A DNA stretch of 60,591 nt from Oculatellaceae cyanobacterium bins.114 (GTDB lineage: Bacteria; Cyanobacteriota; Cyanobacteriia; Elainellales; Elainellaceae): NCBI GenBank assembly GCA_033764315.1, contig JANRJA010000097.1, positions 1 to 60,591 on the forward strand, written 5' to 3'. A model generated the notes under the pieces. The model searched no databases, was not told the DNA's origin, and saw nothing but the letters and a program-made list of their open reading frames with translations. This document shows, in pieces, positions 1 to 60,591 of this stretch (within the stretch, counting starts at the first letter, position 1; the number at the start of each line of letters is the position of its first letter). The position numbers and the translations under genes were made by a program.

Positions 1-860
1 AGAAGGAAGTTGAGGAAAAAACTCAATCTAACAAAGAGCAAGCCATTCTCAATGAGTTGGTCAAGCATGTCGAGGTTGAGCTGCCAGAGACGCTGATCAA
101 GCAAGAAATCAACTACATGCTGACTCAGACCGCAATGCGGCTTGAAAATCAGGGCATGGACATTAAACAAATGTTTACACCAGAACTGGTGGAGCGACTA
201 CGGGAGCAATCTCGACCAGAGGCGATCGCCCGGATTCAACGCACTATGGCACTGGGTGAAGTCGCTAAGCGGGAATCGCTCAAAGTTGAGCCAGCTGAGA
301 TCGAAGCCAAAGTGACGGAGATGCTCAATGATTTTGCTGGGCAAGACGTCGATATGAACCGATTGCGGCAGGTGGTTGAAGAAGACCTGCTCAAGGAGAA
401 AGTATTTGGTTGGTTAGAACAACATTCCACCCTTGAATTGGTTCCTGAAGGATCCCTCAACCCTGTTGAAGAAGCCCCACCCGTGACAGAGCCAAGTCTT
501 GCCGGAGATGCGGTGGAGGAGGTGCCGTCTGAGGTGACTCCTGAAGAAACCCCAGATGAGACCCCAGCATCTGAAACTACGGTGGAGGCAGTTGTTGAAG
601 TTGTTGAACCAGAGGCATCTTCTCCAGAAGTGGTCGCGACACCTTCTCCCAGCCCTGAGAAAACAACCAAAGGTAAAAAGGCAACAGAGCCAGAGGATGC
701 GTCTGCCGCTGTTGTAGACCCAGCATCTGAGACTGAAAAATCAGCTGAACCTGCCAAAAAAACGTCGCGATCGACTAAAAAATCAACTAAGAGCAAAGCG
801 GCAACTGACGCTGATTCAGATGCTGCCTCATCCCAGCCCACTGAAACTGAAGATGCTTAA
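1..860 (+). CDS. tig: Trigger factor, C-terminal part (5' end outside window) with long acidic/Pro/Lys-rich tail
   Basis: Frame is open from the window edge (KEVEEKTQSNKEQAILNELV...). VELPETLIKQE...LELVPEGSL resembles the cyanobacterial TF C-domain. Classic tig-clpP-clpX order. Confidence 0.92.
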   Translation, partial: KEVEEKTQSNKEQAILNELVKHVEVELPETLIKQEINYMLTQTAMRLENQGMDIKQMFTPELVERLREQSRPEAIARIQRTMALGEVAKRESLKVEPAEIEAKVTEMLNDFAGQDVDMNRLRQVVEEDLLKEKVFGWLEQHSTLELVPEGSLNPVEEAPPVTEPSLAGDAVEEVPSEVTPEETPDETPASETTVEAVVEVVEPEASSPEVVATPSPSPEKTTKGKKATEPEDASAAVVDPASETEKSAEPAKKTSRSTKKSTKSKAATDADSDAASSQPTETEDA

Positions 861-1065
861 TATAGTCTTTGGGGTGTCATATACCGCATCAGTGTTACTG
901 TAAAATCAACGTTTTACGCTGGATACACCAATGCCAGAGATTTGTTACATGAATGCAACAATCCGCATCCAATTGGTAGCTTTTCCTGGATTCCCAACCA
1001 GTCTTAATTCAGTTGAGGCATAATGTCGGATATGGCATCACAAGGTTTACAAACCTGAACTCACT

Positions 1066-1791
1066 TTGTTCTTAGACATGCCTTCCCTTGATTTTATGAT
1101 TTTCTCCCAATTTGAGAACGACTCAACCATCGCAGCGCAACCTTACAGCCTCTACTCTGGCGGGGTTAGCAATGCATTCCCTCCTATGGTTGTTGAGCAG
1201 TCTGGGCGAGGTGAACGGGTATTTGATATCTATTCCCGCTTACTCCGAGAGCGCATCATTTTTATTGGAACTCCAATTGATGATGCTGTCGCTGATTCTG
1301 TTGTGGCACAACTCCTCTTTTTGGCGGCTGAAGACCCTGAAAAAGATATTCAACTCTACATCAATTCTCCCGGTGGATCCGTCACGGCGGGGATGGCAAT
1401 TTACGACACGATTCAATTTGTTGAGCCTAATGTCGTTACAATTTGTTACGGTTTAGCCGCTAGCATGGGAGCTTTTCTATTGGCATGTGGCACGGCTGGT
1501 AAACGGTTGTCTTTGCCTAGCTCTCGGATCATGATTCACCAGCCTCTTGGAGGTGCTCAAGGTCAAGCGGTAGACATTGAGATCCAAGCAAAAGAAATTT
1601 TGTATCATAAGCGCAAACTCAATGAGCTGTTAGCTCATCATACGGGTCAACCCCTAGAACGAATCGAGGCTGACACAGAACGCGATTTCTTCATGTCCGC
1701 TGAGGAAGCAAAGAATTACGGTCTGATTGATCAGGTTATCTCACGGCAAGAACTTCCTTCTGCTAGAGAGACTCTCACCGCATTGAAATAA
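1066..1791 (+). CDS. clpP: ATP-dependent Clp protease proteolytic subunit (true start may be a downstream ATG)
   Basis: [43 protein letters not shown] (Ser), MIHQPLGG (His), ERDFFM (Asp). Confidence 0.98.
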
Positions 1792-1800
1792 GAGGCGACT

Positions 1801-3132
1801 ATGACCAAATACGACTCCCATCTTAAATGTTCATTCTGTGGTAAGTCGCAAGAGCAAGTTCGTAAGCTGATCGCGGGTCCAGGAGTTTATATCTGTGACG
1901 AATGCGTTGACCTCTGCAATGAGATTTTAGATGAGGAGTTGTTTGACTCAAGTGCTACGGTTCCTCAGCCTTCCCCCCGCCGAGAGCAACAGCCAGAGAA
2001 GCGTCAGCCTCGATCGCCCCATTTTTCTCTCAATCAAATTCCCAAGCCAAGAGAGATTAAGAAGCATTTAGATGAGCACGTGATTGGTCAAGACGAGGCT
2101 AAAAAAGTGCTCTCAGTAGCGGTTTATAACCACTACAAACGACTCAGTTTTACTCAGGGAAAAGGAAAAATTGAGGATTCGGTCGAGCTGCAAAAATCGA
2201 ACATTCTCCTGATTGGCCCAACCGGATGTGGCAAAACTCTGTTGGCTCAGACCTTGGCTGAGATGCTAGATGTGCCGTTTGCGGTAGCGGATGCCACTAC
2301 CCTGACTGAAGCAGGGTATGTAGGTGAAGATGTTGAAAACATTTTGCTGCGATTATTGCAGGTTGCTGACCTAGATGTTGAGGAAGCTCAGCGTGGCATT
2401 ATTTATATCGATGAAATTGATAAGATTGCCCGCAAGAGTGAAAATCCGTCGATTACTCGTGATGTATCGGGTGAAGGGGTGCAGCAAGCTCTGCTGAAAA
2501 TGTTGGAAGGGACGATTGCCAACGTTCCTCCGCAAGGCGGACGCAAACACCCCTACCAAGATTGCATTCAGATTGACACCAGCAATATTTTATTTATCTG
2601 TGGCGGAGCCTTTGTCGGCCTTGACAAAGCCGTGGAACAGCGGATTGGCAAAAAGACGATGGGCTTTATTCAACCGGGTGAAAACCAACCCAAAGAAAAA
2701 CGGGCGGCAGATGTGTTAAAGCATTTGGAACCAGACGATCTGGTGAAATTTGGGATGATTCCTGAATTTATCGGTCGGGTACCTGTGATTGCGGTGGTTG
2801 AGCCGCTCGATGAAGATGCGTTGACGGCTATTTTGACTGAACCTCGCAATGCACTCGTGAAGCAATATCAAAAATTGCTGAAAATGGACAACGTCCAGCT
2901 TGAGTTTAAGCAAGATGCAGTTCGGGCGATCGCTAAAGAGGCATATCGCCGCAAAACGGGTGCTAGGGCACTGCGAAGCATTGTAGAAGAGCTGATGCTG
3001 GATGTGATGTACGAGTTACCGTCTCGTAAAGATGTAACTCGGTGCACCATTACCCGTGAAATGGTTGAAAAGCGTTCTACAGCCGAACTGCTTTTGCACC
3101 CCTCCTCACTGCCAAAGCCAGAATCAGCCTAA
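1801..3132 (+). CDS. clpX: Clp protease ATP-binding subunit ClpX
   Basis: N-terminal zinc finger CSFC...ICDECV, Walker A GPTGCGKT, Walker [26 protein letters not shown] upstream of ATG. Confidence 0.99.
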
Positions 3133-3221
3133 GATCAGTCTGCTTAAGATAGAATGTTGAGTTGTTCCGTCTCATCGGACTCAACTCAATATTCACCATG
3201 TTTTATTGATATTTTATTCAG

Positions 3222-4100
3222 ATGCCTTATCTTGCGATTCGAGGAGTAGACCACTATTACGAGTGGATTACGGCTACCAATTCAGAGCGATCGCCCTCAT
3301 CTACTAAGCCTGTCATGGTTTTCCTGCATGGTTGGGCAGGTTCAGCACGATATTGGGAAAGCACAGCTCAAGCCCTGTCATCAGACTTTGATTGTTTGTT
3401 ATACGATTTGCGTGGCTTTGGGCGATCGCCTCTGCCTCGACCTATTCCAGAAGCCGTGTCAACGCTTGGCTATGAACTGGAAACCTATGCTGATGATTTG
3501 GCAACATTATTAGACGAGTTAGAGCTGGATCAGGTTTATCTAAACGCTCATTCTACTGGGGCATCGATCGCGGTCTTTTTTCTCAATCTCTATACTCACC
3601 GGGTCAAGCAAGCCATCTTGACCTGTAGTGGCATTTTTGAGTATGACGAAAAAGCGTTTAACGCCTTTTATAAATTTGGGGGTTACGTCGTCTCGTTTCG
3701 ACCTAAATGGCTCTCTGCAATTCCTGGAGTCTCTCGCCTATTTATGGCTCGGTTTGTCCGTAATGCCCTGCCAAATGCTATTAGTCGATCGTTTCTCGAT
3801 GATTTTTTGATGGCAGACTACGAAGCCGCAATGGGCACTGTCTATACGGCTGTGAGCAAACGGGCAGTGGAAGTAATGCCACAGGAATTTACTCAATTAA
3901 CGGTGCCCACGTTATTAATCTCTGGGCAATATGATCAGATTATTCCGGCTGATATGGGGCGGCAGGCCGCAACACTCAATCCTTTAGTGCAGCACATTGT
4001 GATCCCTAATACGGCTCATTTCCCGATGTTGGAAGATCCTGCAACCTATCTTAGTTGTCTACACCAGTTTCTAAAGCAAGAAGTGGGCAGTAGGGAGTAA
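3222..4100 (+). CDS. Alpha/beta fold hydrolase
   Basis: FLHGWAG, YDLRGFGRS, nucleophile elbow AHSTG, GQYDQII, AHFPMLE. Confidence 0.92.
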   Translation: MPYLAIRGVDHYYEWITATNSERSPSSTKPVMVFLHGWAGSARYWESTAQALSSDFDCLLYDLRGFGRSPLPRPIPEAVSTLGYELETYADDLATLLDELELDQVYLNAHSTGASIAVFFLNLYTHRVKQAILTCSGIFEYDEKAFNAFYKFGGYVVSFRPKWLSAIPGVSRLFMARFVRNALPNAISRSFLDDFLMADYEAAMGTVYTAVSKRAVEVMPQEFTQLTVPTLLISGQYDQIIPADMGRQAATLNPLVQHIVIPNTAHFPMLEDPATYLSCLHQFLKQEVGSRE

Positions 4101-4143
4101 GGGAGGAGGCTAGATCTCTATTACCCCTCTATTCCCCACACCC

Positions 4144-5190
4144 TCATTCATGAATCTTGCCATCGGGCATAGTTGCACCCGTTAAGCAAACTCCTGTTAA
4201 ATTGGCTTCCCACAAGTTTGCTTGTCGGAGATTGGCACCACTGAGGTTTGCCCCTGACAGGTTGGCTCGGCTAAGGTTGGTCATTACCAAGTTTGCTCGA
4301 ATCAAATTAGCACCCGTCAGGTTGACCTCGTTGAGGGTTGCCTCCCTTAAGTCAGATTCGCTGAGAATGCTGCCACTCAAATCAGCTTGATAGAGATTTG
4401 ACCCAATTAAATTTGCCCCAATTAAAATGGCTCCTTTAAGGTTGGCATGACTGAGGTTTGCCATACATAAGTTTGCCAAACTCAAATTCGCTTTGCTCAA
4501 GTTGGCGTTGTATAAGGTTGCCCCAATTAAATTGGCAATACATAAAACGGAAATACTCAGGTTTGCATTGCGAAAATCAGCTTCTCGTAAATTGGCTTGG
4601 CTCAGGGTTGCCTCTCGCAGGTCTGCCCAACTGAGGTTGGCGGCATAGAGTGTTGTTTGACTGAGGTTAGCAGTATAGAGATTACTCTGTCTTAAATCGG
4701 CACGACTCAGGTTAGCTCGGTTGAGGTTTGCCATACAGAGATCAGCATGACTCAAGGTAGCATAACTCAGGTTTGCTGCTTTGAGGTTTGCTTCTCGCAG
4801 GTTTGTGCCTTTTAAGTTAGCCGTGCATAGGATGGCTCTAGAGAGATTGGCATGTCTCAGATCAGCATCGGTTAAATTTGCCTCACGCAGATCGGCTGCA
4901 CTTAAATTTGCCTCTCGTAGATCGGCTTCACTTAAATCAGCGGTATAGAATACCGACTCCATCAAGTTAGCCCGTTTAAGATTTGCCTTGCGCAGACTTG
5001 CCATGCAAAAATCGGCGTGGTCAAGAATGCCCTCCGTGAGATCGACACAACTTAGGATTGCTTCTCTAAAGCTAGTTTGATTGAGGATTGCCTGACTCAA
5101 GTTTGGGTTGATGTCGGCATAGTCTTCACGCCAATGGTTCCAGGTTTCAATCCCTTGTTGAAGCAAAGACAGATGTTCCGCGTTTGCCAT
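4144..5190 (-). CDS. Pentapeptide repeat protein
   Basis: Continuous A(N/D)Lxx repeats, WNHWR N-cap, GATMPDG C-terminus. Confidence 0.95.
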   Translation of the reverse strand: MANAEHLSLLQQGIETWNHWREDYADINPNLSQAILNQTSFREAILSCVDLTEGILDHADFCMASLRKANLKRANLMESVFYTADLSEADLREANLSAADLREANLTDADLRHANLSRAILCTANLKGTNLREANLKAANLSYATLSHADLCMANLNRANLSRADLRQSNLYTANLSQTTLYAANLSWADLREATLSQANLREADFRNANLSISVLCIANLIGATLYNANLSKANLSLANLCMANLSHANLKGAILIGANLIGSNLYQADLSGSILSESDLREATLNEVNLTGANLIRANLVMTNLSRANLSGANLSGANLRQANLWEANLTGVCLTGATMPDGKIHE

Positions 5191-5279
5191 CTACAGCACC
5201 TAAGTGACCACAACAGGTATCTTTAGTATTCCCTATTTGAATGGTGGTCATTAGGGAGTAGGGTAGGCGATCGCCTACC

Positions 5280-5555
5280 TTAAAGCTCGGCTTTAACTCG
5301 CCGGATCGGTAAATTGGCAATTAATGCAGTTGCCCGTTGGTTATTTTCCAGTAGAAATTCTGATTCTTCAGGGTCAATTTCGACATATCGAGCGACCACC
5401 TCTAGAATCTCTTGCCGCATCTTTTCGACCAGAGCGGGAGGCAGATCAGCGCGATCGTGGGCTAACACGATTTGTAAACGCTGTTTGACTTGCTCACGAC
5501 TGCTAGGAGTGGTGTTAGGGCGGGGGAAGAGCCGTTCGAGGAGTTCATGGAGCAT
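5280..5555 (-). CDS. minE: Cell division topological specificity factor MinE (ATG at 5555 preferred over 5603)
   Basis: [17 protein letters not shown]...[13 protein letters not shown]...LIANLPIRR; follows minD. Confidence 0.96.
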
Positions 5556-5617
5556 GGAACGCTTGACAGGGGGTGAGGTGGCAGAAAGAAATTGAAGACA
5601 CAACTGGCAACAAGCCG

Positions 5618-6424
5618 TTACTTGTTTGACGACCGAAAGAGACGACGAAGGCGAGAGAAGAGATCGTCATGAGTAGCCGTCAAATCAATGAAGGGAACGG
5701 CTTCCCCTTCTAAGCGGCGGGCGATGTTGCTAAAAGCGATGCCAGCTACAGAGATAGTTTGAGATAGAACTAAAGGTTCTCCTCGATTGGTCGAGACAAT
5801 CACCCGCTCATCGTCTGGAATCACCCCAATCAAAGGAATAGCTAGAATTTCTTGGACATCTTTGACTGACATCATCATGTCTTCTTGCACCATTGCTGGT
5901 TTGAGCCGATTGACAATGAGATTCAACTTTTTAATATTGTTAGCTTCGAGTAAGCCAATGACGCGGTCGGCATCTCGCACAGCGGCAATTTCGGGGGTTG
6001 TGACAATCAGTGATTCTTGAGCCGCTACGGTGGCATTTTGAAAACCCATCTCAATGCCAGCAGGACTGTCAATCAAGACAAAGTCAAAAGACTCTGCCAG
6101 GGTGTTGACAATCTGCTTCATCTGGTCAGGGCTGACTGCCTCTTTGGTGCGATTTTGAGCCGCAGGTAACAGTGCTAGATTAGGTTGACGTTTGTCTTTA
6201 ACCAGAGCTTGTTCCAGACGACAGTCTCCTGCCAAAACTTCGACGGCTGTGTAGACAATGCGATTTTCTAAACCCAACAGCAGGTCTAGATTTCTCAGAC
6301 CAAAGTCGGCATCCACAACTGCAACTTTGTGGTTACGCTGAGCGAGAGCCATGCCTAAGTTGGCAGTGCAAGTTGTTTTGCCAACCCCGCCTTTACCAGA
6401 TGTGACAACGATGATGCGACTCAT
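5618..6424 (-). CDS. minD: Septum site-determining ATPase MinD
   Basis: [29 protein letters not shown]-terminal amphipathic LFSRLRRLF. Confidence 0.98.
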
Positions 6425-6496
6425 GATTTGGGTGGAATGAATAACAAAATTAACGTTAAGAGCAGAGGGAAATATTGAATAACTGGCGATCGCGGC

Positions 6497-7294
6497 TTAA
6501 CTCAAATGGTTAAGTAATCGAGTGCGGGAGAAATCGGAGACCTTGGCGATGCGAATCCCTTCGGCAGAGACGTAGGCAATTTCAGGATGATATTGGTCAG
6601 GTGGCATTTCGGGTGCCCGTGCCACCTGATCGGCAATCCGAATCTGAGTTGGCTCCATTCGCAGAGCCATGATGAGACAACGACTATTACCGACTGCACC
6701 CGCTTGCACCACACCCCGCAAGTTGCCCCACACCAGGATGTCGCCATCTGCAATGATCGAACTGCCAGGGTTGACATCTCCCAGAATAACCACTGTACCA
6801 GGATGGCGGATCTCCATGCCCGATCGCAGTGTTGTTTGCATATAGAGTGGATCGGCAAGTGCTTGCCCTGACTCAGGGGGTTGGTTGAGGTGGGCAATTG
6901 GGGAGTGTTGTTCTACAGAATATCCGATGGTAACAGCTGCAACCGCTGTTTGACGACGACTGGTATAAACTCGTTTGAGATGAAGTTGGGCATCGTTGAG
7001 GGCATCTGCGATCGCTTGAATCTGGCGTACATCGAGCAATCGATCACGAGCAACCAGGTGAACAGCGGTGTTGGGTTGCCAAAAGCGATCGCCCGCGTTG
7101 AGACGCTGTTTAAGTTGTTGCCACACATCTGCCCATGTGGTGGTCAAAGGAGTTTCTTCTTCGGGTTCTGGAGGCAGCAAGAGCAACAACCGACCCCCCT
7201 CACTCTTAAATCGGACTTGTAAGTGAGGGTTAACTTCGGGTAGGGGTTGAGAAATCGGAGCGATTGGGGCGGGTGCAGAAGTGTCAGGATTCAT
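6497..7294 (-). CDS. minC: Septum site-determining protein MinC
   Basis: TLRSGMEIRHPGTVVILGDVNPGSSIIADGDILVWGNLRG...PTQIRIA; upstream of minD. Confidence 0.96.
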   Translation of the reverse strand: MNPDTSAPAPIAPISQPLPEVNPHLQVRFKSEGGRLLLLLPPEPEEETPLTTTWADVWQQLKQRLNAGDRFWQPNTAVHLVARDRLLDVRQIQAIADALNDAQLHLKRVYTSRRQTAVAAVTIGYSVEQHSPIAHLNQPPESGQALADPLYMQTTLRSGMEIRHPGTVVILGDVNPGSSIIADGDILVWGNLRGVVQAGAVGNSRCLIMALRMEPTQIRIADQVARAPEMPPDQYHPEIAYVSAEGIRIAKVSDFSRTRLLNHLS

Positions 7295-7400
7295 GCGGTC
7301 GTCGTCAAGTCGTTGGGCACTGATGGAGCTAAGTTAACTACTCATATTAGTAGTCAAGTCGCGATTAGACAAAAAAATTAACGTTTGTCTTTTGCAGATT

Positions 7401-8726
7401 CTAGTTTTTTCGATTGAGGCGCAGATATGTCTCGGCTAATGCGGTGCGATCGCCCACATTTCCGGGAAACAAAACCACGGGTAGATTAGGAAATTGGGGA
7501 TGATCGGCGGGAGTGCGGACAATAGAGCATCCTGGTAAAATCTGCCCTAACAAACGAGCAGTGGTCAGGGCTAGCCCCTGGCTCAAAACATCATTAGAGG
7601 TAATGCCACCTTTACTAATCAAAAAACCGATATCCGTAGGCAACCCCCGCACCACATCCATTAATAGTTGCGACACAGCCGTGCCAAAGTCTAGCCGAGT
7701 TTGGATGTCAGGAAAGGTCAACTCCTGACGACTTGTAAACACCACTGGAGTTTTGCCATTCGTATGAGCGGTGTGTACTTGCTGGAGGGTGTGTTCTAAG
7801 AGGGCAACTCGTTGGCTGATCGACTCATCTAACAAATGCACCACATCGATTTCGATCGCTACGGTTCCCTCTGTTTGTAAGAGATGCTCCAATTGCTCCG
7901 TTGTTTTTTTAACGTGGGAACCGACGATCACCGCTCCGGCTTTGCCATCACGGGTGTAGGTTGCCATGTCTTTAGGGGCGATGGGTTGAGGCGGTAAGGC
8001 AGCTAGAGCGGTGAGCAAACTGGCTGCACTGCGAAACAAAAACCGCTTGCCTTGAGCCGCTGCCGCTAGGATATCACTAGCAAACTGATTGAGGTCGGCT
8101 TGAGTTTCAGCATCGACCACACCACACTGATTATCTTTGAGGTGCATCAAACGATCAAAACTACCTGCTCGCACCTCTGCTAGCAAAAACCGCTCTACAG
8201 ATGTAGCAGGAATACGTCCCCCAGTCTTTTCTTCTACGTAATCGGGCAAGTAACTGTGACTAAAGGCAAAGACTGAGTCACGGGCAAATTCCGTAGTGTG
8301 TACAGGAGTTTCTACACCATTGACGATCAGATAGTGAATGCTGTCGCGGGTGATGCGTCCTCCCTCAAAGAAAGCAGGGGTCAGAAAGTGGGCATCAAAG
8401 GGACCCAACTCTTGGGCGATCGCATCAGTTTCAACGGGGTAGTGCCCCCTTAAGGTTGAGTCAGAGCGACTGACAATCAAAAATTCGTCAATTCCTTCTA
8501 GGGCGATCGCCTGCTTTAAGTTACGACACACTTCACGAGTCACCGCGTCAGCTTGGGTCGGGGTCAGTGCTCGTGTGTTGCTCAAGATAAAAAAGATGGG
8601 TGCCTCATCTGCTAAACCAATGCGCAACGTTTCGACATCCCAACGGGTTAACAGCAAACAACTGTGAACCGTTTGAGACCCAGTAGGGTCATCATCTAAG
8701 ACAATAATTTTAGGGTTAGCTGTCAT
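7401..8726 (-). CDS. Four-carbon acid sugar kinase family protein (DUF1537 type)
   Basis: LDDDPTGSQTVH, RSDSTLRGH, SKGGITS, FPGNVG. Confidence 0.9.
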   Translation of the reverse strand: MTANPKIIVLDDDPTGSQTVHSCLLLTRWDVETLRIGLADEAPIFFILSNTRALTPTQADAVTREVCRNLKQAIALEGIDEFLIVSRSDSTLRGHYPVETDAIAQELGPFDAHFLTPAFFEGGRITRDSIHYLIVNGVETPVHTTEFARDSVFAFSHSYLPDYVEEKTGGRIPATSVERFLLAEVRAGSFDRLMHLKDNQCGVVDAETQADLNQFASDILAAAAQGKRFLFRSAASLLTALAALPPQPIAPKDMATYTRDGKAGAVIVGSHVKKTTEQLEHLLQTEGTVAIEIDVVHLLDESISQRVALLEHTLQQVHTAHTNGKTPVVFTSRQELTFPDIQTRLDFGTAVSQLLMDVVRGLPTDIGFLISKGGITSNDVLSQGLALTTARLLGQILPGCSIVRTPADHPQFPNLPVVLFPGNVGDRTALAETYLRLNRKN

Positions 8727-9287
8727 ATCAGAGTGCTAGAGCCGCAAAAAGGCACGAGGTCATTAAAAAATTAGGAACACTAATATTAAGGTTAAAAAGT
8801 TAAGTGGATTAAACCATTGCACCCCACTCCTGATTAAACGGTTTGACTAAGCCGTTTGTTTTTGCACCTTACCATGTCTTTGGAGCACCAGGGTGATGTC
8901 AATTATGACTAAGCATTTGTGCAGAATAGAGAATGGGATTTAGAAATGACAGCAAGATCTTTTTCTGAAGTGCCACTCCCTGCATCATAGGCGGCAAAAG
9001 TAACTCAGAAGGTAGGAGCAACCTGAATTACATTGACGCATATCCAATAACTGAGCAACAAACACAGGGGTGCTTCATAAAAATCAATATTTATTTTCTC
9101 GCAAATGATCGCCAATTGATTGAATTGCCAATTTTATTGAGTAGAATATTTAGCAATTTGTGAGATTTCAGAGATATCATCGCGTTAGTGCTAGCAAATC
9201 GCAATTCTGATTCAGGGTTTTGATTGCATTCATAACAAGCCAAGTCATTCAAGTAATTTTAGTGAATAAGCGAGGGGTTGCACACTA

Positions 9288-11105
9288 ATGGGGCGACTGG
9301 ACGATTTACCCGAATACTCTGCCTCAGGAGAGCTAAACTCTGCGGAAACTGTTTTAAAGGCAGTAACGCAGGATTTAAAGACATTGCAGCATGATCTAGT
9401 TGTCCAGTTAACTCAAGACGTCAAGCGACTCCAAACCGAAAAATCCCAGTTGCTGAATGAAATTGAAAAACTGCAAGCTCAACATGAAATATTGCAGTCT
9501 GAGCAACACACTCTGTTGACCCGGCAACAGTTGGCACAACAACAACTATGGGCAAAACAACTGGCTCAGGCACTGGCGGCTCACCTGCAAACCTTGTTGG
9601 TGCAACGCGTGCATCAGGGTGATCCCTATGCCAAGCCTGGATCTAATGTATCGACTGCTCCTGGCAATGGTGGGGCAAATGACAATGCCTATCAAGTGTT
9701 GTCTTCTATCGATACGACGCTAAACCGCACGATGAACTCACTGCGGCAAGACCTCAACAGTTATCAGAGTTCGTTGTCACAGCAAATTAATCGGATGCAA
9801 ACCCTCGAACAGCAAGGCGAGGCGATTTTGCAAGCGTTGGTTAATCGGCTCAGTCAACAGTTGCAGTCAGAGACAGCACCTCGCCCCCTAAATGGCACTT
9901 CTATTCCTCCTGCTAATGGCTATCGCACAAACGGTGTAGCGTCGGCTTATCCCTCTGCTGTTGACCCAGCGCGACCTGAAATGCCTACGGTTCTCCCTGT
10001 TTCCCCGACGATCGCCCCTGAGCCGCCAGTTTCAGGGCGATCGCCTGCCCGCCCACAACAGTGGTCTGAATTTCAATTAGGGTTTGTGCTGATTTTGTTA
10101 TCAACGATCGCCCTGTCGCTGCATAACGTGGTTGTGGGTATTATTGGCAATCCCAGTGCCATCTTTGGAGTGTTGAACTTGGGTGGATATATCAAGCTCA
10201 ACAGCCTGGGAAACTCGCTGTGGATCTTGTGGGTGCGGATGTTGATTGTGCTTCCTCTAATTGCCGCTCTAGCCACTCGGTTTTATCCGCCTGCTTGGAA
10301 GGCGATCAAATCGTTCTTTGTCTCTGGTAATCGCCAATTGCAGTTTAGTGTGGTAAGTAGTGGATTCTTCCTATTTCTCTCACAAATTCTGATCTACATT
10401 GCGATCGCCCAGGTGGGGCCTGGAGTCGCTGTAACCATTCTGTTTATGTACCCGATCGTCGTAGTGCCCTTGGCCTGGCTGCTCTTTCGCGATCGCCCCA
10501 CTCCCCTACGCTGGACGGTGATGTTTGCCATCTTGTCTGGCGTCATATTAACCGCATTTCCTAAACTGGCAGCAACCACCAATATTTCCTGGTTAGGAGT
10601 AGGTTGTGCCGTTACTTCTGGCGTTTTCTTTGCCTTCTATCTCCTGTTCATGCAGATCAGCTTCAAATGTAAGCTCCATCCGGTTCCCGTCAGTGTCATT
10701 CAGTTCTTTACTATCTTTGTGCTTACGAGTTTTAGTTTGTTGCTGCCATTGGGACCACGAGTTTTACCGGATGGTCAACTGGGCTTCATTGCCGGGGGCA
10801 TTGTGTTAGGCACATTGACTTTCCTAGGTTATTTGCTAAATAACTTTGGGGTGGGTCTGATTGGGCCAGCACGGGCAGCCATCGTGGCATCGAGTGGACC
10901 TGTTTTGACAGCCCTCTTAGCATTTTTTATTACTCCCAGTCCTCGTACTGCCCTACAAGGGGTTCAGTGGCTTGGCATTATTATTGTGACGGTGAGTGTC
11001 GTTGCCTTGAGCTTTGAGAAAATGTTGGCTCAAATGAAAGATGCAAAATCTGCTCCTGCCAAGTCGGCTTCTGCAAAATCAGTCCCTGTAAGGCCAGCTC
11101 GATAA
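9288..11105 (+). CDS. sepJ: Septal junction protein SepJ (FraG): coiled coil + Pro-rich linker + EamA/DMT permease
   Basis: N-terminus MGRL...GELNSAETVLKAVTQDL...QDVKRLQTEK resembles SepJ as recalled. Two coiled-coil segments, a Pro-rich linker, then about 10 hydrophobic helices. Confidence 0.85.
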   Translation: MGRLDDLPEYSASGELNSAETVLKAVTQDLKTLQHDLVVQLTQDVKRLQTEKSQLLNEIEKLQAQHEILQSEQHTLLTRQQLAQQQLWAKQLAQALAAHLQTLLVQRVHQGDPYAKPGSNVSTAPGNGGANDNAYQVLSSIDTTLNRTMNSLRQDLNSYQSSLSQQINRMQTLEQQGEAILQALVNRLSQQLQSETAPRPLNGTSIPPANGYRTNGVASAYPSAVDPARPEMPTVLPVSPTIAPEPPVSGRSPARPQQWSEFQLGFVLILLSTIALSLHNVVVGIIGNPSAIFGVLNLGGYIKLNSLGNSLWILWVRMLIVLPLIAALATRFYPPAWKAIKSFFVSGNRQLQFSVVSSGFFLFLSQILIYIAIAQVGPGVAVTILFMYPIVVVPLAWLLFRDRPTPLRWTVMFAILSGVILTAFPKLAATTNISWLGVGCAVTSGVFFAFYLLFMQISFKCKLHPVPVSVIQFFTIFVLTSFSLLLPLGPRVLPDGQLGFIAGGIVLGTLTFLGYLLNNFGVGLIGPARAAIVASSGPVLTALLAFFITPSPRTALQGVQWLGIIIVTVSVVALSFEKMLAQMKDAKSAPAKSASAKSVPVRPAR

Positions 11106-11193
11106 ACTTAGAGATCTGCTGGACATATAGCGATTTTTAACTGCCAACAGCCCGTAAGTAGCGGGCAATCCCCTTGGAGTAACAATAGAGGAG

Positions 11194-14058
11194 TTATTTT
11201 GCGGTTGATGGCTGAATCGGAAGCTCAATGATGAACTCTGCCCCATCTCCTGGTGTGGATTGACAGCGAATCTGCCCACCATGACGCTCAACCACAATTT
11301 GGTGACTGATAGACATTCCTAGCCCCGTGCCTTTGCCAATTTCCTTGGTTGTAAAGAAAGGATCAAAGACTCGCTGGAGCACCTCTTGAGTCATGCCTGG
11401 GCCATTGTCTTTGATCGAGACAGAAACGTGGCTCTCGTTGCAGACTTGAGTCCGGATTGTAATCGTAGGGGTGAAATGGGTTTTGACTTTGTGATTATTA
11501 GTCTTTAATTTGATCGGGTTCCGTCCTCGACTGGGCGTTGTTTCATCTGCATGATCCAAGTCAGAGTTGAGGATGACATACTTCAGGTTTTCTTCTAAGG
11601 CGTCAATAGCATTGCTAAAGATATTCATAAACACCTGATTGAGTTGTCCCGCTGAGCACTTGATTTGAGGCAACTCCCCATAATCTTTGATAATTTGAAT
11701 GGCTGGACGATTTGCCTCTGCTTTGGTGCGGTGTTGCAAAATCATCAACGTGCTGTCGATACCCTCGTGGACATCAACGAGTTTCAACTCGGCTTCGTCT
11801 AACCGAGAGAAGTTTTGTAGCGATCGCACAATTTCGCAAATGCGCTCGGCCCCGACTCGCATCGACGCCATCAGACGAGGCAAGTCTCCCATGATAAAGG
11901 GCAGATCCATTGCCTCAGACTTGGTTTGAATCTCTGGCTCTGGCTCTGGTGTCGCTGTTTGATAGAGTTCTAATAGCTCTAACAGGTCTTTGGTATAGCG
12001 GGTAGCATAGGCTAAGTTGCCGTAGATGAAATTAACTGGGTTGTTAATTTCGTGAGCCACCCCTGCGACTAACTGTCCCAAACTCGACATTTTCTCACTT
12101 TGAACCAGTTGAGTTTGAGCCTGTTGTAACTCGATCAGAGCTTTAGCCAGTTGCTGCGATCGCTCCCGTTCTTTGGCCTCCGATTCTCGCAAAGCTTCTT
12201 CGGCCAACTTGCGTTTGGTGATGTCTTCAACAGTGCCCTCATAGTAGAGCAATTGACCCTCTTCATCTCTGACCGCACGAGCATTTTCAGAGGTCCAGAT
12301 GATACTGCCATCTTTGCGATAGAACTGGGATTCAAAATTGAAAACCGAACCGTACTGTTCTAACAACTGGGCAAATTCGGCACGACGGTTAGGATCAACA
12401 TAGAGTTGGGTTTCAATATCGGTCAGGTGAGTAATTAACTCCTCCTGAGAGTCATAGCCATACATCCGCGCCAATGCCGGGTTAATGCTGATATAGCGGC
12501 CATCTGGGGTAGTTTGAAAAATTCCCTCCGCCGCATTCTCAAAGATGCCACGATATTTTTCCTCTGCCTCCCGCAGAGCTTCTTCGGCTTGCTTGCGTTG
12601 AGTAATATCACGAGCTACCCAAATGACTGAGTTATCGGGCAACGGCGAAATATTAGCGACAAACCAACGTTCTGTCGGCTGGTCATCGGTCGGTTCAGAA
12701 TCGATCAGATTGCTCACCGGGAGGCTATATTCCAGGGTGACTGTTTGCTCAGTTGTGAGTGCGAGTTGAATTTGTTTATAGAAAAGATTGGCAACAGGCA
12801 ACGGCAGAACGTCATAAACAGTCTTGCCAACTCGATCAACCTCTGGTTTATAGTGCACCTCAGAGTTAGTGGCGACCATTTTGAGATAGCGTCCTTGAGC
12901 ATCAAAGACTGTGATCACATCGGTCATTGCGGCAAAGAGTGCCCGCAGTTCAGCTTCTGAGTTTCGCAGAGCCGCTTCCGCGCGTTGTCGTTCAGCAATC
13001 TCAATCACTAACCGACGGTTGAGTTCTTTAAGGGCAGCCGTTCTTTCTTCAACCCGGATCTCTAACTCTTCATTGATCCGCTGGAGGGCTTCTTTGGCTC
13101 GTCTGCGCTCGGTGATGTCTTCGACAGTTCCTTCGTAATACAGCAGATTGCCATCGGTGTCTCTAACTGCATGGGCATTTTCAGCAATCCAGGTAAGGGA
13201 GCCATCCCGTCGATAGACTTGAGATTCAAACCCTACTACCGCATCATTTTCTTGCAGTAATCGGATAAATTCAGAGCGACGTTTAGGGTCAACATAGAGT
13301 TGCTGCTGAACGCTGGTTAGATTGGCGACTAACTCTTCGGGGGAGTCGTATCCATAAATTCTGGCGAGGGCGGGGTTAGCACTGAGATAATAGCCGTCAG
13401 GGGTGGTTTGGAAGATCCCTTCAATGGCGTTCTCAAAAATGCTGCGATATTTTTCTTCTGCCTCGCGCAAGGCTTGCTCTGCCCGATGTCTTTCAGTAAT
13501 GTCAATGCCTACGGCAAAGGCGGCCCGTCCCTGATCGTACTTCTTCATGACGATCAAAAAGTTACGCATCACGCCATGCACTGTGGCAGGCACTTCCTGA
13601 AACGTGTCTTCAGAAGGACTCTCAAAGAAAGCTCGAACAAATTCTGTAAATTGAGAACTAGATTGCAAGAAGCCAATGTCTTGTCCCACAAAAGCATTTG
13701 GCTCTAATCCGTAGGTGCCTGCTAGATAGCGGTTGACACCCAAATAATGCAGGTCTGAACTAATCCAAGACACAATGCCCGGAATGGCTTCTAGGATTGC
13801 TTCTAGCTGATCTTTAGTAGCCCGGAGTGCCTCTTCTGCTTGGTGGCGTTCTGCGACTTCAGCGACGAGTTGCTCATTAGAACCTTGCAACGCGGCTGTT
13901 CGTTCTGCCACCTCGCTCTCAAGATCAGCTTTGAGCTGTTTTAGTTCTTGCTCTATGATTTGGCGATCGCCAACTAGCACCTCCAGTTCAGCAACCTTTT
14001 GGCGCAAAACAGATAGTTCACTAATTAACTGCTCTTTCGATTTTTCGTCGTCTTTCAT
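11194..14058 (-). CDS. Cytoplasmic multi-PAS sensor histidine kinase (ATG at 14058 preferred)
   Basis: Repeated PAS/PAC units (YRSIFENAIEGIFQTTPDG...EDITERR), H-box GVAHEINNP, N-box QVFMNIFSNAIDA, DNGPG, FFTTK, GTGLG; no TM helix. Confidence 0.96.
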   Translation of the reverse strand: MKDDEKSKEQLISELSVLRQKVAELEVLVGDRQIIEQELKQLKADLESEVAERTAALQGSNEQLVAEVAERHQAEEALRATKDQLEAILEAIPGIVSWISSDLHYLGVNRYLAGTYGLEPNAFVGQDIGFLQSSSQFTEFVRAFFESPSEDTFQEVPATVHGVMRNFLIVMKKYDQGRAAFAVGIDITERHRAEQALREAEEKYRSIFENAIEGIFQTTPDGYYLSANPALARIYGYDSPEELVANLTSVQQQLYVDPKRRSEFIRLLQENDAVVGFESQVYRRDGSLTWIAENAHAVRDTDGNLLYYEGTVEDITERRRAKEALQRINEELEIRVEERTAALKELNRRLVIEIAERQRAEAALRNSEAELRALFAAMTDVITVFDAQGRYLKMVATNSEVHYKPEVDRVGKTVYDVLPLPVANLFYKQIQLALTTEQTVTLEYSLPVSNLIDSEPTDDQPTERWFVANISPLPDNSVIWVARDITQRKQAEEALREAEEKYRGIFENAAEGIFQTTPDGRYISINPALARMYGYDSQEELITHLTDIETQLYVDPNRRAEFAQLLEQYGSVFNFESQFYRKDGSIIWTSENARAVRDEEGQLLYYEGTVEDITKRKLAEEALRESEAKERERSQQLAKALIELQQAQTQLVQSEKMSSLGQLVAGVAHEINNPVNFIYGNLAYATRYTKDLLELLELYQTATPEPEPEIQTKSEAMDLPFIMGDLPRLMASMRVGAERICEIVRSLQNFSRLDEAELKLVDVHEGIDSTLMILQHRTKAEANRPAIQIIKDYGELPQIKCSAGQLNQVFMNIFSNAIDALEENLKYVILNSDLDHADETTPSRGRNPIKLKTNNHKVKTHFTPTITIRTQVCNESHVSVSIKDNGPGMTQEVLQRVFDPFFTTKEIGKGTGLGMSISHQIVVERHGGQIRCQSTPGDGAEFIIELPIQPSTAK

Positions 14059-14524
14059 GAGAAATGGTTTTCTACCTTGAGAGAAATGCACCCCTGATTT
14101 CTCTGATTCCTTGAGGTTTAGACCGTTTCCGGATCTTTATCACGGAAGTGGCTGCTGTTAAAGAAAGCTGGCAGAAAACCCTGAAACGCACAGTGCCAAG
14201 TGGTCGTAGCCTCTAAAGATTAATGATGAGTATACGAGAAACGAATGTTTCTAATTGTTGCCTTGAGTACCAATTCTAATGCTGTAACGGCATTAGCGAA
14301 CAGCACTCAACAAAATATGCCAGAGCACCGAGAAAATAGTTGAGTTAGTTGAATAGTACCTGCAATTGGCGATCGCCAACATATCAACTAAATATATTTC
14401 ACCAGGATTAGCGGTTTGATGATGTCATGCTAAACACAATGACGCATTTCTAGCTAGATGTGAGGCGGCTTAGCAGAGTAGAAATGCGGTTAAGGGCACT
14501 TTTTTAGAATATATTCTGCAAAAT

Positions 14525-14632
14525 TGTTGGGAGGTCTCCCGAAATGGAGCACCATTCGATTGAGGTAATCTTCACGCCCCCACGGAAAGACGGACAGTAA
14601 TCAGCCCCCGCGATACTGTCCGTCTTTCTCTT
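14525..14632 (+). ncRNA. Candidate structured small RNA ending in a 15-bp perfect hairpin (alternatively a terminator for the gene at 14713-16293)
   Basis: GAAAGACGGACAGTA (14585-14599) pairs perfectly with TACTGTCCGTCTTTC (14614-14628) around a C-rich loop; two smaller hairpins lie upstream. Confidence 0.4.
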
Positions 14633-14712
14633 ACTGTGGAGTTGGGGTTTGTTTAACCCTTTCCTCTAGAGTATTCGTTTAATTGGAATAATTGGCGAAG
14701 GAATAGTAAAGA

Positions 14713-16293
14713 TCAAGTGAGTGAATAATGAGGATTACTCATTGAACGATGCTGATCCAAGATGGATTGACCATCGACATCGGGTAGAGGCACCTCTAAC
14801 AGGTCAGCAATCGTTGGTGCAAAGTCTGTAACTGAGATTCCATGCTCTAACTGACCGGGCTGCATAGCTGAGCTTACGGCAAAAAACATGCCATTGGGCT
14901 GGTGATCCCCAGTTCGCACCCCTGCAAATGTCTTCTCAAGCATGCCTATTTTAGGGGAGCTTACACGTTGAATGGGTTTTTCTCGATTCCATTCGATTAA
15001 CAAATCAGGAAATGTATCTAAACACTCTCCTTGATAAAGTTCCGCAGTGCGTAGGACTTGTTTGACTAATGGTTTACCCGTATCTAAGTTGATAATTTCC
15101 GTTAAGTCAGAGGTGAGTTGTTCACAGAAGTGGTCATACTCCGCACCTGGATAAATCTGTCCGTTTGGCTCACGCCCCACAAGGTTAATTCGGATCGCCC
15201 CATAGACGTCATTGTTAGGAACTGTAAAACACTTGCGTTGGCTGGCATCAGGCTCTGCCATCGCTTTGCGAAGTGGTTTATCACTTTTCCAGAAGCGATC
15301 GCGTAATGGACTCCAAACAGTCTGTTTCAGAGGTTTCAGAAGCCAACCTAATCCTGCTGCTTCCTCTAAGTTTGTGTTAAGAACCTTAGCAAACTGCTGT
15401 TTTGCAGCGGAGACTTTGATGTTCTCTAAACGGCAAAGAATGTCATCTAACAGAAAAGTGCCATCGTAGTGTGGGCCCATGCCGTGACTGGCAAGAATGA
15501 AAACGTGGGTATCTGGATTAACCTCAGCTAAAAGTTCACCAATTGCCTTATCGAGGGCTTGGTAGACCGCTAAAAGGGGGTCTCCAATCAACTGAACAAC
15601 ATCAGATTGGTGCCTAGGGTGGTGTGGGTCATGTAAATTCCAGCATTGATGACCAACACAATGACTCTCACTAAAAACCGTTAAAAACAGATCCCAATTT
15701 TCCTGATTTAGAAAATGTTTAGATAGGGCTGTTTTAGCTTCAATTCTATGAATCAAGTTGTCTCTAAACTGACGATATCCTTCGACAGTTCGAGAGATTG
15801 TGTTGCAATCTCCAACTGGATCTCGCCCAAACTGGTTTTCTATATCAGCCGCTAAGGTCTCTGGATAGGTATATAATCGCCCAATAAAGTCGGGATCATG
15901 TGTTCCCCAATCCACAATTTGAATGCCATTGAGATTGGGCGTTAAAAACGTTTTAGGAACATCAATGATGCCTACTCGCCGACCTGCATCACTCAAGGTC
16001 TTCCAAAACGGTTCTCCTTTAACGTCTGTAACTTGAGTTTTAAAGGTTCTGTAACTGCCTAACCCCAGCTGAGTGTAACAATATCGCCCATGTCGTATGG
16101 GAGATAACCCCGTTGAGAATGAAGGCCACACAGCTCCAACGTAAAAACCAACGGGATTGTTTGTAATTCCCCACGTAGCTTGTTCTAATAATGCTTTAAA
16201 GGTTGGCAATAACCCGTCTCTTGCCCATAAACGAATGAGTCTTTGATCAGCTGCATCGATGCCAATCATTAAAACTTTAGTTTTTTGGCCCAT
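14713..16293 (-). CDS. Alkaline phosphatase superfamily protein (type I phosphodiesterase/nucleotide pyrophosphatase-like)
   Basis: IGIDAAD, WPSFSTG, SHCVGHQCW, ASHGMG, RTGDH, DFAPTI...DVDG. Confidence 0.88.
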   Translation of the reverse strand: MGQKTKVLMIGIDAADQRLIRLWARDGLLPTFKALLEQATWGITNNPVGFYVGAVWPSFSTGLSPIRHGRYCYTQLGLGSYRTFKTQVTDVKGEPFWKTLSDAGRRVGIIDVPKTFLTPNLNGIQIVDWGTHDPDFIGRLYTYPETLAADIENQFGRDPVGDCNTISRTVEGYRQFRDNLIHRIEAKTALSKHFLNQENWDLFLTVFSESHCVGHQCWNLHDPHHPRHQSDVVQLIGDPLLAVYQALDKAIGELLAEVNPDTHVFILASHGMGPHYDGTFLLDDILCRLENIKVSAAKQQFAKVLNTNLEEAAGLGWLLKPLKQTVWSPLRDRFWKSDKPLRKAMAEPDASQRKCFTVPNNDVYGAIRINLVGREPNGQIYPGAEYDHFCEQLTSDLTEIINLDTGKPLVKQVLRTAELYQGECLDTFPDLLIEWNREKPIQRVSSPKIGMLEKTFAGVRTGDHQPNGMFFAVSSAMQPGQLEHGISVTDFAPTIADLLEVPLPDVDGQSILDQHRSMSNPHYSLT

Positions 16294-16676
16294 GATAACC
16301 TCTTACAAGAATGAGTAGGTGAGTTCTTTCCAAGCCAATAGTTCAAGTTAAAAAGACATCGGGAAGTAGATACCTGAGGGTATTTAGAAATATGTGAGAA
16401 TTCAGAGCTAACCTGATGTTGAATAGAGGCTATTTCTGCTAATAAAAACATTCTTTACAGCTTTGGTCAGACAGCTTAGGACAAAGACAATGGCTCAAAC
16501 ACTGATTCTGGGGGAGTTCTCTGACTTACCTTCACCCTATTAGATGCAGTTATAGCTATAAAACTTTAACTATCCCAAACTGTGATGTCTAGAGGAAGGA
16601 AGAACCCTCATCAATAGGTTAGATTTGAAGGTACAAATATTAAGACGTGATGAGGAACCTATCTAAAAACCTCAAC

Positions 16677-16769
16677 TATAGCAATCCTAAATAGGTTGTG
16701 AGAGTCGCACCCCGGAGGGGTGCGACTCTCACAACCTCCTAATTTCACAAATGATTTAGGACTGCTATA
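16677..16769. mobile_element. 93-bp MITE/REP-like palindromic element
   Basis: Ends TATAGCAATCCTAAAT / ATTTAGGACTGCTATA (15/16 inverted match); internal perfect 21-bp stem 16693-16713 / 16717-16737. Confidence 0.75.
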
Positions 16770-16932
16770 TATTGATGGAGAAGTTTTAACTGTAGTTGGA
16801 GGAGTGCCAAACCACAATCAGGTTGTCTTAAATCTGACTGGAACTCTAAACCTGAGCTTCAAACGACAACCCTATCGAGTTTTCGCCACCGATCAACGAT
16901 TATGGATTCCGCAGAATAGGAGCGATCGCTGA
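16768..16932 (+). pseudogene. Uma2 (DUF820) family endonuclease fragment
   Basis: YIDGEVLTVVGGVPNHNQVVLNLTGTLNLSFKRQPYRVFATDQRLWIP resembles the N-terminal half of cyanobacterial Uma2 proteins; no native start, and it stops before the YPD motif. Confidence 0.7.
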
Positions 16933-16958
16933 TATCTCAACCCATAATACGACTGGCT

Positions 16959-17624
16959 TTACCAGGGCAACACCTCACCATTGGCATGCCAAAACGTACC
17001 TGAATTCTCCAACGTTAACTGATCAATTCGAGTCAATAACCCCTTCACCGATTCCTCTGGTGTAATGCCATTAGTGTTGAAATTTGTCATGCGAGTTTGC
17101 ACCAAACCAGGATGCAAAATCGCTACCGCTATTCCTTGGGGCTTGAGGTCATGAGACAGCGATTTGCCCGCCATCGACAAGGCCACTTTTGACATGCGGT
17201 AGCCATAGGAACCACCAGAGGTGTTGTCAGCGATCGACCCCATCCGACTGGTCATCAGCGCAATCTTAGAACCAGCTTTGAGTTGTGGCAATAGAGCTTG
17301 GGTGAGCCGCAAAGGAGCGATCGCATTGGTTTCAAACTGTTCTCGAATGCTGTCAAAATCCAGATCATCAAGTGTGACCCGCTTGGCAATGCCTGCGTTG
17401 TTGATCAGCACATCGATTTGAGTGTCTTTGAGGCGATCGCACAACTCTCTCACGGATGCCTCTAAGGTTAGATCAATATCTTCTTCAACGCGCACCCCCA
17501 ACTGGCTCAATTCCTCAGAGGCAATGCGACAAACTGCAATAATATGCTCTCCTCGTGCTTGCAGTTGGCGGCAATATTCATAGCCAATGCCGCGATTTGC
17601 ACCTGTGACCAAATAAGTTGCCAT
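16959..17624 (-). CDS. Short-chain dehydrogenase/reductase (CsgA-like)
   Basis: TGANRGIG, INNAG, SRMGS, YGYRMSK, LHPGLVQT. Confidence 0.95.
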   Translation of the reverse strand: MATYLVTGANRGIGYEYCRQLQARGEHIIAVCRIASEELSQLGVRVEEDIDLTLEASVRELCDRLKDTQIDVLINNAGIAKRVTLDDLDFDSIREQFETNAIAPLRLTQALLPQLKAGSKIALMTSRMGSIADNTSGGSYGYRMSKVALSMAGKSLSHDLKPQGIAVAILHPGLVQTRMTNFNTNGITPEESVKGLLTRIDQLTLENSGTFWHANGEVLPW

Positions 17625-17673
17625 GCAAACTCTCAAGACAATAATTTATTAAACCCTATGTACGACTATATCC

Positions 17674-17740
17674 AGATCCCCGGTTTCTAGAGATATAATG
17701 AGGCACCTTTCGGTCAGTTTCAACGAGAAACCGGGGATCT
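17674..17740. repeat. Inverted-repeat element (REP-like)
   Basis: AGATCCCCGGTTTCT (17674-17688) and AGAAACCGGGGATCT (17726-17740): perfect 15-bp inverted repeat. Confidence 0.65.
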
Positions 17741-17752
17741 AAACCCTTGAGT

Positions 17753-18334
17753 TTAATTGGGGTCTCCTACCACTTGATTAGAAGCATCGATCGCGGAACG
17801 AGCATTGAGCGACAGCATGATGCGCGAGATTCCAGTGAAGAGAACACTAGCACCGACCAAAGTTCCTAACAACCAGGGTGCATTAGACGGCCATTGGAAC
17901 CAAACAAAAATACCCAACAAAAGCGTGACAATACCGTTAGCTAATGCCCATGTCCAGTTGTGTTGGGGACGCAAACGAAATGCCAGGATCAGTTCAAATA
18001 CCCCTTCTGTCAGCAAGAAGCCACCTAGCAACAAAGTAATAGTCAGTACCCCTGTTAGAGGATAGACAAACAGCATTAAGCCAGTGGCGACATAGAGGAT
18101 GCCCAGTAACAATTTCCAGACAAAACCCCCCTCAGTGCGAGTTTGAAAAGCATAAACGAGCTTACCTGCGCCCGCAGAAATGAGAATGAAAGCAATCCAA
18201 GTTTCAGCAACGATGGTTGAAAAAGCAGGAAGGGCGATCGCCACAACCCCCAAAATTGTCAAAAGAACACCAATCAGCAGTGAGTTATTCACTTTTTGCT
18301 TGGTGGTGGTGGTGGGAGAAATATCAGTTGTCAT
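17753..18334 (-). CDS. HdeD/DUF308 family membrane protein
   Basis: About six TM helices with GVLLTILGVVAIALP and WPSNAPWLLGTLVGASVLFTG. Confidence 0.88.
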   Translation of the reverse strand: MTTDISPTTTTKQKVNNSLLIGVLLTILGVVAIALPAFSTIVAETWIAFILISAGAGKLVYAFQTRTEGGFVWKLLLGILYVATGLMLFVYPLTGVLTITLLLGGFLLTEGVFELILAFRLRPQHNWTWALANGIVTLLLGIFVWFQWPSNAPWLLGTLVGASVLFTGISRIMLSLNARSAIDASNQVVGDPN

Positions 18335-18473
18335 TCGCAATTTTTCCTTAGCTTGTTGTCATGTTCTACTGAACAGGCTAAGAAATCTTTGAGAAACGGC
18401 ATAGAACCCTAAGGTAGAGTAGGAGCAACGCATTCAGTAAGATAGCCTTGTAATGCCGATTTGATTTTTGACT

Positions 18474-18540
18474 GTGGCAGAAGCTGAGTGGGAGCGTTTC
18501 GCAAAACGCCTGACGAAATCATGTGCCGCGAAGCCAAGTT
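18474..18540. repeat. Dispersed intergenic repeat, copy 1 (inverted relative to 21902-21967)
   Basis: Reverse complement reads TTGGCTTCGCGGCACATGATTTCGTCAGGCGTTTTGCGAAACGCTCCC...TCTGCCAC, matching 21902-21967. Confidence 0.7.
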
Positions 18541-18627
18541 AAATCGGTACACCTTTAGGAAGATCTTTCTACAAGGGTGTCTTATCAGACATCCTTTAAC
18601 GAATGCTTTGCCCCTACAGCGATCGCC

Positions 18628-19866
18628 CTAATTAACCTTAAACGTAGAGGTGATACGTCGCATTGCCTCTTCCACATTGTCGCGGCTATTAAATGCAGAA
18701 ATGCGGAAATAGCCCTCACCAGCAGCACCAAACCCAGAACCAGGCGTTCCAACGACATTGACCGTGTGCAACAACTTATCAAAGAAATCCCAACTGGACA
18801 GGTTATTGGGAGTTTTGACCCACACATAGGGAGCATTCACTCCGCCATAGACTTGCAACCCAGCAGCGGTGAGTTGCTCTCGAATAATTTTGGCATTCTC
18901 CATGTAAAAGCTTACAAGAGCTTGGGTTTGAGCCTTGCCCGATGCGCTATACACGGCCTCTGCTCCTCGCTGCACAATGTAGGACACACCGTTAAATTTG
19001 GTGCTTTGACGACGATTCCACAACTTCCACAACTCTACGTCAGAGCCATCGGCAGCTTTAGCAAGGAGGGATTTTGGCACTACGGTCAAGGCACAACGGG
19101 TGCCGGTGAATCCAGCATTCTTGGAGAAAGACCGGAATTCGATTGCACACTCTCGCGCCCCTTCAATCTCATAAATGGAGTGAGGAATTTCAGGGTCAGT
19201 GATGAACGCTTCGTAAGCTGCATCAAAAAAGATAATGGAACCCTGTGTTCTAGCGTACTCAACCCAAGCTGTGAGGTGCTCTTTAGTCGCAACCGAGCCA
19301 GTAGGATTGTTAGGGAAACACAGATAAATCAAATCAACTTTTTGGGTTGGAATCTCAGCCGTGAAGTGGTTTTCAGCCGTGATGGGTAAGTACACCAGAC
19401 CCTCATATTCCCCTGCTTCATTCACAGGCCCGGTATGCCCTGCCATGACATTGGTATCGACATAGACGGGATACACGGGGTCAGTTACAGCAATAATATT
19501 GTCATTGCCAAAAATATCGAGAATGTTGCCTGTATCGCATTTAGACCCATCTGAAATAAAAATCTCAGAGGCATCAATATCACAGCCTCGTGCTTGAAAA
19601 TCATCAGTGGCGATCTTTTCTCGCAGCCAGGCATAACCCTGCTCTGGCCCGTAGCCCTGAAATGTAGCACGATCGCCCATTTCTTCAACCGCTTTGATCA
19701 TGGCAGTCCGGCAGGCTTCGGGCAACGGTTCAGTGACGTCACCAATGCCCAACCGAATAATTTTGGCATCGGGGTTAGCGGCTGCAAACGTGTTAACCCG
19801 ACGGGCAATTTCAGGAAACAGGTAGCCTGCTTTGAGTTTGAGATAGTTATCGTTGACAGTTGCCAT
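18628..19866 (-). CDS. dapL: LL-diaminopimelate aminotransferase
   Basis: [37 protein letters not shown] lysine [19 protein letters not shown]. Confidence 0.98.
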
Positions 19867-20008
19867 GATGAAGTCCTACAAACACTGTTGCCTAGTTTTT
19901 CTAAAAAAACCTGCTTTAAGATAGTTTACCGTTCATTTGCAGAATTCCTGCCTAATCCCGATGTCTAAAATTGGAGTGGTCAGTGCGGTAGGATTTTGGT
20001 GTTATTGA

Positions 20009-21238
20009 TCAAGTCTCTTGGCTGCACTTGGCGTTAGATTTGAGGCTCAGTGCATACCAGGCTGTTAACAACGTCAAAACTCCCGTAATCCAAAAAGGTA
20101 CACTGTAATTGATCGTGACTAACAGGCCAGCAACAGCTGGACCCATAGCATTAGAAATGCTCAGGTAAGACGCATTAATGCCCTGTACTTCGCCTTGTTC
20201 GCGATCGCCACTATTCAACGACAAAACCGTGCTAATGAGCGGCATTGGGTAAGAGTTACTGATTCCCAGTGCGATCGCCAATACAACAAATGCAGACAAG
20301 GTTGGAAAGACGGGAATCAACAAAAAGATGAGTGCTCGAACAGCGATCGAAACAGACAAAATATCCGCTAAATTAAAACGATTGGTCAGTGGCTCAACCG
20401 CAAAAACTTGAGTAATCACGCCAGCCACACCAATGATCGTAAAGACGATCGCTAATGTTTGAGCATTTTGGTGAAGTATGTTGAGAAAGAAAGGTTGAAA
20501 CGCAAATGTAAAGATAGTGAATGTGAATCCAGTAAAGAACGTCAACAAAAAAGCATGACCTAACGTAGGACGAACAGCCGAGCGAACAATTTTGTCTAAG
20601 CCAAAAATATGCCAATCGAGGATCAAAGGTCGTCGTTGGGGCAATGTTTCAGGCAATAGAAATAGAGCTAATAGGGTAGTGATTAACGCTATCACTGCCC
20701 CTGCAAAAAAGCTCATGCCCAATGGAGACACACCGGGAAAGGGTGGCAGACCTTGAGCAAAAAAACTGATGGCTGGGCCAGTCACAAACCCCAACCGAAA
20801 GGCCGCATCAAACAAGCCAAATGCTTTAGGGCGTTCAGCGGGTGTGGTCGTGTCACTAATGATGGCTCTGGCGATCGACGTGTTGCCGCCTGTTAGCCCA
20901 TCTAAAATACGAGCAGCAAACAGCAGCCATGCGACCCAAGCATAACTGGCGACCAAGTTGGCTAATACTGTACCAATCAAACTAATGATTAGCAAGGGTT
21001 TGCGTCCCCAAAAGTCTGAAAATCGTCCCAAGATAGGGGTTGCAAAGAACTGAGCGATCGCATAGCTGGTGGTCAACAAACTGGCTTGAAAGTCGGTCAG
21101 TCCAAACTCTTTTGCATACGGATACAACGTTGGAATGATGATCGTAAAGCTGATGGAGTTGATAAACGCAATCAGCGCAATAATCCAAAATTTTGCTGGG
21201 AGATCAAATTTTGCCTTGAAAGCTTGAATCAGGTGCAT
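20009..21238 (-). CDS. MFS transporter (TetA/DHA1-like); ATG at 21238 preferred
   Basis: Motif A GRFSDFWGRKP, ARILDGLTGGN, LPET, about 12 TM helices. Confidence 0.92.
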   Translation of the reverse strand: MHLIQAFKAKFDLPAKFWIIALIAFINSISFTIIIPTLYPYAKEFGLTDFQASLLTTSYAIAQFFATPILGRFSDFWGRKPLLIISLIGTVLANLVASYAWVAWLLFAARILDGLTGGNTSIARAIISDTTTPAERPKAFGLFDAAFRLGFVTGPAISFFAQGLPPFPGVSPLGMSFFAGAVIALITTLLALFLLPETLPQRRPLILDWHIFGLDKIVRSAVRPTLGHAFLLTFFTGFTFTIFTFAFQPFFLNILHQNAQTLAIVFTIIGVAGVITQVFAVEPLTNRFNLADILSVSIAVRALIFLLIPVFPTLSAFVVLAIALGISNSYPMPLISTVLSLNSGDREQGEVQGINASYLSISNAMGPAVAGLLVTINYSVPFWITGVLTLLTAWYALSLKSNAKCSQET

Positions 21239-21511
21239 CCAGGTTGGGGAGTGAAACAGCAACACAGTGGCGATACAGTAGCGATCGTTATTGTCCCTGC
21301 TTATGGGGCTTTGTAGCAATGTTCTAGGTCTACGCCCTAAGACGAAATATTTTTTCTCAGACTGTTTGCCTTAAAACTAAATTGTGCTATATCTAGTTCA
21401 GGAAATGTTTTAACTCAAACATTTCAAGAGCAAACAAGTTTGTATCGCTGAATACCTGAGTTATCCGTCTCAATTTCTTACAGCCTTAACTAACCACCCA
21501 GGAGTAATGTC

Positions 21512-21880
21512 ATGACAACTGATCTGACGACCGATCTAAAAGCTGTTTTTGAAGATATTCAAAGCCTGATTGCACAGGGCAAAATCATGGATATTTTTGA
21601 AAAATACTACGCCGACAATGTAGTAATGCAAGAGAATACAAACCCCCCTACTATCGGCAAAGATGCAAACCGAGAGCGTGAATTAGACTTCTTCAAGAAA
21701 TTAGTTGAATTTCGTAAGGCAGAGCTAAAAGGGGTCGCGTTTGGCGATAATCTGATTATTTCAGAGTGGGACATGGACTACACACACTCTGAATGGGGTA
21801 GTTTGACTTACACTCAAGTTGCAGTGCAACGCTGGCAAGATGGCAAAGTGGTGCACGAACGTTTCTATTACAGCAACTAA
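21512..21880 (+). CDS. SnoaL/NTF2-like protein
   Basis: EKYYADNVVMQEN...QVAVQRWQDGKVVHERFYY; AGGAG RBS. Confidence 0.85.
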   Translation: MTTDLTTDLKAVFEDIQSLIAQGKIMDIFEKYYADNVVMQENTNPPTIGKDANRERELDFFKKLVEFRKAELKGVAFGDNLIISEWDMDYTHSEWGSLTYTQVAVQRWQDGKVVHERFYYSN

Positions 21881-21901
21881 GCTTACTTATACTCATGTGA
21901 A

Positions 21902-21967
21902 TTGGCTTTGCTACACATGATTTCGTCAGGGTGTTTTGCGAAACGCCCTGACCCAACTATCTGCCAC
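21902..21967. repeat. Dispersed intergenic repeat, copy 2, with GTCAGGGTGTTTTGCGAAACGCCCTGAC hairpin
   Basis: Matches the reverse complement of 18474-18540; lies between convergent genes. Confidence 0.7.
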
Positions 21968-22004
21968 TTGTAACTGCAACTGTCCCTGACACCAACCTAG
22001 CGAT

Positions 22005-22601
22005 CTAACTATGAATTCGAGGTTCGGGATGTAGGGTTGCTAACAACTCACTCTCCACCGTTGCCAGTTGTTCTAGACGCTGTTCTACAGCTTCTCGGTC
22101 GAAATAGGTAGTTGCTAATACCCAATAGATACCATAGTGGCGGGCTTCGGATGCCATTAAACCACGATAGAATTGCGCCAATTCAGCGTCGGGGCAGTGA
22201 CTTGCTAACAAGCCCAAGCGTTCATGGCTGCGTGCCTCAATTAACCCAGAAACCAGCAACGAATCTAACATTCGATTGGGTTCTTGTCGTCGCAGTTGAT
22301 TTTTGAGACCAGCGGCATAGGGCGGCGCAGAAAGGGGAGCCAACGCAATACCCCGCCGATCGAGCCACTGGTTAACCTGTTCAAAGTGTTCCAGTTCTTC
22401 TTGGGCGATCGCGGTAAGTTGCCTTACTAGTTTGGTGCTAGAGGGATAGCGGAAGATCAAATTTAGTGCCACTCCTGCGGCTTTGCGCTCACAGTGGGAG
22501 TGATCGAGCAACACGATGTCAAGATTGGCGATCGCCTGTTGCACCCATGCGGTCGAGGTGGGCTGTTGCAAAAATTTGATTGACTTAGGTGTGATGTCCA
22601 C
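22005..22601 (-). CDS. miaE: tRNA-(ms2io6A37) hydroxylase MiaE (GTG at 22601 preferred)
   Basis: LLDHSHCERKAA, EELEHFEQV, IEARSHERL, SEARHYG, PRIHS di-iron motifs. Confidence 0.93.
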   Translation of the reverse strand: MDITPKSIKFLQQPTSTAWVQQAIANLDIVLLDHSHCERKAAGVALNLIFRYPSSTKLVRQLTAIAQEELEHFEQVNQWLDRRGIALAPLSAPPYAAGLKNQLRRQEPNRMLDSLLVSGLIEARSHERLGLLASHCPDAELAQFYRGLMASEARHYGIYWVLATTYFDREAVEQRLEQLATVESELLATLHPEPRIHS

Positions 22602-22929
22602 AGCGAGATAACTTAAGCGAGATAACTGAACAAAGAAACTGTCAACAAATTGCAGAAAGAGCAAGCTTAACTATCCTAACGTTGGATCAAGCTCGATCAC
22701 CCAAAGGGTAAGTGAGGACTCCCAAAACAGGACTGGTTTATCAAATAGTGGCTCTTTGGATGAGGTGTGACCTGGCTACTCCTTATAGGGCGATCGCCGG
22801 TACAGTGACCTCGGTTCCAAGTTCGGGTGTTTTGGGTGGGGGCAAGACCCTTGGCAAAGGCTCAAAATCCTCCAACGTTAGAAATTGAGGGGGCTAAGAG
22901 GACTGGTAATCCCAGTTCTAGAAATTATT

Positions 22930-23092
22930 GCTACAGATTACACCCCACCGCTTGCGGTACCTCCCCTTGCCAAGAGGAGGTTGGGAGGGGTCAGATGTGT
23001 AGCCTTAAAAAATTGCATGGGTATAACCCACCGGAGAGGGAACTGGAGTCCCTGAACGCCCTTCCCCTGGAGGAGAAGGGTTGGGATGAGGA
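22930..23092. repeat. Cluster of degenerate GC-rich palindromic repeats
   Basis: GCTACAGAT...ACCCCACC..CCTCCCCTTGCCAAGAGGAGG..GGGAGGGGT...ATGTGTAGC (22930-23003) and CCCTTCCCCTGGAGGAGAAGGG. Confidence 0.55.
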
Positions 23093-23150
23093 TAAATTAG
23101 TTGTACATCATGAAGTAGGGGGTGAAATTGATTGACAAGCTGACAACCTC

Positions 23151-25100
23151 TTACAAATTTGCGATCGCTACAGGTTCGATTGCGTCTGCTAATTCAAAGC
23201 CAAACACTTTGGCGTAGAAATAGAGTTCGCCATCGAGGGCGCGTTTGATGTTCTCTGCTTTGCGGAAGCCGTGTTGTTCCCCGTTAAACAGCACATAGGC
23301 AACGGGCAATCCCTTGGCTTTGAGCGCATCGACCATCATCTCGGCTTGGTTGGGGGGCACGATTTTATCTTCGTCGCCCTGGAAGAAGATCACAGGACAT
23401 GAGAGGCGATCGACAAAGTGAACGGGCGATCGCGCTTGATACAGATCGGCTCTTTCGGGATAAGGCCCGATCAGTCCATCCAAATAGCGCGATTCAAATT
23501 TGTGGGTGTCTTGAGCGAGAGCCGCTAAATCGCTGACACCGTAATAACTGGCTCCAGCTTTAAACACCTGCCGAAATGTTAGCGCAGCAAGTGTGGTATA
23601 TCCGCCTGCACTGCCGCCATCAATGCAGAGGCGATCGCCATCGGCTAAGCCTTGATCAACGAGGTACTTGGCTCCGTTCACACAATCGTCGATATCGACA
23701 ATGCCCCAATTGTCTCTGAGCCGTTCGCGATAAGCCCGCCCATAGCCTGTGCTGCCGCCATAGTTGACATCTAACACAGCGATGCCGCGACTCGTCCAAT
23801 ATTGAATGCTGAGGTTGAAGTTGGCAGATGTGGCCGCGGTTGGGCCTCCATGACTTTTGACCAACAACGGAGGGCGATCGCCTGCGGGGGCAGTGTAATC
23901 TTTATTTTTGGGAGCGTAATAAATGCCATAGGCGGTCAACCTGTGCTCCGTGGGAAACTCAAGTACCTCTGGCACTGATAAATATCCCGGATCGATCGCC
24001 AATTCACTAGAGCGGCGCATGACATCTACCTCACCCGTGGCGAGATCTAGACGAGCGATCGCCCCAGGAGCCGTGGGAGAACCTCCGCCAAAGACTAGGT
24101 GCTTTGGCGACACTCGCACGCCGCCAATACTGGCGTAAGGAGTAGGAATTTCTGTTAACTCCAGCGTGTTGGTGTTGAGACGAGCGACATGCTGAATGCC
24201 ATTCTCAACATAGGTACAAATCAGGCTGTCACCGGATTCAAAACCATAGGTAGACATGCGAAACACCCAGTGAGGCATCCCAAACTCGGCTGATTTTTCA
24301 CAAATTGGCTCAACTGAGTTGTTAGCAGTGCCCACGCGATAGCGATAGAGATTCCACCAACCTGTGCGATCGCCAATGAAATAAAGCACTCCATCGGGCG
24401 ACCACTCTGGCTGAAAGATTGACTCGGTCAAGCCCCCCGCAATCTTTTGGGCTTCTCCTAAAGAGCCATCAGGCTGAACCGGAGCCAGCCAGAGTTCGGT
24501 GCCATCCCACGGCATGTTGGGGTGATTCCAACTTAACCAGGCCAGGTAAGCCCCATCGGGACTGAGACGCGGGGAACTGTAAAAATCGCTGCCCGACACG
24601 AGCACCTGTCCGCCATCCAGTGACTCCGTTGGGATGGCTGCAACCGCAACGATGGTATTGACGCATTCCCCTTCACCTGTATGGTCTTCGCGCACTGCCA
24701 GTAAGCGTTGACGAGAGGTATCCACCACCGCATCGGCATACCGTAGCGCGATCGCCGGAGTGAGAGGTTGGGGGTCATCCCCTGCTTGTTGACGATAGAG
24801 CCGCTGGTCGGCAAAGTTTGAGAAATAGAGGACTCCATCTGCGACCACATAGGCACCTCCTCCATATTCATGCACCCGCGTCCGCACGTTAAACGGAGTG
24901 GGAGTCAGGTCAGTGGTCGTGCCATCAGGCGATCGCCGCACCACTACATTGCGTCCTGCCTCGGTAGGTCGCATCTCGCTCCAATAAATGTCATCTCCAT
25001 CAAGCATGATCTGCCCCAGGCTGATTGTGCCTGCCACAATCAAATCGGACGTAATGGGAGATTTCCATGATCCATAGGGAGCGATAGAAGGTTGAGTCAT
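23151..25100 (-). CDS. S9 family peptidase (dipeptidyl aminopeptidase/acylaminoacyl peptidase)
   Basis: [23 protein letters not shown] (Ser), QGDEDKIV (Asp), GEQHGFR (His). Confidence 0.96.
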
Positions 25101-25193
25101 TGTTCTAGCCATCATCAAGTAAGTGCCTATCACTGAGGATAAAGGCTTTTGGAGAGGAGGGAAAAACAAGAGCAAAAAACAAGAGCAAAAAGC

Positions 25194-25294
25194 AGTGTTG
25201 CTGATCGACTACAGGGCTGGTGTAAGGGCGTTTTGCGAAATCTGCTGGCTGTGAGAATGTCTGTTGGCAAATCATGACTGCCTTCAGCGACACC
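25194..25294. mobile_element. 101-bp MITE-like element, degenerate copy of 28349-28449
   Basis: Ends GTGTTGCTGA / TCAGCGACAC, internal AGGGCGTTTTGCGAAA, same length as the 28349 copy. Confidence 0.6.
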
Positions 25295-25409
25295 CGACTA
25301 GGGAAGGAATGAAAAAGTGGGTAGTTCTATAGGGACAAAGATGAAGAATCATCAAGAGATGCCGGGATAATGAGAATATCGCGGTATCTCCATCGCTTAG
25401 CTCGATGGA

Positions 25410-26162
25410 TCATTCGCGCTGCCGTTGAATCTCTTGCACTACTCTCGCTTTGCTTGCGGTTAAGTGCGTGGCGATCGCTTCAACAGCAGCAGCAGTGTCA
25501 TGTTGGGCGATCGCTTCATAAATTTGGCGGTGTTCTAAGCGAATGTTGAGCACTTCTGGATTGCGCCGCAAGGTTTGAATGCGTAACAGCAACATCGCAT
25601 CAAAAACGTTGTCTAAAAGGGAGATCAGCCGTTGGTTGGCAGAGCTTTCGGCAATTAGATGATGAAATTGATAGTCTAAATCGAGCAATTGAATCAACGT
25701 TGGCTTGGTGGGGTGTTGCTCTAAGGTTTCAGCCTGATTGACATACTTTTCGAGCTTTTTGAGTTGAGCTTTTGTGGCATGTTTGCAAGCCTCTGCTACG
25801 GCCAATTGTTCTAAGGCGAGACGACAATCATAGAGGTGAATGGCGTCTGCGGCTGAGATGGTGCTGACTCGCAACCCTCCATTAGGCTCAGCCGCCACCA
25901 ACCCCTCTCGTTGTAACTGGCGCAACGCTTCTCGTAGAGGGGTGCGGCTAACGTGTAGCCACTGGGCTAATTGAGTTTCGACGAGGCGATCGCCCGGAGC
26001 TAACTCACCCGAAAGAATGCCAGTTCGCAAGGCTTGATAAGCTTGCTCGTGAAGCGATTTGGCACGTTGAAGCGGTTGGGGAGACAGAATCAAAACAGTA
26101 ATTGGGTTAAGAGGAACGAGTCTGAAAAGCTTGTTAACACTATAACAGACAGAAATTCCCAA
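25410..26162 (-). CDS. GntR/FadR family regulator with FCD domain (true start likely near 26093)
   Basis: ILSGELAPGDRLVETQLAQWLHVSRTPLREAL; LDYQFHHLI, EHRQIYEAI, HL. Confidence 0.94.
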   Translation of the reverse strand: MGISVCYSVNKLFRLVPLNPITVLILSPQPLQRAKSLHEQAYQALRTGILSGELAPGDRLVETQLAQWLHVSRTPLREALRQLQREGLVAAEPNGGLRVSTISAADAIHLYDCRLALEQLAVAEACKHATKAQLKKLEKYVNQAETLEQHPTKPTLIQLLDLDYQFHHLIAESSANQRLISLLDNVFDAMLLLRIQTLRRNPEVLNIRLEHRQIYEAIAQHDTAAAVEAIATHLTASKARVVQEIQRQRE

Positions 26163-26303
26163 TCTCCAACTCTCTTTAAACCAGTAATAGGCAGTGTGCT
26201 CCAGGGTCTAAGTCAAAATTACTGGGCTTGCCGCGCACCAATTGCTCTGTAGTCTCGGCACGAATCACCAGTCTTCGCATCGAGTCATGATAGCCATCGT
26301 TCT

Positions 26304-26702
26304 TTAGCTGTCAGGTAACCAGGACACATGAGCCGACACGATCTGCCAACCCTCTGGCAATCTGCGCCAAACCTGGCTTTGTCGTCCCTGTCGAGCAGGT
26401 TTGCCGACTACCCCACCATAAAATTCGAGGGTTACAACGGCAGTGTCTGTGTCAAACGTGACGACTTTGAAGTTTGAAATCTCACGTTGAATGGTTAGCG
26501 TTACTGGACCTCTAGCTTTGCGAAAAGCTCGGATTGCCTCAATTCCATACAGGTTCTCAGTTGCTCCCAATCGAACCACCTCTGAAGACTCCCAAAACAA
26601 CGCATCCATTGTCTCAATATCATTAGTGCAGAGAGCCGTTTCGTATTTGGAATAGAGGTCAGTTACTTCAGCGACGGTAGCGAGATGATTGATTTCAGTC
26701 AT
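26304..26702 (-). CDS. AtzH/HpxZ-like (DUF3225) protein
   Basis: YETALCTND...LFW...RLGATENLYGIEAIRAFR...GRQSQVW...GWQIVSAHVS. Confidence 0.88.
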   Translation of the reverse strand: MTEINHLATVAEVTDLYSKYETALCTNDIETMDALFWESSEVVRLGATENLYGIEAIRAFRKARGPVTLTIQREISNFKVVTFDTDTAVVTLEFYGGVVGKPARQGRQSQVWRRLPEGWQIVSAHVSWLPDS

Positions 26703-26811
26703 GGGGTATGTCAGAGATGGGCGATCGCTACAAACGGTTTATCAAACGTGATTTCAAGTTTACGATACACCCGTACTCAGCGTTGTCATCACTTCACCAC
26801 CCATTGAGGAT

Positions 26812-26820
26812 TGCTATAGT
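26812..26820 (+). promoter_or_regulatory. Possible extended -10 element for the LRR gene
   Basis: TGCTATAGT (TGn + TANNNT) about 24 nt upstream of the ORF. Confidence 0.3.
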
Positions 26821-26843
26821 TTGAATGAGTTTGAAACATCACT

Positions 26844-28166
26844 TTGGAGATCAGCTTGCGAAAATTATTGAGTGGGGCGATCGCCTGTCTGATCACAATT
26901 ATCTTTATCCTGTTAAGCCAGTCACAGGCTGGTTTGTCACGCCCAACTCTGACCAGTCAAATCTTTTTTACAATCCCTACGTTTCAAAGGTATTGGTGTC
27001 CTCAAAAAGCCAGCTTGCCCGTCGCTACTCAACAAACCGTGGATGCCTTGTTGCAGATCGTTGGGACTGAAGACTGCGATCGCGCCTCTGCCCTGCTGCG
27101 ACAGGCTGAAGAGTTAGATTTGAGCATGCGATCGCAGTCGTATCTGCAACCGCCGTTAGATCTGCGACCCTTGCAGGAATTTAATCAACTCACCTCCCTG
27201 GATCTGAGTCTGAGTCAGATTCAAGATATCGCCCCATTAAGACCGCTCTCTAACCTGAGACGACTTCTGATCAGCTACAACCAGATTACAGATTTGCAGC
27301 CTTTACGTTACCTGCCTAACTTAGAAGTATTAGCGATTAGCAACAACTTAGTGACCGATCTGGGTATTCTCTCAACCCTGCCCAACTTGCGATCGCTTTC
27401 AGCCGCTAGTAATGCCATTGAGGATCTCAGTCCTCTGACGCAATTATCTAATCTGAGTTTGTTATATTTGCCCAACAACCGGATCTCTAACCTGCGACCC
27501 CTGGCTCATCTCACTCAACTTAGGAGCCTTCATTTAGCAGGTAATGCGATTACCGATCTGGCTTCGCTCGCCTCATTGACATCACTGCAAGTTCTCGATC
27601 TGGCTGATAACCACATTACAGATGTGCGTCCGTTGACACCCCTATCTCAGTTATGTGGTTTGAGTTTGCGAGATAACCTGATTCAAACCTTTCAACCCCT
27701 GGCAGCTCTGACTCACCTCGATACGTTAAGTCTCACCGATACGGCCTTGTCTGATCTTCAACCTCTGGCGGGGTTAAGTGCCTTAAAGCAGCTTTATTTG
27801 ATGAACAACCGCATTTCTGATTTGTCGCCATTAGCGGCATTAACTCAACTCGACTTGTTAAACCTCAGCCAAAATTCAGTTCGCAACCTCAATCCATTAT
27901 CAAACCTGGCTCATCTAACAGCTCTATGGCTTGATGACAATCATATTCAAGATGCCAGTCCACTTTTCTCGCTCCAGACTCTCATGCAACTGGATTTGAG
28001 CCGTAATCCGATCACTGAGCTTCAGCCATTACTCAATGCCATGCCTCAGTTGAGGTTTTTGGCTGTAGATGGAACTCCGTTTGTCGATCAAATTCCTCAA
28101 GTTTTGAGAGAGGGTAGCTCACCCCTCAACGAAGTTCTAATCCTGAATTGTGCTGTTGCTCAGTAA
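26844..28166 (+). CDS. Internalin-like leucine-rich repeat protein with N-terminal signal/TM segment
   Basis: About 14 22-residue repeats LxxLxLxxNxIxDLxPL; hydrophobic N-terminus. Confidence 0.93.
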   Translation: MEISLRKLLSGAIACLITIIFILLSQSQAGLSRPTLTSQIFFTIPTFQRYWCPQKASLPVATQQTVDALLQIVGTEDCDRASALLRQAEELDLSMRSQSYLQPPLDLRPLQEFNQLTSLDLSLSQIQDIAPLRPLSNLRRLLISYNQITDLQPLRYLPNLEVLAISNNLVTDLGILSTLPNLRSLSAASNAIEDLSPLTQLSNLSLLYLPNNRISNLRPLAHLTQLRSLHLAGNAITDLASLASLTSLQVLDLADNHITDVRPLTPLSQLCGLSLRDNLIQTFQPLAALTHLDTLSLTDTALSDLQPLAGLSALKQLYLMNNRISDLSPLAALTQLDLLNLSQNSVRNLNPLSNLAHLTALWLDDNHIQDASPLFSLQTLMQLDLSRNPITELQPLLNAMPQLRFLAVDGTPFVDQIPQVLREGSSPLNEVLILNCAVAQ

Positions 28167-28168
28167 TC

Positions 28169-28335
28169 TAACGTCAGTTCGGTTTAAGCAGCCCAGCGAA
28201 TAAATTCGCGGCTACCAGAGCGAAGTCCGCCTTCGCGGACTACCAAAATCAAAGGTTTACTGAACCGAAGTAAGTTGGTTTTGCTCGTATAGCAGCGGTT
28301 TTAACCGCCAAAATCCTTATCCCGAACTCAGGTTA
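28169..28335. mobile_element. 167-bp MITE-like element with flanking direct repeat
   Basis: Ends TAACGTCAGTTCGGTTTAAG / CTTATCCCGAACTCAGGTTA (16/20); TAATCTAA at 28164-28171 and 28334-28341; internal hairpins AGTCCGCCTTCGCGGACT and GCGGTTTTAACCGC. Confidence 0.72.
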
Positions 28336-28348
28336 ATCTAAAATTTGC

Positions 28349-28449
28349 GGCGTTGCTGACCGACTGTATAAATTTTGTCAGGGCGGTTTGCAAAACACCC
28401 CTGCTGTGATGATTAACGTCTATGCATTAGACCTGGATTCAGCAACGCC
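28349..28449. mobile_element. 101-bp MITE-like element
   Basis: Perfect 11-bp terminal IR GGCGTTGCTGA / TCAGCAACGCC; flanks AAATTTGC / ACATTTGC (7/8, TSD-like). Confidence 0.72.
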
Positions 28450-28465
28450 ACATTTGCCTGATGTT

Positions 28466-29158
28466 TTAGGCGACGTGCGATTTAACCAACCCCGATCGCA
28501 ATGCTCTGACAGCAATTTGGACGCGATCATCGACCGCTAGCTTGTTCATAATATTGCGGACATGACATTTGATCGTGTAAGGGCTGAGATAGAGGGTTTT
28601 CCCGATTTCGTTGTTGGTTTGCCCTTTGACGATTAAGTGCAAGATCTCTAACTCTCGTTTTGTCAGATTGGCAATGGGTTGATCAGAGGTTGGCTTTTCT
28701 AACTGATTTACGACGCATCGAGCAATGTGTGGATCAAGATAGATGGCTCCATCCTGGACACAGGCGATCGCCACTAACAGTTGAGCTGGACTGATGCTTT
28801 TGAGACAGTAAGCATCTGCCCCGTGCAACAGAGCATCCGTAACTCGGCGTTCGTTGCGATCGCTGCTTAGCATCATAACCCTGACCTGTGGCAACAGGGC
28901 TTTCAAGGTTTTTAAGACTACGATGCTATTGAGATCAGGTAACTGCGTATTCAAAATAATCAGATCGGGCTTGAGTAATTTAGCTGCGCTAAAGCTGGCT
29001 TGCCCATTTGTGACACTACTGACAATGTTGAGTTGAGGGTAGCTAGACAGACGTTGTTTTAACTCAAACTGCGATCGCAAATCAGCATCTACAATGATGA
29101 TTTTTAAGGAGTCAATTGTGAGTCTAGATAACTCAGGAACTAGTTTTGGATGGGGCAT
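28466..29158 (-). CDS. NarL/LuxR family response regulator with atypical receiver
   Basis: Receiver fold (KPDLIILN, GADAYCLK) + HTH LTKRELEIL..GQTNNEIG..LYLSPYTIKCHVRNIMNKL. Confidence 0.92.
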   Translation of the reverse strand: MPHPKLVPELSRLTIDSLKIIIVDADLRSQFELKQRLSSYPQLNIVSSVTNGQASFSAAKLLKPDLIILNTQLPDLNSIVVLKTLKALLPQVRVMMLSSDRNERRVTDALLHGADAYCLKSISPAQLLVAIACVQDGAIYLDPHIARCVVNQLEKPTSDQPIANLTKRELEILHLIVKGQTNNEIGKTLYLSPYTIKCHVRNIMNKLAVDDRVQIAVRALRSGLVKSHVA

Positions 29159-29182
29159 AAGAAAAATGTGAATGAATCAGGT

Positions 29183-29431
29183 TTAGTCGATAACCCAAAA
29201 ACCGCTGTGTCGCCAATATTGTTCTCGTAAAGCCATATCTAAGTCAGACTTAGAGATTAGTTGTTGTTCGATTAAGAGTTCACCCAGGAGTTGAGATAAA
29301 CAGTAATATCGTTGCAATTCAAGGACAGATTCAAGTCGTTCGGCATCCATTAATCCTTTACGAATTAAGATTTGACCTAACTTGATTTCGCGTGACGACA
29401 AACGATGAGGTGTGGCATTAAGTGACAACAC
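29183..29431 (-). CDS. Small stand-alone MshEN-like (T2SSE_N) protein
   Basis: Two copies of the LGxxLIxxGL..L..AL..Q pattern: KLGQILIRKGLMDAERLESVLELQ and LLGELLIEQQLISKSDLDMALREQ. Confidence 0.75.
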   Translation of the reverse strand: MLSLNATPHRLSSREIKLGQILIRKGLMDAERLESVLELQRYYCLSQLLGELLIEQQLISKSDLDMALREQYWRHSGFWVID

Positions 29432-29665
29432 GTGACAACTGCTATACCAGGAGACCTGGTGAGAGACTACTCCAGTAAGGGGGTACTACCCTAAAGAATT
29501 TTAGGGCAATATTTTTAGAGTGGCAAGGGTTGATGATATTTTTTTGCCAGCTTTAAAGCTTTGTAACAAAGGTGTTTGCCTCTTACCTTTAATCTCTTGC
29601 CTAAATATTTTGAGGCTATTACAATAGCTTGAGTCTTCATTCGAGCTTTTTACTTTTTTCGACGC

Positions 29666-29986
29666 ATGCAGCAGCCAACCCCGATTCCTAAACTTGCACT
29701 TTTACGTGAGCAGGCAGGGCTGACCCAACGAGAGTTAGCCCATATTGTGGGTGTGACTGAGACAACCATTGCCAATTGGGAACGAGGTCGCAGTGGGCTA
29801 GATTGGATCGAACGCTTCATTAAACTCTGTGATGCGCTGCATTGCGACTTGCATGATCTGGTTGAATATCCGAGTGACGAATCTGTAAAAGAGCCTTCAT
29901 TTGAAGAATTGCGTCAAATGTATCGAGCGGGTCAATTGCTACATCACGGCGCGATCGACTCTAACACTCAATCTCAGGCAATGTGA
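29666..29986 (+). CDS. XRE family helix-turn-helix regulator
   Basis: LREQAGLTQRELAHIVGVTETTIANWERG...KLCDALHC. Confidence 0.92.
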   Translation: MQQPTPIPKLALLREQAGLTQRELAHIVGVTETTIANWERGRSGLDWIERFIKLCDALHCDLHDLVEYPSDESVKEPSFEELRQMYRAGQLLHHGAIDSNTQSQAM

Positions 29987-29997
29987 GGTGTTGACGT

Positions 29998-31809
29998 GTG
30001 AAAACCGTTCTTTTAGATGGTGATCTAATTCTGCGGGGGTTGACGGATGAGGGTGATTTTCATCAACATTTCGTTGTTCTTTGGCAGACGTTGCAGTCAT
30101 CTAAGCTAGAGGGTTACATCACAAAGCTTGATTTAGCAAGATTACATCGACGCTTAAACCACGAAATCGGGCAAGAAGCGAGTGAGCGATTGCTGACGGC
30201 GTTTAGGCGCATTTTAAAAATCTGGTCGAGCCATCCATCTGGTTGGATTGATGCCATCATTACTGAAAATCCCCAGTCGTTTAATGAGTGGGATATTCCT
30301 ACCTTTTCGGTCAGCGAGTTTTTGCAACGATATGAGCTAGACGCTCTGTTAAAACAGACTTCAGAGGCCATCCCACCCCTCACAAAACCGCCTGAGTTGC
30401 CCAGTAGCCACAAAATTAATAAAGCGGCAACAACGGTGTTGCTGATGCTGCCAATTTTGTTAGAGCTATGGATGCGTCGAGAGCAAGTGACAGGTGTCTT
30501 GGCGGCTCTCAATCAACAGGAGACTGAGCAAGAGGCTGAAGAACCACTCAAGTCAGGTCTGGCAACTCACTCGTCGGATGTGATCAGTGTTGTTCAGCGT
30601 CCAGAGGCAATGCCAACAGCAGATGTGCGATCGCCCTCAGCCCGGTTGTTGTTGTCAGACCTACCTGGTCTTGATATTAGCGTTGAAAACGATGTATCTC
30701 TGGATGTGCAACTGGATAGCCAGGGCAATGCGGTCATCATCCAGTTGCAACTACCCCAAAATGCCTCCTCAACCCAGGATGCGATCGCGGCTACGCTTTA
30801 TCGAACTGATAATAACCAGGCGATCGCCCAGATTGTTATGACGGAATCAGGGCTGGTGGTTTTGGCAAATCCGTCACACGTTGTTTCTCGCTCGGCCTCT
30901 GAGTTTGACTCAACCGATGGGCAGGTGATTGCGATTGTGCAACACACCTCTGATGGGCACTTAACGGCTTGGCTCAATGCTCAAACCTCACCGTTAACAG
31001 GCCGCAGTCCAGAGGCTACTCTGTTTACGCAAAATACAGTAGTTGCAGTGCGATCGGTCGATCGATTTCCATCCTTTTTACCTGCTCCCGAACAAAGAAG
31101 GCTTGAGATTCGCGTCGATGTCAAACCTGATGGTAATCACACCGTCACAATCGATCCAGGGCTGATGCCAACTCCACGCCTTGAGAATACTACCCCTGGT
31201 TTAGGCGGTGGGGGCGGCATCGAGTCGCCAGGTGAGCCATTCCCAAACTTTCAGCCAAATCAGGTTGAAAACTATGACAACTCATGGGTGCTCAACAATA
31301 ACGGCAATCATAACGGCAATAACAGCAATTTTTTGCCCGGTAATCTGCCCTCTCCATCCCCCTCAGAACCAGGTCAAAATTCTCATGAAGGGAGGAATGG
31401 CTCCAGTGGAGGAACGGCTCCAGATCGTCCCTCTGGGCTGTTTTTAGAGCCTTTTGTTGCCCCTGATGTAGCAGTCACACAGGTTGTTGACTCAACCAGT
31501 GCGAGTCAAGTTGATGGGTTCTACTCGTCATCCCTGGCGATTCAGGACGATTTGTTAGGGAACCAGGGTCAAGCTATGGTGACTCCAATCCCCGATGAGT
31601 TATTGACAGGCAGTATTTCGGTGCCGATGGCCGACTCCCATTCCACGCTGACGATTAGCATTCGTAATTGGGGTGAGATTGGGGCAGGCTCTCCTCTCCA
31701 ATCAACCTCTATCCGGGGCACAGGAGTAATCAGTTCTGCTGTCTTTCCAAATGACTCAACACCGTCTTTTTACCCTTGGTTATCAACCCCTGAAATCAGC
31801 AGCATCTAA
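29998..31809 (+). CDS. Hypothetical protein: degenerate PIN-like N-terminus, hydrophobic segment, long low-complexity C-terminus
   Basis: KTVLLDGDLIL and IDAIITENPQSF..DIPTFSVSEFL resemble the first and last PIN motifs; GAGG RBS; starts 11 nt after the XRE stop. Confidence 0.65.
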   Translation: MKTVLLDGDLILRGLTDEGDFHQHFVVLWQTLQSSKLEGYITKLDLARLHRRLNHEIGQEASERLLTAFRRILKIWSSHPSGWIDAIITENPQSFNEWDIPTFSVSEFLQRYELDALLKQTSEAIPPLTKPPELPSSHKINKAATTVLLMLPILLELWMRREQVTGVLAALNQQETEQEAEEPLKSGLATHSSDVISVVQRPEAMPTADVRSPSARLLLSDLPGLDISVENDVSLDVQLDSQGNAVIIQLQLPQNASSTQDAIAATLYRTDNNQAIAQIVMTESGLVVLANPSHVVSRSASEFDSTDGQVIAIVQHTSDGHLTAWLNAQTSPLTGRSPEATLFTQNTVVAVRSVDRFPSFLPAPEQRRLEIRVDVKPDGNHTVTIDPGLMPTPRLENTTPGLGGGGGIESPGEPFPNFQPNQVENYDNSWVLNNNGNHNGNNSNFLPGNLPSPSPSEPGQNSHEGRNGSSGGTAPDRPSGLFLEPFVAPDVAVTQVVDSTSASQVDGFYSSSLAIQDDLLGNQGQAMVTPIPDELLTGSISVPMADSHSTLTISIRNWGEIGAGSPLQSTSIRGTGVISSAVFPNDSTPSFYPWLSTPEISSI

Positions 31810-31858
31810 AACCTGCTAATGTTGAAGTCGTCTGCTATGCACAAGCCGTTATGAGGAC

Positions 31859-33139
31859 TTAACTGCCCATCATGGGTTTTGATTTGTTGTTGTCTAATAC
31901 GCTCTTAATCTTCTGCACAAGATGTTTTGAGTCTTTGTGCTTCATTAACTCTTTTAACTCAGACAACGTATCTTCTAGCACTTCGATTCGTTGCACAAAC
32001 GCCTGCGCCTCACCAGATACTCCGGTTGAGACTCCTTGAGCCGATTCAATTTCTACAAGTTGCTCTAACTCTGCCAGTGCAATTCGTGCATTTTCGACCT
32101 CTCCAACAAGCGATCGCGCCACAGTCGTACACGTTTGAGCCGAATTAGTTAACTCCTCAATCCGGGCTTCTAAGCGGCTAGCGATCAACTCCATCTGTCG
32201 TCCAGCTTCAAAGGTTTGAGTGCCCAGTTTGCGGATCTCATCTGTGATGTAACTAAAACCAGACATTTTTGAGCCATCATGATTGGCTACGATCGCCGCT
32301 TGAATCGCCAAATGGCGCACCTGTTGACTGACTTTTTCGATCAAGTTAGAGATATTGCGAACGGTGTCTAGTTCTTGGTTTAATAACTGCCCATTGGTCA
32401 CAATCAAACCTGTATTCAAACAGATTGCGTTGGCACTCTTAAAAGTCGCTCGAAAGGCTTTTGCCCCTTCTACTGAAAGAATCTGCCCAATTTGAAAAAA
32501 CCGCTGATTTAGATTAGCAATTTCTTCCGATCGTTGTAATAACTCACTCTGATTCTTTTCTAACAGTTGATTGCGTTCTCGAATCAGAGCTTGTTGTTGT
32601 TCTAGAAGTTTGGCGTATTTGTTGACCTTTTGACGTTCTTCTTCTAACTTGAGGGCTTGTTCTTGAATTTCACAATTTGCTACTGCCAAGATCTCGGTTT
32701 GCGCCAATAACAACGCATCAAATGCTAATAAAAAGCAATTGGGTTCCTCAGCTTGATTGGGCTCATCCAAGATCACGACAATGGGTTCGTGTTTGTCATC
32801 GGCTGGACGGCTCAATGCTCTTTGCATGGCTTTTTGCACACTATCTTTGGCAGACAGGCGCAAAAAAGACACATTTTGCATTTGTTCAAGAAAGATCTTG
32901 ATGGGGCGTCGCAAAAAGAGTTCTTGACCAAACCCCTTACTAAGGGATTTAAAGAAGCGACGCCGCGAGATCACTCCAGCAATTTTTGCACCTTCTACAA
33001 CAATCACTCCTGGTAGGTCAGGTTGTTGTTCAAACAATCGTTCGACATGTTCACCATGATCGGTCGATTTGACCCAACACCCACACAGGGGCAATTCACC
33101 TAATGTTGACGAGAGGGAGGGCTGAAGCGGACTATCCAT
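31859..33139 (-). CDS. Soluble methyl-accepting-chemotaxis-like protein with CBS-like N-terminus
   Basis: LPGVIVV..IAGVISRRRFF..LS..FGQELFLRRPI (CBS-like), coiled coil, QVRHLAIQAAIVA...SGFSYITDEIRKLG (MCP hairpin-like). Confidence 0.75.
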   Translation of the reverse strand: MDSPLQPSLSSTLGELPLCGCWVKSTDHGEHVERLFEQQPDLPGVIVVEGAKIAGVISRRRFFKSLSKGFGQELFLRRPIKIFLEQMQNVSFLRLSAKDSVQKAMQRALSRPADDKHEPIVVILDEPNQAEEPNCFLLAFDALLLAQTEILAVANCEIQEQALKLEEERQKVNKYAKLLEQQQALIRERNQLLEKNQSELLQRSEEIANLNQRFFQIGQILSVEGAKAFRATFKSANAICLNTGLIVTNGQLLNQELDTVRNISNLIEKVSQQVRHLAIQAAIVANHDGSKMSGFSYITDEIRKLGTQTFEAGRQMELIASRLEARIEELTNSAQTCTTVARSLVGEVENARIALAELEQLVEIESAQGVSTGVSGEAQAFVQRIEVLEDTLSELKELMKHKDSKHLVQKIKSVLDNNKSKPMMGS

Positions 33140-33172
33140 TGTCCTTGGGGGGTATAAAGTTTAAAACAGACA

Positions 33173-33203
33173 GTAGGTGTGTTAGCGATCGCGTAACGCA
33201 CCT
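33173..33203. repeat. GTAG-type REP-like hairpin with HIP1 in the loop
   Basis: GTAGGTGTGTTA-GCGATCGC-GTAACGCACCT; related to 43369-43447. Confidence 0.6.
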
Positions 33204-33411
33204 CAAAACTATGACCAGTCCGTTGCACTCAGGACAAACGCACCCTGGCTAAACCGTTAATCGTTCTTGAATACGCAATGACCAATCCCTATATAGATTA
33301 GGTCATGACACTGAGATAGATGGAGATGCACCCTGTTGAATGTCGTTATTCTATGACGACTTGTTTATATCCAGGTTATGAAATGGCATGTTTTGGTCAC
33401 TCAAAATTGTA

Positions 33412-36400
33412 TTACCAGGGATTGCCCACCATTGTGAAAGCAGCCCAATAGTAAGGATGGGAAAGGGAGCGATCGCCCGTATCGAGACTGACCCCTGGTA
33501 GCGCAATGGGCTTACTCAACCCTTGAATCGTGCCATTGTGAATGTAGACCTGACCCGTTGCCATTGCGACTTGTGCCTCTCGCAGAGCCTCTGCTTTGAT
33601 GGGAGCCGTGTTGAGTGACTGATAAAACCCGGTCATCAAGGCAGCTGTTCCTGCATCGCTGACATACCAGAGGCTTGCCAAGACCGATTTCACCCCCGCC
33701 TGGACTGCCAATCCGGCAAACCCCAACTCCGCCTCTTCACTGCCCAAAGCGGTGCGGCAAGCACTTAACACCAAGAGATTCACTGGGGGATCATTCCAAC
33801 CCAATTCCCGCAGTTGATCCATTCGCAATTTGTCATTCCAGAGTTGAATGTAGGATTCATTAGCGGCTCCAGCGACGATGTCTGCATGGGTCGCCATGTG
33901 AATGATGCCGTAGGGAGTTTGCTGCCGAGTTCGCTTTAAGTTATCCAACGTGGCGCGATCGTTGAGGTAAATACTACCCCGCCATAAATCCAGGGCGATC
34001 GTTGTTAACTCTACAGGCACTCCTGGCAACGGAACTTGCCCCTGGGTGCTCTCTGAGATTCCCATTGCTAAAACGGTTGAGTTGCGGATATCGACATAGC
34101 GCATATCGGTCAAACTGAGACTGGGCATCAGTCCAATGCTGTATTGCTCGACTAAAAATTGTTGTCCGTTATGCAGAGCCGCATAGGGGAGCGATCGCAA
34201 CCCAGCATCGGGCAAAAATACCAGGTTATTGATCTCCTGCGTTTGCAAATCAGAGGCGATCGGCTCAATAAACCAGCGATAGAGTTGTTGAGCCGTTGGC
34301 ATATAACTGGTGGTGTCAACTCGGCGGGGGTTGGTTATCTCTCCTCGAAACTGTTGAGCTGTGGTCATCACGCGGGCACGAGTCGCTTCAGCAATGCGCC
34401 GACGAATCACCGTATCTTTGGTGACAACCACCACTTCAAGCTGATCGGTGTCTGTGGGTTGAATGGGGACACCGACTAAGCCATCCACAGATTCAGGCAC
34501 AAAATTGATATAGACAAACGCAGGCTTGATCCCTGTGGCTTCTTCAATCTCACGGGCGATCGCTTGGGCTTCATCTAATGTGGCGATCGGGGTTTGATCT
34601 AGCCCCAAATAAGAGCCATACTGCCGGGTATAGTTACGCTCTAGGGTGCTGATGGTGGTGTCAATACTGACGGGAGGCACCTCAGTTGTAGGCGTGAGCA
34701 ATGTCGTTCCTGGAATGTCGATACGGGGATCGTCAAACCCAGAATCTGGGAGCACCGTTGGGGGTGGCGTCGGCACAGGTGTCGGCACAGGTGTGGGGGT
34801 CGGCGTGGGGGTCGGCGTGGGAATGGGCGTTGGAGTTGGTGTGGGGGTAGGGGTGATATCCACCTGCACACTGGCTGTTCCAGAACTGGATAGCTCTCCA
34901 TCTCCATCCACTTGATCGGTAGCTCGTACTGAAAACGCGGTTCGAGTACCAGTTGAGTTAGCCGGAGGGGTATAGGTCAAGTTGCCACTGGCTGAAAACA
35001 CCGATCCCACCGTTAGTGGAGTACCCCCCTGACTCAGCGTAGCTCCTGCTTCAATGCTAACAATGCGGTATTCAATGACATCTCCGTTGGCATCAGTGGC
35101 AATCAAACCCAACGTAGGATAGGAAAAGGTCAAGGCTTGATTTTCAGGGGTTGTTAATAGGGGGGCTGATCCTGGCAAGACCGGAGCCGCATTCACCGAG
35201 TTAATGGTGATACCTGCTGGAGTGCCAGGTGCAGCACCGCCTGCGGCCAACACCGGAAAGCTCAGCCCTGAAGACGTGTTAATCGCTCCGGTTGTCCCAC
35301 TGGTAAAGGCTGAACCAATTCTAAACGGCGCATTGGTTGAACCCCCTGCATGGTTCATTGTCACCGTTCCAGTGCCAGTGCTGCCAGTCGTCGCGATACT
35401 CGTGCCAGGTAAAGACGGAATCGTACCGCTGACTAACAGCAAGTCGCCGCTCAAATCTACCGCTCCACCGCTTCCTGCACTGCTGCGAGTGTCAATCGAG
35501 GTAGCGGTGACATTCCCCTGAGTGCTGGTGATGCTAACGGCTCCACCGTCATATCCTGTCCCAAATGTACCTGTAAAGCGAGTGTCAATATTGCCGACGT
35601 TAATGTTGTTTCGAGCATTCAGGGTCACGTTTCTGGCAGGAATGCCAGGAGGACTAAATCCACCGCTGACGGTTTGCAGATTTCCAGCAATAATGTTGAA
35701 TCCTGAGATGACCAAATTCCGATTTGGAGCCGTAATGTTGCTGGCAGTATCCATGCGGAATTCGCCCGTGTTGTTATTATCGGCATCTGCTCTAAAAGTG
35801 ATCGTGCTGGTGGGTGTGCCAGTCAGGGTGAGCGATAGCCCCGGAGAAATGATGATGTCATTACTGGCTTCTAAGGTGATGTCACCAGCGATCGCTTGAA
35901 GGGCGGTAGCACTGATGGTGTAGTTGAGAGTGGGATCATCTGTTGCATTGACAATGCCATCGGCGATCGCTGCATCATCACTGCCAGGAGCCGTTGCCAC
36001 GATGGTGATATTCAACGGGTCAAGCAAGAGAGAACCTGTCGTACCGTTAAGTGCCGTCAAATCAACGTTGCCATCAAACAGTAGGTTCTGCCGTCCTGAT
36101 ACCTCAACGAACCCACCATTACCCGATTGACTGCCCCCCTGTGCACTAATGCTGCCTAAAAACGCTGTGCTATCGTCTGCCCAAACAATCACCCTGCCCC
36201 CATTTCCTGTTTCAAGGGCATCAGCGTTGATCGTAGAACTGCGGCTGACCACCGTGCGATCGCTACTGGGAACGGTGCCCTGTCCCTGATAGTCGCCCCC
36301 AATCAACACCGTTCCTCCTCCACTGGTGCCCGTGACATTAATGTTCGCTTCGAGTAAGCCGACGCGATCGCCCAATACACGCACGGTTTGTGAGTTAGCC

Positions 36401-38226
36401 GCTTGAGCATCAGTATTCGCGGCATTCAGTGTGCCAGAGACGATGGCAACGCCCGTCCCTGAGGGAATCTCAACCCCAGAACTGGTTAATCGCACCGTAC
36501 CGTCGGGTTCGACAGTTAACCCAGTTGCTCCCTCAATGGAGCCACCTGTCAACAGTTCAGGCAATGACACTGGAGTAGATGACAGCGGATTGGGCAAATT
36601 GCCTTGAGCAGGTTGCACATCCAGGCTAAGAAGGCTTCCGGCTTGACTAATGCGGATCAAATTTTCACCTGGCACAGCGGCGATCGTGATTTGACCCCCC
36701 GGAGCTGAAATCGTTCCCGTATTGACGACCGTGCCCCCTAACAGGGTGACAGATTCTCCGGTCGGCACATTGAGCACACCCGCATTCACGATCGCTCCGG
36801 GTTGAGCGGTGGCAAAGGCAAATTGATTGGGTTCCCCTACCAACGCAGCATAGTCATTGGTGCCCACGGCACTCAACCAACCCTGATCAAAGCCAATGCC
36901 CGTCGCAGTGGTAGCCGTAAATGCCCCAGGCACATCTAACCGGGCATTGGCTCCAAACAAAATCCCTGCTGGGTTCAGCAGATACAGGTTAGAGTTGCCC
37001 CCTGTCACTTGCAGCAGCCCATTAATGATGGAGGGATCGCCCCCCACTACCCGCGTCAAAATGTTTTGAATCGCAGGATTAGACTGAAAGTTGGCAATCT
37101 CTTGAGCACTCAGCCCAAATCGCTCTAGGCTATGAAACAGGTTGGCACCGTTGCTCGATAGCTGTCCTCCGGTGATGTTATAGCGGTGCGAAGCAGTTCC
37201 CCCTTGGGGGTAAACGCTCTGACGAGTCACCGTTGTTTGAGTGCCATCATTGGCAGGAACAACAGACTGCGCCATTGCCAGACCCGTGCCGATCGCCCCC
37301 GCCAAGGGTAAAGTTGCCAGAAATGCTCCCGTCCGTCGAAGCAACTGAGGATGAGAGGCTAGCCAGCATCGCTCCCCTTTACTCTCCTTAACAGGCGTGC
37401 TAGCCGCAAAAGGTGTTGCAGAATTTAGGGGCTTGGCAATGGACAAGATTTTTTTAGGACGTAAAGCAAATCGTCCGCGAAAGTCACTATCAATCAAGTC
37501 AAGCTGAAACTCTAACTCAAAGCGATCGCTCAATCCACGTCGCTCCATTGCCTGCAAAATCACCTGCCGCGACAAAAAAATCTGCTCTAAATGGCGATCG
37601 CAGCTCAGGCGATTGTCATGAACTCGATAGTAATAAAGCGGCTTTGGCACATGGTGAATCTCACCCACCTCTGATAACTGCAAACACAAGTCATAGTCAT
37701 AAATCTGTCCTGCTTCCAGGTTGATGCCCTTGGTTTGCTCAAAGGTCGATCGCCGAATCAACCGAAAATGAAAGGTCATGAACTCCAGCAGCAACCGATC
37801 TCTGTGATAGGGGGTGCGACAACGCTGCCCATATCCCTTCAGCTTCCCTGCTGCATCAATTTCGACATAGTCGGTGTAGACCATACCAACATCAGCATTG
37901 GCATCTAACACTGCCGCTGTTGTGGCTAGAGCCGTAGGAGCCAACCCATCATCACTATCGACCACCCCAAAATAGTCGCCTTGCGTTAGCGCGATCGCCT
38001 GTTGACACACCGCCGCTAATCCTTGATTAGGAGCACTGATGACCCGCACCCGGTGATCGCGTTTGGCATAGTAATTGGCAATGTCTAATGAGCGATCGGT
38101 TGAGCCATCATCCCAAATCAAAACCTCAAAATCATCTCGGCTTTGACGTAAGACACTGGCGATCGTGGTCGCTAAATAGGACTCGCGATTATAGACAGGA
38201 ATAATGATGGAGATAGGAGGATGCAT
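33412..38226 (-). CDS. GT2 glycosyltransferase + filamentous haemagglutinin (TPS) domain/beta-helix + Ig/cadherin-like + PT linker + CHAT domain fusion
   Basis: ISIIIPVYNR, DDGSTD, VDSDD, DYDL (GT2); NLFHSLERF, SIINGLLQV, LLNPAGILFG, GGFVEVSG, LLLDP (TPS/FHA); IIHMATHA, LVLSACRTA, SLWYVSD, HPYYWAAF (CHAT); single uninterrupted frame. Confidence 0.9.
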   Translation of the reverse strand: MHPPISIIIPVYNRESYLATTIASVLRQSRDDFEVLIWDDGSTDRSLDIANYYAKRDHRVRVISAPNQGLAAVCQQAIALTQGDYFGVVDSDDGLAPTALATTAAVLDANADVGMVYTDYVEIDAAGKLKGYGQRCRTPYHRDRLLLEFMTFHFRLIRRSTFEQTKGINLEAGQIYDYDLCLQLSEVGEIHHVPKPLYYYRVHDNRLSCDRHLEQIFLSRQVILQAMERRGLSDRFELEFQLDLIDSDFRGRFALRPKKILSIAKPLNSATPFAASTPVKESKGERCWLASHPQLLRRTGAFLATLPLAGAIGTGLAMAQSVVPANDGTQTTVTRQSVYPQGGTASHRYNITGGQLSSNGANLFHSLERFGLSAQEIANFQSNPAIQNILTRVVGGDPSIINGLLQVTGGNSNLYLLNPAGILFGANARLDVPGAFTATTATGIGFDQGWLSAVGTNDYAALVGEPNQFAFATAQPGAIVNAGVLNVPTGESVTLLGGTVVNTGTISAPGGQITIAAVPGENLIRISQAGSLLSLDVQPAQGNLPNPLSSTPVSLPELLTGGSIEGATGLTVEPDGTVRLTSSGVEIPSGTGVAIVSGTLNAANTDAQAANSQTVRVLGDRVGLLEANINVTGTSGGGTVLIGGDYQGQGTVPSSDRTVVSRSSTINADALETGNGGRVIVWADDSTAFLGSISAQGGSQSGNGGFVEVSGRQNLLFDGNVDLTALNGTTGSLLLDPLNITIVATAPGSDDAAIADGIVNATDDPTLNYTISATALQAIAGDITLEASNDIIISPGLSLTLTGTPTSTITFRADADNNNTGEFRMDTASNITAPNRNLVISGFNIIAGNLQTVSGGFSPPGIPARNVTLNARNNINVGNIDTRFTGTFGTGYDGGAVSITSTQGNVTATSIDTRSSAGSGGAVDLSGDLLLVSGTIPSLPGTSIATTGSTGTGTVTMNHAGGSTNAPFRIGSAFTSGTTGAINTSSGLSFPVLAAGGAAPGTPAGITINSVNAAPVLPGSAPLLTTPENQALTFSYPTLGLIATDANGDVIEYRIVSIEAGATLSQGGTPLTVGSVFSASGNLTYTPPANSTGTRTAFSVRATDQVDGDGELSSSGTASVQVDITPTPTPTPTPIPTPTPTPTPTPVPTPVPTPPPTVLPDSGFDDPRIDIPGTTLLTPTTEVPPVSIDTTISTLERNYTRQYGSYLGLDQTPIATLDEAQAIAREIEEATGIKPAFVYINFVPESVDGLVGVPIQPTDTDQLEVVVVTKDTVIRRRIAEATRARVMTTAQQFRGEITNPRRVDTTSYMPTAQQLYRWFIEPIASDLQTQEINNLVFLPDAGLRSLPYAALHNGQQFLVEQYSIGLMPSLSLTDMRYVDIRNSTVLAMGISESTQGQVPLPGVPVELTTIALDLWRGSIYLNDRATLDNLKRTRQQTPYGIIHMATHADIVAGAANESYIQLWNDKLRMDQLRELGWNDPPVNLLVLSACRTALGSEEAELGFAGLAVQAGVKSVLASLWYVSDAGTAALMTGFYQSLNTAPIKAEALREAQVAMATGQVYIHNGTIQGLSKPIALPGVSLDTGDRSLSHPYYWAAFTMVGNPW

Positions 38227-38536
38227 GACGGTATCAGGGGGCAAGGGACGGGGGATGCAGATGTCATTATAAAAATTACGCCAGCCCTGACCGAAATCAG
38301 AACTGGCGAGATCAAAACTTAATTAGATTAATTCTGCATCACTTACCCTGGAGGGGGTGAGTGATCAGCCGTTGGTCAGGCTGTTGATGGCTTGAAGTAA
38401 ATTCAATCCTTAAACAAGGGGCTGATAGAGTTTGATGAAATAATTTGGCAAATTCCTGAGTGCAGACATCTTGCCACAAGCGAGACGATCGCCCTTCTTG
38501 TGCCAAATCTATTATTTAACCTTCACAAACCCCTTG

Positions 38537-38617
38537 TCTACTGGACTGCTTGCCTACCTGAGTCGTTGATCTACTAAGCTGCTAGTCTATTAAGCTGCTA
38601 GTCTACTAAGTTGCTTC
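38537..38617. repeat. Degenerate 16-bp tandem repeat (about 5 units)
   Basis: TCTACTAAGCTGCTAG / TCTATTAAGCTGCTAG / TCTACTAAGTTGCTTC at 38570-38617, plus two weaker units upstream. Confidence 0.65.
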
Positions 38618-38627
38618 GACAACGTGC

Positions 38628-38966
38628 TTAGTAGCGAGGACCGCTGCTGGTGCTGCTGCCCACTTCATCCGGCTCACGATAACGAGCAACCCGATCATCG
38701 TTCTTGCGATTTAAGCCAGCCAGACCGATCAAACCCAACAATCCTAACCAACCCCAATCAAATCCATCGTCTTCAGCATCCGTGTCAGTGTCAACATCTG
38801 TGTTAGCGTCGATGGGTGCTGGAGCCGTGGTATCTACAGAAGGAGCCGTATCAGTTGGGGGAGCGGTTGTTGCGGACGCAGGTAAATGAGTAGCAATAGT
38901 TAAACCTAACGCCAAAACGCTAGCACCTAAAATTTTGGAAAGAAAATTGTGTTGCATGGTAAACAT
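38628..38966 (-). CDS. WGxxGxxG family secreted/membrane-anchored protein
   Basis: Signal peptide, Thr/Asp-rich stalk, FDWGWLGLLGLIGLAGL followed by basic residues. Confidence 0.88.
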   Translation of the reverse strand: MFTMQHNFLSKILGASVLALGLTIATHLPASATTAPPTDTAPSVDTTAPAPIDANTDVDTDTDAEDDGFDWGWLGLLGLIGLAGLNRKNDDRVARYREPDEVGSSTSSGPRY

Positions 38967-39220
38967 CCTCTTAAATCGGTTTAATTTGACAGGCTTTTGC
39001 GAACGGCATTTTGATGGTCTAGACCTGTTTGATGAGGTCAGTCAACCGCGCAAATTAATCACGCCTTCAACTTATCGGTTCCCAGTCGCCTCGGCATCGA
39101 TCTGAAGCTAGAAGCCCTGTGCAATTAAACTCATCCTCAAGAAATAAAAAAAATGTAGTCCCTGGTTATGTTAAGATATGCAGCAATTATGAAACGCTTG
39201 TTGGTGAGGTTTACCCATTC

Positions 39221-39358
39221 ATGGAAGCAGCATTGCTCTTAGCAAAATTACCCGAAGCCTACTCCATCTTTGATCCTCTGGTGGATGTTCTGCCTTTGAT
39301 TCCTTTGTTCTTTTTCCTACTTGCGTTTGTTTGGCAAGCAGCGGTTGGTTTTAGATAA
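39221..39358 (+). CDS. psbK: Photosystem II reaction centre protein K
   Basis: [45 protein letters not shown]. Confidence 0.99.
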
Positions 39359-39393
39359 ATCTAAAATATCCTCGAGTTGTTACAAAAATAAAC

Positions 39394-39421
39394 AAAGGGT
39401 ACTGATATCAGTGCCCTTTTT
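39394..39421. terminator. Rho-independent terminator, probably bidirectional, between psbK and the GST gene
   Basis: AAAGGGTACTGATATCAGTGCCCTTTTT with A-tract before and T-tract after. Confidence 0.75.
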
Positions 39422-39459
39422 ATTGTCCTTATTTTCTTTTTCAAAAAGTTGAATGTTGT

Positions 39460-40011
39460 TCAACGACTGCCAAGCGTTTTTTGAAACCCAGGTCGTTGAG
39501 CTAGCCGTTGAAGATAATCTGCGATCGCCCCATAGTCACTAAAATCGAGCTTAAGCATCAGCGGCATATAGGCTAACATCGACCCCACAGCAACATCGGC
39601 AGCTGTAAAGCGATCTCCCAAGATAAAAGTCTGTTGACTAAATAGCGTGTTGAGGGGTGGAAACAACTGCAACGATTCTTTGTCACGACTGGCTTCTATA
39701 AAAATGCCTGGGCCTAGTGTGGCGTTCGCAAATAACACCCATTGAGCGATCGTGGCACGTTCCTCCAGGGTTACTGGAGCATCATATTTGTCAGACAAAT
39801 AGATCAAGATGGCACCCGACTCCCACAGTTTCAAGTCTCCATCCACAATGGCTGGAACCTTGCCCATCGGGTTAATCGCCAGGAAATCAGGTTGATGGTG
39901 TTCTCCTGACTGCATGTCTAACAAAACAAACTCATAGGGAACAGCGAGTTCCTCTAAATACCACTGCACAATTGATGCTCGGCTTCGAGCACTGCCATAG
40001 AGTTTCAGCAT
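39460..40011 (-). CDS. Glutathione S-transferase family protein
   Basis: SRASIVQWYLEEL, INPMGKVPAI, LWESGAILIYL, FTAADV. Confidence 0.95.
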   Translation of the reverse strand: MLKLYGSARSRASIVQWYLEELAVPYEFVLLDMQSGEHHQPDFLAINPMGKVPAIVDGDLKLWESGAILIYLSDKYDAPVTLEERATIAQWVLFANATLGPGIFIEASRDKESLQLFPPLNTLFSQQTFILGDRFTAADVAVGSMLAYMPLMLKLDFSDYGAIADYLQRLAQRPGFQKTLGSR

Positions 40012-40032
40012 TAGTAATGGATAAAGCTAAGT

Positions 40033-40497
40033 TTACAAAACTTTATGAGTATACTCATGTTGCTTGACGTTGTCCTCCGTTCGGACAAGTCGTTCAGAGT
40101 TTAACACTCGCTTACGCTCTGTTGAAAAATTAAAATCGTCCCGCGATGAGCCGAGAGGAATGTGATCTTTGGCGATAGAACGGGTCTTGTAAGTGCGGGC
40201 AGCCGCGATCGCCCGAAACGCAAATTCATCACAAAATTGAGTTGTTGCTGGAAAGCCTGCTGGCAACACGGTTTCTTCGCCTGCCAACACGGTTCCTAGT
40301 GTTGTAGCGCAAGCCACTCGATAGGATGTTGGAATGCCTTTGACGATCGCCTCTAATGCAGCCGAGGGAATTGGCTCTGCAACTTGAACCTCATGCACGC
40401 CATCGTCATCTTTGATAAAACACGTTGCTAACCCCACGACGATATAATCGTCGGCTGAGAGATCTGGGGCATTGGGGTATGAAGTCGCCATTGTCAT
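40033..40497 (-). CDS. Conserved cyanobacterial hypothetical protein
   Basis: DDYIVVGLATCF..EPIPSAALEAI..GIPTSY..AARTY..KRVLN..DNVKQH recalled as a cyanobacterial family of unknown function. Confidence 0.8.
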   Translation of the reverse strand: MTMATSYPNAPDLSADDYIVVGLATCFIKDDDGVHEVQVAEPIPSAALEAIVKGIPTSYRVACATTLGTVLAGEETVLPAGFPATTQFCDEFAFRAIAAARTYKTRSIAKDHIPLGSSRDDFNFSTERKRVLNSERLVRTEDNVKQHEYTHKVL

Positions 40498-40988
40498 AAA
40501 CAGTATTTAAGCCGTGAAACGATAATAATTCCAGCAATGCATAGCCGATCTTAGCTGGTTTGGTCAGTATCAGCGTTGAAACAGACTCAAAGATTAACGC
40601 TGAAAACGTCTACATTCTACCTACATCAAAAATTACAAACCCTTCACAAATCCCATCCTGACTCAGCCCCATTCGTTGAGTAGTGTGTAGGGGTTCACAA
40701 AGTTTTGGCAAACCTTCAGAAATTATACGGAGTCTTACTGTAGTTAAAAAAGGAGGAGAAAAGAGGTCTATTCGTTCTTGAATATGGGTTTTAAGCGTTA
40801 GGGATTTTTTCTACTCGTAATTTTAAAATCAGTAGTTTCAACCTAACAATCTTACCCAAACGGACACATTATCAAGTGACACAGGAATGAACCCGTCTTC
40901 GTTGAACTTAGAAGACACTGAAGAAGATGCTGAACAGTAAATCCATTCGACGTTGACCTGATCAGGCTATATCACTTTTGAGGATGCT

Positions 40989-41765
40989 ATGAATCTGCGA
41001 TCGCCTGCAAGCCGTAATAAGGGACACCAAGCTAGTTCGACTGGAACTGCCGTTAAAACATCTGCGACTCATTCTCGCCTGATATCTCGTTCTCGCGTTG
41101 CACCCCGTCGTAAGCAATACCGTGAAGGGACGACGCCCGTCAAACCATCGACTTCTAATCTCAGTCAAAGCGATCGCGACATCTTGTTGCGGCAACGCGC
41201 CTTAGCTGAAGTGCAGCAGGGTAATTGCCAGGAGGCAATTGACCTTTTTACTCAACTGATTGAGCGTAACCCTGATAGTGCCACCGATTATAACAATCGT
41301 GGATTAGTTCACTTTCAAAGGGGTCAGTGGGAAGCCGCACTTGCAGACTACAATCGGGCGATCGAGCTAAACCCCCGATTAGATAGTGTTTACAATAATC
41401 GCGCCAATTACCACGCCTCTCAAGGTGAGCTGTTGGAGGCAATCTTGGACTATGACACGGCCCTCGACTTAAACCCTGGCAACATTCGCGCCTGGATTAA
41501 TCAAGGCATTACCTTCCGCGACCTGATGATGTATGAACAGGCGGTCGAATGCTTTGACCTAGCACTCTGTATGGGGCAACTCGAAGGTCATATATATGCT
41601 GAACGAGGACGCACCTATCACCTTTGGGGTGATTGGAATTGCGCGATCGCAGACTATAACCGGGCGATCGAGGCTCTGGTTCAACCCAAACAAACCACAG
41701 CCGCTCTAGCGGCTCGGCTGCGGCTACAAGTCAACGTTTGGTTAGATGAATTGACCAATCCCTAA
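40989..41765 (+). CDS. Tetratricopeptide repeat protein
   Basis: Repeated YNNRG...ALADYNRAIELNP units. Confidence 0.92.
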   Translation: MNLRSPASRNKGHQASSTGTAVKTSATHSRLISRSRVAPRRKQYREGTTPVKPSTSNLSQSDRDILLRQRALAEVQQGNCQEAIDLFTQLIERNPDSATDYNNRGLVHFQRGQWEAALADYNRAIELNPRLDSVYNNRANYHASQGELLEAILDYDTALDLNPGNIRAWINQGITFRDLMMYEQAVECFDLALCMGQLEGHIYAERGRTYHLWGDWNCAIADYNRAIEALVQPKQTTAALAARLRLQVNVWLDELTNP

Positions 41766-41809
41766 TCAGGGCATGGATAGGCATGGGAGGAGTTAAATCA
41801 GAGGTCTGA

Positions 41810-43219
41810 TCAAGGATTGAGCCGCGATTGCGCCCTTGACAGAGCCGCCCTGACTTGCTCAAATCCAGTGCCACCATAGCTGTTACGGGCAGACACCACC
41901 TGACGAGGGGCGATCGCCTCATAGATATCTGTTGTAAATGCCGGGTGAATGGTTTGCCACTCCTCCAGAGTCAAGTCTTTGAGCAACTTGCCTGCTGCGA
42001 GCGACGTTTTGACCACCTTGCCGACGAGGTTATATGCCTCGCGGAAGGGCACCCCCTTAGCGGCCAGATAATCAGCGACATCGGTGGCGTTAGAAAAATC
42101 TTCAGCGACCGCTGCATTGAGTCGAGTCGGGCGAAACTCCAGCCCCTCTTGCATCAAAATAGTCATCGCTTCTAGGCAGGCTTTAACCGTTTTGACGGTG
42201 TCAAACAAGGCTTCTTTGTCTTCTTGCAAATCTTTGTTATACGCCAGAGGTAGACCTTTCATTAGCACCAACAACCCCTGAAGATGCCCAAACACCCGCC
42301 CAGTTTTGCCGCGCACCAACTCCGGTACATCGGGATTTTTTTTCTGTGGCATAATACTTGACCCCGTGGAGCAGGAGTCTTTGAGGGTGACAAAGCTAAA
42401 TTCCTCTGATGCCCACAAAATTACTTCTTCAGACAGGCGGGAGAGGTGCACCATGATCAGACTGGCGGCACAGCTAAACTCAATTGCAAAGTCGCGATCG
42501 CTCACCCCATCTAAACTGTTTTCATAAACCGCCTCAAATCCTAATAGCTTGGCGGTGTAGTGGCGATCGATCGGAAAGGTGGTGCCTGCCAGTGCTCCCG
42601 ACCCTAACGGTGAAATGTTGACTCTTTTATAGACATCGGCCAACCGCTCCCAGTCGCGTTGAGTCATCTCGACGTAGGCCAACAAATGATGCGCCAGACT
42701 CAAAGGTTGTGCTCGTTGGAGATGAGTATAACCGGGGATCAAGGTTTCAATGTGCTGTTCTGCTAGACTTAGCAATACGGTTTGAAATACCTGTAACTGC
42801 TGTTGCAGTTGAGTGATTTGGTCGCGCAAATACAGGCGTGTATCAGTGCCAACCTGGTCATTGCGCGATCGCGCTGTATGAAGTTTTTTGCCAACATCTC
42901 CGATCAACTCAGTCAAGCGACGCTCGACCGCAAAGTGAACGTCTTCTGCATCAATGCCGGGGTTAAAAAATCCCTGCCGATATTCCTGTCGAATTTGCTC
43001 TAACCCTGAAACCAACTGCTCTCCTTCTTCAGGAGGAATGATCCCAACCTGTGCCAGCATGTTTGCATGGGCTTGTGATCCGGTTAGGTCATATTCAAGT
43101 AACTCGATGTCAAACCCAATACTGGCGTTAAATTGGGCGATCGCCGGATGGAGGGCAGTCTCAAATCGCTGACTCCAGGTTTGTTGCTGACTGAATGGCT
43201 GAGATACTGGATTGTTCAA
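41810..43219 (-). CDS. argH: Argininosuccinate lyase
   Basis: [52 protein letters not shown]. Confidence 0.99.
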
Positions 43220-43253
43220 GTGACCTACCCCGATGAAAACATTAAAATATCAC

Positions 43254-43330
43254 GGTTGATGGTCAATCGTTAATGGTCATTCGTTCTCGGTCATTTGTCA
43301 GGGGGTTAATCGTCAGGGTCATTCGCTAGG
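43254..43330. repeat. Degenerate heptamer tandem repeats (STRR-like)
   Basis: GGTTGAT GGTCAAT CGTTAAT GGTCATT CGTTCTC GGTCATT TGTCAGG... Confidence 0.6.
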
Positions 43331-43368
43331 AGTGACTTAGAAATGAGAATTAAATAAAATCGCATTTT

Positions 43369-43447
43369 GTAGGATGTGTTGGGCGATCGCCGTAACGCAT
43401 CAATCCCTAAAGGCGATGCGTCGTTATGCTGCGCTAACACATCCTAC
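43369..43447. repeat. REP doublet (REPIN-like) with GTAG ends
   Basis: GTAGGATGTGTT...AACACATCCTAC perfect 12-bp IR, internal HIP1-centred hairpin. Confidence 0.7.
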
Positions 43448-43745
43448 CCAAGCTATGCTCAGGACGGGCTACTCTCACACCGTGTGAAGATAGAGAGGTT
43501 CTTAGCCCATTAAGTAGACTCGAACCATTCCCCTTGCCATCAATAGGTGAGCGGGTCGTGGCAACCAAAGTGCAGCCCGTTGACTGGTTTGAACCTTGTC
43601 CTAATCAGCTTGATAACTGCATTTTGAGCTTCACTGCTCACACAAGGTGAATGACCCACAGTCAATTGGTCAGGTTCGGAGGCGATGCGTGAACCCCGAT
43701 TGACACTTGACAAATGACGTTGACTCTGATGTCCTCTTTCCGAAT

Positions 43746-43991
43746 TCAACCGTAAGAGGTAAAGCTACGAATGAGGAACCCAATGACTAAACCGGCTAAC
43801 AGTGCCCACAACTGACCTGACTTGACAAAGTTATCAAAGGAGTTGCGCGCATTGGCAAAAACATCGGTCTCAAACTGTTGGGCGAGTAAGCTCCAATCTA
43901 CATGGGGATGCCATAGCATATTCCACAGATCGCTATCGGGACCAACTGCCAATAGAGTAGGCATGTCTTGCATTAGATGAATCAGCAACAT
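43746..43991 (-). CDS. Small conserved membrane protein (hypothetical)
   Basis: LLAQQFETDVF...FDNFVKSGQLWALLAGLVIGFLIRSFTSYG; GAGG upstream. Confidence 0.75.
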   Translation of the reverse strand: MLLIHLMQDMPTLLAVGPDSDLWNMLWHPHVDWSLLAQQFETDVFANARNSFDNFVKSGQLWALLAGLVIGFLIRSFTSYG

Positions 43992-44060
43992 AGTTCTCGT
44001 GCCTCACACACCAAATTCATAACGGTTGTCTCAGAATTAGCATACGGCACTCCATCGCTT

Positions 44061-45503
44061 TTATACCGTTGCTTCAGTTTTTTTGATTTGCATCACGATG
44101 AGCGTCATGTCATCTTCAGCCCGATTTGACTTACCGATAAACTGTTGTACCTGGTTAAATAAGTGATCCAAAATTGCTTGTGGGCTTTCGCAGTGTTGGC
44201 ATGCCCACTGAAACGCCTGTCTCAGGTTCTCTTCATCAAAGCGATCGCCATTTTGGTTGGCAGCATCAGTAAAGCCATCGGTGTAATAGATCAGGGTGTC
44301 ACCTGGATGCAACTGCACTTGAGCATCGTGATATTGTGTATCGACATCTAAGCCAATCAACATGCCCAGAGTGTCTAGTCGCTGAATGGTCTGAGTTTCT
44401 GCTTGCCAAAGCAACGGTGGATTGTGAGCCGCATTGCTATAGTGCAATGTTTGCGTTTGGGTGTCGTACTCGGAGTAAAACAGCGTCACAAACCGATTGG
44501 AGTTTTCCAAATCGGTATACATGACGTGATTCAAATGTTGCAAGATGCGAGCGGGTGAATGTCGGTTAAGCACCTCTGCCCGCAGCATGCCCCGCAGCAT
44601 CGTCATGATTAATCCAGCAGGAACCCCCTTACCCATGACATCGCCGATCGCCACACTCCAGCGATCAGACTCATAAACCGCCCCTTTTTTAGAGCGAATC
44701 TGGTCATAATTAGCGGGGATAAAGTCGTAATAGTCACCCCCCACCCGGCTAGCGGGTTGAGTCCGGGCGGCGACTTCGGTGCCCATGATGTTGGGGCAGT
44801 GACGTGGCAAGAGTTGCAGTTGAATTTCAGCCCCAATCTCTAGCTCGCGATCGAGTCGTTCTTTTTTACGCAATTCGACCGTGAGTTCGTCATTGGCGAT
44901 CGCCACAGCTGTTTGGTCAGCGACGAGCCGCACCAATTTTTGCCGAGTCTCTGTCCATTCATAGTCTGGGTCACGGCTAAACACATAGAGCCGTCCTCGC
45001 TCGGTGCTTTTGGTCAAAATCGCTGTACCAAACAGGTGCACATCAGGTCCCAATGACAGACTGACCTGGTGGTCAAGCGTTGCCGTCAGATTGTTGGTCA
45101 GGGTCAACGCCTGCCCTGGTGTTGTAGAAGATAATCCGGCAATTTGGCGAGTTGCTGCCTCTAACGCCTTACGAATGTCTTGGCATTGCGTATTGTCTTG
45201 ACAGTGCAACCGCTCTAACCGCATTTGCCCATCGGGCTTAAATAGAATTAAGGCTCCGCCATCGGCATCGGTGACTCGGCTGGCGATGAGCGGGGTTAAT
45301 TCTAAAAACTGCTTGAGATTGTTAAAACTTCGTAACGCAAAGCCCAACGATCCCAACAAATCTTGAATTTTATTTTGCTCTCGCCGCAACCGAGACACCA
45401 ACTCCTTGAGCGCAAACACAGGTGTCATCTCTGGTGAGGGAGTGCCACTGCCAGTGATATCAGACGATTGGGAAGGTTGTCTCGGAACAGGTAGAGAAGT
45501 CAT
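44061..45503 (-). CDS. GAF + PP2C/SpoIIE Ser/Thr phosphatase (RsbU-like)
   Basis: LVADQTAVAI (GAF end), ELEIGAEIQ, VGGDYYD, IGDVMGKG, YTDG, DDMTL. Confidence 0.95.
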   Translation of the reverse strand: MTSLPVPRQPSQSSDITGSGTPSPEMTPVFALKELVSRLRREQNKIQDLLGSLGFALRSFNNLKQFLELTPLIASRVTDADGGALILFKPDGQMRLERLHCQDNTQCQDIRKALEAATRQIAGLSSTTPGQALTLTNNLTATLDHQVSLSLGPDVHLFGTAILTKSTERGRLYVFSRDPDYEWTETRQKLVRLVADQTAVAIANDELTVELRKKERLDRELEIGAEIQLQLLPRHCPNIMGTEVAARTQPASRVGGDYYDFIPANYDQIRSKKGAVYESDRWSVAIGDVMGKGVPAGLIMTMLRGMLRAEVLNRHSPARILQHLNHVMYTDLENSNRFVTLFYSEYDTQTQTLHYSNAAHNPPLLWQAETQTIQRLDTLGMLIGLDVDTQYHDAQVQLHPGDTLIYYTDGFTDAANQNGDRFDEENLRQAFQWACQHCESPQAILDHLFNQVQQFIGKSNRAEDDMTLIVMQIKKTEATV

Positions 45504-45657
45504 GCGTGAGTATTAACGCAGAATAGAGACTCACTGAGCAAGGAATGCAAAAGCAGGAGCTAAAGCCACAGCAAGTGTCGTGGGATGCGTAAAGATGTTG
45601 GGATAAATTCTAACGAATGTTGTGGCGATCGCAGTATGCCCTTTCTGGTGGTTTTTG

Positions 45658-48600
45658 CTACGCCACTAAGGTAATTTGATCTGGAATTAGCTGAGCAGTT
45701 CCTTGGAGAGTGGCGATCGCTATGGGTAAGCCTGCCCCAAGTCCATCGGCATCAAACTGCAACACTCCAGTGCTGGTGTTAAACAAAAAGGTGGCTAAAG
45801 TGCTCTCAGGGTTTGCATCGATTCGTAATACTCCTGTCGCATCAACCCCATTCAGGCTTGTTCCAGCGACCAGACTGCCACCAAACCCAGCGGCTGAAAT
45901 TTCCAGGCGATCGTCTGGGGTGAAGTCAGTGAGGATATCCACACCCTCACGAGGTAAGTTATAGCGAAAGGTATCACTTCCCCCTTTCCCGGTTAAAACA
46001 TCATTGCCTTCTCCCCCTATTAACACTGTGGCACTGTCATCGCCAGTGAGGATGTCACTAAATCGGGTGCCAACCAGGGTTTGGGCGTTGTCTGAACGTG
46101 TAATGCGAGCAGCTACATCTCCTGAAAAGACAGGGTTTCCCAGACTGCGCCAGTCGCCACCCTCAACAAAGGCTCCATTTTGAAACGTCCCTGTGGTGAC
46201 GTCATACCACAACACTTGAAACGTGCCTGTGACACTCCGCAAATCCAGGTTTACTATGCCACCATTTCTGAGGTAGATGGCATAAGCGGCTCCGGTTTGT
46301 GCAAAAGCATAGTTGCTGGTGGTGGTAGAGAGCAAGGCATTGTTAGGTGCCATGTTGTTAAAGGGTAATGTCTCTAGCAGTTGCCGCGTGCGACGCATGT
46401 CGTCCCACATCGATTCGATCGCCTGAAATCGCAGGTTGGGTGAATAGTTGAAGAAGAGTTCGTGCTGTCCACCTGCGAGATAAATTGGGTACAACACTTC
46501 CGAGCGAAACTTGACACGAGTTGACTCGCTATTGTCAAAGATTCTGGGAATCTCATCCAACATGATAGGAATGGGACGACCCCGCTCAATGCTGCGGCGA
46601 CGATTGGTTTCGATCAGGTTGTTTAAGTTGGGTAGTCCTGTAGTTGCCAAGTTGAAGTTGCCCCCAGGGAGCGTCTGCATACTGGTCAGATCAAAGTTTG
46701 GGTTTCCCAGGAAAGGCCACGGTACATTTTGTCGATGAACAGTAACGGGGTGATCGTAGGGGTCGATTGCCCGAAGTTTGGCTGCAAAATCGATTTGTTG
46801 TTGGTCGGTGTAAATTTCATTGGCTTCTTCACCCAGGTTCCAGATGATGGCAGGGTGATAGCCAAATCGAGCCACCATTTCACGGTAATAGACATCGTGG
46901 TCAAAGCTACGCCAAGCCGAGTCATCGGTTAAAACCCAATGTAGAGCCACTCCTCGCTGTTGGGCATAACTAAAAACGGTTTCCCACTCTTGCAGCTTGT
47001 TAATGTTAAACCGATTGCTATTTGCTTTTGCTTCGGTCGAGGTTGAGCCTAACCAAGGCCAGGTATCTCTGCTATCACTATCAACGTTGTTACTGACAAA
47101 GTAGATACTGTTGACCCCTCGACTGCTGAGATAGTCGATCGCCTCCAGGCGTTCTTGCATACTGCCAAAGGCGGTGCCTAAAAAGTTTTCAGGGTCATCG
47201 GTTCCGGTTTTAATCCAATAATCGCCATCAGCAAACTTGAGGTAGTGCCCTCCAGCATATTGCAGGCGACCCCACCGCAAAAAGTTGGGTGCTGAGGCAG
47301 GAGCCTCTGTGACAACAAAGGAACCACTGTAACCATTTAAAGCAGTGTCGCTGCTGCTGGCGGTAAACGTCCAGCCTCCTAGAGCATTGGCACTAAAGCG
47401 CACCTTCCAGACATTGCCAGAGGTTCCCCCATTGCCATCACCGTCATAAAAAGCTGGGACGGTAAAGGTTCCACCCGGTCCAGTAAAAGTGACATTGACA
47501 TTAGTCAAAAAGGGATTGTCTGAAGCCGTCACATTGGTGTTGCGTCCTCTTAGAACAATCTCAACTTTGTGCCATTCATGAAAACTACCAATTGCCCCCA
47601 AATCTTTTGGGTTGGTGTTGCCTGGAGGAGCTAACACTGAAAAGCTGCCCAGACTGCCTGCTGCAACAGCGTTACCTGCGGTATCTGTCACCTGCCTGGC
47701 TTGCATGGCTACTGTATAAGTACCGTTGTCAGTCTGATCCCAACTGCCGTCTGGAGCGTTGATCCGATAGGTTGAGGTGCGGGGAGAACCTGTGCCAGTC
47801 GGGGTGTAACTAATGAAGGTTGCCTGTTGACTGGTTCCATTGGGGCTAATGACGGAAATATCGTTGTTGTCTAAGGTGGCAACATTGATGGCAACTGCAT
47901 CGCTATAGGTGACGGTAAAGGTGTAGTCACTGCCGCCACTGGTGGTGATGTTGGATGCAGTGAGGCTAGCCGTAGGAGCGATCGCATCAGGGGGTGGAGC
48001 ATTTCCCACAGGTACAAATTCGATGTAGTCAACCCGAGCATGTTCTTGTGATTGCTCTGTTCCAAAAATATCAATACGGGTTCCTGGAGTGACATCCAGA
48101 GTGCCAACAAAGCGATTGACTCGATTTTGATTGCTAATGCCACTAGAGTTGAGATTTTGATTGAGCGTCCAGGCAGCGTTAAACCCAGTGCCAATCTGTA
48201 AACGCATCTGAGCCTGCCCGTCACTCTCATCAAAGTAGTTGACATAGACGTTATAACGTTGTGCTATGCCTGAGAAGCTGGTGAAAGCGGAACCAGATTC
48301 TGTTGTGCCGCTACCAACTAAGCTCAATAAAGCCCGATTGGAAGCGATGCTGTTATTTTCAATACGATATCCCGATCGCGTCATTGATTCAGCTTCGATG
48401 CGGATGGGAGTCCCAGTTGGGGGTGGCATCACATCATCATCGGCGATCGCTACTGTTGTAGTAGTTTGAGTGCCCAGAACAAAGCCATTGGTAGGATCGC
48501 TCAAACTCAGATTGATGGTTTCGCTGCCCTCAACCAGATCATCATTCACAACCGGAATGACAGCGGTTAAGGCAGATTCACCATCTGCAAATGTGACCGT

Positions 48601-49566
48601 GATGGGGGTGTCGGTGTAGTCGTTGGTGGCGATCGCAGTGCCATTACGCAGGTTAATTGTGACCGTTGCACCAACATTGATGTCCCCGGTACGAGCTACG
48701 GTAACGGTGTTGGGAGTAGTGCCGTTTTCATTCACTGTAAAACTGGCAGCACCAAAAGAAATTACTCCAGATAGAGGTGGAGTGTCATTATCAATAATGG
48801 TGAGGGTAGCGGTAGTTTGAGTTCCTACGGTTGCTCCCCCCGTGAGATTGCTCAGAGTCAAGTTAACGGTTTCATTGCCCTCGACATCGGTGTCATTGGT
48901 GATGGGGATCGTCACCGTTTGACTGGTTTGACCCTCAGCAAAGTTGACCACAATCGGAGTGCTGGTGAAGTCGCTGCCAGCCGTTGCCGTGCCATTGGTG
49001 GGAGTTACCGTTGCACTGACCGCTCCACTGCTGCCGCCTGTTCGGGTTACGGTGACGGTAGTAACGGGAGTGCTATTTTCATTAACACTGTAATTAACAG
49101 AGCTAAATGCTAAGGTTCCTGGAGTGGGAGTTGGATTGCTAACTGGAATAAACTCAATGTAGTCAATTCGAGTAGACTCGCCTGCGTTTTCTCGCCCCAA
49201 GATCGAAAGTGTTTGACTCGCATCAACGGTTAATCCACTAGCAATTTGTCGTCTGACAAGTGTCCGGCGGTCGGCTGCTGTACTCGGTAGCGAGGCATTG
49301 AGGTTAATGCCACTAATCAGAGAGCCACCGAGGGAAACTTCGATGCGACCGACACCGTCATTTTCATCAAAGTAGCCGAGGTAGATATCGTAAGTGCCAG
49401 AGGTCAAACCAAACCCTGCTAGTCCTGCCGCTCCTGTGCTGGCGGTGCCAGTTTCATTTGCACTACCACCTGCAAAGCCAATCATGCTTCCACCGGAAGC
49501 AGCCCCACTCGACTCAACTCGAAATCCAACGCGTTGCAAACTTTCGGCTTGAATGCGAGTGATCAT
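45658..49566 (-). CDS. Secreted modular protein A: CBM-like x2, Calx-beta x2, Ig-like, DUF5060 + GH-A-like catalytic domain + collagen-binding-like domain, RTX C-terminus
   Basis: RIQAES..YFDENDG..RIDYIEF; TLAFSS..VNEN..DF..NDTDVEGNETV; FYDGDGNGG..WKVRF; WNLGEE, DPYDHPVTVH, IMLDE; GGEGNDVLTG; no N-terminal signal peptide. Confidence 0.85.
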   Translation of the reverse strand: MITRIQAESLQRVGFRVESSGAASGGSMIGFAGGSANETGTASTGAAGLAGFGLTSGTYDIYLGYFDENDGVGRIEVSLGGSLISGINLNASLPSTAADRRTLVRRQIASGLTVDASQTLSILGRENAGESTRIDYIEFIPVSNPTPTPGTLAFSSVNYSVNENSTPVTTVTVTRTGGSSGAVSATVTPTNGTATAGSDFTSTPIVVNFAEGQTSQTVTIPITNDTDVEGNETVNLTLSNLTGGATVGTQTTATLTIIDNDTPPLSGVISFGAASFTVNENGTTPNTVTVARTGDINVGATVTINLRNGTAIATNDYTDTPITVTFADGESALTAVIPVVNDDLVEGSETINLSLSDPTNGFVLGTQTTTTVAIADDDVMPPPTGTPIRIEAESMTRSGYRIENNSIASNRALLSLVGSGTTESGSAFTSFSGIAQRYNVYVNYFDESDGQAQMRLQIGTGFNAAWTLNQNLNSSGISNQNRVNRFVGTLDVTPGTRIDIFGTEQSQEHARVDYIEFVPVGNAPPPDAIAPTASLTASNITTSGGSDYTFTVTYSDAVAINVATLDNNDISVISPNGTSQQATFISYTPTGTGSPRTSTYRINAPDGSWDQTDNGTYTVAMQARQVTDTAGNAVAAGSLGSFSVLAPPGNTNPKDLGAIGSFHEWHKVEIVLRGRNTNVTASDNPFLTNVNVTFTGPGGTFTVPAFYDGDGNGGTSGNVWKVRFSANALGGWTFTASSSDTALNGYSGSFVVTEAPASAPNFLRWGRLQYAGGHYLKFADGDYWIKTGTDDPENFLGTAFGSMQERLEAIDYLSSRGVNSIYFVSNNVDSDSRDTWPWLGSTSTEAKANSNRFNINKLQEWETVFSYAQQRGVALHWVLTDDSAWRSFDHDVYYREMVARFGYHPAIIWNLGEEANEIYTDQQQIDFAAKLRAIDPYDHPVTVHRQNVPWPFLGNPNFDLTSMQTLPGGNFNLATTGLPNLNNLIETNRRRSIERGRPIPIMLDEIPRIFDNSESTRVKFRSEVLYPIYLAGGQHELFFNYSPNLRFQAIESMWDDMRRTRQLLETLPFNNMAPNNALLSTTTSNYAFAQTGAAYAIYLRNGGIVNLDLRSVTGTFQVLWYDVTTGTFQNGAFVEGGDWRSLGNPVFSGDVAARITRSDNAQTLVGTRFSDILTGDDSATVLIGGEGNDVLTGKGGSDTFRYNLPREGVDILTDFTPDDRLEISAAGFGGSLVAGTSLNGVDATGVLRIDANPESTLATFLFNTSTGVLQFDADGLGAGLPIAIATLQGTAQLIPDQITLVA

Positions 49567-49607
49567 ACAAAATCCTTCTAAACTCTATATTTAAGCTGAG
49601 ACACGAC

Positions 49608-52600
49608 TTACACACCAACGATGATTTGGTTGACGGTGAGATTGGGAGCACCCTGAAGAGTCGCGATCGCTGTTGCAACAAATACTCCTGCCCCGTCTAC
49701 GTCAAAACTCAATAGCCCTGTTGCGGTGTTGTACAACACCGCTCCACTGCTGTCTAGCGCAGCTGGATTAGAACCACTCACAAAACTACCTGTCTCCAGC
49801 TGAGTATTAAGTGCTACTCCAGCAACAAGACTGCCACCAAAGCCAGCGGCTGAAATTTGCAACTTATCATTTGGTTTAAAATTGGCAATTTGATCGACTC
49901 CATCTGCAGGAGTGTTGAAAACAAAGATGTCTGCAGCAGATGTGCCTGAGAGTGTTTCGTTGCCAGGTTGATTGTTAATGGTGTTAACGCCAACACTGCC
50001 CGTCAGTGCATCAGCAGAGGAACCGCTGACTACATTAGAAGGCATTTGCCAGAGCTTGACGGTGCCATCTTCACTGGCTGTCACCATGTATTGCCCATCA
50101 CTAGAGAAGTCAATATATTCCACGCCCTGCGTGTGCACCACAAATTGACCTACCAGACTGAAATCTGAGGTGCGATAGATTCTAAAACCAGTACTCGCGT
50201 CAGGCCCATCATCTTGAAAATCGCCGCCGCCCGTAGCAAGATAACGACCATCCGGTGAAAATGCCACTGCTTCCATATAGGAATCGCCATGAGATAGGGT
50301 TCTAATGGTTGCCCCATCAGATACGCGAAACACTTTAACGACACTTTCTGCCCCGTTGGCTGTGGCAAATAGAGTGCCATCAGCCGATAATCGCACCGAT
50401 TTGATGGAACCCCCGGCGACTGAAGTGGCGGATGAAGCGGTGACACGACGGATTAAGCTGCCATCTGATGTATTAGAAATTCTCACCGTTCGGTCAGCTG
50501 CTCCTGATACCAAGATCTGGCTATCTCGGCTGAAATCAATTGAGTTGACTTCACCACTGTGAGTAATGCGACCGCTGTAGCGCAGTGCCCAAGTTGCGGG
50601 GTTATACATTCTCACATCACTGCCTGCCGGACCCCCAAAATATTGTCCATTGGGTGAAAAAGCAATACCATCGGCTCCTGATGTGCTTAAGGTGCTCAGG
50701 AAAGTGCCATCACTGGCTCGATAAAGTCTAATTCCAGCAGTGTTACCCGCAGCTGCGACTGTTTGACCATCAGGAGAGAAATAAACAGCTTCAATTTCTC
50801 CTTGCTTATTGGTTAACGATCCACTCCAATAGACGCTTTCCCAGACTAGCGAACCGTCACTAACTCGAAAGAGTCTGATTTTGCCATCCCCGGCTCCTGT
50901 GGCAATAAACTGACCATCGGGTGAAAATTCAGCCGTTTCAGTGGTGCCTACGCTCCCTCGTGAATCAACGGCGATCGTCCGCAGTAGAGTTGGTGCTTCA
51001 GAGGAGGGCACATTGATTTGAAACGTCCCGAGCGATCGCCCCAGCGCAGGATTGTTGCTGGTGTCATTCACTTGATTGGGTTGCAGAGAGACGGTATAAG
51101 TGCCGTTCTCATTAAAATTCCAATTGCCATCTCCTGCCATTATCTGATAGGTGGCTGTTCGAGGAGAGCCATTACCAGAGGGAGTCACGCCAACAAAGGT
51201 TGCTGGTTGGTCAAATCCACTAGGTCCTGTAACTCGAATATCACTACCATCTAGGCTTGAGACATCGACTGCGGCGTTATCACTATAAGTCACAGTAAAG
51301 GTATAGTTTGCACCTCCTCCGGTGGTTAGCGTTGGTGCAGTTAGTTGAGCGGTAGGTGGAGTTGTATCAGATGTAGGTGTGCTGACTGGGCGAAACTCGA
51401 TGTAATCGACACGAGCATGCTCACTACTCTGCTCAGTTCCTAAGATCTCTAACAAATCGCCACTGTTAACCACTCGATTAGTAGCGATCGTTCGGATGAC
51501 CCGGTTACTGGTACTAATGCCACCATTGCCTAAGTTTTGATTGAGCGTCCAGCTATCTAGGGTTTGACCTGCCAACTTGACTTGTAGACTGGCTGTGCCA
51601 TCATTTTCATCAAAATAGCTAATGACAATGTCATAGGTACCAGAGGCAAGGCTCAAAGCTCTTGATGCCGTTCCTGTTTCACCCGTTGCTCCGCCAACAA
51701 AGCTAATGAGGTTTCCACCAGAGGCAATAGAGCTAGCCTCAACCCGATAGCTACCTGTGCGAGTCAGACTCTCGGCCTCAATCCGAGTGGTTGCAGGTGG
51801 AGTATCATTATCAACAATCGTCAGAGTGGCAGTAGTTTGAGTTCCCAGGGTGGCTCCTCCGGTGGGATTACTCAAGGTCAAATTAACGGTTTCATTGCCC
51901 TCGACATCTGTGTCATTGACCAGGGGAATAGTGACCGTTTGAGTGGTTTGGCCGTCAGCAAAGTTGATCACAATCGGCGTGCTGGTGAAGTCACTGCCAG
52001 CCGTTGCTGTTCCATTAGTGGGCGTGACGGTAGCACTAACCGCTCCACTGTTGCCGCCTGTTCTTGTTACCGTGACGGTAGTAATGGGAGTGCCATTCTC
52101 ATTGGCACTATAGGTTGCATTGCTAAACGCTAGCGTGCCAGGATTAGGAGTAAAGTCATTATCAACAATCGTCAGAGTGGCAGTAGTTTGAGTTCCTAGT
52201 GTGGCTCCCCCCGTGGGATTGCTCAGAGTCATGTTGACGGTTTCATTGCCCTCGACATCGGTGTCATTGGTGATGGGAATAGTGACAGTCTGACTGGTTT
52301 GACCCTCGGCAAAGTTGACCACGATTGGAGTGCTGGTGAAGTCACTGCCAGCGGTTGCCGTTCCATTGGTGGGAGTAACGGTGGCACTGACCGCTCCACT
52401 GCTGCCGCCTGTTCTTGTTACCGTGACGGTGGAAACAGGAGTGCCGTTTTCGTTGACACTGTAAGTGGCAGAGCTAAAAGCTAGAGTGCCAGGAGTAGGA
52501 GTCGGATTGCTAACTGGGACAAACTCAATGTAATCAATTCGAGTAGACTCGCCTAAGTTTTCTCGCCCAAAAATAGAGAGGACATTGGTGGCATCAACGG

Positions 52601-52937
52601 TTAGTGCACTGGCGATTTGTCGTCTGACAAAGGTACGACGGTCAGCGGCAGTCCTGGCGAAACTAGCATTGAGGTCAATGCCACTAATGAGAGAGCCACC
52701 GAGGGAAACTTCGATGCGACCGACACCGTCATTTTCATCAAAGTAGCCGAGGTAGACATCGTAAGTGCCAGAAGTCAGACCAAAGCTAGCGAGTCCTCCA
52801 GCTCCTGTGCTGGCGGTGCCAGTTTCATTTGCACTACCACCTGCAAAGCCAATCATGCTTCCACCGGAGGCAGCCCCACTCGACTCAACTCGAAATCCAA
52901 CTCGTTGCAAACTTTCTGCTTGAATGCGAGTGGTCAT
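49608..52937 (-). CDS. Secreted modular protein B: CBM-like x2, Calx-beta x2, Ig-like, WD40 propeller, degenerate RTX C-terminus
   Basis: Same cassettes as its neighbours; about 7 FSPDG..ATG..DG.I/V.L WD40 blades; C-terminal YNTATGLLSFDVDG..IATLQGAP. Confidence 0.87.
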   Translation of the reverse strand: MTTRIQAESLQRVGFRVESSGAASGGSMIGFAGGSANETGTASTGAGGLASFGLTSGTYDVYLGYFDENDGVGRIEVSLGGSLISGIDLNASFARTAADRRTFVRRQIASALTVDATNVLSIFGRENLGESTRIDYIEFVPVSNPTPTPGTLAFSSATYSVNENGTPVSTVTVTRTGGSSGAVSATVTPTNGTATAGSDFTSTPIVVNFAEGQTSQTVTIPITNDTDVEGNETVNMTLSNPTGGATLGTQTTATLTIVDNDFTPNPGTLAFSNATYSANENGTPITTVTVTRTGGNSGAVSATVTPTNGTATAGSDFTSTPIVINFADGQTTQTVTIPLVNDTDVEGNETVNLTLSNPTGGATLGTQTTATLTIVDNDTPPATTRIEAESLTRTGSYRVEASSIASGGNLISFVGGATGETGTASRALSLASGTYDIVISYFDENDGTASLQVKLAGQTLDSWTLNQNLGNGGISTSNRVIRTIATNRVVNSGDLLEILGTEQSSEHARVDYIEFRPVSTPTSDTTPPTAQLTAPTLTTGGGANYTFTVTYSDNAAVDVSSLDGSDIRVTGPSGFDQPATFVGVTPSGNGSPRTATYQIMAGDGNWNFNENGTYTVSLQPNQVNDTSNNPALGRSLGTFQINVPSSEAPTLLRTIAVDSRGSVGTTETAEFSPDGQFIATGAGDGKIRLFRVSDGSLVWESVYWSGSLTNKQGEIEAVYFSPDGQTVAAAGNTAGIRLYRASDGTFLSTLSTSGADGIAFSPNGQYFGGPAGSDVRMYNPATWALRYSGRITHSGEVNSIDFSRDSQILVSGAADRTVRISNTSDGSLIRRVTASSATSVAGGSIKSVRLSADGTLFATANGAESVVKVFRVSDGATIRTLSHGDSYMEAVAFSPDGRYLATGGGDFQDDGPDASTGFRIYRTSDFSLVGQFVVHTQGVEYIDFSSDGQYMVTASEDGTVKLWQMPSNVVSGSSADALTGSVGVNTINNQPGNETLSGTSAADIFVFNTPADGVDQIANFKPNDKLQISAAGFGGSLVAGVALNTQLETGSFVSGSNPAALDSSGAVLYNTATGLLSFDVDGAGVFVATAIATLQGAPNLTVNQIIVGV

Positions 52938-53185
52938 ACAAACCCCTTTAGGTAGAGTTTCTTAAAACAACTCAGTCAATGATTTGTTAGGAAATCAGTG
53001 GTTTTACTGAGTAAACAAGATCTATCTTATAAAGTTTTTTACTTTCAGTTGAGAATAAAAATTAATAACCTGTGAAGACATTGTGAAGCTTATCACTAGT
53101 CTTATTGTCTTAAAAGTAGTCAGGTATGCTTACCATCCTTGACAGTACTTTACTCTACTGCTTTGAGTGGGATGGCAGAAAACTG

Positions 53186-56100
53186 CTAAACACCAATGAC
53201 GATTTGGTTGACGGTGAGATTAGGAGCACCTTGGAGAGTGGCGATCGCCACTGTTGCCCCAATCCCTAAACCATCGCCATCAAAGCTAACCACTCCAGTG
53301 GTGGTGCTATAAAGCACATGCGGATTGGTGCTGACTGCCGTTGGATTGGCATCACTAACAAACACACCACTAGAGTTATCAACGGTGCTCAACAACATGC
53401 CAGCTACCAACCCATTAAAACCACTGGCTGACAACTGCAACACATCTTGATTGCTGAAATCTGTAATGGTGTCTCCTCCGTGATTTGCTTGCTGATAGAC
53501 AAAGGTGTCAGCTCCTGCGCCCCCTGTCAATAGGTCACTGCCTGCGCCTCCCTCAATGGAGTTGACACTGGCGTTGCCAACGAGGGTGTCTTGAAAGGGG
53601 GAGCCGATGATGTTTTCAATATTGATCAGGGTGTCGCGATCGCTAATTGCCTCATACCAGCGATCGCCCAGTTCGTCATAACCCGCTTGCGTGGGGTGTA
53701 GACCATCGGTGGTCAGATCATTCAATTCTAGTGCCCCACCCACATCTACAAACGCGACGCGCCGATTGTTTGCGGCGGCGGTATTAACGATGCCTGAAAT
53801 CTCGTCGTTGAAAGCATCAATGCGAGCATTACGGACTTCATCTTCAGCTGGTGAAACGGTGGATACCACCAACAGAGTATTGGGAACCCGTGTGGTGATT
53901 TCGGTGATTAGAGCTTCCAAGTCACTTTTCATTTCATTTAGAGAGATGAAGTCATTGCCAGCATCATTGGTGCCAATCATCATCAAAATGACATCTGGTT
54001 GATAAGACTCTAAGAATCCGGGATCATCCACGAGACCGCGAATCTGATCCATCGTCCAGCCTCGATGTCCTTCATGATTGGGGTCAAAGGGGTTGGCAGG
54101 GCCGTTGCTTAAAGACCCTACAAAATCGATTCCAAACCCGTCTTGCGTAAAGCGGTTAAACAGTTGAATGCGATAGGCACCGGGAACCGGATTGGTGGTG
54201 TGCTCTCCAGCGGTAATCGAGTCACCCAACGGCATGATCTTGGGAGTAGATAGTCCTCCATAGATTGGCTTCAACACGCGACCATTGCTAAGATTCGCCA
54301 CAATGCCAGTGGTGGCTTGAGAATAATCAGCGGTGTCAAATCCGTGACCACCCTCTAGTGTGTTGTTGCCTGCCCCCCCATCCAAAATGTCATCGCCTGC
54401 TTCACCGATTACGATGTCATCTCCACCCACGCCATGAATCACATTAGCGATCGCATCCCCTACCAATGTTTCAGATGCCTCAGTACCGACAATCGGAGGA
54501 GTAGCTGTAGTAGCGTTGCCATTGGCAATATTGACCACTTCGATCGCGACATCGTTTGCTCCCAATGGGGAGGTTAAGGTACGCCAATCGCCCCCTTCGA
54601 TAGAACCCCCTGCTGTATATTGACCTGTGGTGACGTTATACCACCGCACCCGATAGGTGCCTGTGACGTTGCTGAGGTCTAAATCTACCGATCCCCCGTT
54701 TCTTAAATAAATACCGTAGGCAATCCCCGTTTGCGCAAAAGCATAGTTGCCATTGGTATTGGAGAGCAGCGCATTGTTGGGTGCCATTGTGTTGAAGGGC
54801 AACGCCTCCACAAACTGACGGGCATAGCGCATGTCAGTCCACATAGGTTCAACCTGGGTGGGTGTCACCGTACCGCCTGCGCCTGTGACTGGGTCCTGGT
54901 AATAGTAATGCAACTCATAAATACCGCCCGCCAAGTAAGTGGGATACAACACCTCCGATCGCATTTTGAGACGAGTGGAGTTGTTCACTACATCCACGCG
55001 AGGCGTTTCATCGATGCTAATCGGAATCGGTCGTCCCTGAGTGATGCTGGCGTTCCGATTATTGATAACAAAGGTGTTGACGTTTGGGATTGTAGTCGTT
55101 GAGAACAGTTCAGCTCCACCCGGTGGATCGATTTCGATACTGGTGAGGTCAAAGTTGCTATTGCCAAAAAATTGCCAGGTGTTGCTGGTGGAACGGTGTA
55201 CCGTAATTGGATGATCGTAGGGATCGAGGCTGCGGAGTTGACTGGCAAACTGACGCAGTTGGGCATCCGTGTAGTTTTCTTCCGCTTCTTCCCCAATATT
55301 CCAGATAATGCCAGGAAGATGACCAAACCGAGCAATCATTTCCCGATAGTAGAGAGTGCGATCGTACCCACTCCAGGCGTTGTCATCTTCTAGCACCATA
55401 TGAATCACCATGTTCCGACTTTGAACATAGGTGAAAAAGTCTTCCCACTGCTGCAATCGACTAATATCAAAGCGGGTTGAACTGCCAGTGGAGTTGGTCT
55501 TAGCGGTGGCAAGTGTATCTCCTAGCCAAGGCCAAGCATCATTGCCATCGCCATCCACATTATTGGTGATGATATAAACCGAATTCACGCCCCGACTCGC
55601 CAGGTAATCAATCGTGGCTCTCTTCGCATTAAAGTCTCCCAGTGCCGTTCCTAAAATGGCCTCAGGATCATCTGCTCCCCCCTTGATCCAATATCCGCCA
55701 TCAGCAAAGCGCAGATAGTGGCTATCGGCATACAATAGCCGTCCTTGCCGAAAGAGATCGGGGGCAGAAGTCGGAGTGGTGTTGACGGTAAAGGAACCGT
55801 TGTAACCGTTGAGCAATGAATTGGTACTGGATGTGGTGAAGCTCCAGTTGCCGATCGAGTTGGCACTAAACCGCACTTTCCAGATGTTGCCTGTGCTGCC
55901 TCCATTGCCATTTCCATCGTAAAAGGCAGGCACCGTGAAGGTGCCTCCAGGTCCAGTGAAGGTGACATCCACTGAGATTAGAAATGGGTTGGGATTTCCA
56001 CTCTCACTACTTTGAGGTCCAGGCAGATTGATCTCAATTTCTTGCCACTTGCCAACCGTACCAACCGCCCCCAGATCACGCTCGTTATCAGTAACGTTAA

Positions 56101-58753
56101 CCGTCAGGGTAGGAATCGAAATAGTGTTGAAGCGAGGGTCGGTGCTGGTGGTGGTGTGGCTAATGGTGCCCGTGTGAACAGGGGATTCAAATACGGTGTC
56201 ATTGACCGCATTGACTGTTATTGTGCGGGGTTGATCCCAATCTGTGGGTGTAAAGGTGAGTGAGGTCAAGTTGGTGCTCACCTGACTGTTAGAGGCGATC
56301 GCCACTGTGACATTTGCAGTTGGCTGACTATTTAAAACAAGGGTGTAAGTGTCTGAGTTGCCGCCTTCGGTTACATCCGTGCTGTTGCCAGAGGGGGCGA
56401 TCGTAATTCCTCCAGGTGGCGTAGGGGTGCTGACTGGGCGAAACTCAACGTAGTCTATCCGAGCATGCTCCTCTGTTTGCTCAGTACCCAAAATCTCCAG
56501 CAAGTCTCCATTATTGACAAAGCGACTAGTGGCGATCGTTCGGATAACTCGGGTGCCATTGCTAATACCAGATCCTCCCAAGTTTTGGTTGAGCGTCCAG
56601 CTATCGAGGGTTTGACCCGCTAACTTGACCTGCACACTTGCCGCCCCGTCATTTTCATCAAAGTAACTAATGACAATGTCATAGGTGCCGGAGGCAAGGC
56701 TGAGATTGCCAAACGCCGTTCCTGTTTCTCCGGTTGCTCCTCCGACAAAGCTGATGAGCCGCCCACCCGAAGCGATGGAGTTTGATTCTGAGCGATAGCT
56801 ACCCGTGCGAGTCAAACTCTCGGCTTCAATCCGGATGGGTGGAGGTGGAGTGTCATTATCAACAATCGTCAGAGTAGCAGTGGTTTGAGTTCCCAGCGTG
56901 GCTCCCCCAGTGGGATTGCTCAAACTCAAGTTAACGGTTTCATTACTTTCAACTTGAGTGTCATTGAGGATGGGGATTGTCACTGTTTGAGTGGTTTGAC
57001 CCTCAGCAAAGTTGACCACAATTGGAGTGCTAGTGAAGTCACTTCCAGCCGTTGCCGTCCCATTGGTGGGAGTAACGGTGGCACTGACCGCTCCAATGCT
57101 ACCCCCTGTTCGCGTTACGGTGACAGTAGTAACGGGAGTGCCGTTTTCATTGACACTGTAAGTGGCAGAGCTAAAGGCTAGAGTGCCAGGACTATCATTA
57201 TCGATAATTGTTAGAGTGGCAGTGGTTTGAGTTCCCAGGGTGGCTCCTCCAGTGGGATTGCTCAAACTCAAGTTAACGGTTTCATTCCCTTCGACATCGG
57301 TGTCGTTTGTGATGGGGATCGTCACTGTTTGAGTGGTTTGACCCTCAGCAAAGTTGACCACAATTGGAGTGCTGGTGAAATCATTTCCAGCCGTTGCCGT
57401 TCCGTTTGTTGGAGTTACTGTTGCACTAATCGCTCCACTGCTGCCGCCTGTTCGCGTTACGGTGACGGTAGTAACAGGAGTGCCATTTTCATTGACACTG
57501 TAAGTGGCAGAGCTAAAAGCTAGAGTGCCGGGAGTAGGAGTTGGATTGCTGACTGGGCGAAACTCGATGTAATCGACACGAGCATGTTCAACGCCCTGCT
57601 CAGTCCCTAAAATTTCTAGCAGGTCGCCACTGTTAACCACTCGATTAGTAGCGATCGTGCGGATGACCCGGTTACTGGTACTAATGCCACCATTGCCTAA
57701 GTTTTGATTGAGCGTCCAGCTATCTAGCGTCTGACCTGCCAACTTGACTTGCAAACTGGCTGTGCCATCATTTTCATCAAAATAGCTAATGACAATGTCA
57801 TAGGTGCCAGAAGCAAGGCTCAAAGCTCTTGATGCCGCTCCTGTTTCACCCGTTGCTCCGCCAACAAAACTAATGAGGTTTCCACCAGAGGCAATGGAGC
57901 TGGCCTCAATTCGATAGCTGCCAGTGCGAGTTAAGCTTTCTGCTTCAATTCGAGTGGTTGCAGGTGGAGTGTTACTATCAATAATGGTTAGGATGGCAGT
58001 AGTTTGAGTTCCTAATGTGGCTCCTCCGGTGGGATTGCTCAGAGTCAAGTTAATGGTTTCATTGCCCTCGACGTCGGTGTCATTTGTGATGGGGATCGTG
58101 ACCGTTTGACTGGTTTGACCCTCAGCAAAGTTGACCACAATTGGAGTGCTGGTGAAGTCACTGCCAGCCGTTGCCGTTCCGTTTGTGGGAGTTACTGTTG
58201 CACTAACGGCTCCACTACTACCGCCTGTTCGCGTTACGGTGACAGTAGTAACAGGAGTGCCATTTTCATTGACACTGTAAGTGGCAGAGCTAAATGCTAA
58301 GGTTCCTGGAGTGGGAGTCGGATTATTGACTGGGACAAACTCGATGTAGTCAATTCGAGTAGACTCGCCTAAGTTTTCTCGCCCAAAAATAGAGAGGACA
58401 TTGGTGGCATCAATCGTCAGTCCACTAGCGATTTGTCGTCTGACAAAGGTACGACGGTCAGCGGCAGTACTCGGCAGGGAGGCGTTAAGGTCAATGCCAC
58501 TAATGAGAGAGCCACCGAGGGAAACTTCGATGCGACCGACACCGTCATTTTCATCAAAGTAGCCGAGATAGACATCGTAAGTGCCAGAGGTCAGACCAAA
58601 GCTAGCAAGTCCTCCAGCTCCTGTGCTGGCGGTGCCAGTTTCATTTGCACTACCACCTGCGAAGCCGATTAAGCTACTGCCCGAAGCAGCACTGTTTGAC
58701 TCAACTCGAAATCCAACGCGTTGCAAACTTTCTGCTTGAATGCGAGTGGTCAT
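53186..58753 (-). CDS. Secreted modular protein C: CBM-like x3, Calx-beta x3, DUF5060 + GH-A-like domain, RTX repeats with embedded SGNH/GDSL esterase
   Basis: ATG at 58753 with AAGGAG RBS; WNIGEE, ISIDE; PLGDSIT, GHRG, IGTND, DGLHP; GGAGxD repeats. Confidence 0.87.
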   Translation of the reverse strand: MTTRIQAESLQRVGFRVESNSAASGSSLIGFAGGSANETGTASTGAGGLASFGLTSGTYDVYLGYFDENDGVGRIEVSLGGSLISGIDLNASLPSTAADRRTFVRRQIASGLTIDATNVLSIFGRENLGESTRIDYIEFVPVNNPTPTPGTLAFSSATYSVNENGTPVTTVTVTRTGGSSGAVSATVTPTNGTATAGSDFTSTPIVVNFAEGQTSQTVTIPITNDTDVEGNETINLTLSNPTGGATLGTQTTAILTIIDSNTPPATTRIEAESLTRTGSYRIEASSIASGGNLISFVGGATGETGAASRALSLASGTYDIVISYFDENDGTASLQVKLAGQTLDSWTLNQNLGNGGISTSNRVIRTIATNRVVNSGDLLEILGTEQGVEHARVDYIEFRPVSNPTPTPGTLAFSSATYSVNENGTPVTTVTVTRTGGSSGAISATVTPTNGTATAGNDFTSTPIVVNFAEGQTTQTVTIPITNDTDVEGNETVNLSLSNPTGGATLGTQTTATLTIIDNDSPGTLAFSSATYSVNENGTPVTTVTVTRTGGSIGAVSATVTPTNGTATAGSDFTSTPIVVNFAEGQTTQTVTIPILNDTQVESNETVNLSLSNPTGGATLGTQTTATLTIVDNDTPPPPIRIEAESLTRTGSYRSESNSIASGGRLISFVGGATGETGTAFGNLSLASGTYDIVISYFDENDGAASVQVKLAGQTLDSWTLNQNLGGSGISNGTRVIRTIATSRFVNNGDLLEILGTEQTEEHARIDYVEFRPVSTPTPPGGITIAPSGNSTDVTEGGNSDTYTLVLNSQPTANVTVAIASNSQVSTNLTSLTFTPTDWDQPRTITVNAVNDTVFESPVHTGTISHTTTSTDPRFNTISIPTLTVNVTDNERDLGAVGTVGKWQEIEINLPGPQSSESGNPNPFLISVDVTFTGPGGTFTVPAFYDGNGNGGSTGNIWKVRFSANSIGNWSFTTSSTNSLLNGYNGSFTVNTTPTSAPDLFRQGRLLYADSHYLRFADGGYWIKGGADDPEAILGTALGDFNAKRATIDYLASRGVNSVYIITNNVDGDGNDAWPWLGDTLATAKTNSTGSSTRFDISRLQQWEDFFTYVQSRNMVIHMVLEDDNAWSGYDRTLYYREMIARFGHLPGIIWNIGEEAEENYTDAQLRQFASQLRSLDPYDHPITVHRSTSNTWQFFGNSNFDLTSIEIDPPGGAELFSTTTIPNVNTFVINNRNASITQGRPIPISIDETPRVDVVNNSTRLKMRSEVLYPTYLAGGIYELHYYYQDPVTGAGGTVTPTQVEPMWTDMRYARQFVEALPFNTMAPNNALLSNTNGNYAFAQTGIAYGIYLRNGGSVDLDLSNVTGTYRVRWYNVTTGQYTAGGSIEGGDWRTLTSPLGANDVAIEVVNIANGNATTATPPIVGTEASETLVGDAIANVIHGVGGDDIVIGEAGDDILDGGAGNNTLEGGHGFDTADYSQATTGIVANLSNGRVLKPIYGGLSTPKIMPLGDSITAGEHTTNPVPGAYRIQLFNRFTQDGFGIDFVGSLSNGPANPFDPNHEGHRGWTMDQIRGLVDDPGFLESYQPDVILMMIGTNDAGNDFISLNEMKSDLEALITEITTRVPNTLLVVSTVSPAEDEVRNARIDAFNDEISGIVNTAAANNRRVAFVDVGGALELNDLTTDGLHPTQAGYDELGDRWYEAISDRDTLINIENIIGSPFQDTLVGNASVNSIEGGAGSDLLTGGAGADTFVYQQANHGGDTITDFSNQDVLQLSASGFNGLVAGMLLSTVDNSSGVFVSDANPTAVSTNPHVLYSTTTGVVSFDGDGLGIGATVAIATLQGAPNLTVNQIVIGV

Positions 58754-59425
58754 GCAAACTCCTTCCAATTAGGGTTAGTTTGGATCTGTCTTTGAAGGCG
58801 AGCAATAGATAGATTTCAAAAAATTGGGGGTGAGATCAATGGGAGTCAAAACAGGTGAAAATTTAATGCAAAATCAGCAGCATAGATTGGATGAACAAAT
58901 ACAACTAAAAATAGTTAGTTGTTCATCCTAATCAAGTTTTTTTGCATCCCCTGTAGAAGACATTTATATGAGCTAAATGCCTTTATTTGCTCAATCGTTC
59001 AGTGCTAAATTACTTCAAATCTTGACGTTGGAGATGAGGGAGTTTCATGTCAGAACATTGTGTGAGTACTTACAAGTGAGTTATGTCTGTGAAGTGCAAA
59101 ATTCCCTTTTAGCAATGCTAGAGAATTGCTTTAAAACGCTTCATAGGGAAAATCTTTCAGTGAATCTACTTCAGTATTGTTTCGATCGCACTGTTCGGGA
59201 TAAAACACGGGATTTTTCATCTTTTTACATAGGAACCTATCTATTTCCCGGATTTTTAGACCGAAATATGACAAATTTCTAGTAAAAGGTGACGTTATAA
59301 AGAACGGGGTCAGTTCAGGAGGATCACGGAATACGGAATGATGCCTTAACTCTTTATACCTGATGTAAGGTAATCTTAAACATCCTTAAATCAGTATCTT
59401 CACTGAAACTTGTGATTTTACAAGG

Positions 59426-59447
59426 GATTTAAGGAATGCCTTAAATC
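59426..59447. promoter_or_regulatory. Palindrome in the AT-rich region upstream of gene C (possible operator)
   Basis: GATTTAAGG-AATG-CCTTAAATC perfect 9-bp IR; additional CCTTAA half-sites at 59344 and 59384. Confidence 0.35.
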
Positions 59448-59615
59448 TTGTATGAAGACTCTAAAGATTAGGGTTATTAACTGCATAAAGCTCAAGAGGG
59501 ATTCTCAAGAGGTTTTTACAAGGTTCCTATCAAAGTTTCATTTTTAATGATTTGTCCTTTTCACTCTGTCCTGCCATATCTCTTAATAACTCCGCCACAG
59601 TTCCTATCTCAATTC

Positions 59616-60591
59616 TTACAGGATGACATTTCGGGCAGTGAGAGTGCTGGCGGTTATACGCTCTAATGTTAAAAGCGGTCTGAACACCAACCCTCCAGTG
59701 CTGCCATTGGGATCAATGCTAACGACCGTGTTTGCCCCAACCTGACGGAATCGGACATAGTCAGACAACGTACCAGGGCGATCGCTTGATCCCACAATGA
59801 CCCGACTGAGATCGAGGGTATCGAGTAACACGTCAAAGCCTCGAATGCGATCGCCTCCCTCTCGAATCGAGTTATAGACAAAGCGATCGCTCCCGGCACC
59901 CCCAAACATCAGGTCAATTCCGGCTCCACCCATGAAGATGTCGTCTCCAGCACCTCCATAGAGGTGATCGTTACCCGCCCCTCCATTCAAACTATCACTA
60001 CCATTGGCACCGTAAAGGCGATCGTTGCCAGTGCCACCCACAATGGTGTCGTTGCCGTTGAACCCTAATAAAATATCGGCTCCCTTTCGGCCTGAGATCA
60101 CATCACATCCCTGGCTGCCACGCAACCGATTGGCTCGATTGTTACCCAATCGCCGCACCCCTGGAGTACAGGTATCAGCCGGTAATGTGGGATCAGCACC
60201 CGGTAGAGGGCCAGGAGTCGTGGTAGGAGTGCCTTCTGGAACCGGAGTTTGAGTCGGAATAACAGGCAAGGGCAATCGCCATAGTTTGACAGTGCCATCT
60301 TCGCTGGCTGTAGCAACATAACGACCATCGGGGGAGAAATCGATGTATTCAATGCCTTGAGTGTGCTCAGTGAACTGTGCCACCAGGGCAAAATCGGAAG
60401 TGCGATAGAGCCTCAAACCTCGATTAGCCCCTGCGGGGATTTCTTCAGAGCCACCGCCTCCGGTGGCCAGATACTTGCCATCGGGAGAGAATGCGACGGC
60501 TTCGAGCAAGCGATCTTCGTGAGGTAAGGTGGCTAACAGGGTACCATCACTAAACCGATAAACCTTGGCCATTTGTTCTGAGCCATTAGCC
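59616..60591 (-). CDS. Secreted modular protein D (5' end outside window): WD40 propeller + RTX Ca-binding repeats + type I secretion C-terminal domain
   Basis: WD40 blades paralogous to protein B; GGTGNDRLYG, GGAGNDHLYG, GGAGIDLMFG; DTLDLS..YVRFRQVGANTVVSIDPNGS. Confidence 0.88.
   Translation of the reverse strand, partial: ANGSEQMAKVYRFSDGTLLATLPHEDRLLEAVAFSPDGKYLATGGGGSEEIPAGANRGLRLYRTSDFALVAQFTEHTQGIEYIDFSPDGRYVATASEDGTVKLWRLPLPVIPTQTPVPEGTPTTTPGPLPGADPTLPADTCTPGVRRLGNNRANRLRGSQGCDVISGRKGADILLGFNGNDTIVGGTGNDRLYGANGSDSLNGGAGNDHLYGGAGDDIFMGGAGIDLMFGGAGSDRFVYNSIREGGDRIRGFDVLLDTLDLSRVIVGSSDRPGTLSDYVRFRQVGANTVVSIDPNGSTGGLVFRPLLTLERITASTLTARNVIL

Follow-up and report, generated by a model that had tools for sequence, protein, structure and literature searches.

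A probable lineage-specific tandem array of modular RTX-type exoproteins in an Oculatellaceae cyanobacterium joins young scaffold cassettes to much older payloads

The Rap (RapA2, RapD and others) and Ply proteins, substrates of PrsDE in Rhizobium leguminosarum, are the nearest parallel in design to the genes described here. In the excerpts of the two sources used, several of these substrates share one polysaccharide-binding module that is combined with different partners, glycanases included, and they bind and process extracellular polysaccharide in a Ca2+-dependent manner and are encoded away from their exporter (PMC9298526; PMC3034196). We compare this design with that of a cyanobacterial gene array and do not claim homology. 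The common module is a cadherin-like Ra/CHDL domain in the PrsDE substrates and a CBM6/35/36-like jelly roll together with Calx-beta in the array. The PrsDE glycanases are of the lyase or polygalacturonase type, whereas the array carries predicted DUF5060/GH-A glycosidase, SGNH esterase and WD40 payloads, and the PrsDE substrate genes are dispersed whereas those of the array are in tandem.

Giant RTX adhesins of the LapA/MpIBP type combine Ca2+-type beta-sandwich extenders and ligand-binding modules with a C-terminal RTX/T1SS signal; they are much larger, carry an N-terminal retention module and function in adhesion. Compared with them, the array proteins have few extenders, and enzymes serve as heads. 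The available part of one source credits cyanobacteria with the most predicted RTX genes, and it treats oscillin, SwmA and Sll1951 as RTX proteins with Gly/Asp-rich repeats and a T1SS route, in which the array proteins would resemble them (PMC3034196). These three belong to S-layers, fibrils or motility, and many such proteins have long repeat regions, whereas A, B and C of the array have 0–7 repeats and enzyme or propeller payloads. Agarwal et al. reportedly found in 2018 that Sll1951 is exported by Sll1180/Sll1181.

The window, by which we mean the whole stretch of DNA analysed (60,591 bp), is the entire contig C27 of the genome, and gene D is therefore truncated by the contig end. The ORF listing of the window gives four co-oriented minus-strand genes, A, B, C and D (Table 1). 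The length of C is counted from the ATG at 58753, ahead of which lies GGAAGGAG. The D/C spacer is likely the promoter region of C-B-A and has no Rfam match. We consider it fairly probable that this is a tandem array, specific to the lineage, whose genes encode modular exoproteins related to RTX proteins and suited to type I secretion.

Table 1. Genes and modules of the array and its flanks, with positions in the window
Feature	Coordinates	Strand	Details
SpoIIE/PP2C-type phosphatase gene, downstream of A	44061..45503	-	marker of conserved locus
Gene A	45658..49566	-	1302 aa; CBM-like N1, Calx-beta, Calx-beta, CBM-like N2, Ig-like, DUF5060-GH, short RTX, tail
A, CBM6/35/36-like module N1, aa 1-142	49141..49566	-	AF2 + Foldseek
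A, two Calx-beta modules, aa 143-262 and 261-379	48430..49140	-	
A, second CBM-like module, aa 386-520	48007..48411	-	~50% identical to N2 type of B and C
A, Ig-like 'YTFTVTYSD' domain, aa 540-645	47632..47949	-	
A, DUF5060 beta-sandwich + (beta/alpha)8 barrel + C-terminal beta-sandwich, aa 656-1140	46147..47601	-	
A, few RTX nonapeptides + ~120-aa tail	45661..46146	-	tail common to A, B and C
Gene B	49608..52937	-	1109 aa; N1, Calx-beta, Calx-beta, N2, Ig-like, WD40, tail
B, CBM-like module N1, aa 1-142	52512..52937	-	89-94% identical to N1 of A and C
B, two Calx-beta modules	51801..52511	-	tandem 351-bp DNA duplication
B, CBM-like module N2, aa 382-518	51384..51794	-	97% identical to second CBM-like module of C
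B, Ig-like domain, aa 537-642	51012..51329	-	
B, WD40 beta-propeller, aa 646-985	49983..51002	-	
B, tail	49611..49982	-	homologous to A and C tails; no Pfam match
Gene C	53186..58753	-	1855 aa; N1, Calx, N2, Calx, Calx, N3, X domain, DUF5060-GH, RTX, SGNH, RTX, tail
C, scaffold	56432..58753	-	three CBM-like (aa 1-142, 265-401, 638-774) + three Calx-beta (aa 143-262, 402-521, 520-635)
C, beta domain 'X', aa 775-892	56078..56431	-	
C, DUF5060-GH unit	54581..56074	-	WNIGEE aa 1151, IDETP aa 1247
C, first RTX repeat block, ~aa 1411-1483	54305..54523	-	
C, SGNH/GDSL esterase (predicted), aa 1506-1698	53660..54238	-	GDS 1510, GxND 1594, DxxH 1683
C, second RTX block + tail	53189..53638	-	
AT-rich spacer, 862 bp, between D and C	58754..59615	-	
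Gene D, 3' part only	59616..60590	-	324 aa, frame open at contig end; last WD40 blades, Pro/Thr linker, at least 7 RTX nonapeptides, TIGR03661 T1SS target domain

The first-pass annotation had described a mix-and-match array of four co-oriented genes, and ORFs and domain searches bear out the module pattern. The payloads it had paired are indeed related: the DUF5060/GH units of A and C are 59% identical, the Ig-like domains of A and B 54%, and the WD40 regions of B and D 63% over 110 aa; GDSL/SGNH was detected in C alone, to which it had been assigned. The proposed hydrolase, deacylase and propeller functions correspond to a predicted GH-A glycosidase, a predicted SGNH esterase and WD40 domains. 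As had been noted, A, B and C open with the same module, and the N1 of B is 89–94% identical to those of A and C. CBM-like and Calx-beta modules vary in number as described, at 2+2 in A, 2+2 in B and 3+3 in C, which has one unassigned beta domain, X, in addition.

The N-termini of A, B and C read M(I/T)TRIQAESLQRVGFRVES, and the first jelly roll begins at residue 3 of each protein. The AF2 model of the N1 module of A (pLDDT 92.3) matched 116 PDB chains at E<=0.001 in a Foldseek search. The best match was 7ehg, the MiXBM of a xanthan lyase (E 3e-8, TM 0.70), followed by CBM35, CBM36 and CBM6 structures and by domain III of Cry toxins; the top matches (7ehg, 2vzp, 7ay3, 1w0n, 8j3y and 1gmm) span E 3e-8 to 2.5e-5. 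In the part of the source available, MiXBM is listed with the xanthan lyase of Microbacterium sp. XT11 (PMC10881899). The CBM6, CBM35 and CBM36 modules are beta-jelly-rolls like the modelled N-module (TM 0.6–0.7), with identities of 10–22%, and the window copies match no Pfam CBM model. On the strength of the model, the N-module can confidently be predicted to have a CBM6/35/36-type jelly-roll fold, as the earlier reading of it as a CBM-like jelly roll had supposed. The window's N-module copies have an invariant motif, Y(F/Y)DE(N/S/T)DG; they gave no CBM_6 or CBM_35 match even at E<=10, their sole Pfam match was a weak one to Endotoxin_C (13–18 bits), and we found no PDB sequence match.

A family profile of the N-module recovered 2080 representative clusters at E<=0.001 and 603 at E<=1e-30, with as many as 11 copies in one protein. 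Two of the 45 family members scanned match the CBM_35 or CBM_6 models at E<=1e-8, and one of them (P0050) lies above both cut-offs. The partner domains in these 45 are GDSL (14), HemolysinCabind (11), Big_9/cadherin-like (6), Calx-beta (5), polysaccharide lyase (2), PA14 (2), CBM96 (2) and DUF5060 (1); eight have none. By these sequence comparisons, the N-module is a member of a large family that has no name, and no Pfam model covers the module. The Calx-beta modules, in turn, match PF03160 (cut-off 27) with 119.6 bits in A, 129.6 in B and 195.4 in C, and the second copy of A is divergent (46–52% identity to the other copies). The Ig-like YTFTVTYSD domain of A has no Pfam match and no PDB sequence match, and the X domain of C is present too in a relative in genome G011 and on contigs C190 and C49 of the same genome.

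The GH payload was modelled with a pLDDT of 94.9. Foldseek placed it with BVU_0362 (4n0r; E 1e-25, TM 0.74), GH5 ManDH5 (TM 0.67) and the GH140 structures 8t9w and 5msy (TM 0.58); the matched entries include 9gmj (TM 0.67) and 4qfu (TM 0.60). A sequence profile gave 4n0r at 6.6e-14 and a GH140 apiosidase at 2.8e-12. BVU_0362, the GH140 apiosidases (BT_1012 5msy; 8t9w) and ManDH5 have the same three-part sandwich-barrel-sandwich fold as the modelled payload, at 12–19% identity, and the nearest solved structure is one without known activity. Some homologues of the payload carry PF13204, which we take to be the GH140 catalytic domain. In clan GH-A enzymes, one catalytic carboxylate follows strand 4 and a second follows strand 7. 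In A, conserved WNLGEE and LDEIP motifs lie at aa 909 and 1003; across 25 sequences, the residues N255, E258, E259, D349 and E350 show no variation, and the motifs WN(I/L)GEE and (L/I)DE(I/T)P directly follow the predicted strands 252–255 and 347–349. The DUF5060 payload is thus, as modelled, a predicted glycosidase of the clan GH-A type with intact acidic motifs, nearest to BVU_0362, GH5 and GH140. It is embedded in an RTX scaffold in the array, whereas its closest relatives stand alone.

SGNH hydrolases are recognised by block I (GDS), block III (GxND) and block V (DxxH). The SGNH domain of C (PF13472, 68.5 bits) has GDSIT at aa 1510, GTND at aa 1594 and DGLH at aa 1683, and is a predicted esterase with intact catalytic blocks.

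The four C-termini, all of which the first-pass annotation had called RTX-type, differ in how clearly they are so. HemolysinCabind (PF00353, cut-off 23 bits) matched D with 69.4 bits and C with 46.9; A is marginal, at 20.4 bits for the whole protein and 25.3 for the excised tail; and in B we detected neither a HemolysinCabind match nor nonapeptide repeats. The last ~120 residues of A, B and C are homologous (47–52% identity), whereas D ends in another type of tail, TIGR03661 (34.4 bits; cut-off 17.6). The A/B/C tail matched none of the curated T1SS models but occurs in 335 longer proteins; among the matches listed, PF00353 is present in 110 of 120, and the partners include GDSL, serralysin-type, GH16, phytase-like and other payloads. 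The C-termini thus resemble those of RTX proteins secreted by the type I route, with clear cases in D and C, a marginal one in A and, in B, one by homology alone.

Two further statements, that A, B and C have no signal peptide and that T1SS transporter genes are absent from the window, agree with our searches. The maximal Kyte-Doolittle 10-residue mean near the N-terminus is 1.0–1.2 in A, B and C, which have no hydrophobic N-terminal stretch, compared with 1.95 in a Sec-type paralogue that served as control in this simple hydropathy test. Contig C27 has no match to TIGR01846 or TIGR01843. Elsewhere in the genome, HlyB-type genes above curated cut-offs lie at C239:54230-56203 and C127:29003-31093 and two HlyD-type loci on C45 and C127; the best TolC-like match (139 bits) is below its cut-off of 225. 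The domains of the two HlyB-type exporters include cNMP-binding and C39 ones. These exporters could instead serve peptide export, and none of the transporter genes is linked to the array. Two paralogues in the same genome (L004 and L005) contain the same WD40, Ig-like and CBM-like modules but lack both RTX tails and Sec signals. Judged by their sequences, A, B, C and D encode large proteins of the calcium type that are probably secreted.

The front and the rear of these genes differ in age. Among copies, dS ranges from 0.27 to 0.47 in N1 and from 0.37 to 0.77 in the Calx cassettes, the N2 modules of B and C are separated by a dS of 0.35, and cassette copies are 80–91% identical in DNA; for the Ig domain, GH, WD40 and tails, dS is >1.3 or saturated. 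The front cassettes are therefore far younger than the payloads and tails, an observation new here. A tree places the N1 modules of A, B and C together in one clade (support 100/100; stem 0.75, tips 0.024–0.029), inside which fell none of 20 modules from six relatives. The N1 head is thus a genome-specific clade that was copied onto three genes, which is likewise new. Taken together, the array was assembled by module-level recombination that joined young scaffold cassettes to much older payloads and tails.

In G001, a genome of the same genus, the SpoIIE orthologue is 94% identical and adjoins an array; it is flanked there by two WD40-RTX genes and one N-Calx-WD40-tail gene, with no GH. The same locus thus holds an array of different composition, also a new observation. 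The full-length relatives of D in G001 are 533 and 543 aa long, and judged by them D is probably a shorter WD40-RTX protein without a CBM or Calx part. The common anchor once proposed for the array could accordingly apply to A, B and C but not to D, in which the scaffold appears to be absent. The relative in G011 has the order N-N-X-GH-RTX-RTX-tail and lacks SGNH and Calx.

As a working model, unfolded chains would exit C-terminus first via an ABC/MFP/OMF exporter whose genes lie in another part of the genome and would fold outside the cell with Ca2+. The jelly-roll modules would anchor the proteins on an extracellular polysaccharide, and the glycosidase and the esterase would cleave or de-esterify the polysaccharide so bound. 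Among possible targets we favour the sheath or EPS of the producer itself, at a little short of an even chance. That the proteins act on foreign polysaccharides instead, those of neighbouring mat organisms or environmental glycans, in competition or scavenging, seems rather unlikely. Such a role would fit the rarity of the GH payload, which is found in 3 of the 40 other genomes and is absent from G001, and its closest relatives, stand-alone proteins of ~550–650 aa assigned to Chloroflexota where a source is named. The window contains no EPS- or sheath-synthesis genes, and lyases and pectate-lyase-like domains occur elsewhere in the N-module family, both of which point the same way. However, the host is a phototroph (13 phycobiliprotein matches in the genome), and the N-module family, patchy as it is, recurs in related cyanobacteria (12 of 40 other genomes). 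The Rhizobium PrsDE Rap/Ply system, the single parallel that is well studied, also acts on the EPS of its producer in the part of the source available (PMC9298526).

It is still less probable that these proteins have a chiefly structural role at the surface, as adhesins stiffened by Ca2+ or as S-layer or fibril components of the oscillin/SwmA/Sll1951 type, with enzyme-like domains as binding heads. Such proteins typically have Calx-beta and Ig-like extenders and RTX tails, no catalytic role is obvious for the WD40 heads, and oscillin, SwmA and Sll1951 are cyanobacterial RTX proteins tied to motility or the S-layer in the excerpt at hand (PMC3034196). Against this, the GH acidic motifs and SGNH catalytic blocks are intact and conserved, and both extenders (2–3 Calx modules) and RTX repeats are few, compared with the 46 repeats that the same excerpt gives for oscillin (PMC3034196). 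An assembly artefact, with similar cassettes collapsed or mis-joined in a short-read draft, is highly improbable. The array does lie at a contig end, where D is truncated, and an 80-bp exact repeat joins the N1 modules of B and C, but the cassette copies have diverged in DNA as given above, recurring 31-mers make up only 341 of 14504 distinct ones in the array, all three long frames are open throughout, and a related array sits inside a 645-kb contig of G001.

Action on the own sheath or EPS remains our preferred reading. We also put forward, as a speculation that is more likely wrong than right by a good distance, that the locus is a retargeting workshop: a newly diverged N1 would have been added by recombination at the 5' end of each of three older exoenzyme genes, so that their products, a glycosidase, an esterase-glycosidase and a propeller, would now all be directed to a single new glycan outside the cell, and the WD40-RTX propellers would be an as yet undescribed class of extracellular lectins or receptors of filamentous cyanobacteria.

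The array is unsurprising in kind, because cyanobacteria commonly carry modular proteins of the RTX type and the design with a shared binding module is known from Rhizobium; within this familiar kind of protein, it shows rebuilding by module swaps unusually clearly. It offers a clean case of scaffold cassettes and payloads that differ in age inside single genes, which informs the evolution of modular exoproteins, and the differing arrays of two congeneric genomes lend themselves to comparison. Little is known about the enzymes that cleave or de-esterify the sheath and EPS of cyanobacteria, although these polymers shape mats, biofilms, gliding and bloom behaviour. The locus supplies candidates in its GH-A type glycosidase, its SGNH esterase and the large nameless family of CBM-like modules, with clear residues for mutation.

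According to ORF calls (Table), the array genes D, C, B and A follow one another in the same orientation on the minus strand, in agreement with the co-orientation proposed by the first-pass annotation. Contig C27 makes up the entire window and is one of 251 contigs in a 6.64-Mb draft genome. The genome is cyanobacterial, with 13 matches to phycobiliproteins, a family found in only one of 14 control genomes, that of Synechococcus elongatus. The remaining genes of the window are of the housekeeping or signalling type (trigger factor, ClpP/ClpX, MinC/MinD, ArgH, a PAS histidine kinase and others), and no EPS-synthesis cluster lies within it. The window contained no Rfam families, and promoter and terminator scans gave site counts no higher than in shuffled controls. 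A TTG at 58768 was dropped as the start of C, since the ATG at 58753 has GGAAGGAG upstream and agrees with the starts of A and B. Two further ORFs are listed in the Table. One of them combines GT2, TPS (two-partner secretion) and CHAT domains; a cytoplasmic GT2 preceding a TPS domain is odd, and the frame may have a wrong TTG start or be an in-frame fusion of two genes.

Table. Features of the array and of related loci; residue numbers refer to the encoded protein
Feature	Position	Strand	Length	Content
ORF	29998-31809	+	603 aa	No Pfam family at E ≤ 1e-5
ORF	33412-38244	-	1610 aa	GT2 glycosyltransferase 12-169, TPS domain 336-537, CHAT protease 1316-1608
SpoIIE/PP2C-type phosphatase	44061-45503	-		Same strand as A, 154 bp beyond A
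A	45658-49566	-	1302 aa	N1 1-142, Calx-beta 143-262, Calx-beta 261-379, N2 386-520, Ig-like 540-645, DUF5060-GH 656-1140, short RTX + tail 1141-1302
B-A spacer			41 bp	
B	49608-52937	-	1109 aa	N1, Calx-beta, Calx-beta, N2 382-518, Ig-like 537-642, WD40 646-985, tail 986-1109
Calx-beta tandem duplication of B	51805-52502			Period 351 bp
C-B spacer			248 bp	
C	53186-58753	-	1855 aa	N1, Calx-beta, N2 265-401, Calx-beta, Calx-beta, N3 638-774, X 775-892, DUF5060-GH, RTX block ~1411-1483, SGNH 1506-1698, second RTX block, tail
Domain X of C	56078-56431	-		Predicted beta domain, GGITIAPSGNSTDVTEGG...
Calx-beta tandem duplication of C	56853-57533			Period 342 bp
D-C spacer			862 bp	AT-rich
D	59616-60590	-	324 aa	ORF open at contig end; last WD40 blades, Pro/Thr linker, at least 7 canonical nonapeptides, tail
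SpoIIE/PP2C orthologue, genome G001	L042 18082-19524			
Region of WD40 paralogue, own genome	G000:C239:49641-56218 (L007, L008)			
WD40-PA14-CBM paralogue, own genome	L005 352-2295 (G000:C106)	-	648 codons	CBM-like module at very C-terminus
Ig-repeat paralogue, own genome	L004 4600-6288 (G000:C100)	+	563 codons	Three Ig-like domains, C-terminal CBM-like module
Ig-repeat paralogue	L002 4303-7722			
Ig-repeat paralogue	L003 194-2755			

The longest exact repeat within the array is 80 bp, 341 of its 14504 distinct 31-mers recur and all array frames are open. In the same-genus genome G001, a related array is internal to a 645-kb contig. The array studied here runs up to the contig end; neither the missing 5′ half of D nor the genes that flank the G001 array on that side were found elsewhere in the assembly, and its final 400 bp had no other match in the assembly.

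The module map was made from Pfam and from profiles built on the genome's own module copies, and it reproduced the pairwise sharing of payloads (the enzyme or propeller parts) described in the first-pass annotation. A and C share the GH unit, which consists of DUF5060, a (beta/alpha)8 barrel and a C-terminal beta-sandwich (59% identity), B and D share the WD40 propeller (63% identity across 110 aa) and A and B share the Ig-like domain (54% identity), with SGNH confined to C among the array genes. In agreement with the proposed lack of a signal peptide, A, B and C had no hydrophobic N-terminal stretch, unlike a Sec-type paralogue used as a control. A profile of 13 copies of the Ig-like domain had no match in the PDB at E ≤ 10. 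The domain had only weak matches in Pfam (DUF7196 at 0.02, CopC at 0.12). In the ESM Atlas it matched unnamed clusters at 0.93-0.95, and the matches to Big_12, Big_5 and CopC at 0.84-0.87 are leads rather than evidence. Domain X had no Pfam match and recurs at 36-41% identity in a relative from genome G011 and on contigs C190 and C49 of the same genome. In B and in C, the pairs of Calx-beta modules go back to tandem DNA duplications with 85-88% matches.

The N-module (N1, N2 and N3 of A, B and C) has no Pfam model, its sole Pfam match being a weak one to Endotoxin_C, and the N1 sequence had no match in the PDB at E ≤ 10. We aligned the 12 copies in the genome (seven from the array, two from C41 and one each from C106, C100 and C51); the module has an invariant motif, Y(F/Y)DE(N/S/T)DG, and N2 of A is divergent. 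The AF2 model of the module has pLDDT 92.3. Foldseek matched this model to 116 PDB chains at E ≤ 0.001, the best being 7ehg, MiXBM (E 3e-8, TM 0.70), followed by CBM35, CBM36 and CBM6 modules and by domain III of Cry toxins, which is a jelly roll of the CBM6/35/36 type. The CBM-like jelly roll that had been proposed is thus predicted at the level of the fold. MiXBM is tabulated with the xanthan lyase of Microbacterium sp. XT11 in PMC10881899.

Matches to the N-module profile numbered 2080 representative clusters at E ≤ 0.001, falling to 1543 at E ≤ 1e-10 and to 603 at E ≤ 1e-30, and a single protein can hold as many as 11 copies. We scanned with Pfam the 45 of the 67 top matches that are at most 1368 aa long, excluding the window's own proteins. 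The partners were GDSL (14/45), HemolysinCabind (11), Big_9/cadherin-like (6), Calx-beta (5), polysaccharide lyase, PA14 and CBM96 (2 each) and DUF5060 (1), and eight members were without any Pfam family. CBM_35 or CBM_6 models were reached by two of the 45 at E ≤ 1e-8, with P0050 above both cut-offs. Judging from these partners, the combination of interchangeable sugar-active modules is family-wide and not confined to the array locus. A limited literature search found no published description of the family.

Of 7999 scored candidates, 590 were homologous to the GH unit at E ≤ 1e-5. Most of the 120 listed stand alone, at ~450-830 aa, and carry PF16586, which PF12904 usually accompanies and PF13204 in some; those named by their source are called 'DUF5060 domain-containing protein' and come from Chloroflexota MAGs. 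A contig search with the unit found three loci only (33-36% identity), with the titles Chloroflexota, Chloroflexi and Anaerolineae. A 25-sequence profile matched the PDB entries 4n0r (putative glycoside hydrolase, 6.6e-14) and 8t9w (apiosidase, 2.8e-12). The structure model (pLDDT 94.9) matched BVU_0362 (TM 0.74), two GH5 proteins, namely the mannanase ManDH5 (0.67) and a structural-genomics entry (0.60), and 8t9w and BT_1012 of GH140, both at TM 0.58. All 25 sequences have N255, E258, E259, D349 and E350 in common, these residues being positioned just past predicted strands, and both A and C retain WN(I/L)GEE and (L/I)DE(I/T)P. We read the unit, from its motifs and model, as a predicted active enzyme of the clan GH-A type. 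Its two catalytic carboxylates are presumably those expected from the general rule for clan GH-A. The unit is present in three of 40 other related genomes and absent from G001, and a limited literature search found no relevant publication on DUF5060.

C retains SGNH blocks I, III and V, with S1512 as the Ser of the GDS block. The WD40 propeller shared by B and D is of a subfamily that recurs in export contexts within the genome. A paralogue on C239 (374 aa) has a Sec-type leader and ends in a hydrophobic tail, and the PPIase-like gene ~3 kb downstream of it is followed by a cNMP-C39-ABC exporter above the HlyB-type cut-off; the gene order PPIase-like/ABC/HlyD of this region is also present on C127. 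Another paralogue, on C106, is fused to PA14 and a CBM-like module. Few full-length WD40-RTX proteins resemble D: seven clusters among the 120 listed cover 98% of the query, and some of these are source-named 'type I secretion C-terminal target domain-containing protein'. A limited literature search found nothing on a WD40 payload on type I secretion proteins of cyanobacteria.

All four genes had been described as ending in RTX-type C-termini. HemolysinCabind was matched clearly by D and C and marginally by A (20.4 bits for the whole protein and 25.3 for the excised tail, cut-off 23), and B had no match. C and D carry RTX-type tails, and A and B have homologous ones: A, B and C share a tail of ~120 residues that is 47-52% identical. 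The tail of D is of a different type and scored 34.4 bits with TIGR03661 (cut-off 17.6); A, B and C were ruled out as TIGR03661 members, with no match to the curated model. The A/B/C-type tail is present in 335 longer proteins. Among the 120 listed, 110 carry PF00353, B being one of the ten without it; the tail is joined to GDSL esterases, serralysin-type proteases, GH16, phytase-like and other payloads, and several of these proteins are source-named 'Ca2+-binding RTX toxin-like protein'.

A scan of the whole contig confirmed that no type I secretion gene lies in the window. Elsewhere in the genome, two ABC proteins of the HlyB type exceed the TIGR01846 cut-off and HlyD-type proteins exceed that of TIGR01843, one of the latter being encoded beside an ABC gene on C127; a TolC-like match reaches 139 bits, under the cut-off of 225. 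The HlyB- and HlyD-type genes are located at C127:27309-31966, C239:53693-56218 and C45:21253-22494. With their cNMP-binding and C39 domains, the two ABC proteins could equally well export peptides. Neither an RTX tail nor a Sec-type leader was recognised in the paralogues at L004 and L005, and these array modules without a recognisable export signal speak against any simple picture. The three Ig-repeat paralogues have a Ser/Thr-rich N-terminal region, with a similar 'SNLFEQS' stretch in two of them, and this region may be a common leader or anchoring segment. According to PMC3034196, cyanobacteria have the most predicted RTX genes, and the T1SS of Rhizobium also exports non-RTX glycanases.

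The modules of the array differ in age, and the locus varies between genomes of one genus. Cassette copies are 80-91% identical in DNA, with tracts of high identity ending at module borders, and synonymous divergence separates a young from an old portion of each gene. dS was 0.27-0.47 for N1, 0.37-0.77 for the main Calx-beta type and 0.35 between N2 of B and the second module of C; for the Ig-like, GH and WD40 domains and the tails it was 1.3-2.6 or saturated. The dN/dS of ~0.05-0.2 shows that the young cassettes are under purifying selection. We built a tree of 32 N-modules, comprising the 12 of this genome and 20 from six relatives (6/6 of those in G001, 6/7 in G011, 4/7 in G020, 2/4 in G012, 1/2 in G017 and 1/6 in G034; the others were omitted). 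The three N1 heads form one clade (support 100/100, stem 0.75, tips 0.024-0.029), and none of the 20 sampled modules of relatives fell inside it. N2 of B and N2 and N3 of C cluster with a module of a B-like gene of G001 (94/93), and other paralogues of the genome pair with single G001 copies. The N-module is present in 12 of 40 other related genomes, at 2-7 copies each compared with 12 here.

In G001, a SpoIIE/PP2C orthologue (94% identical) occupies the same position beside the array. The genes before it encode WD40-RTX proteins of 533 and 543 aa and an N-Calx-WD40-tail protein of 1173 aa, in which we counted ~5 Calx-beta copies by eye from the translation. At full length, D would most likely comprise ~540 aa and lack the CBM-like and Calx-beta scaffold. 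The closest relative of the GH unit, in G011, has the architecture N-N-X-GH-RTX-RTX-tail without SGNH or Calx-beta, so that C looks like the G011 type with SGNH placed between two RTX blocks and Calx-beta cassettes added.

Modular RTX-type proteins are plentiful in cyanobacteria. The array combines modules of recognised fold or family, with conserved motifs intact, in a genome that has exporter-type genes elsewhere. The chains would be exported with the C-terminus leading and would fold as Ca2+ is bound; the jelly rolls would then attach the proteins to an extracellular polysaccharide, and the bound polymer would be cut and de-esterified. This polymer may be the organism's own sheath or EPS, a reading that we favour tentatively because the organism is a phototroph and filamentous-cyanobacterial names are common among the listed proteins with the A/B/C-type tail. 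The Rhizobium PrsDE Rap/Ply system (PMC9298526) works likewise, with one binding module common to several T1SS substrates, including glycanases, and argues in the same direction. Action on a foreign polysaccharide seems less likely to us than action on the organism's own sheath or EPS. A limited search of the cyanobacterial exoproteome, RTX and CBM literature did not find the array protein family. The design is already known in principle from Rhizobium; what is new is the unnamed CBM-like family and the finding that RTX scaffolds carry DUF5060-GH and WD40 as payloads, together with clear evidence that cassettes have spread recently at a locus common to genomes within the genus.
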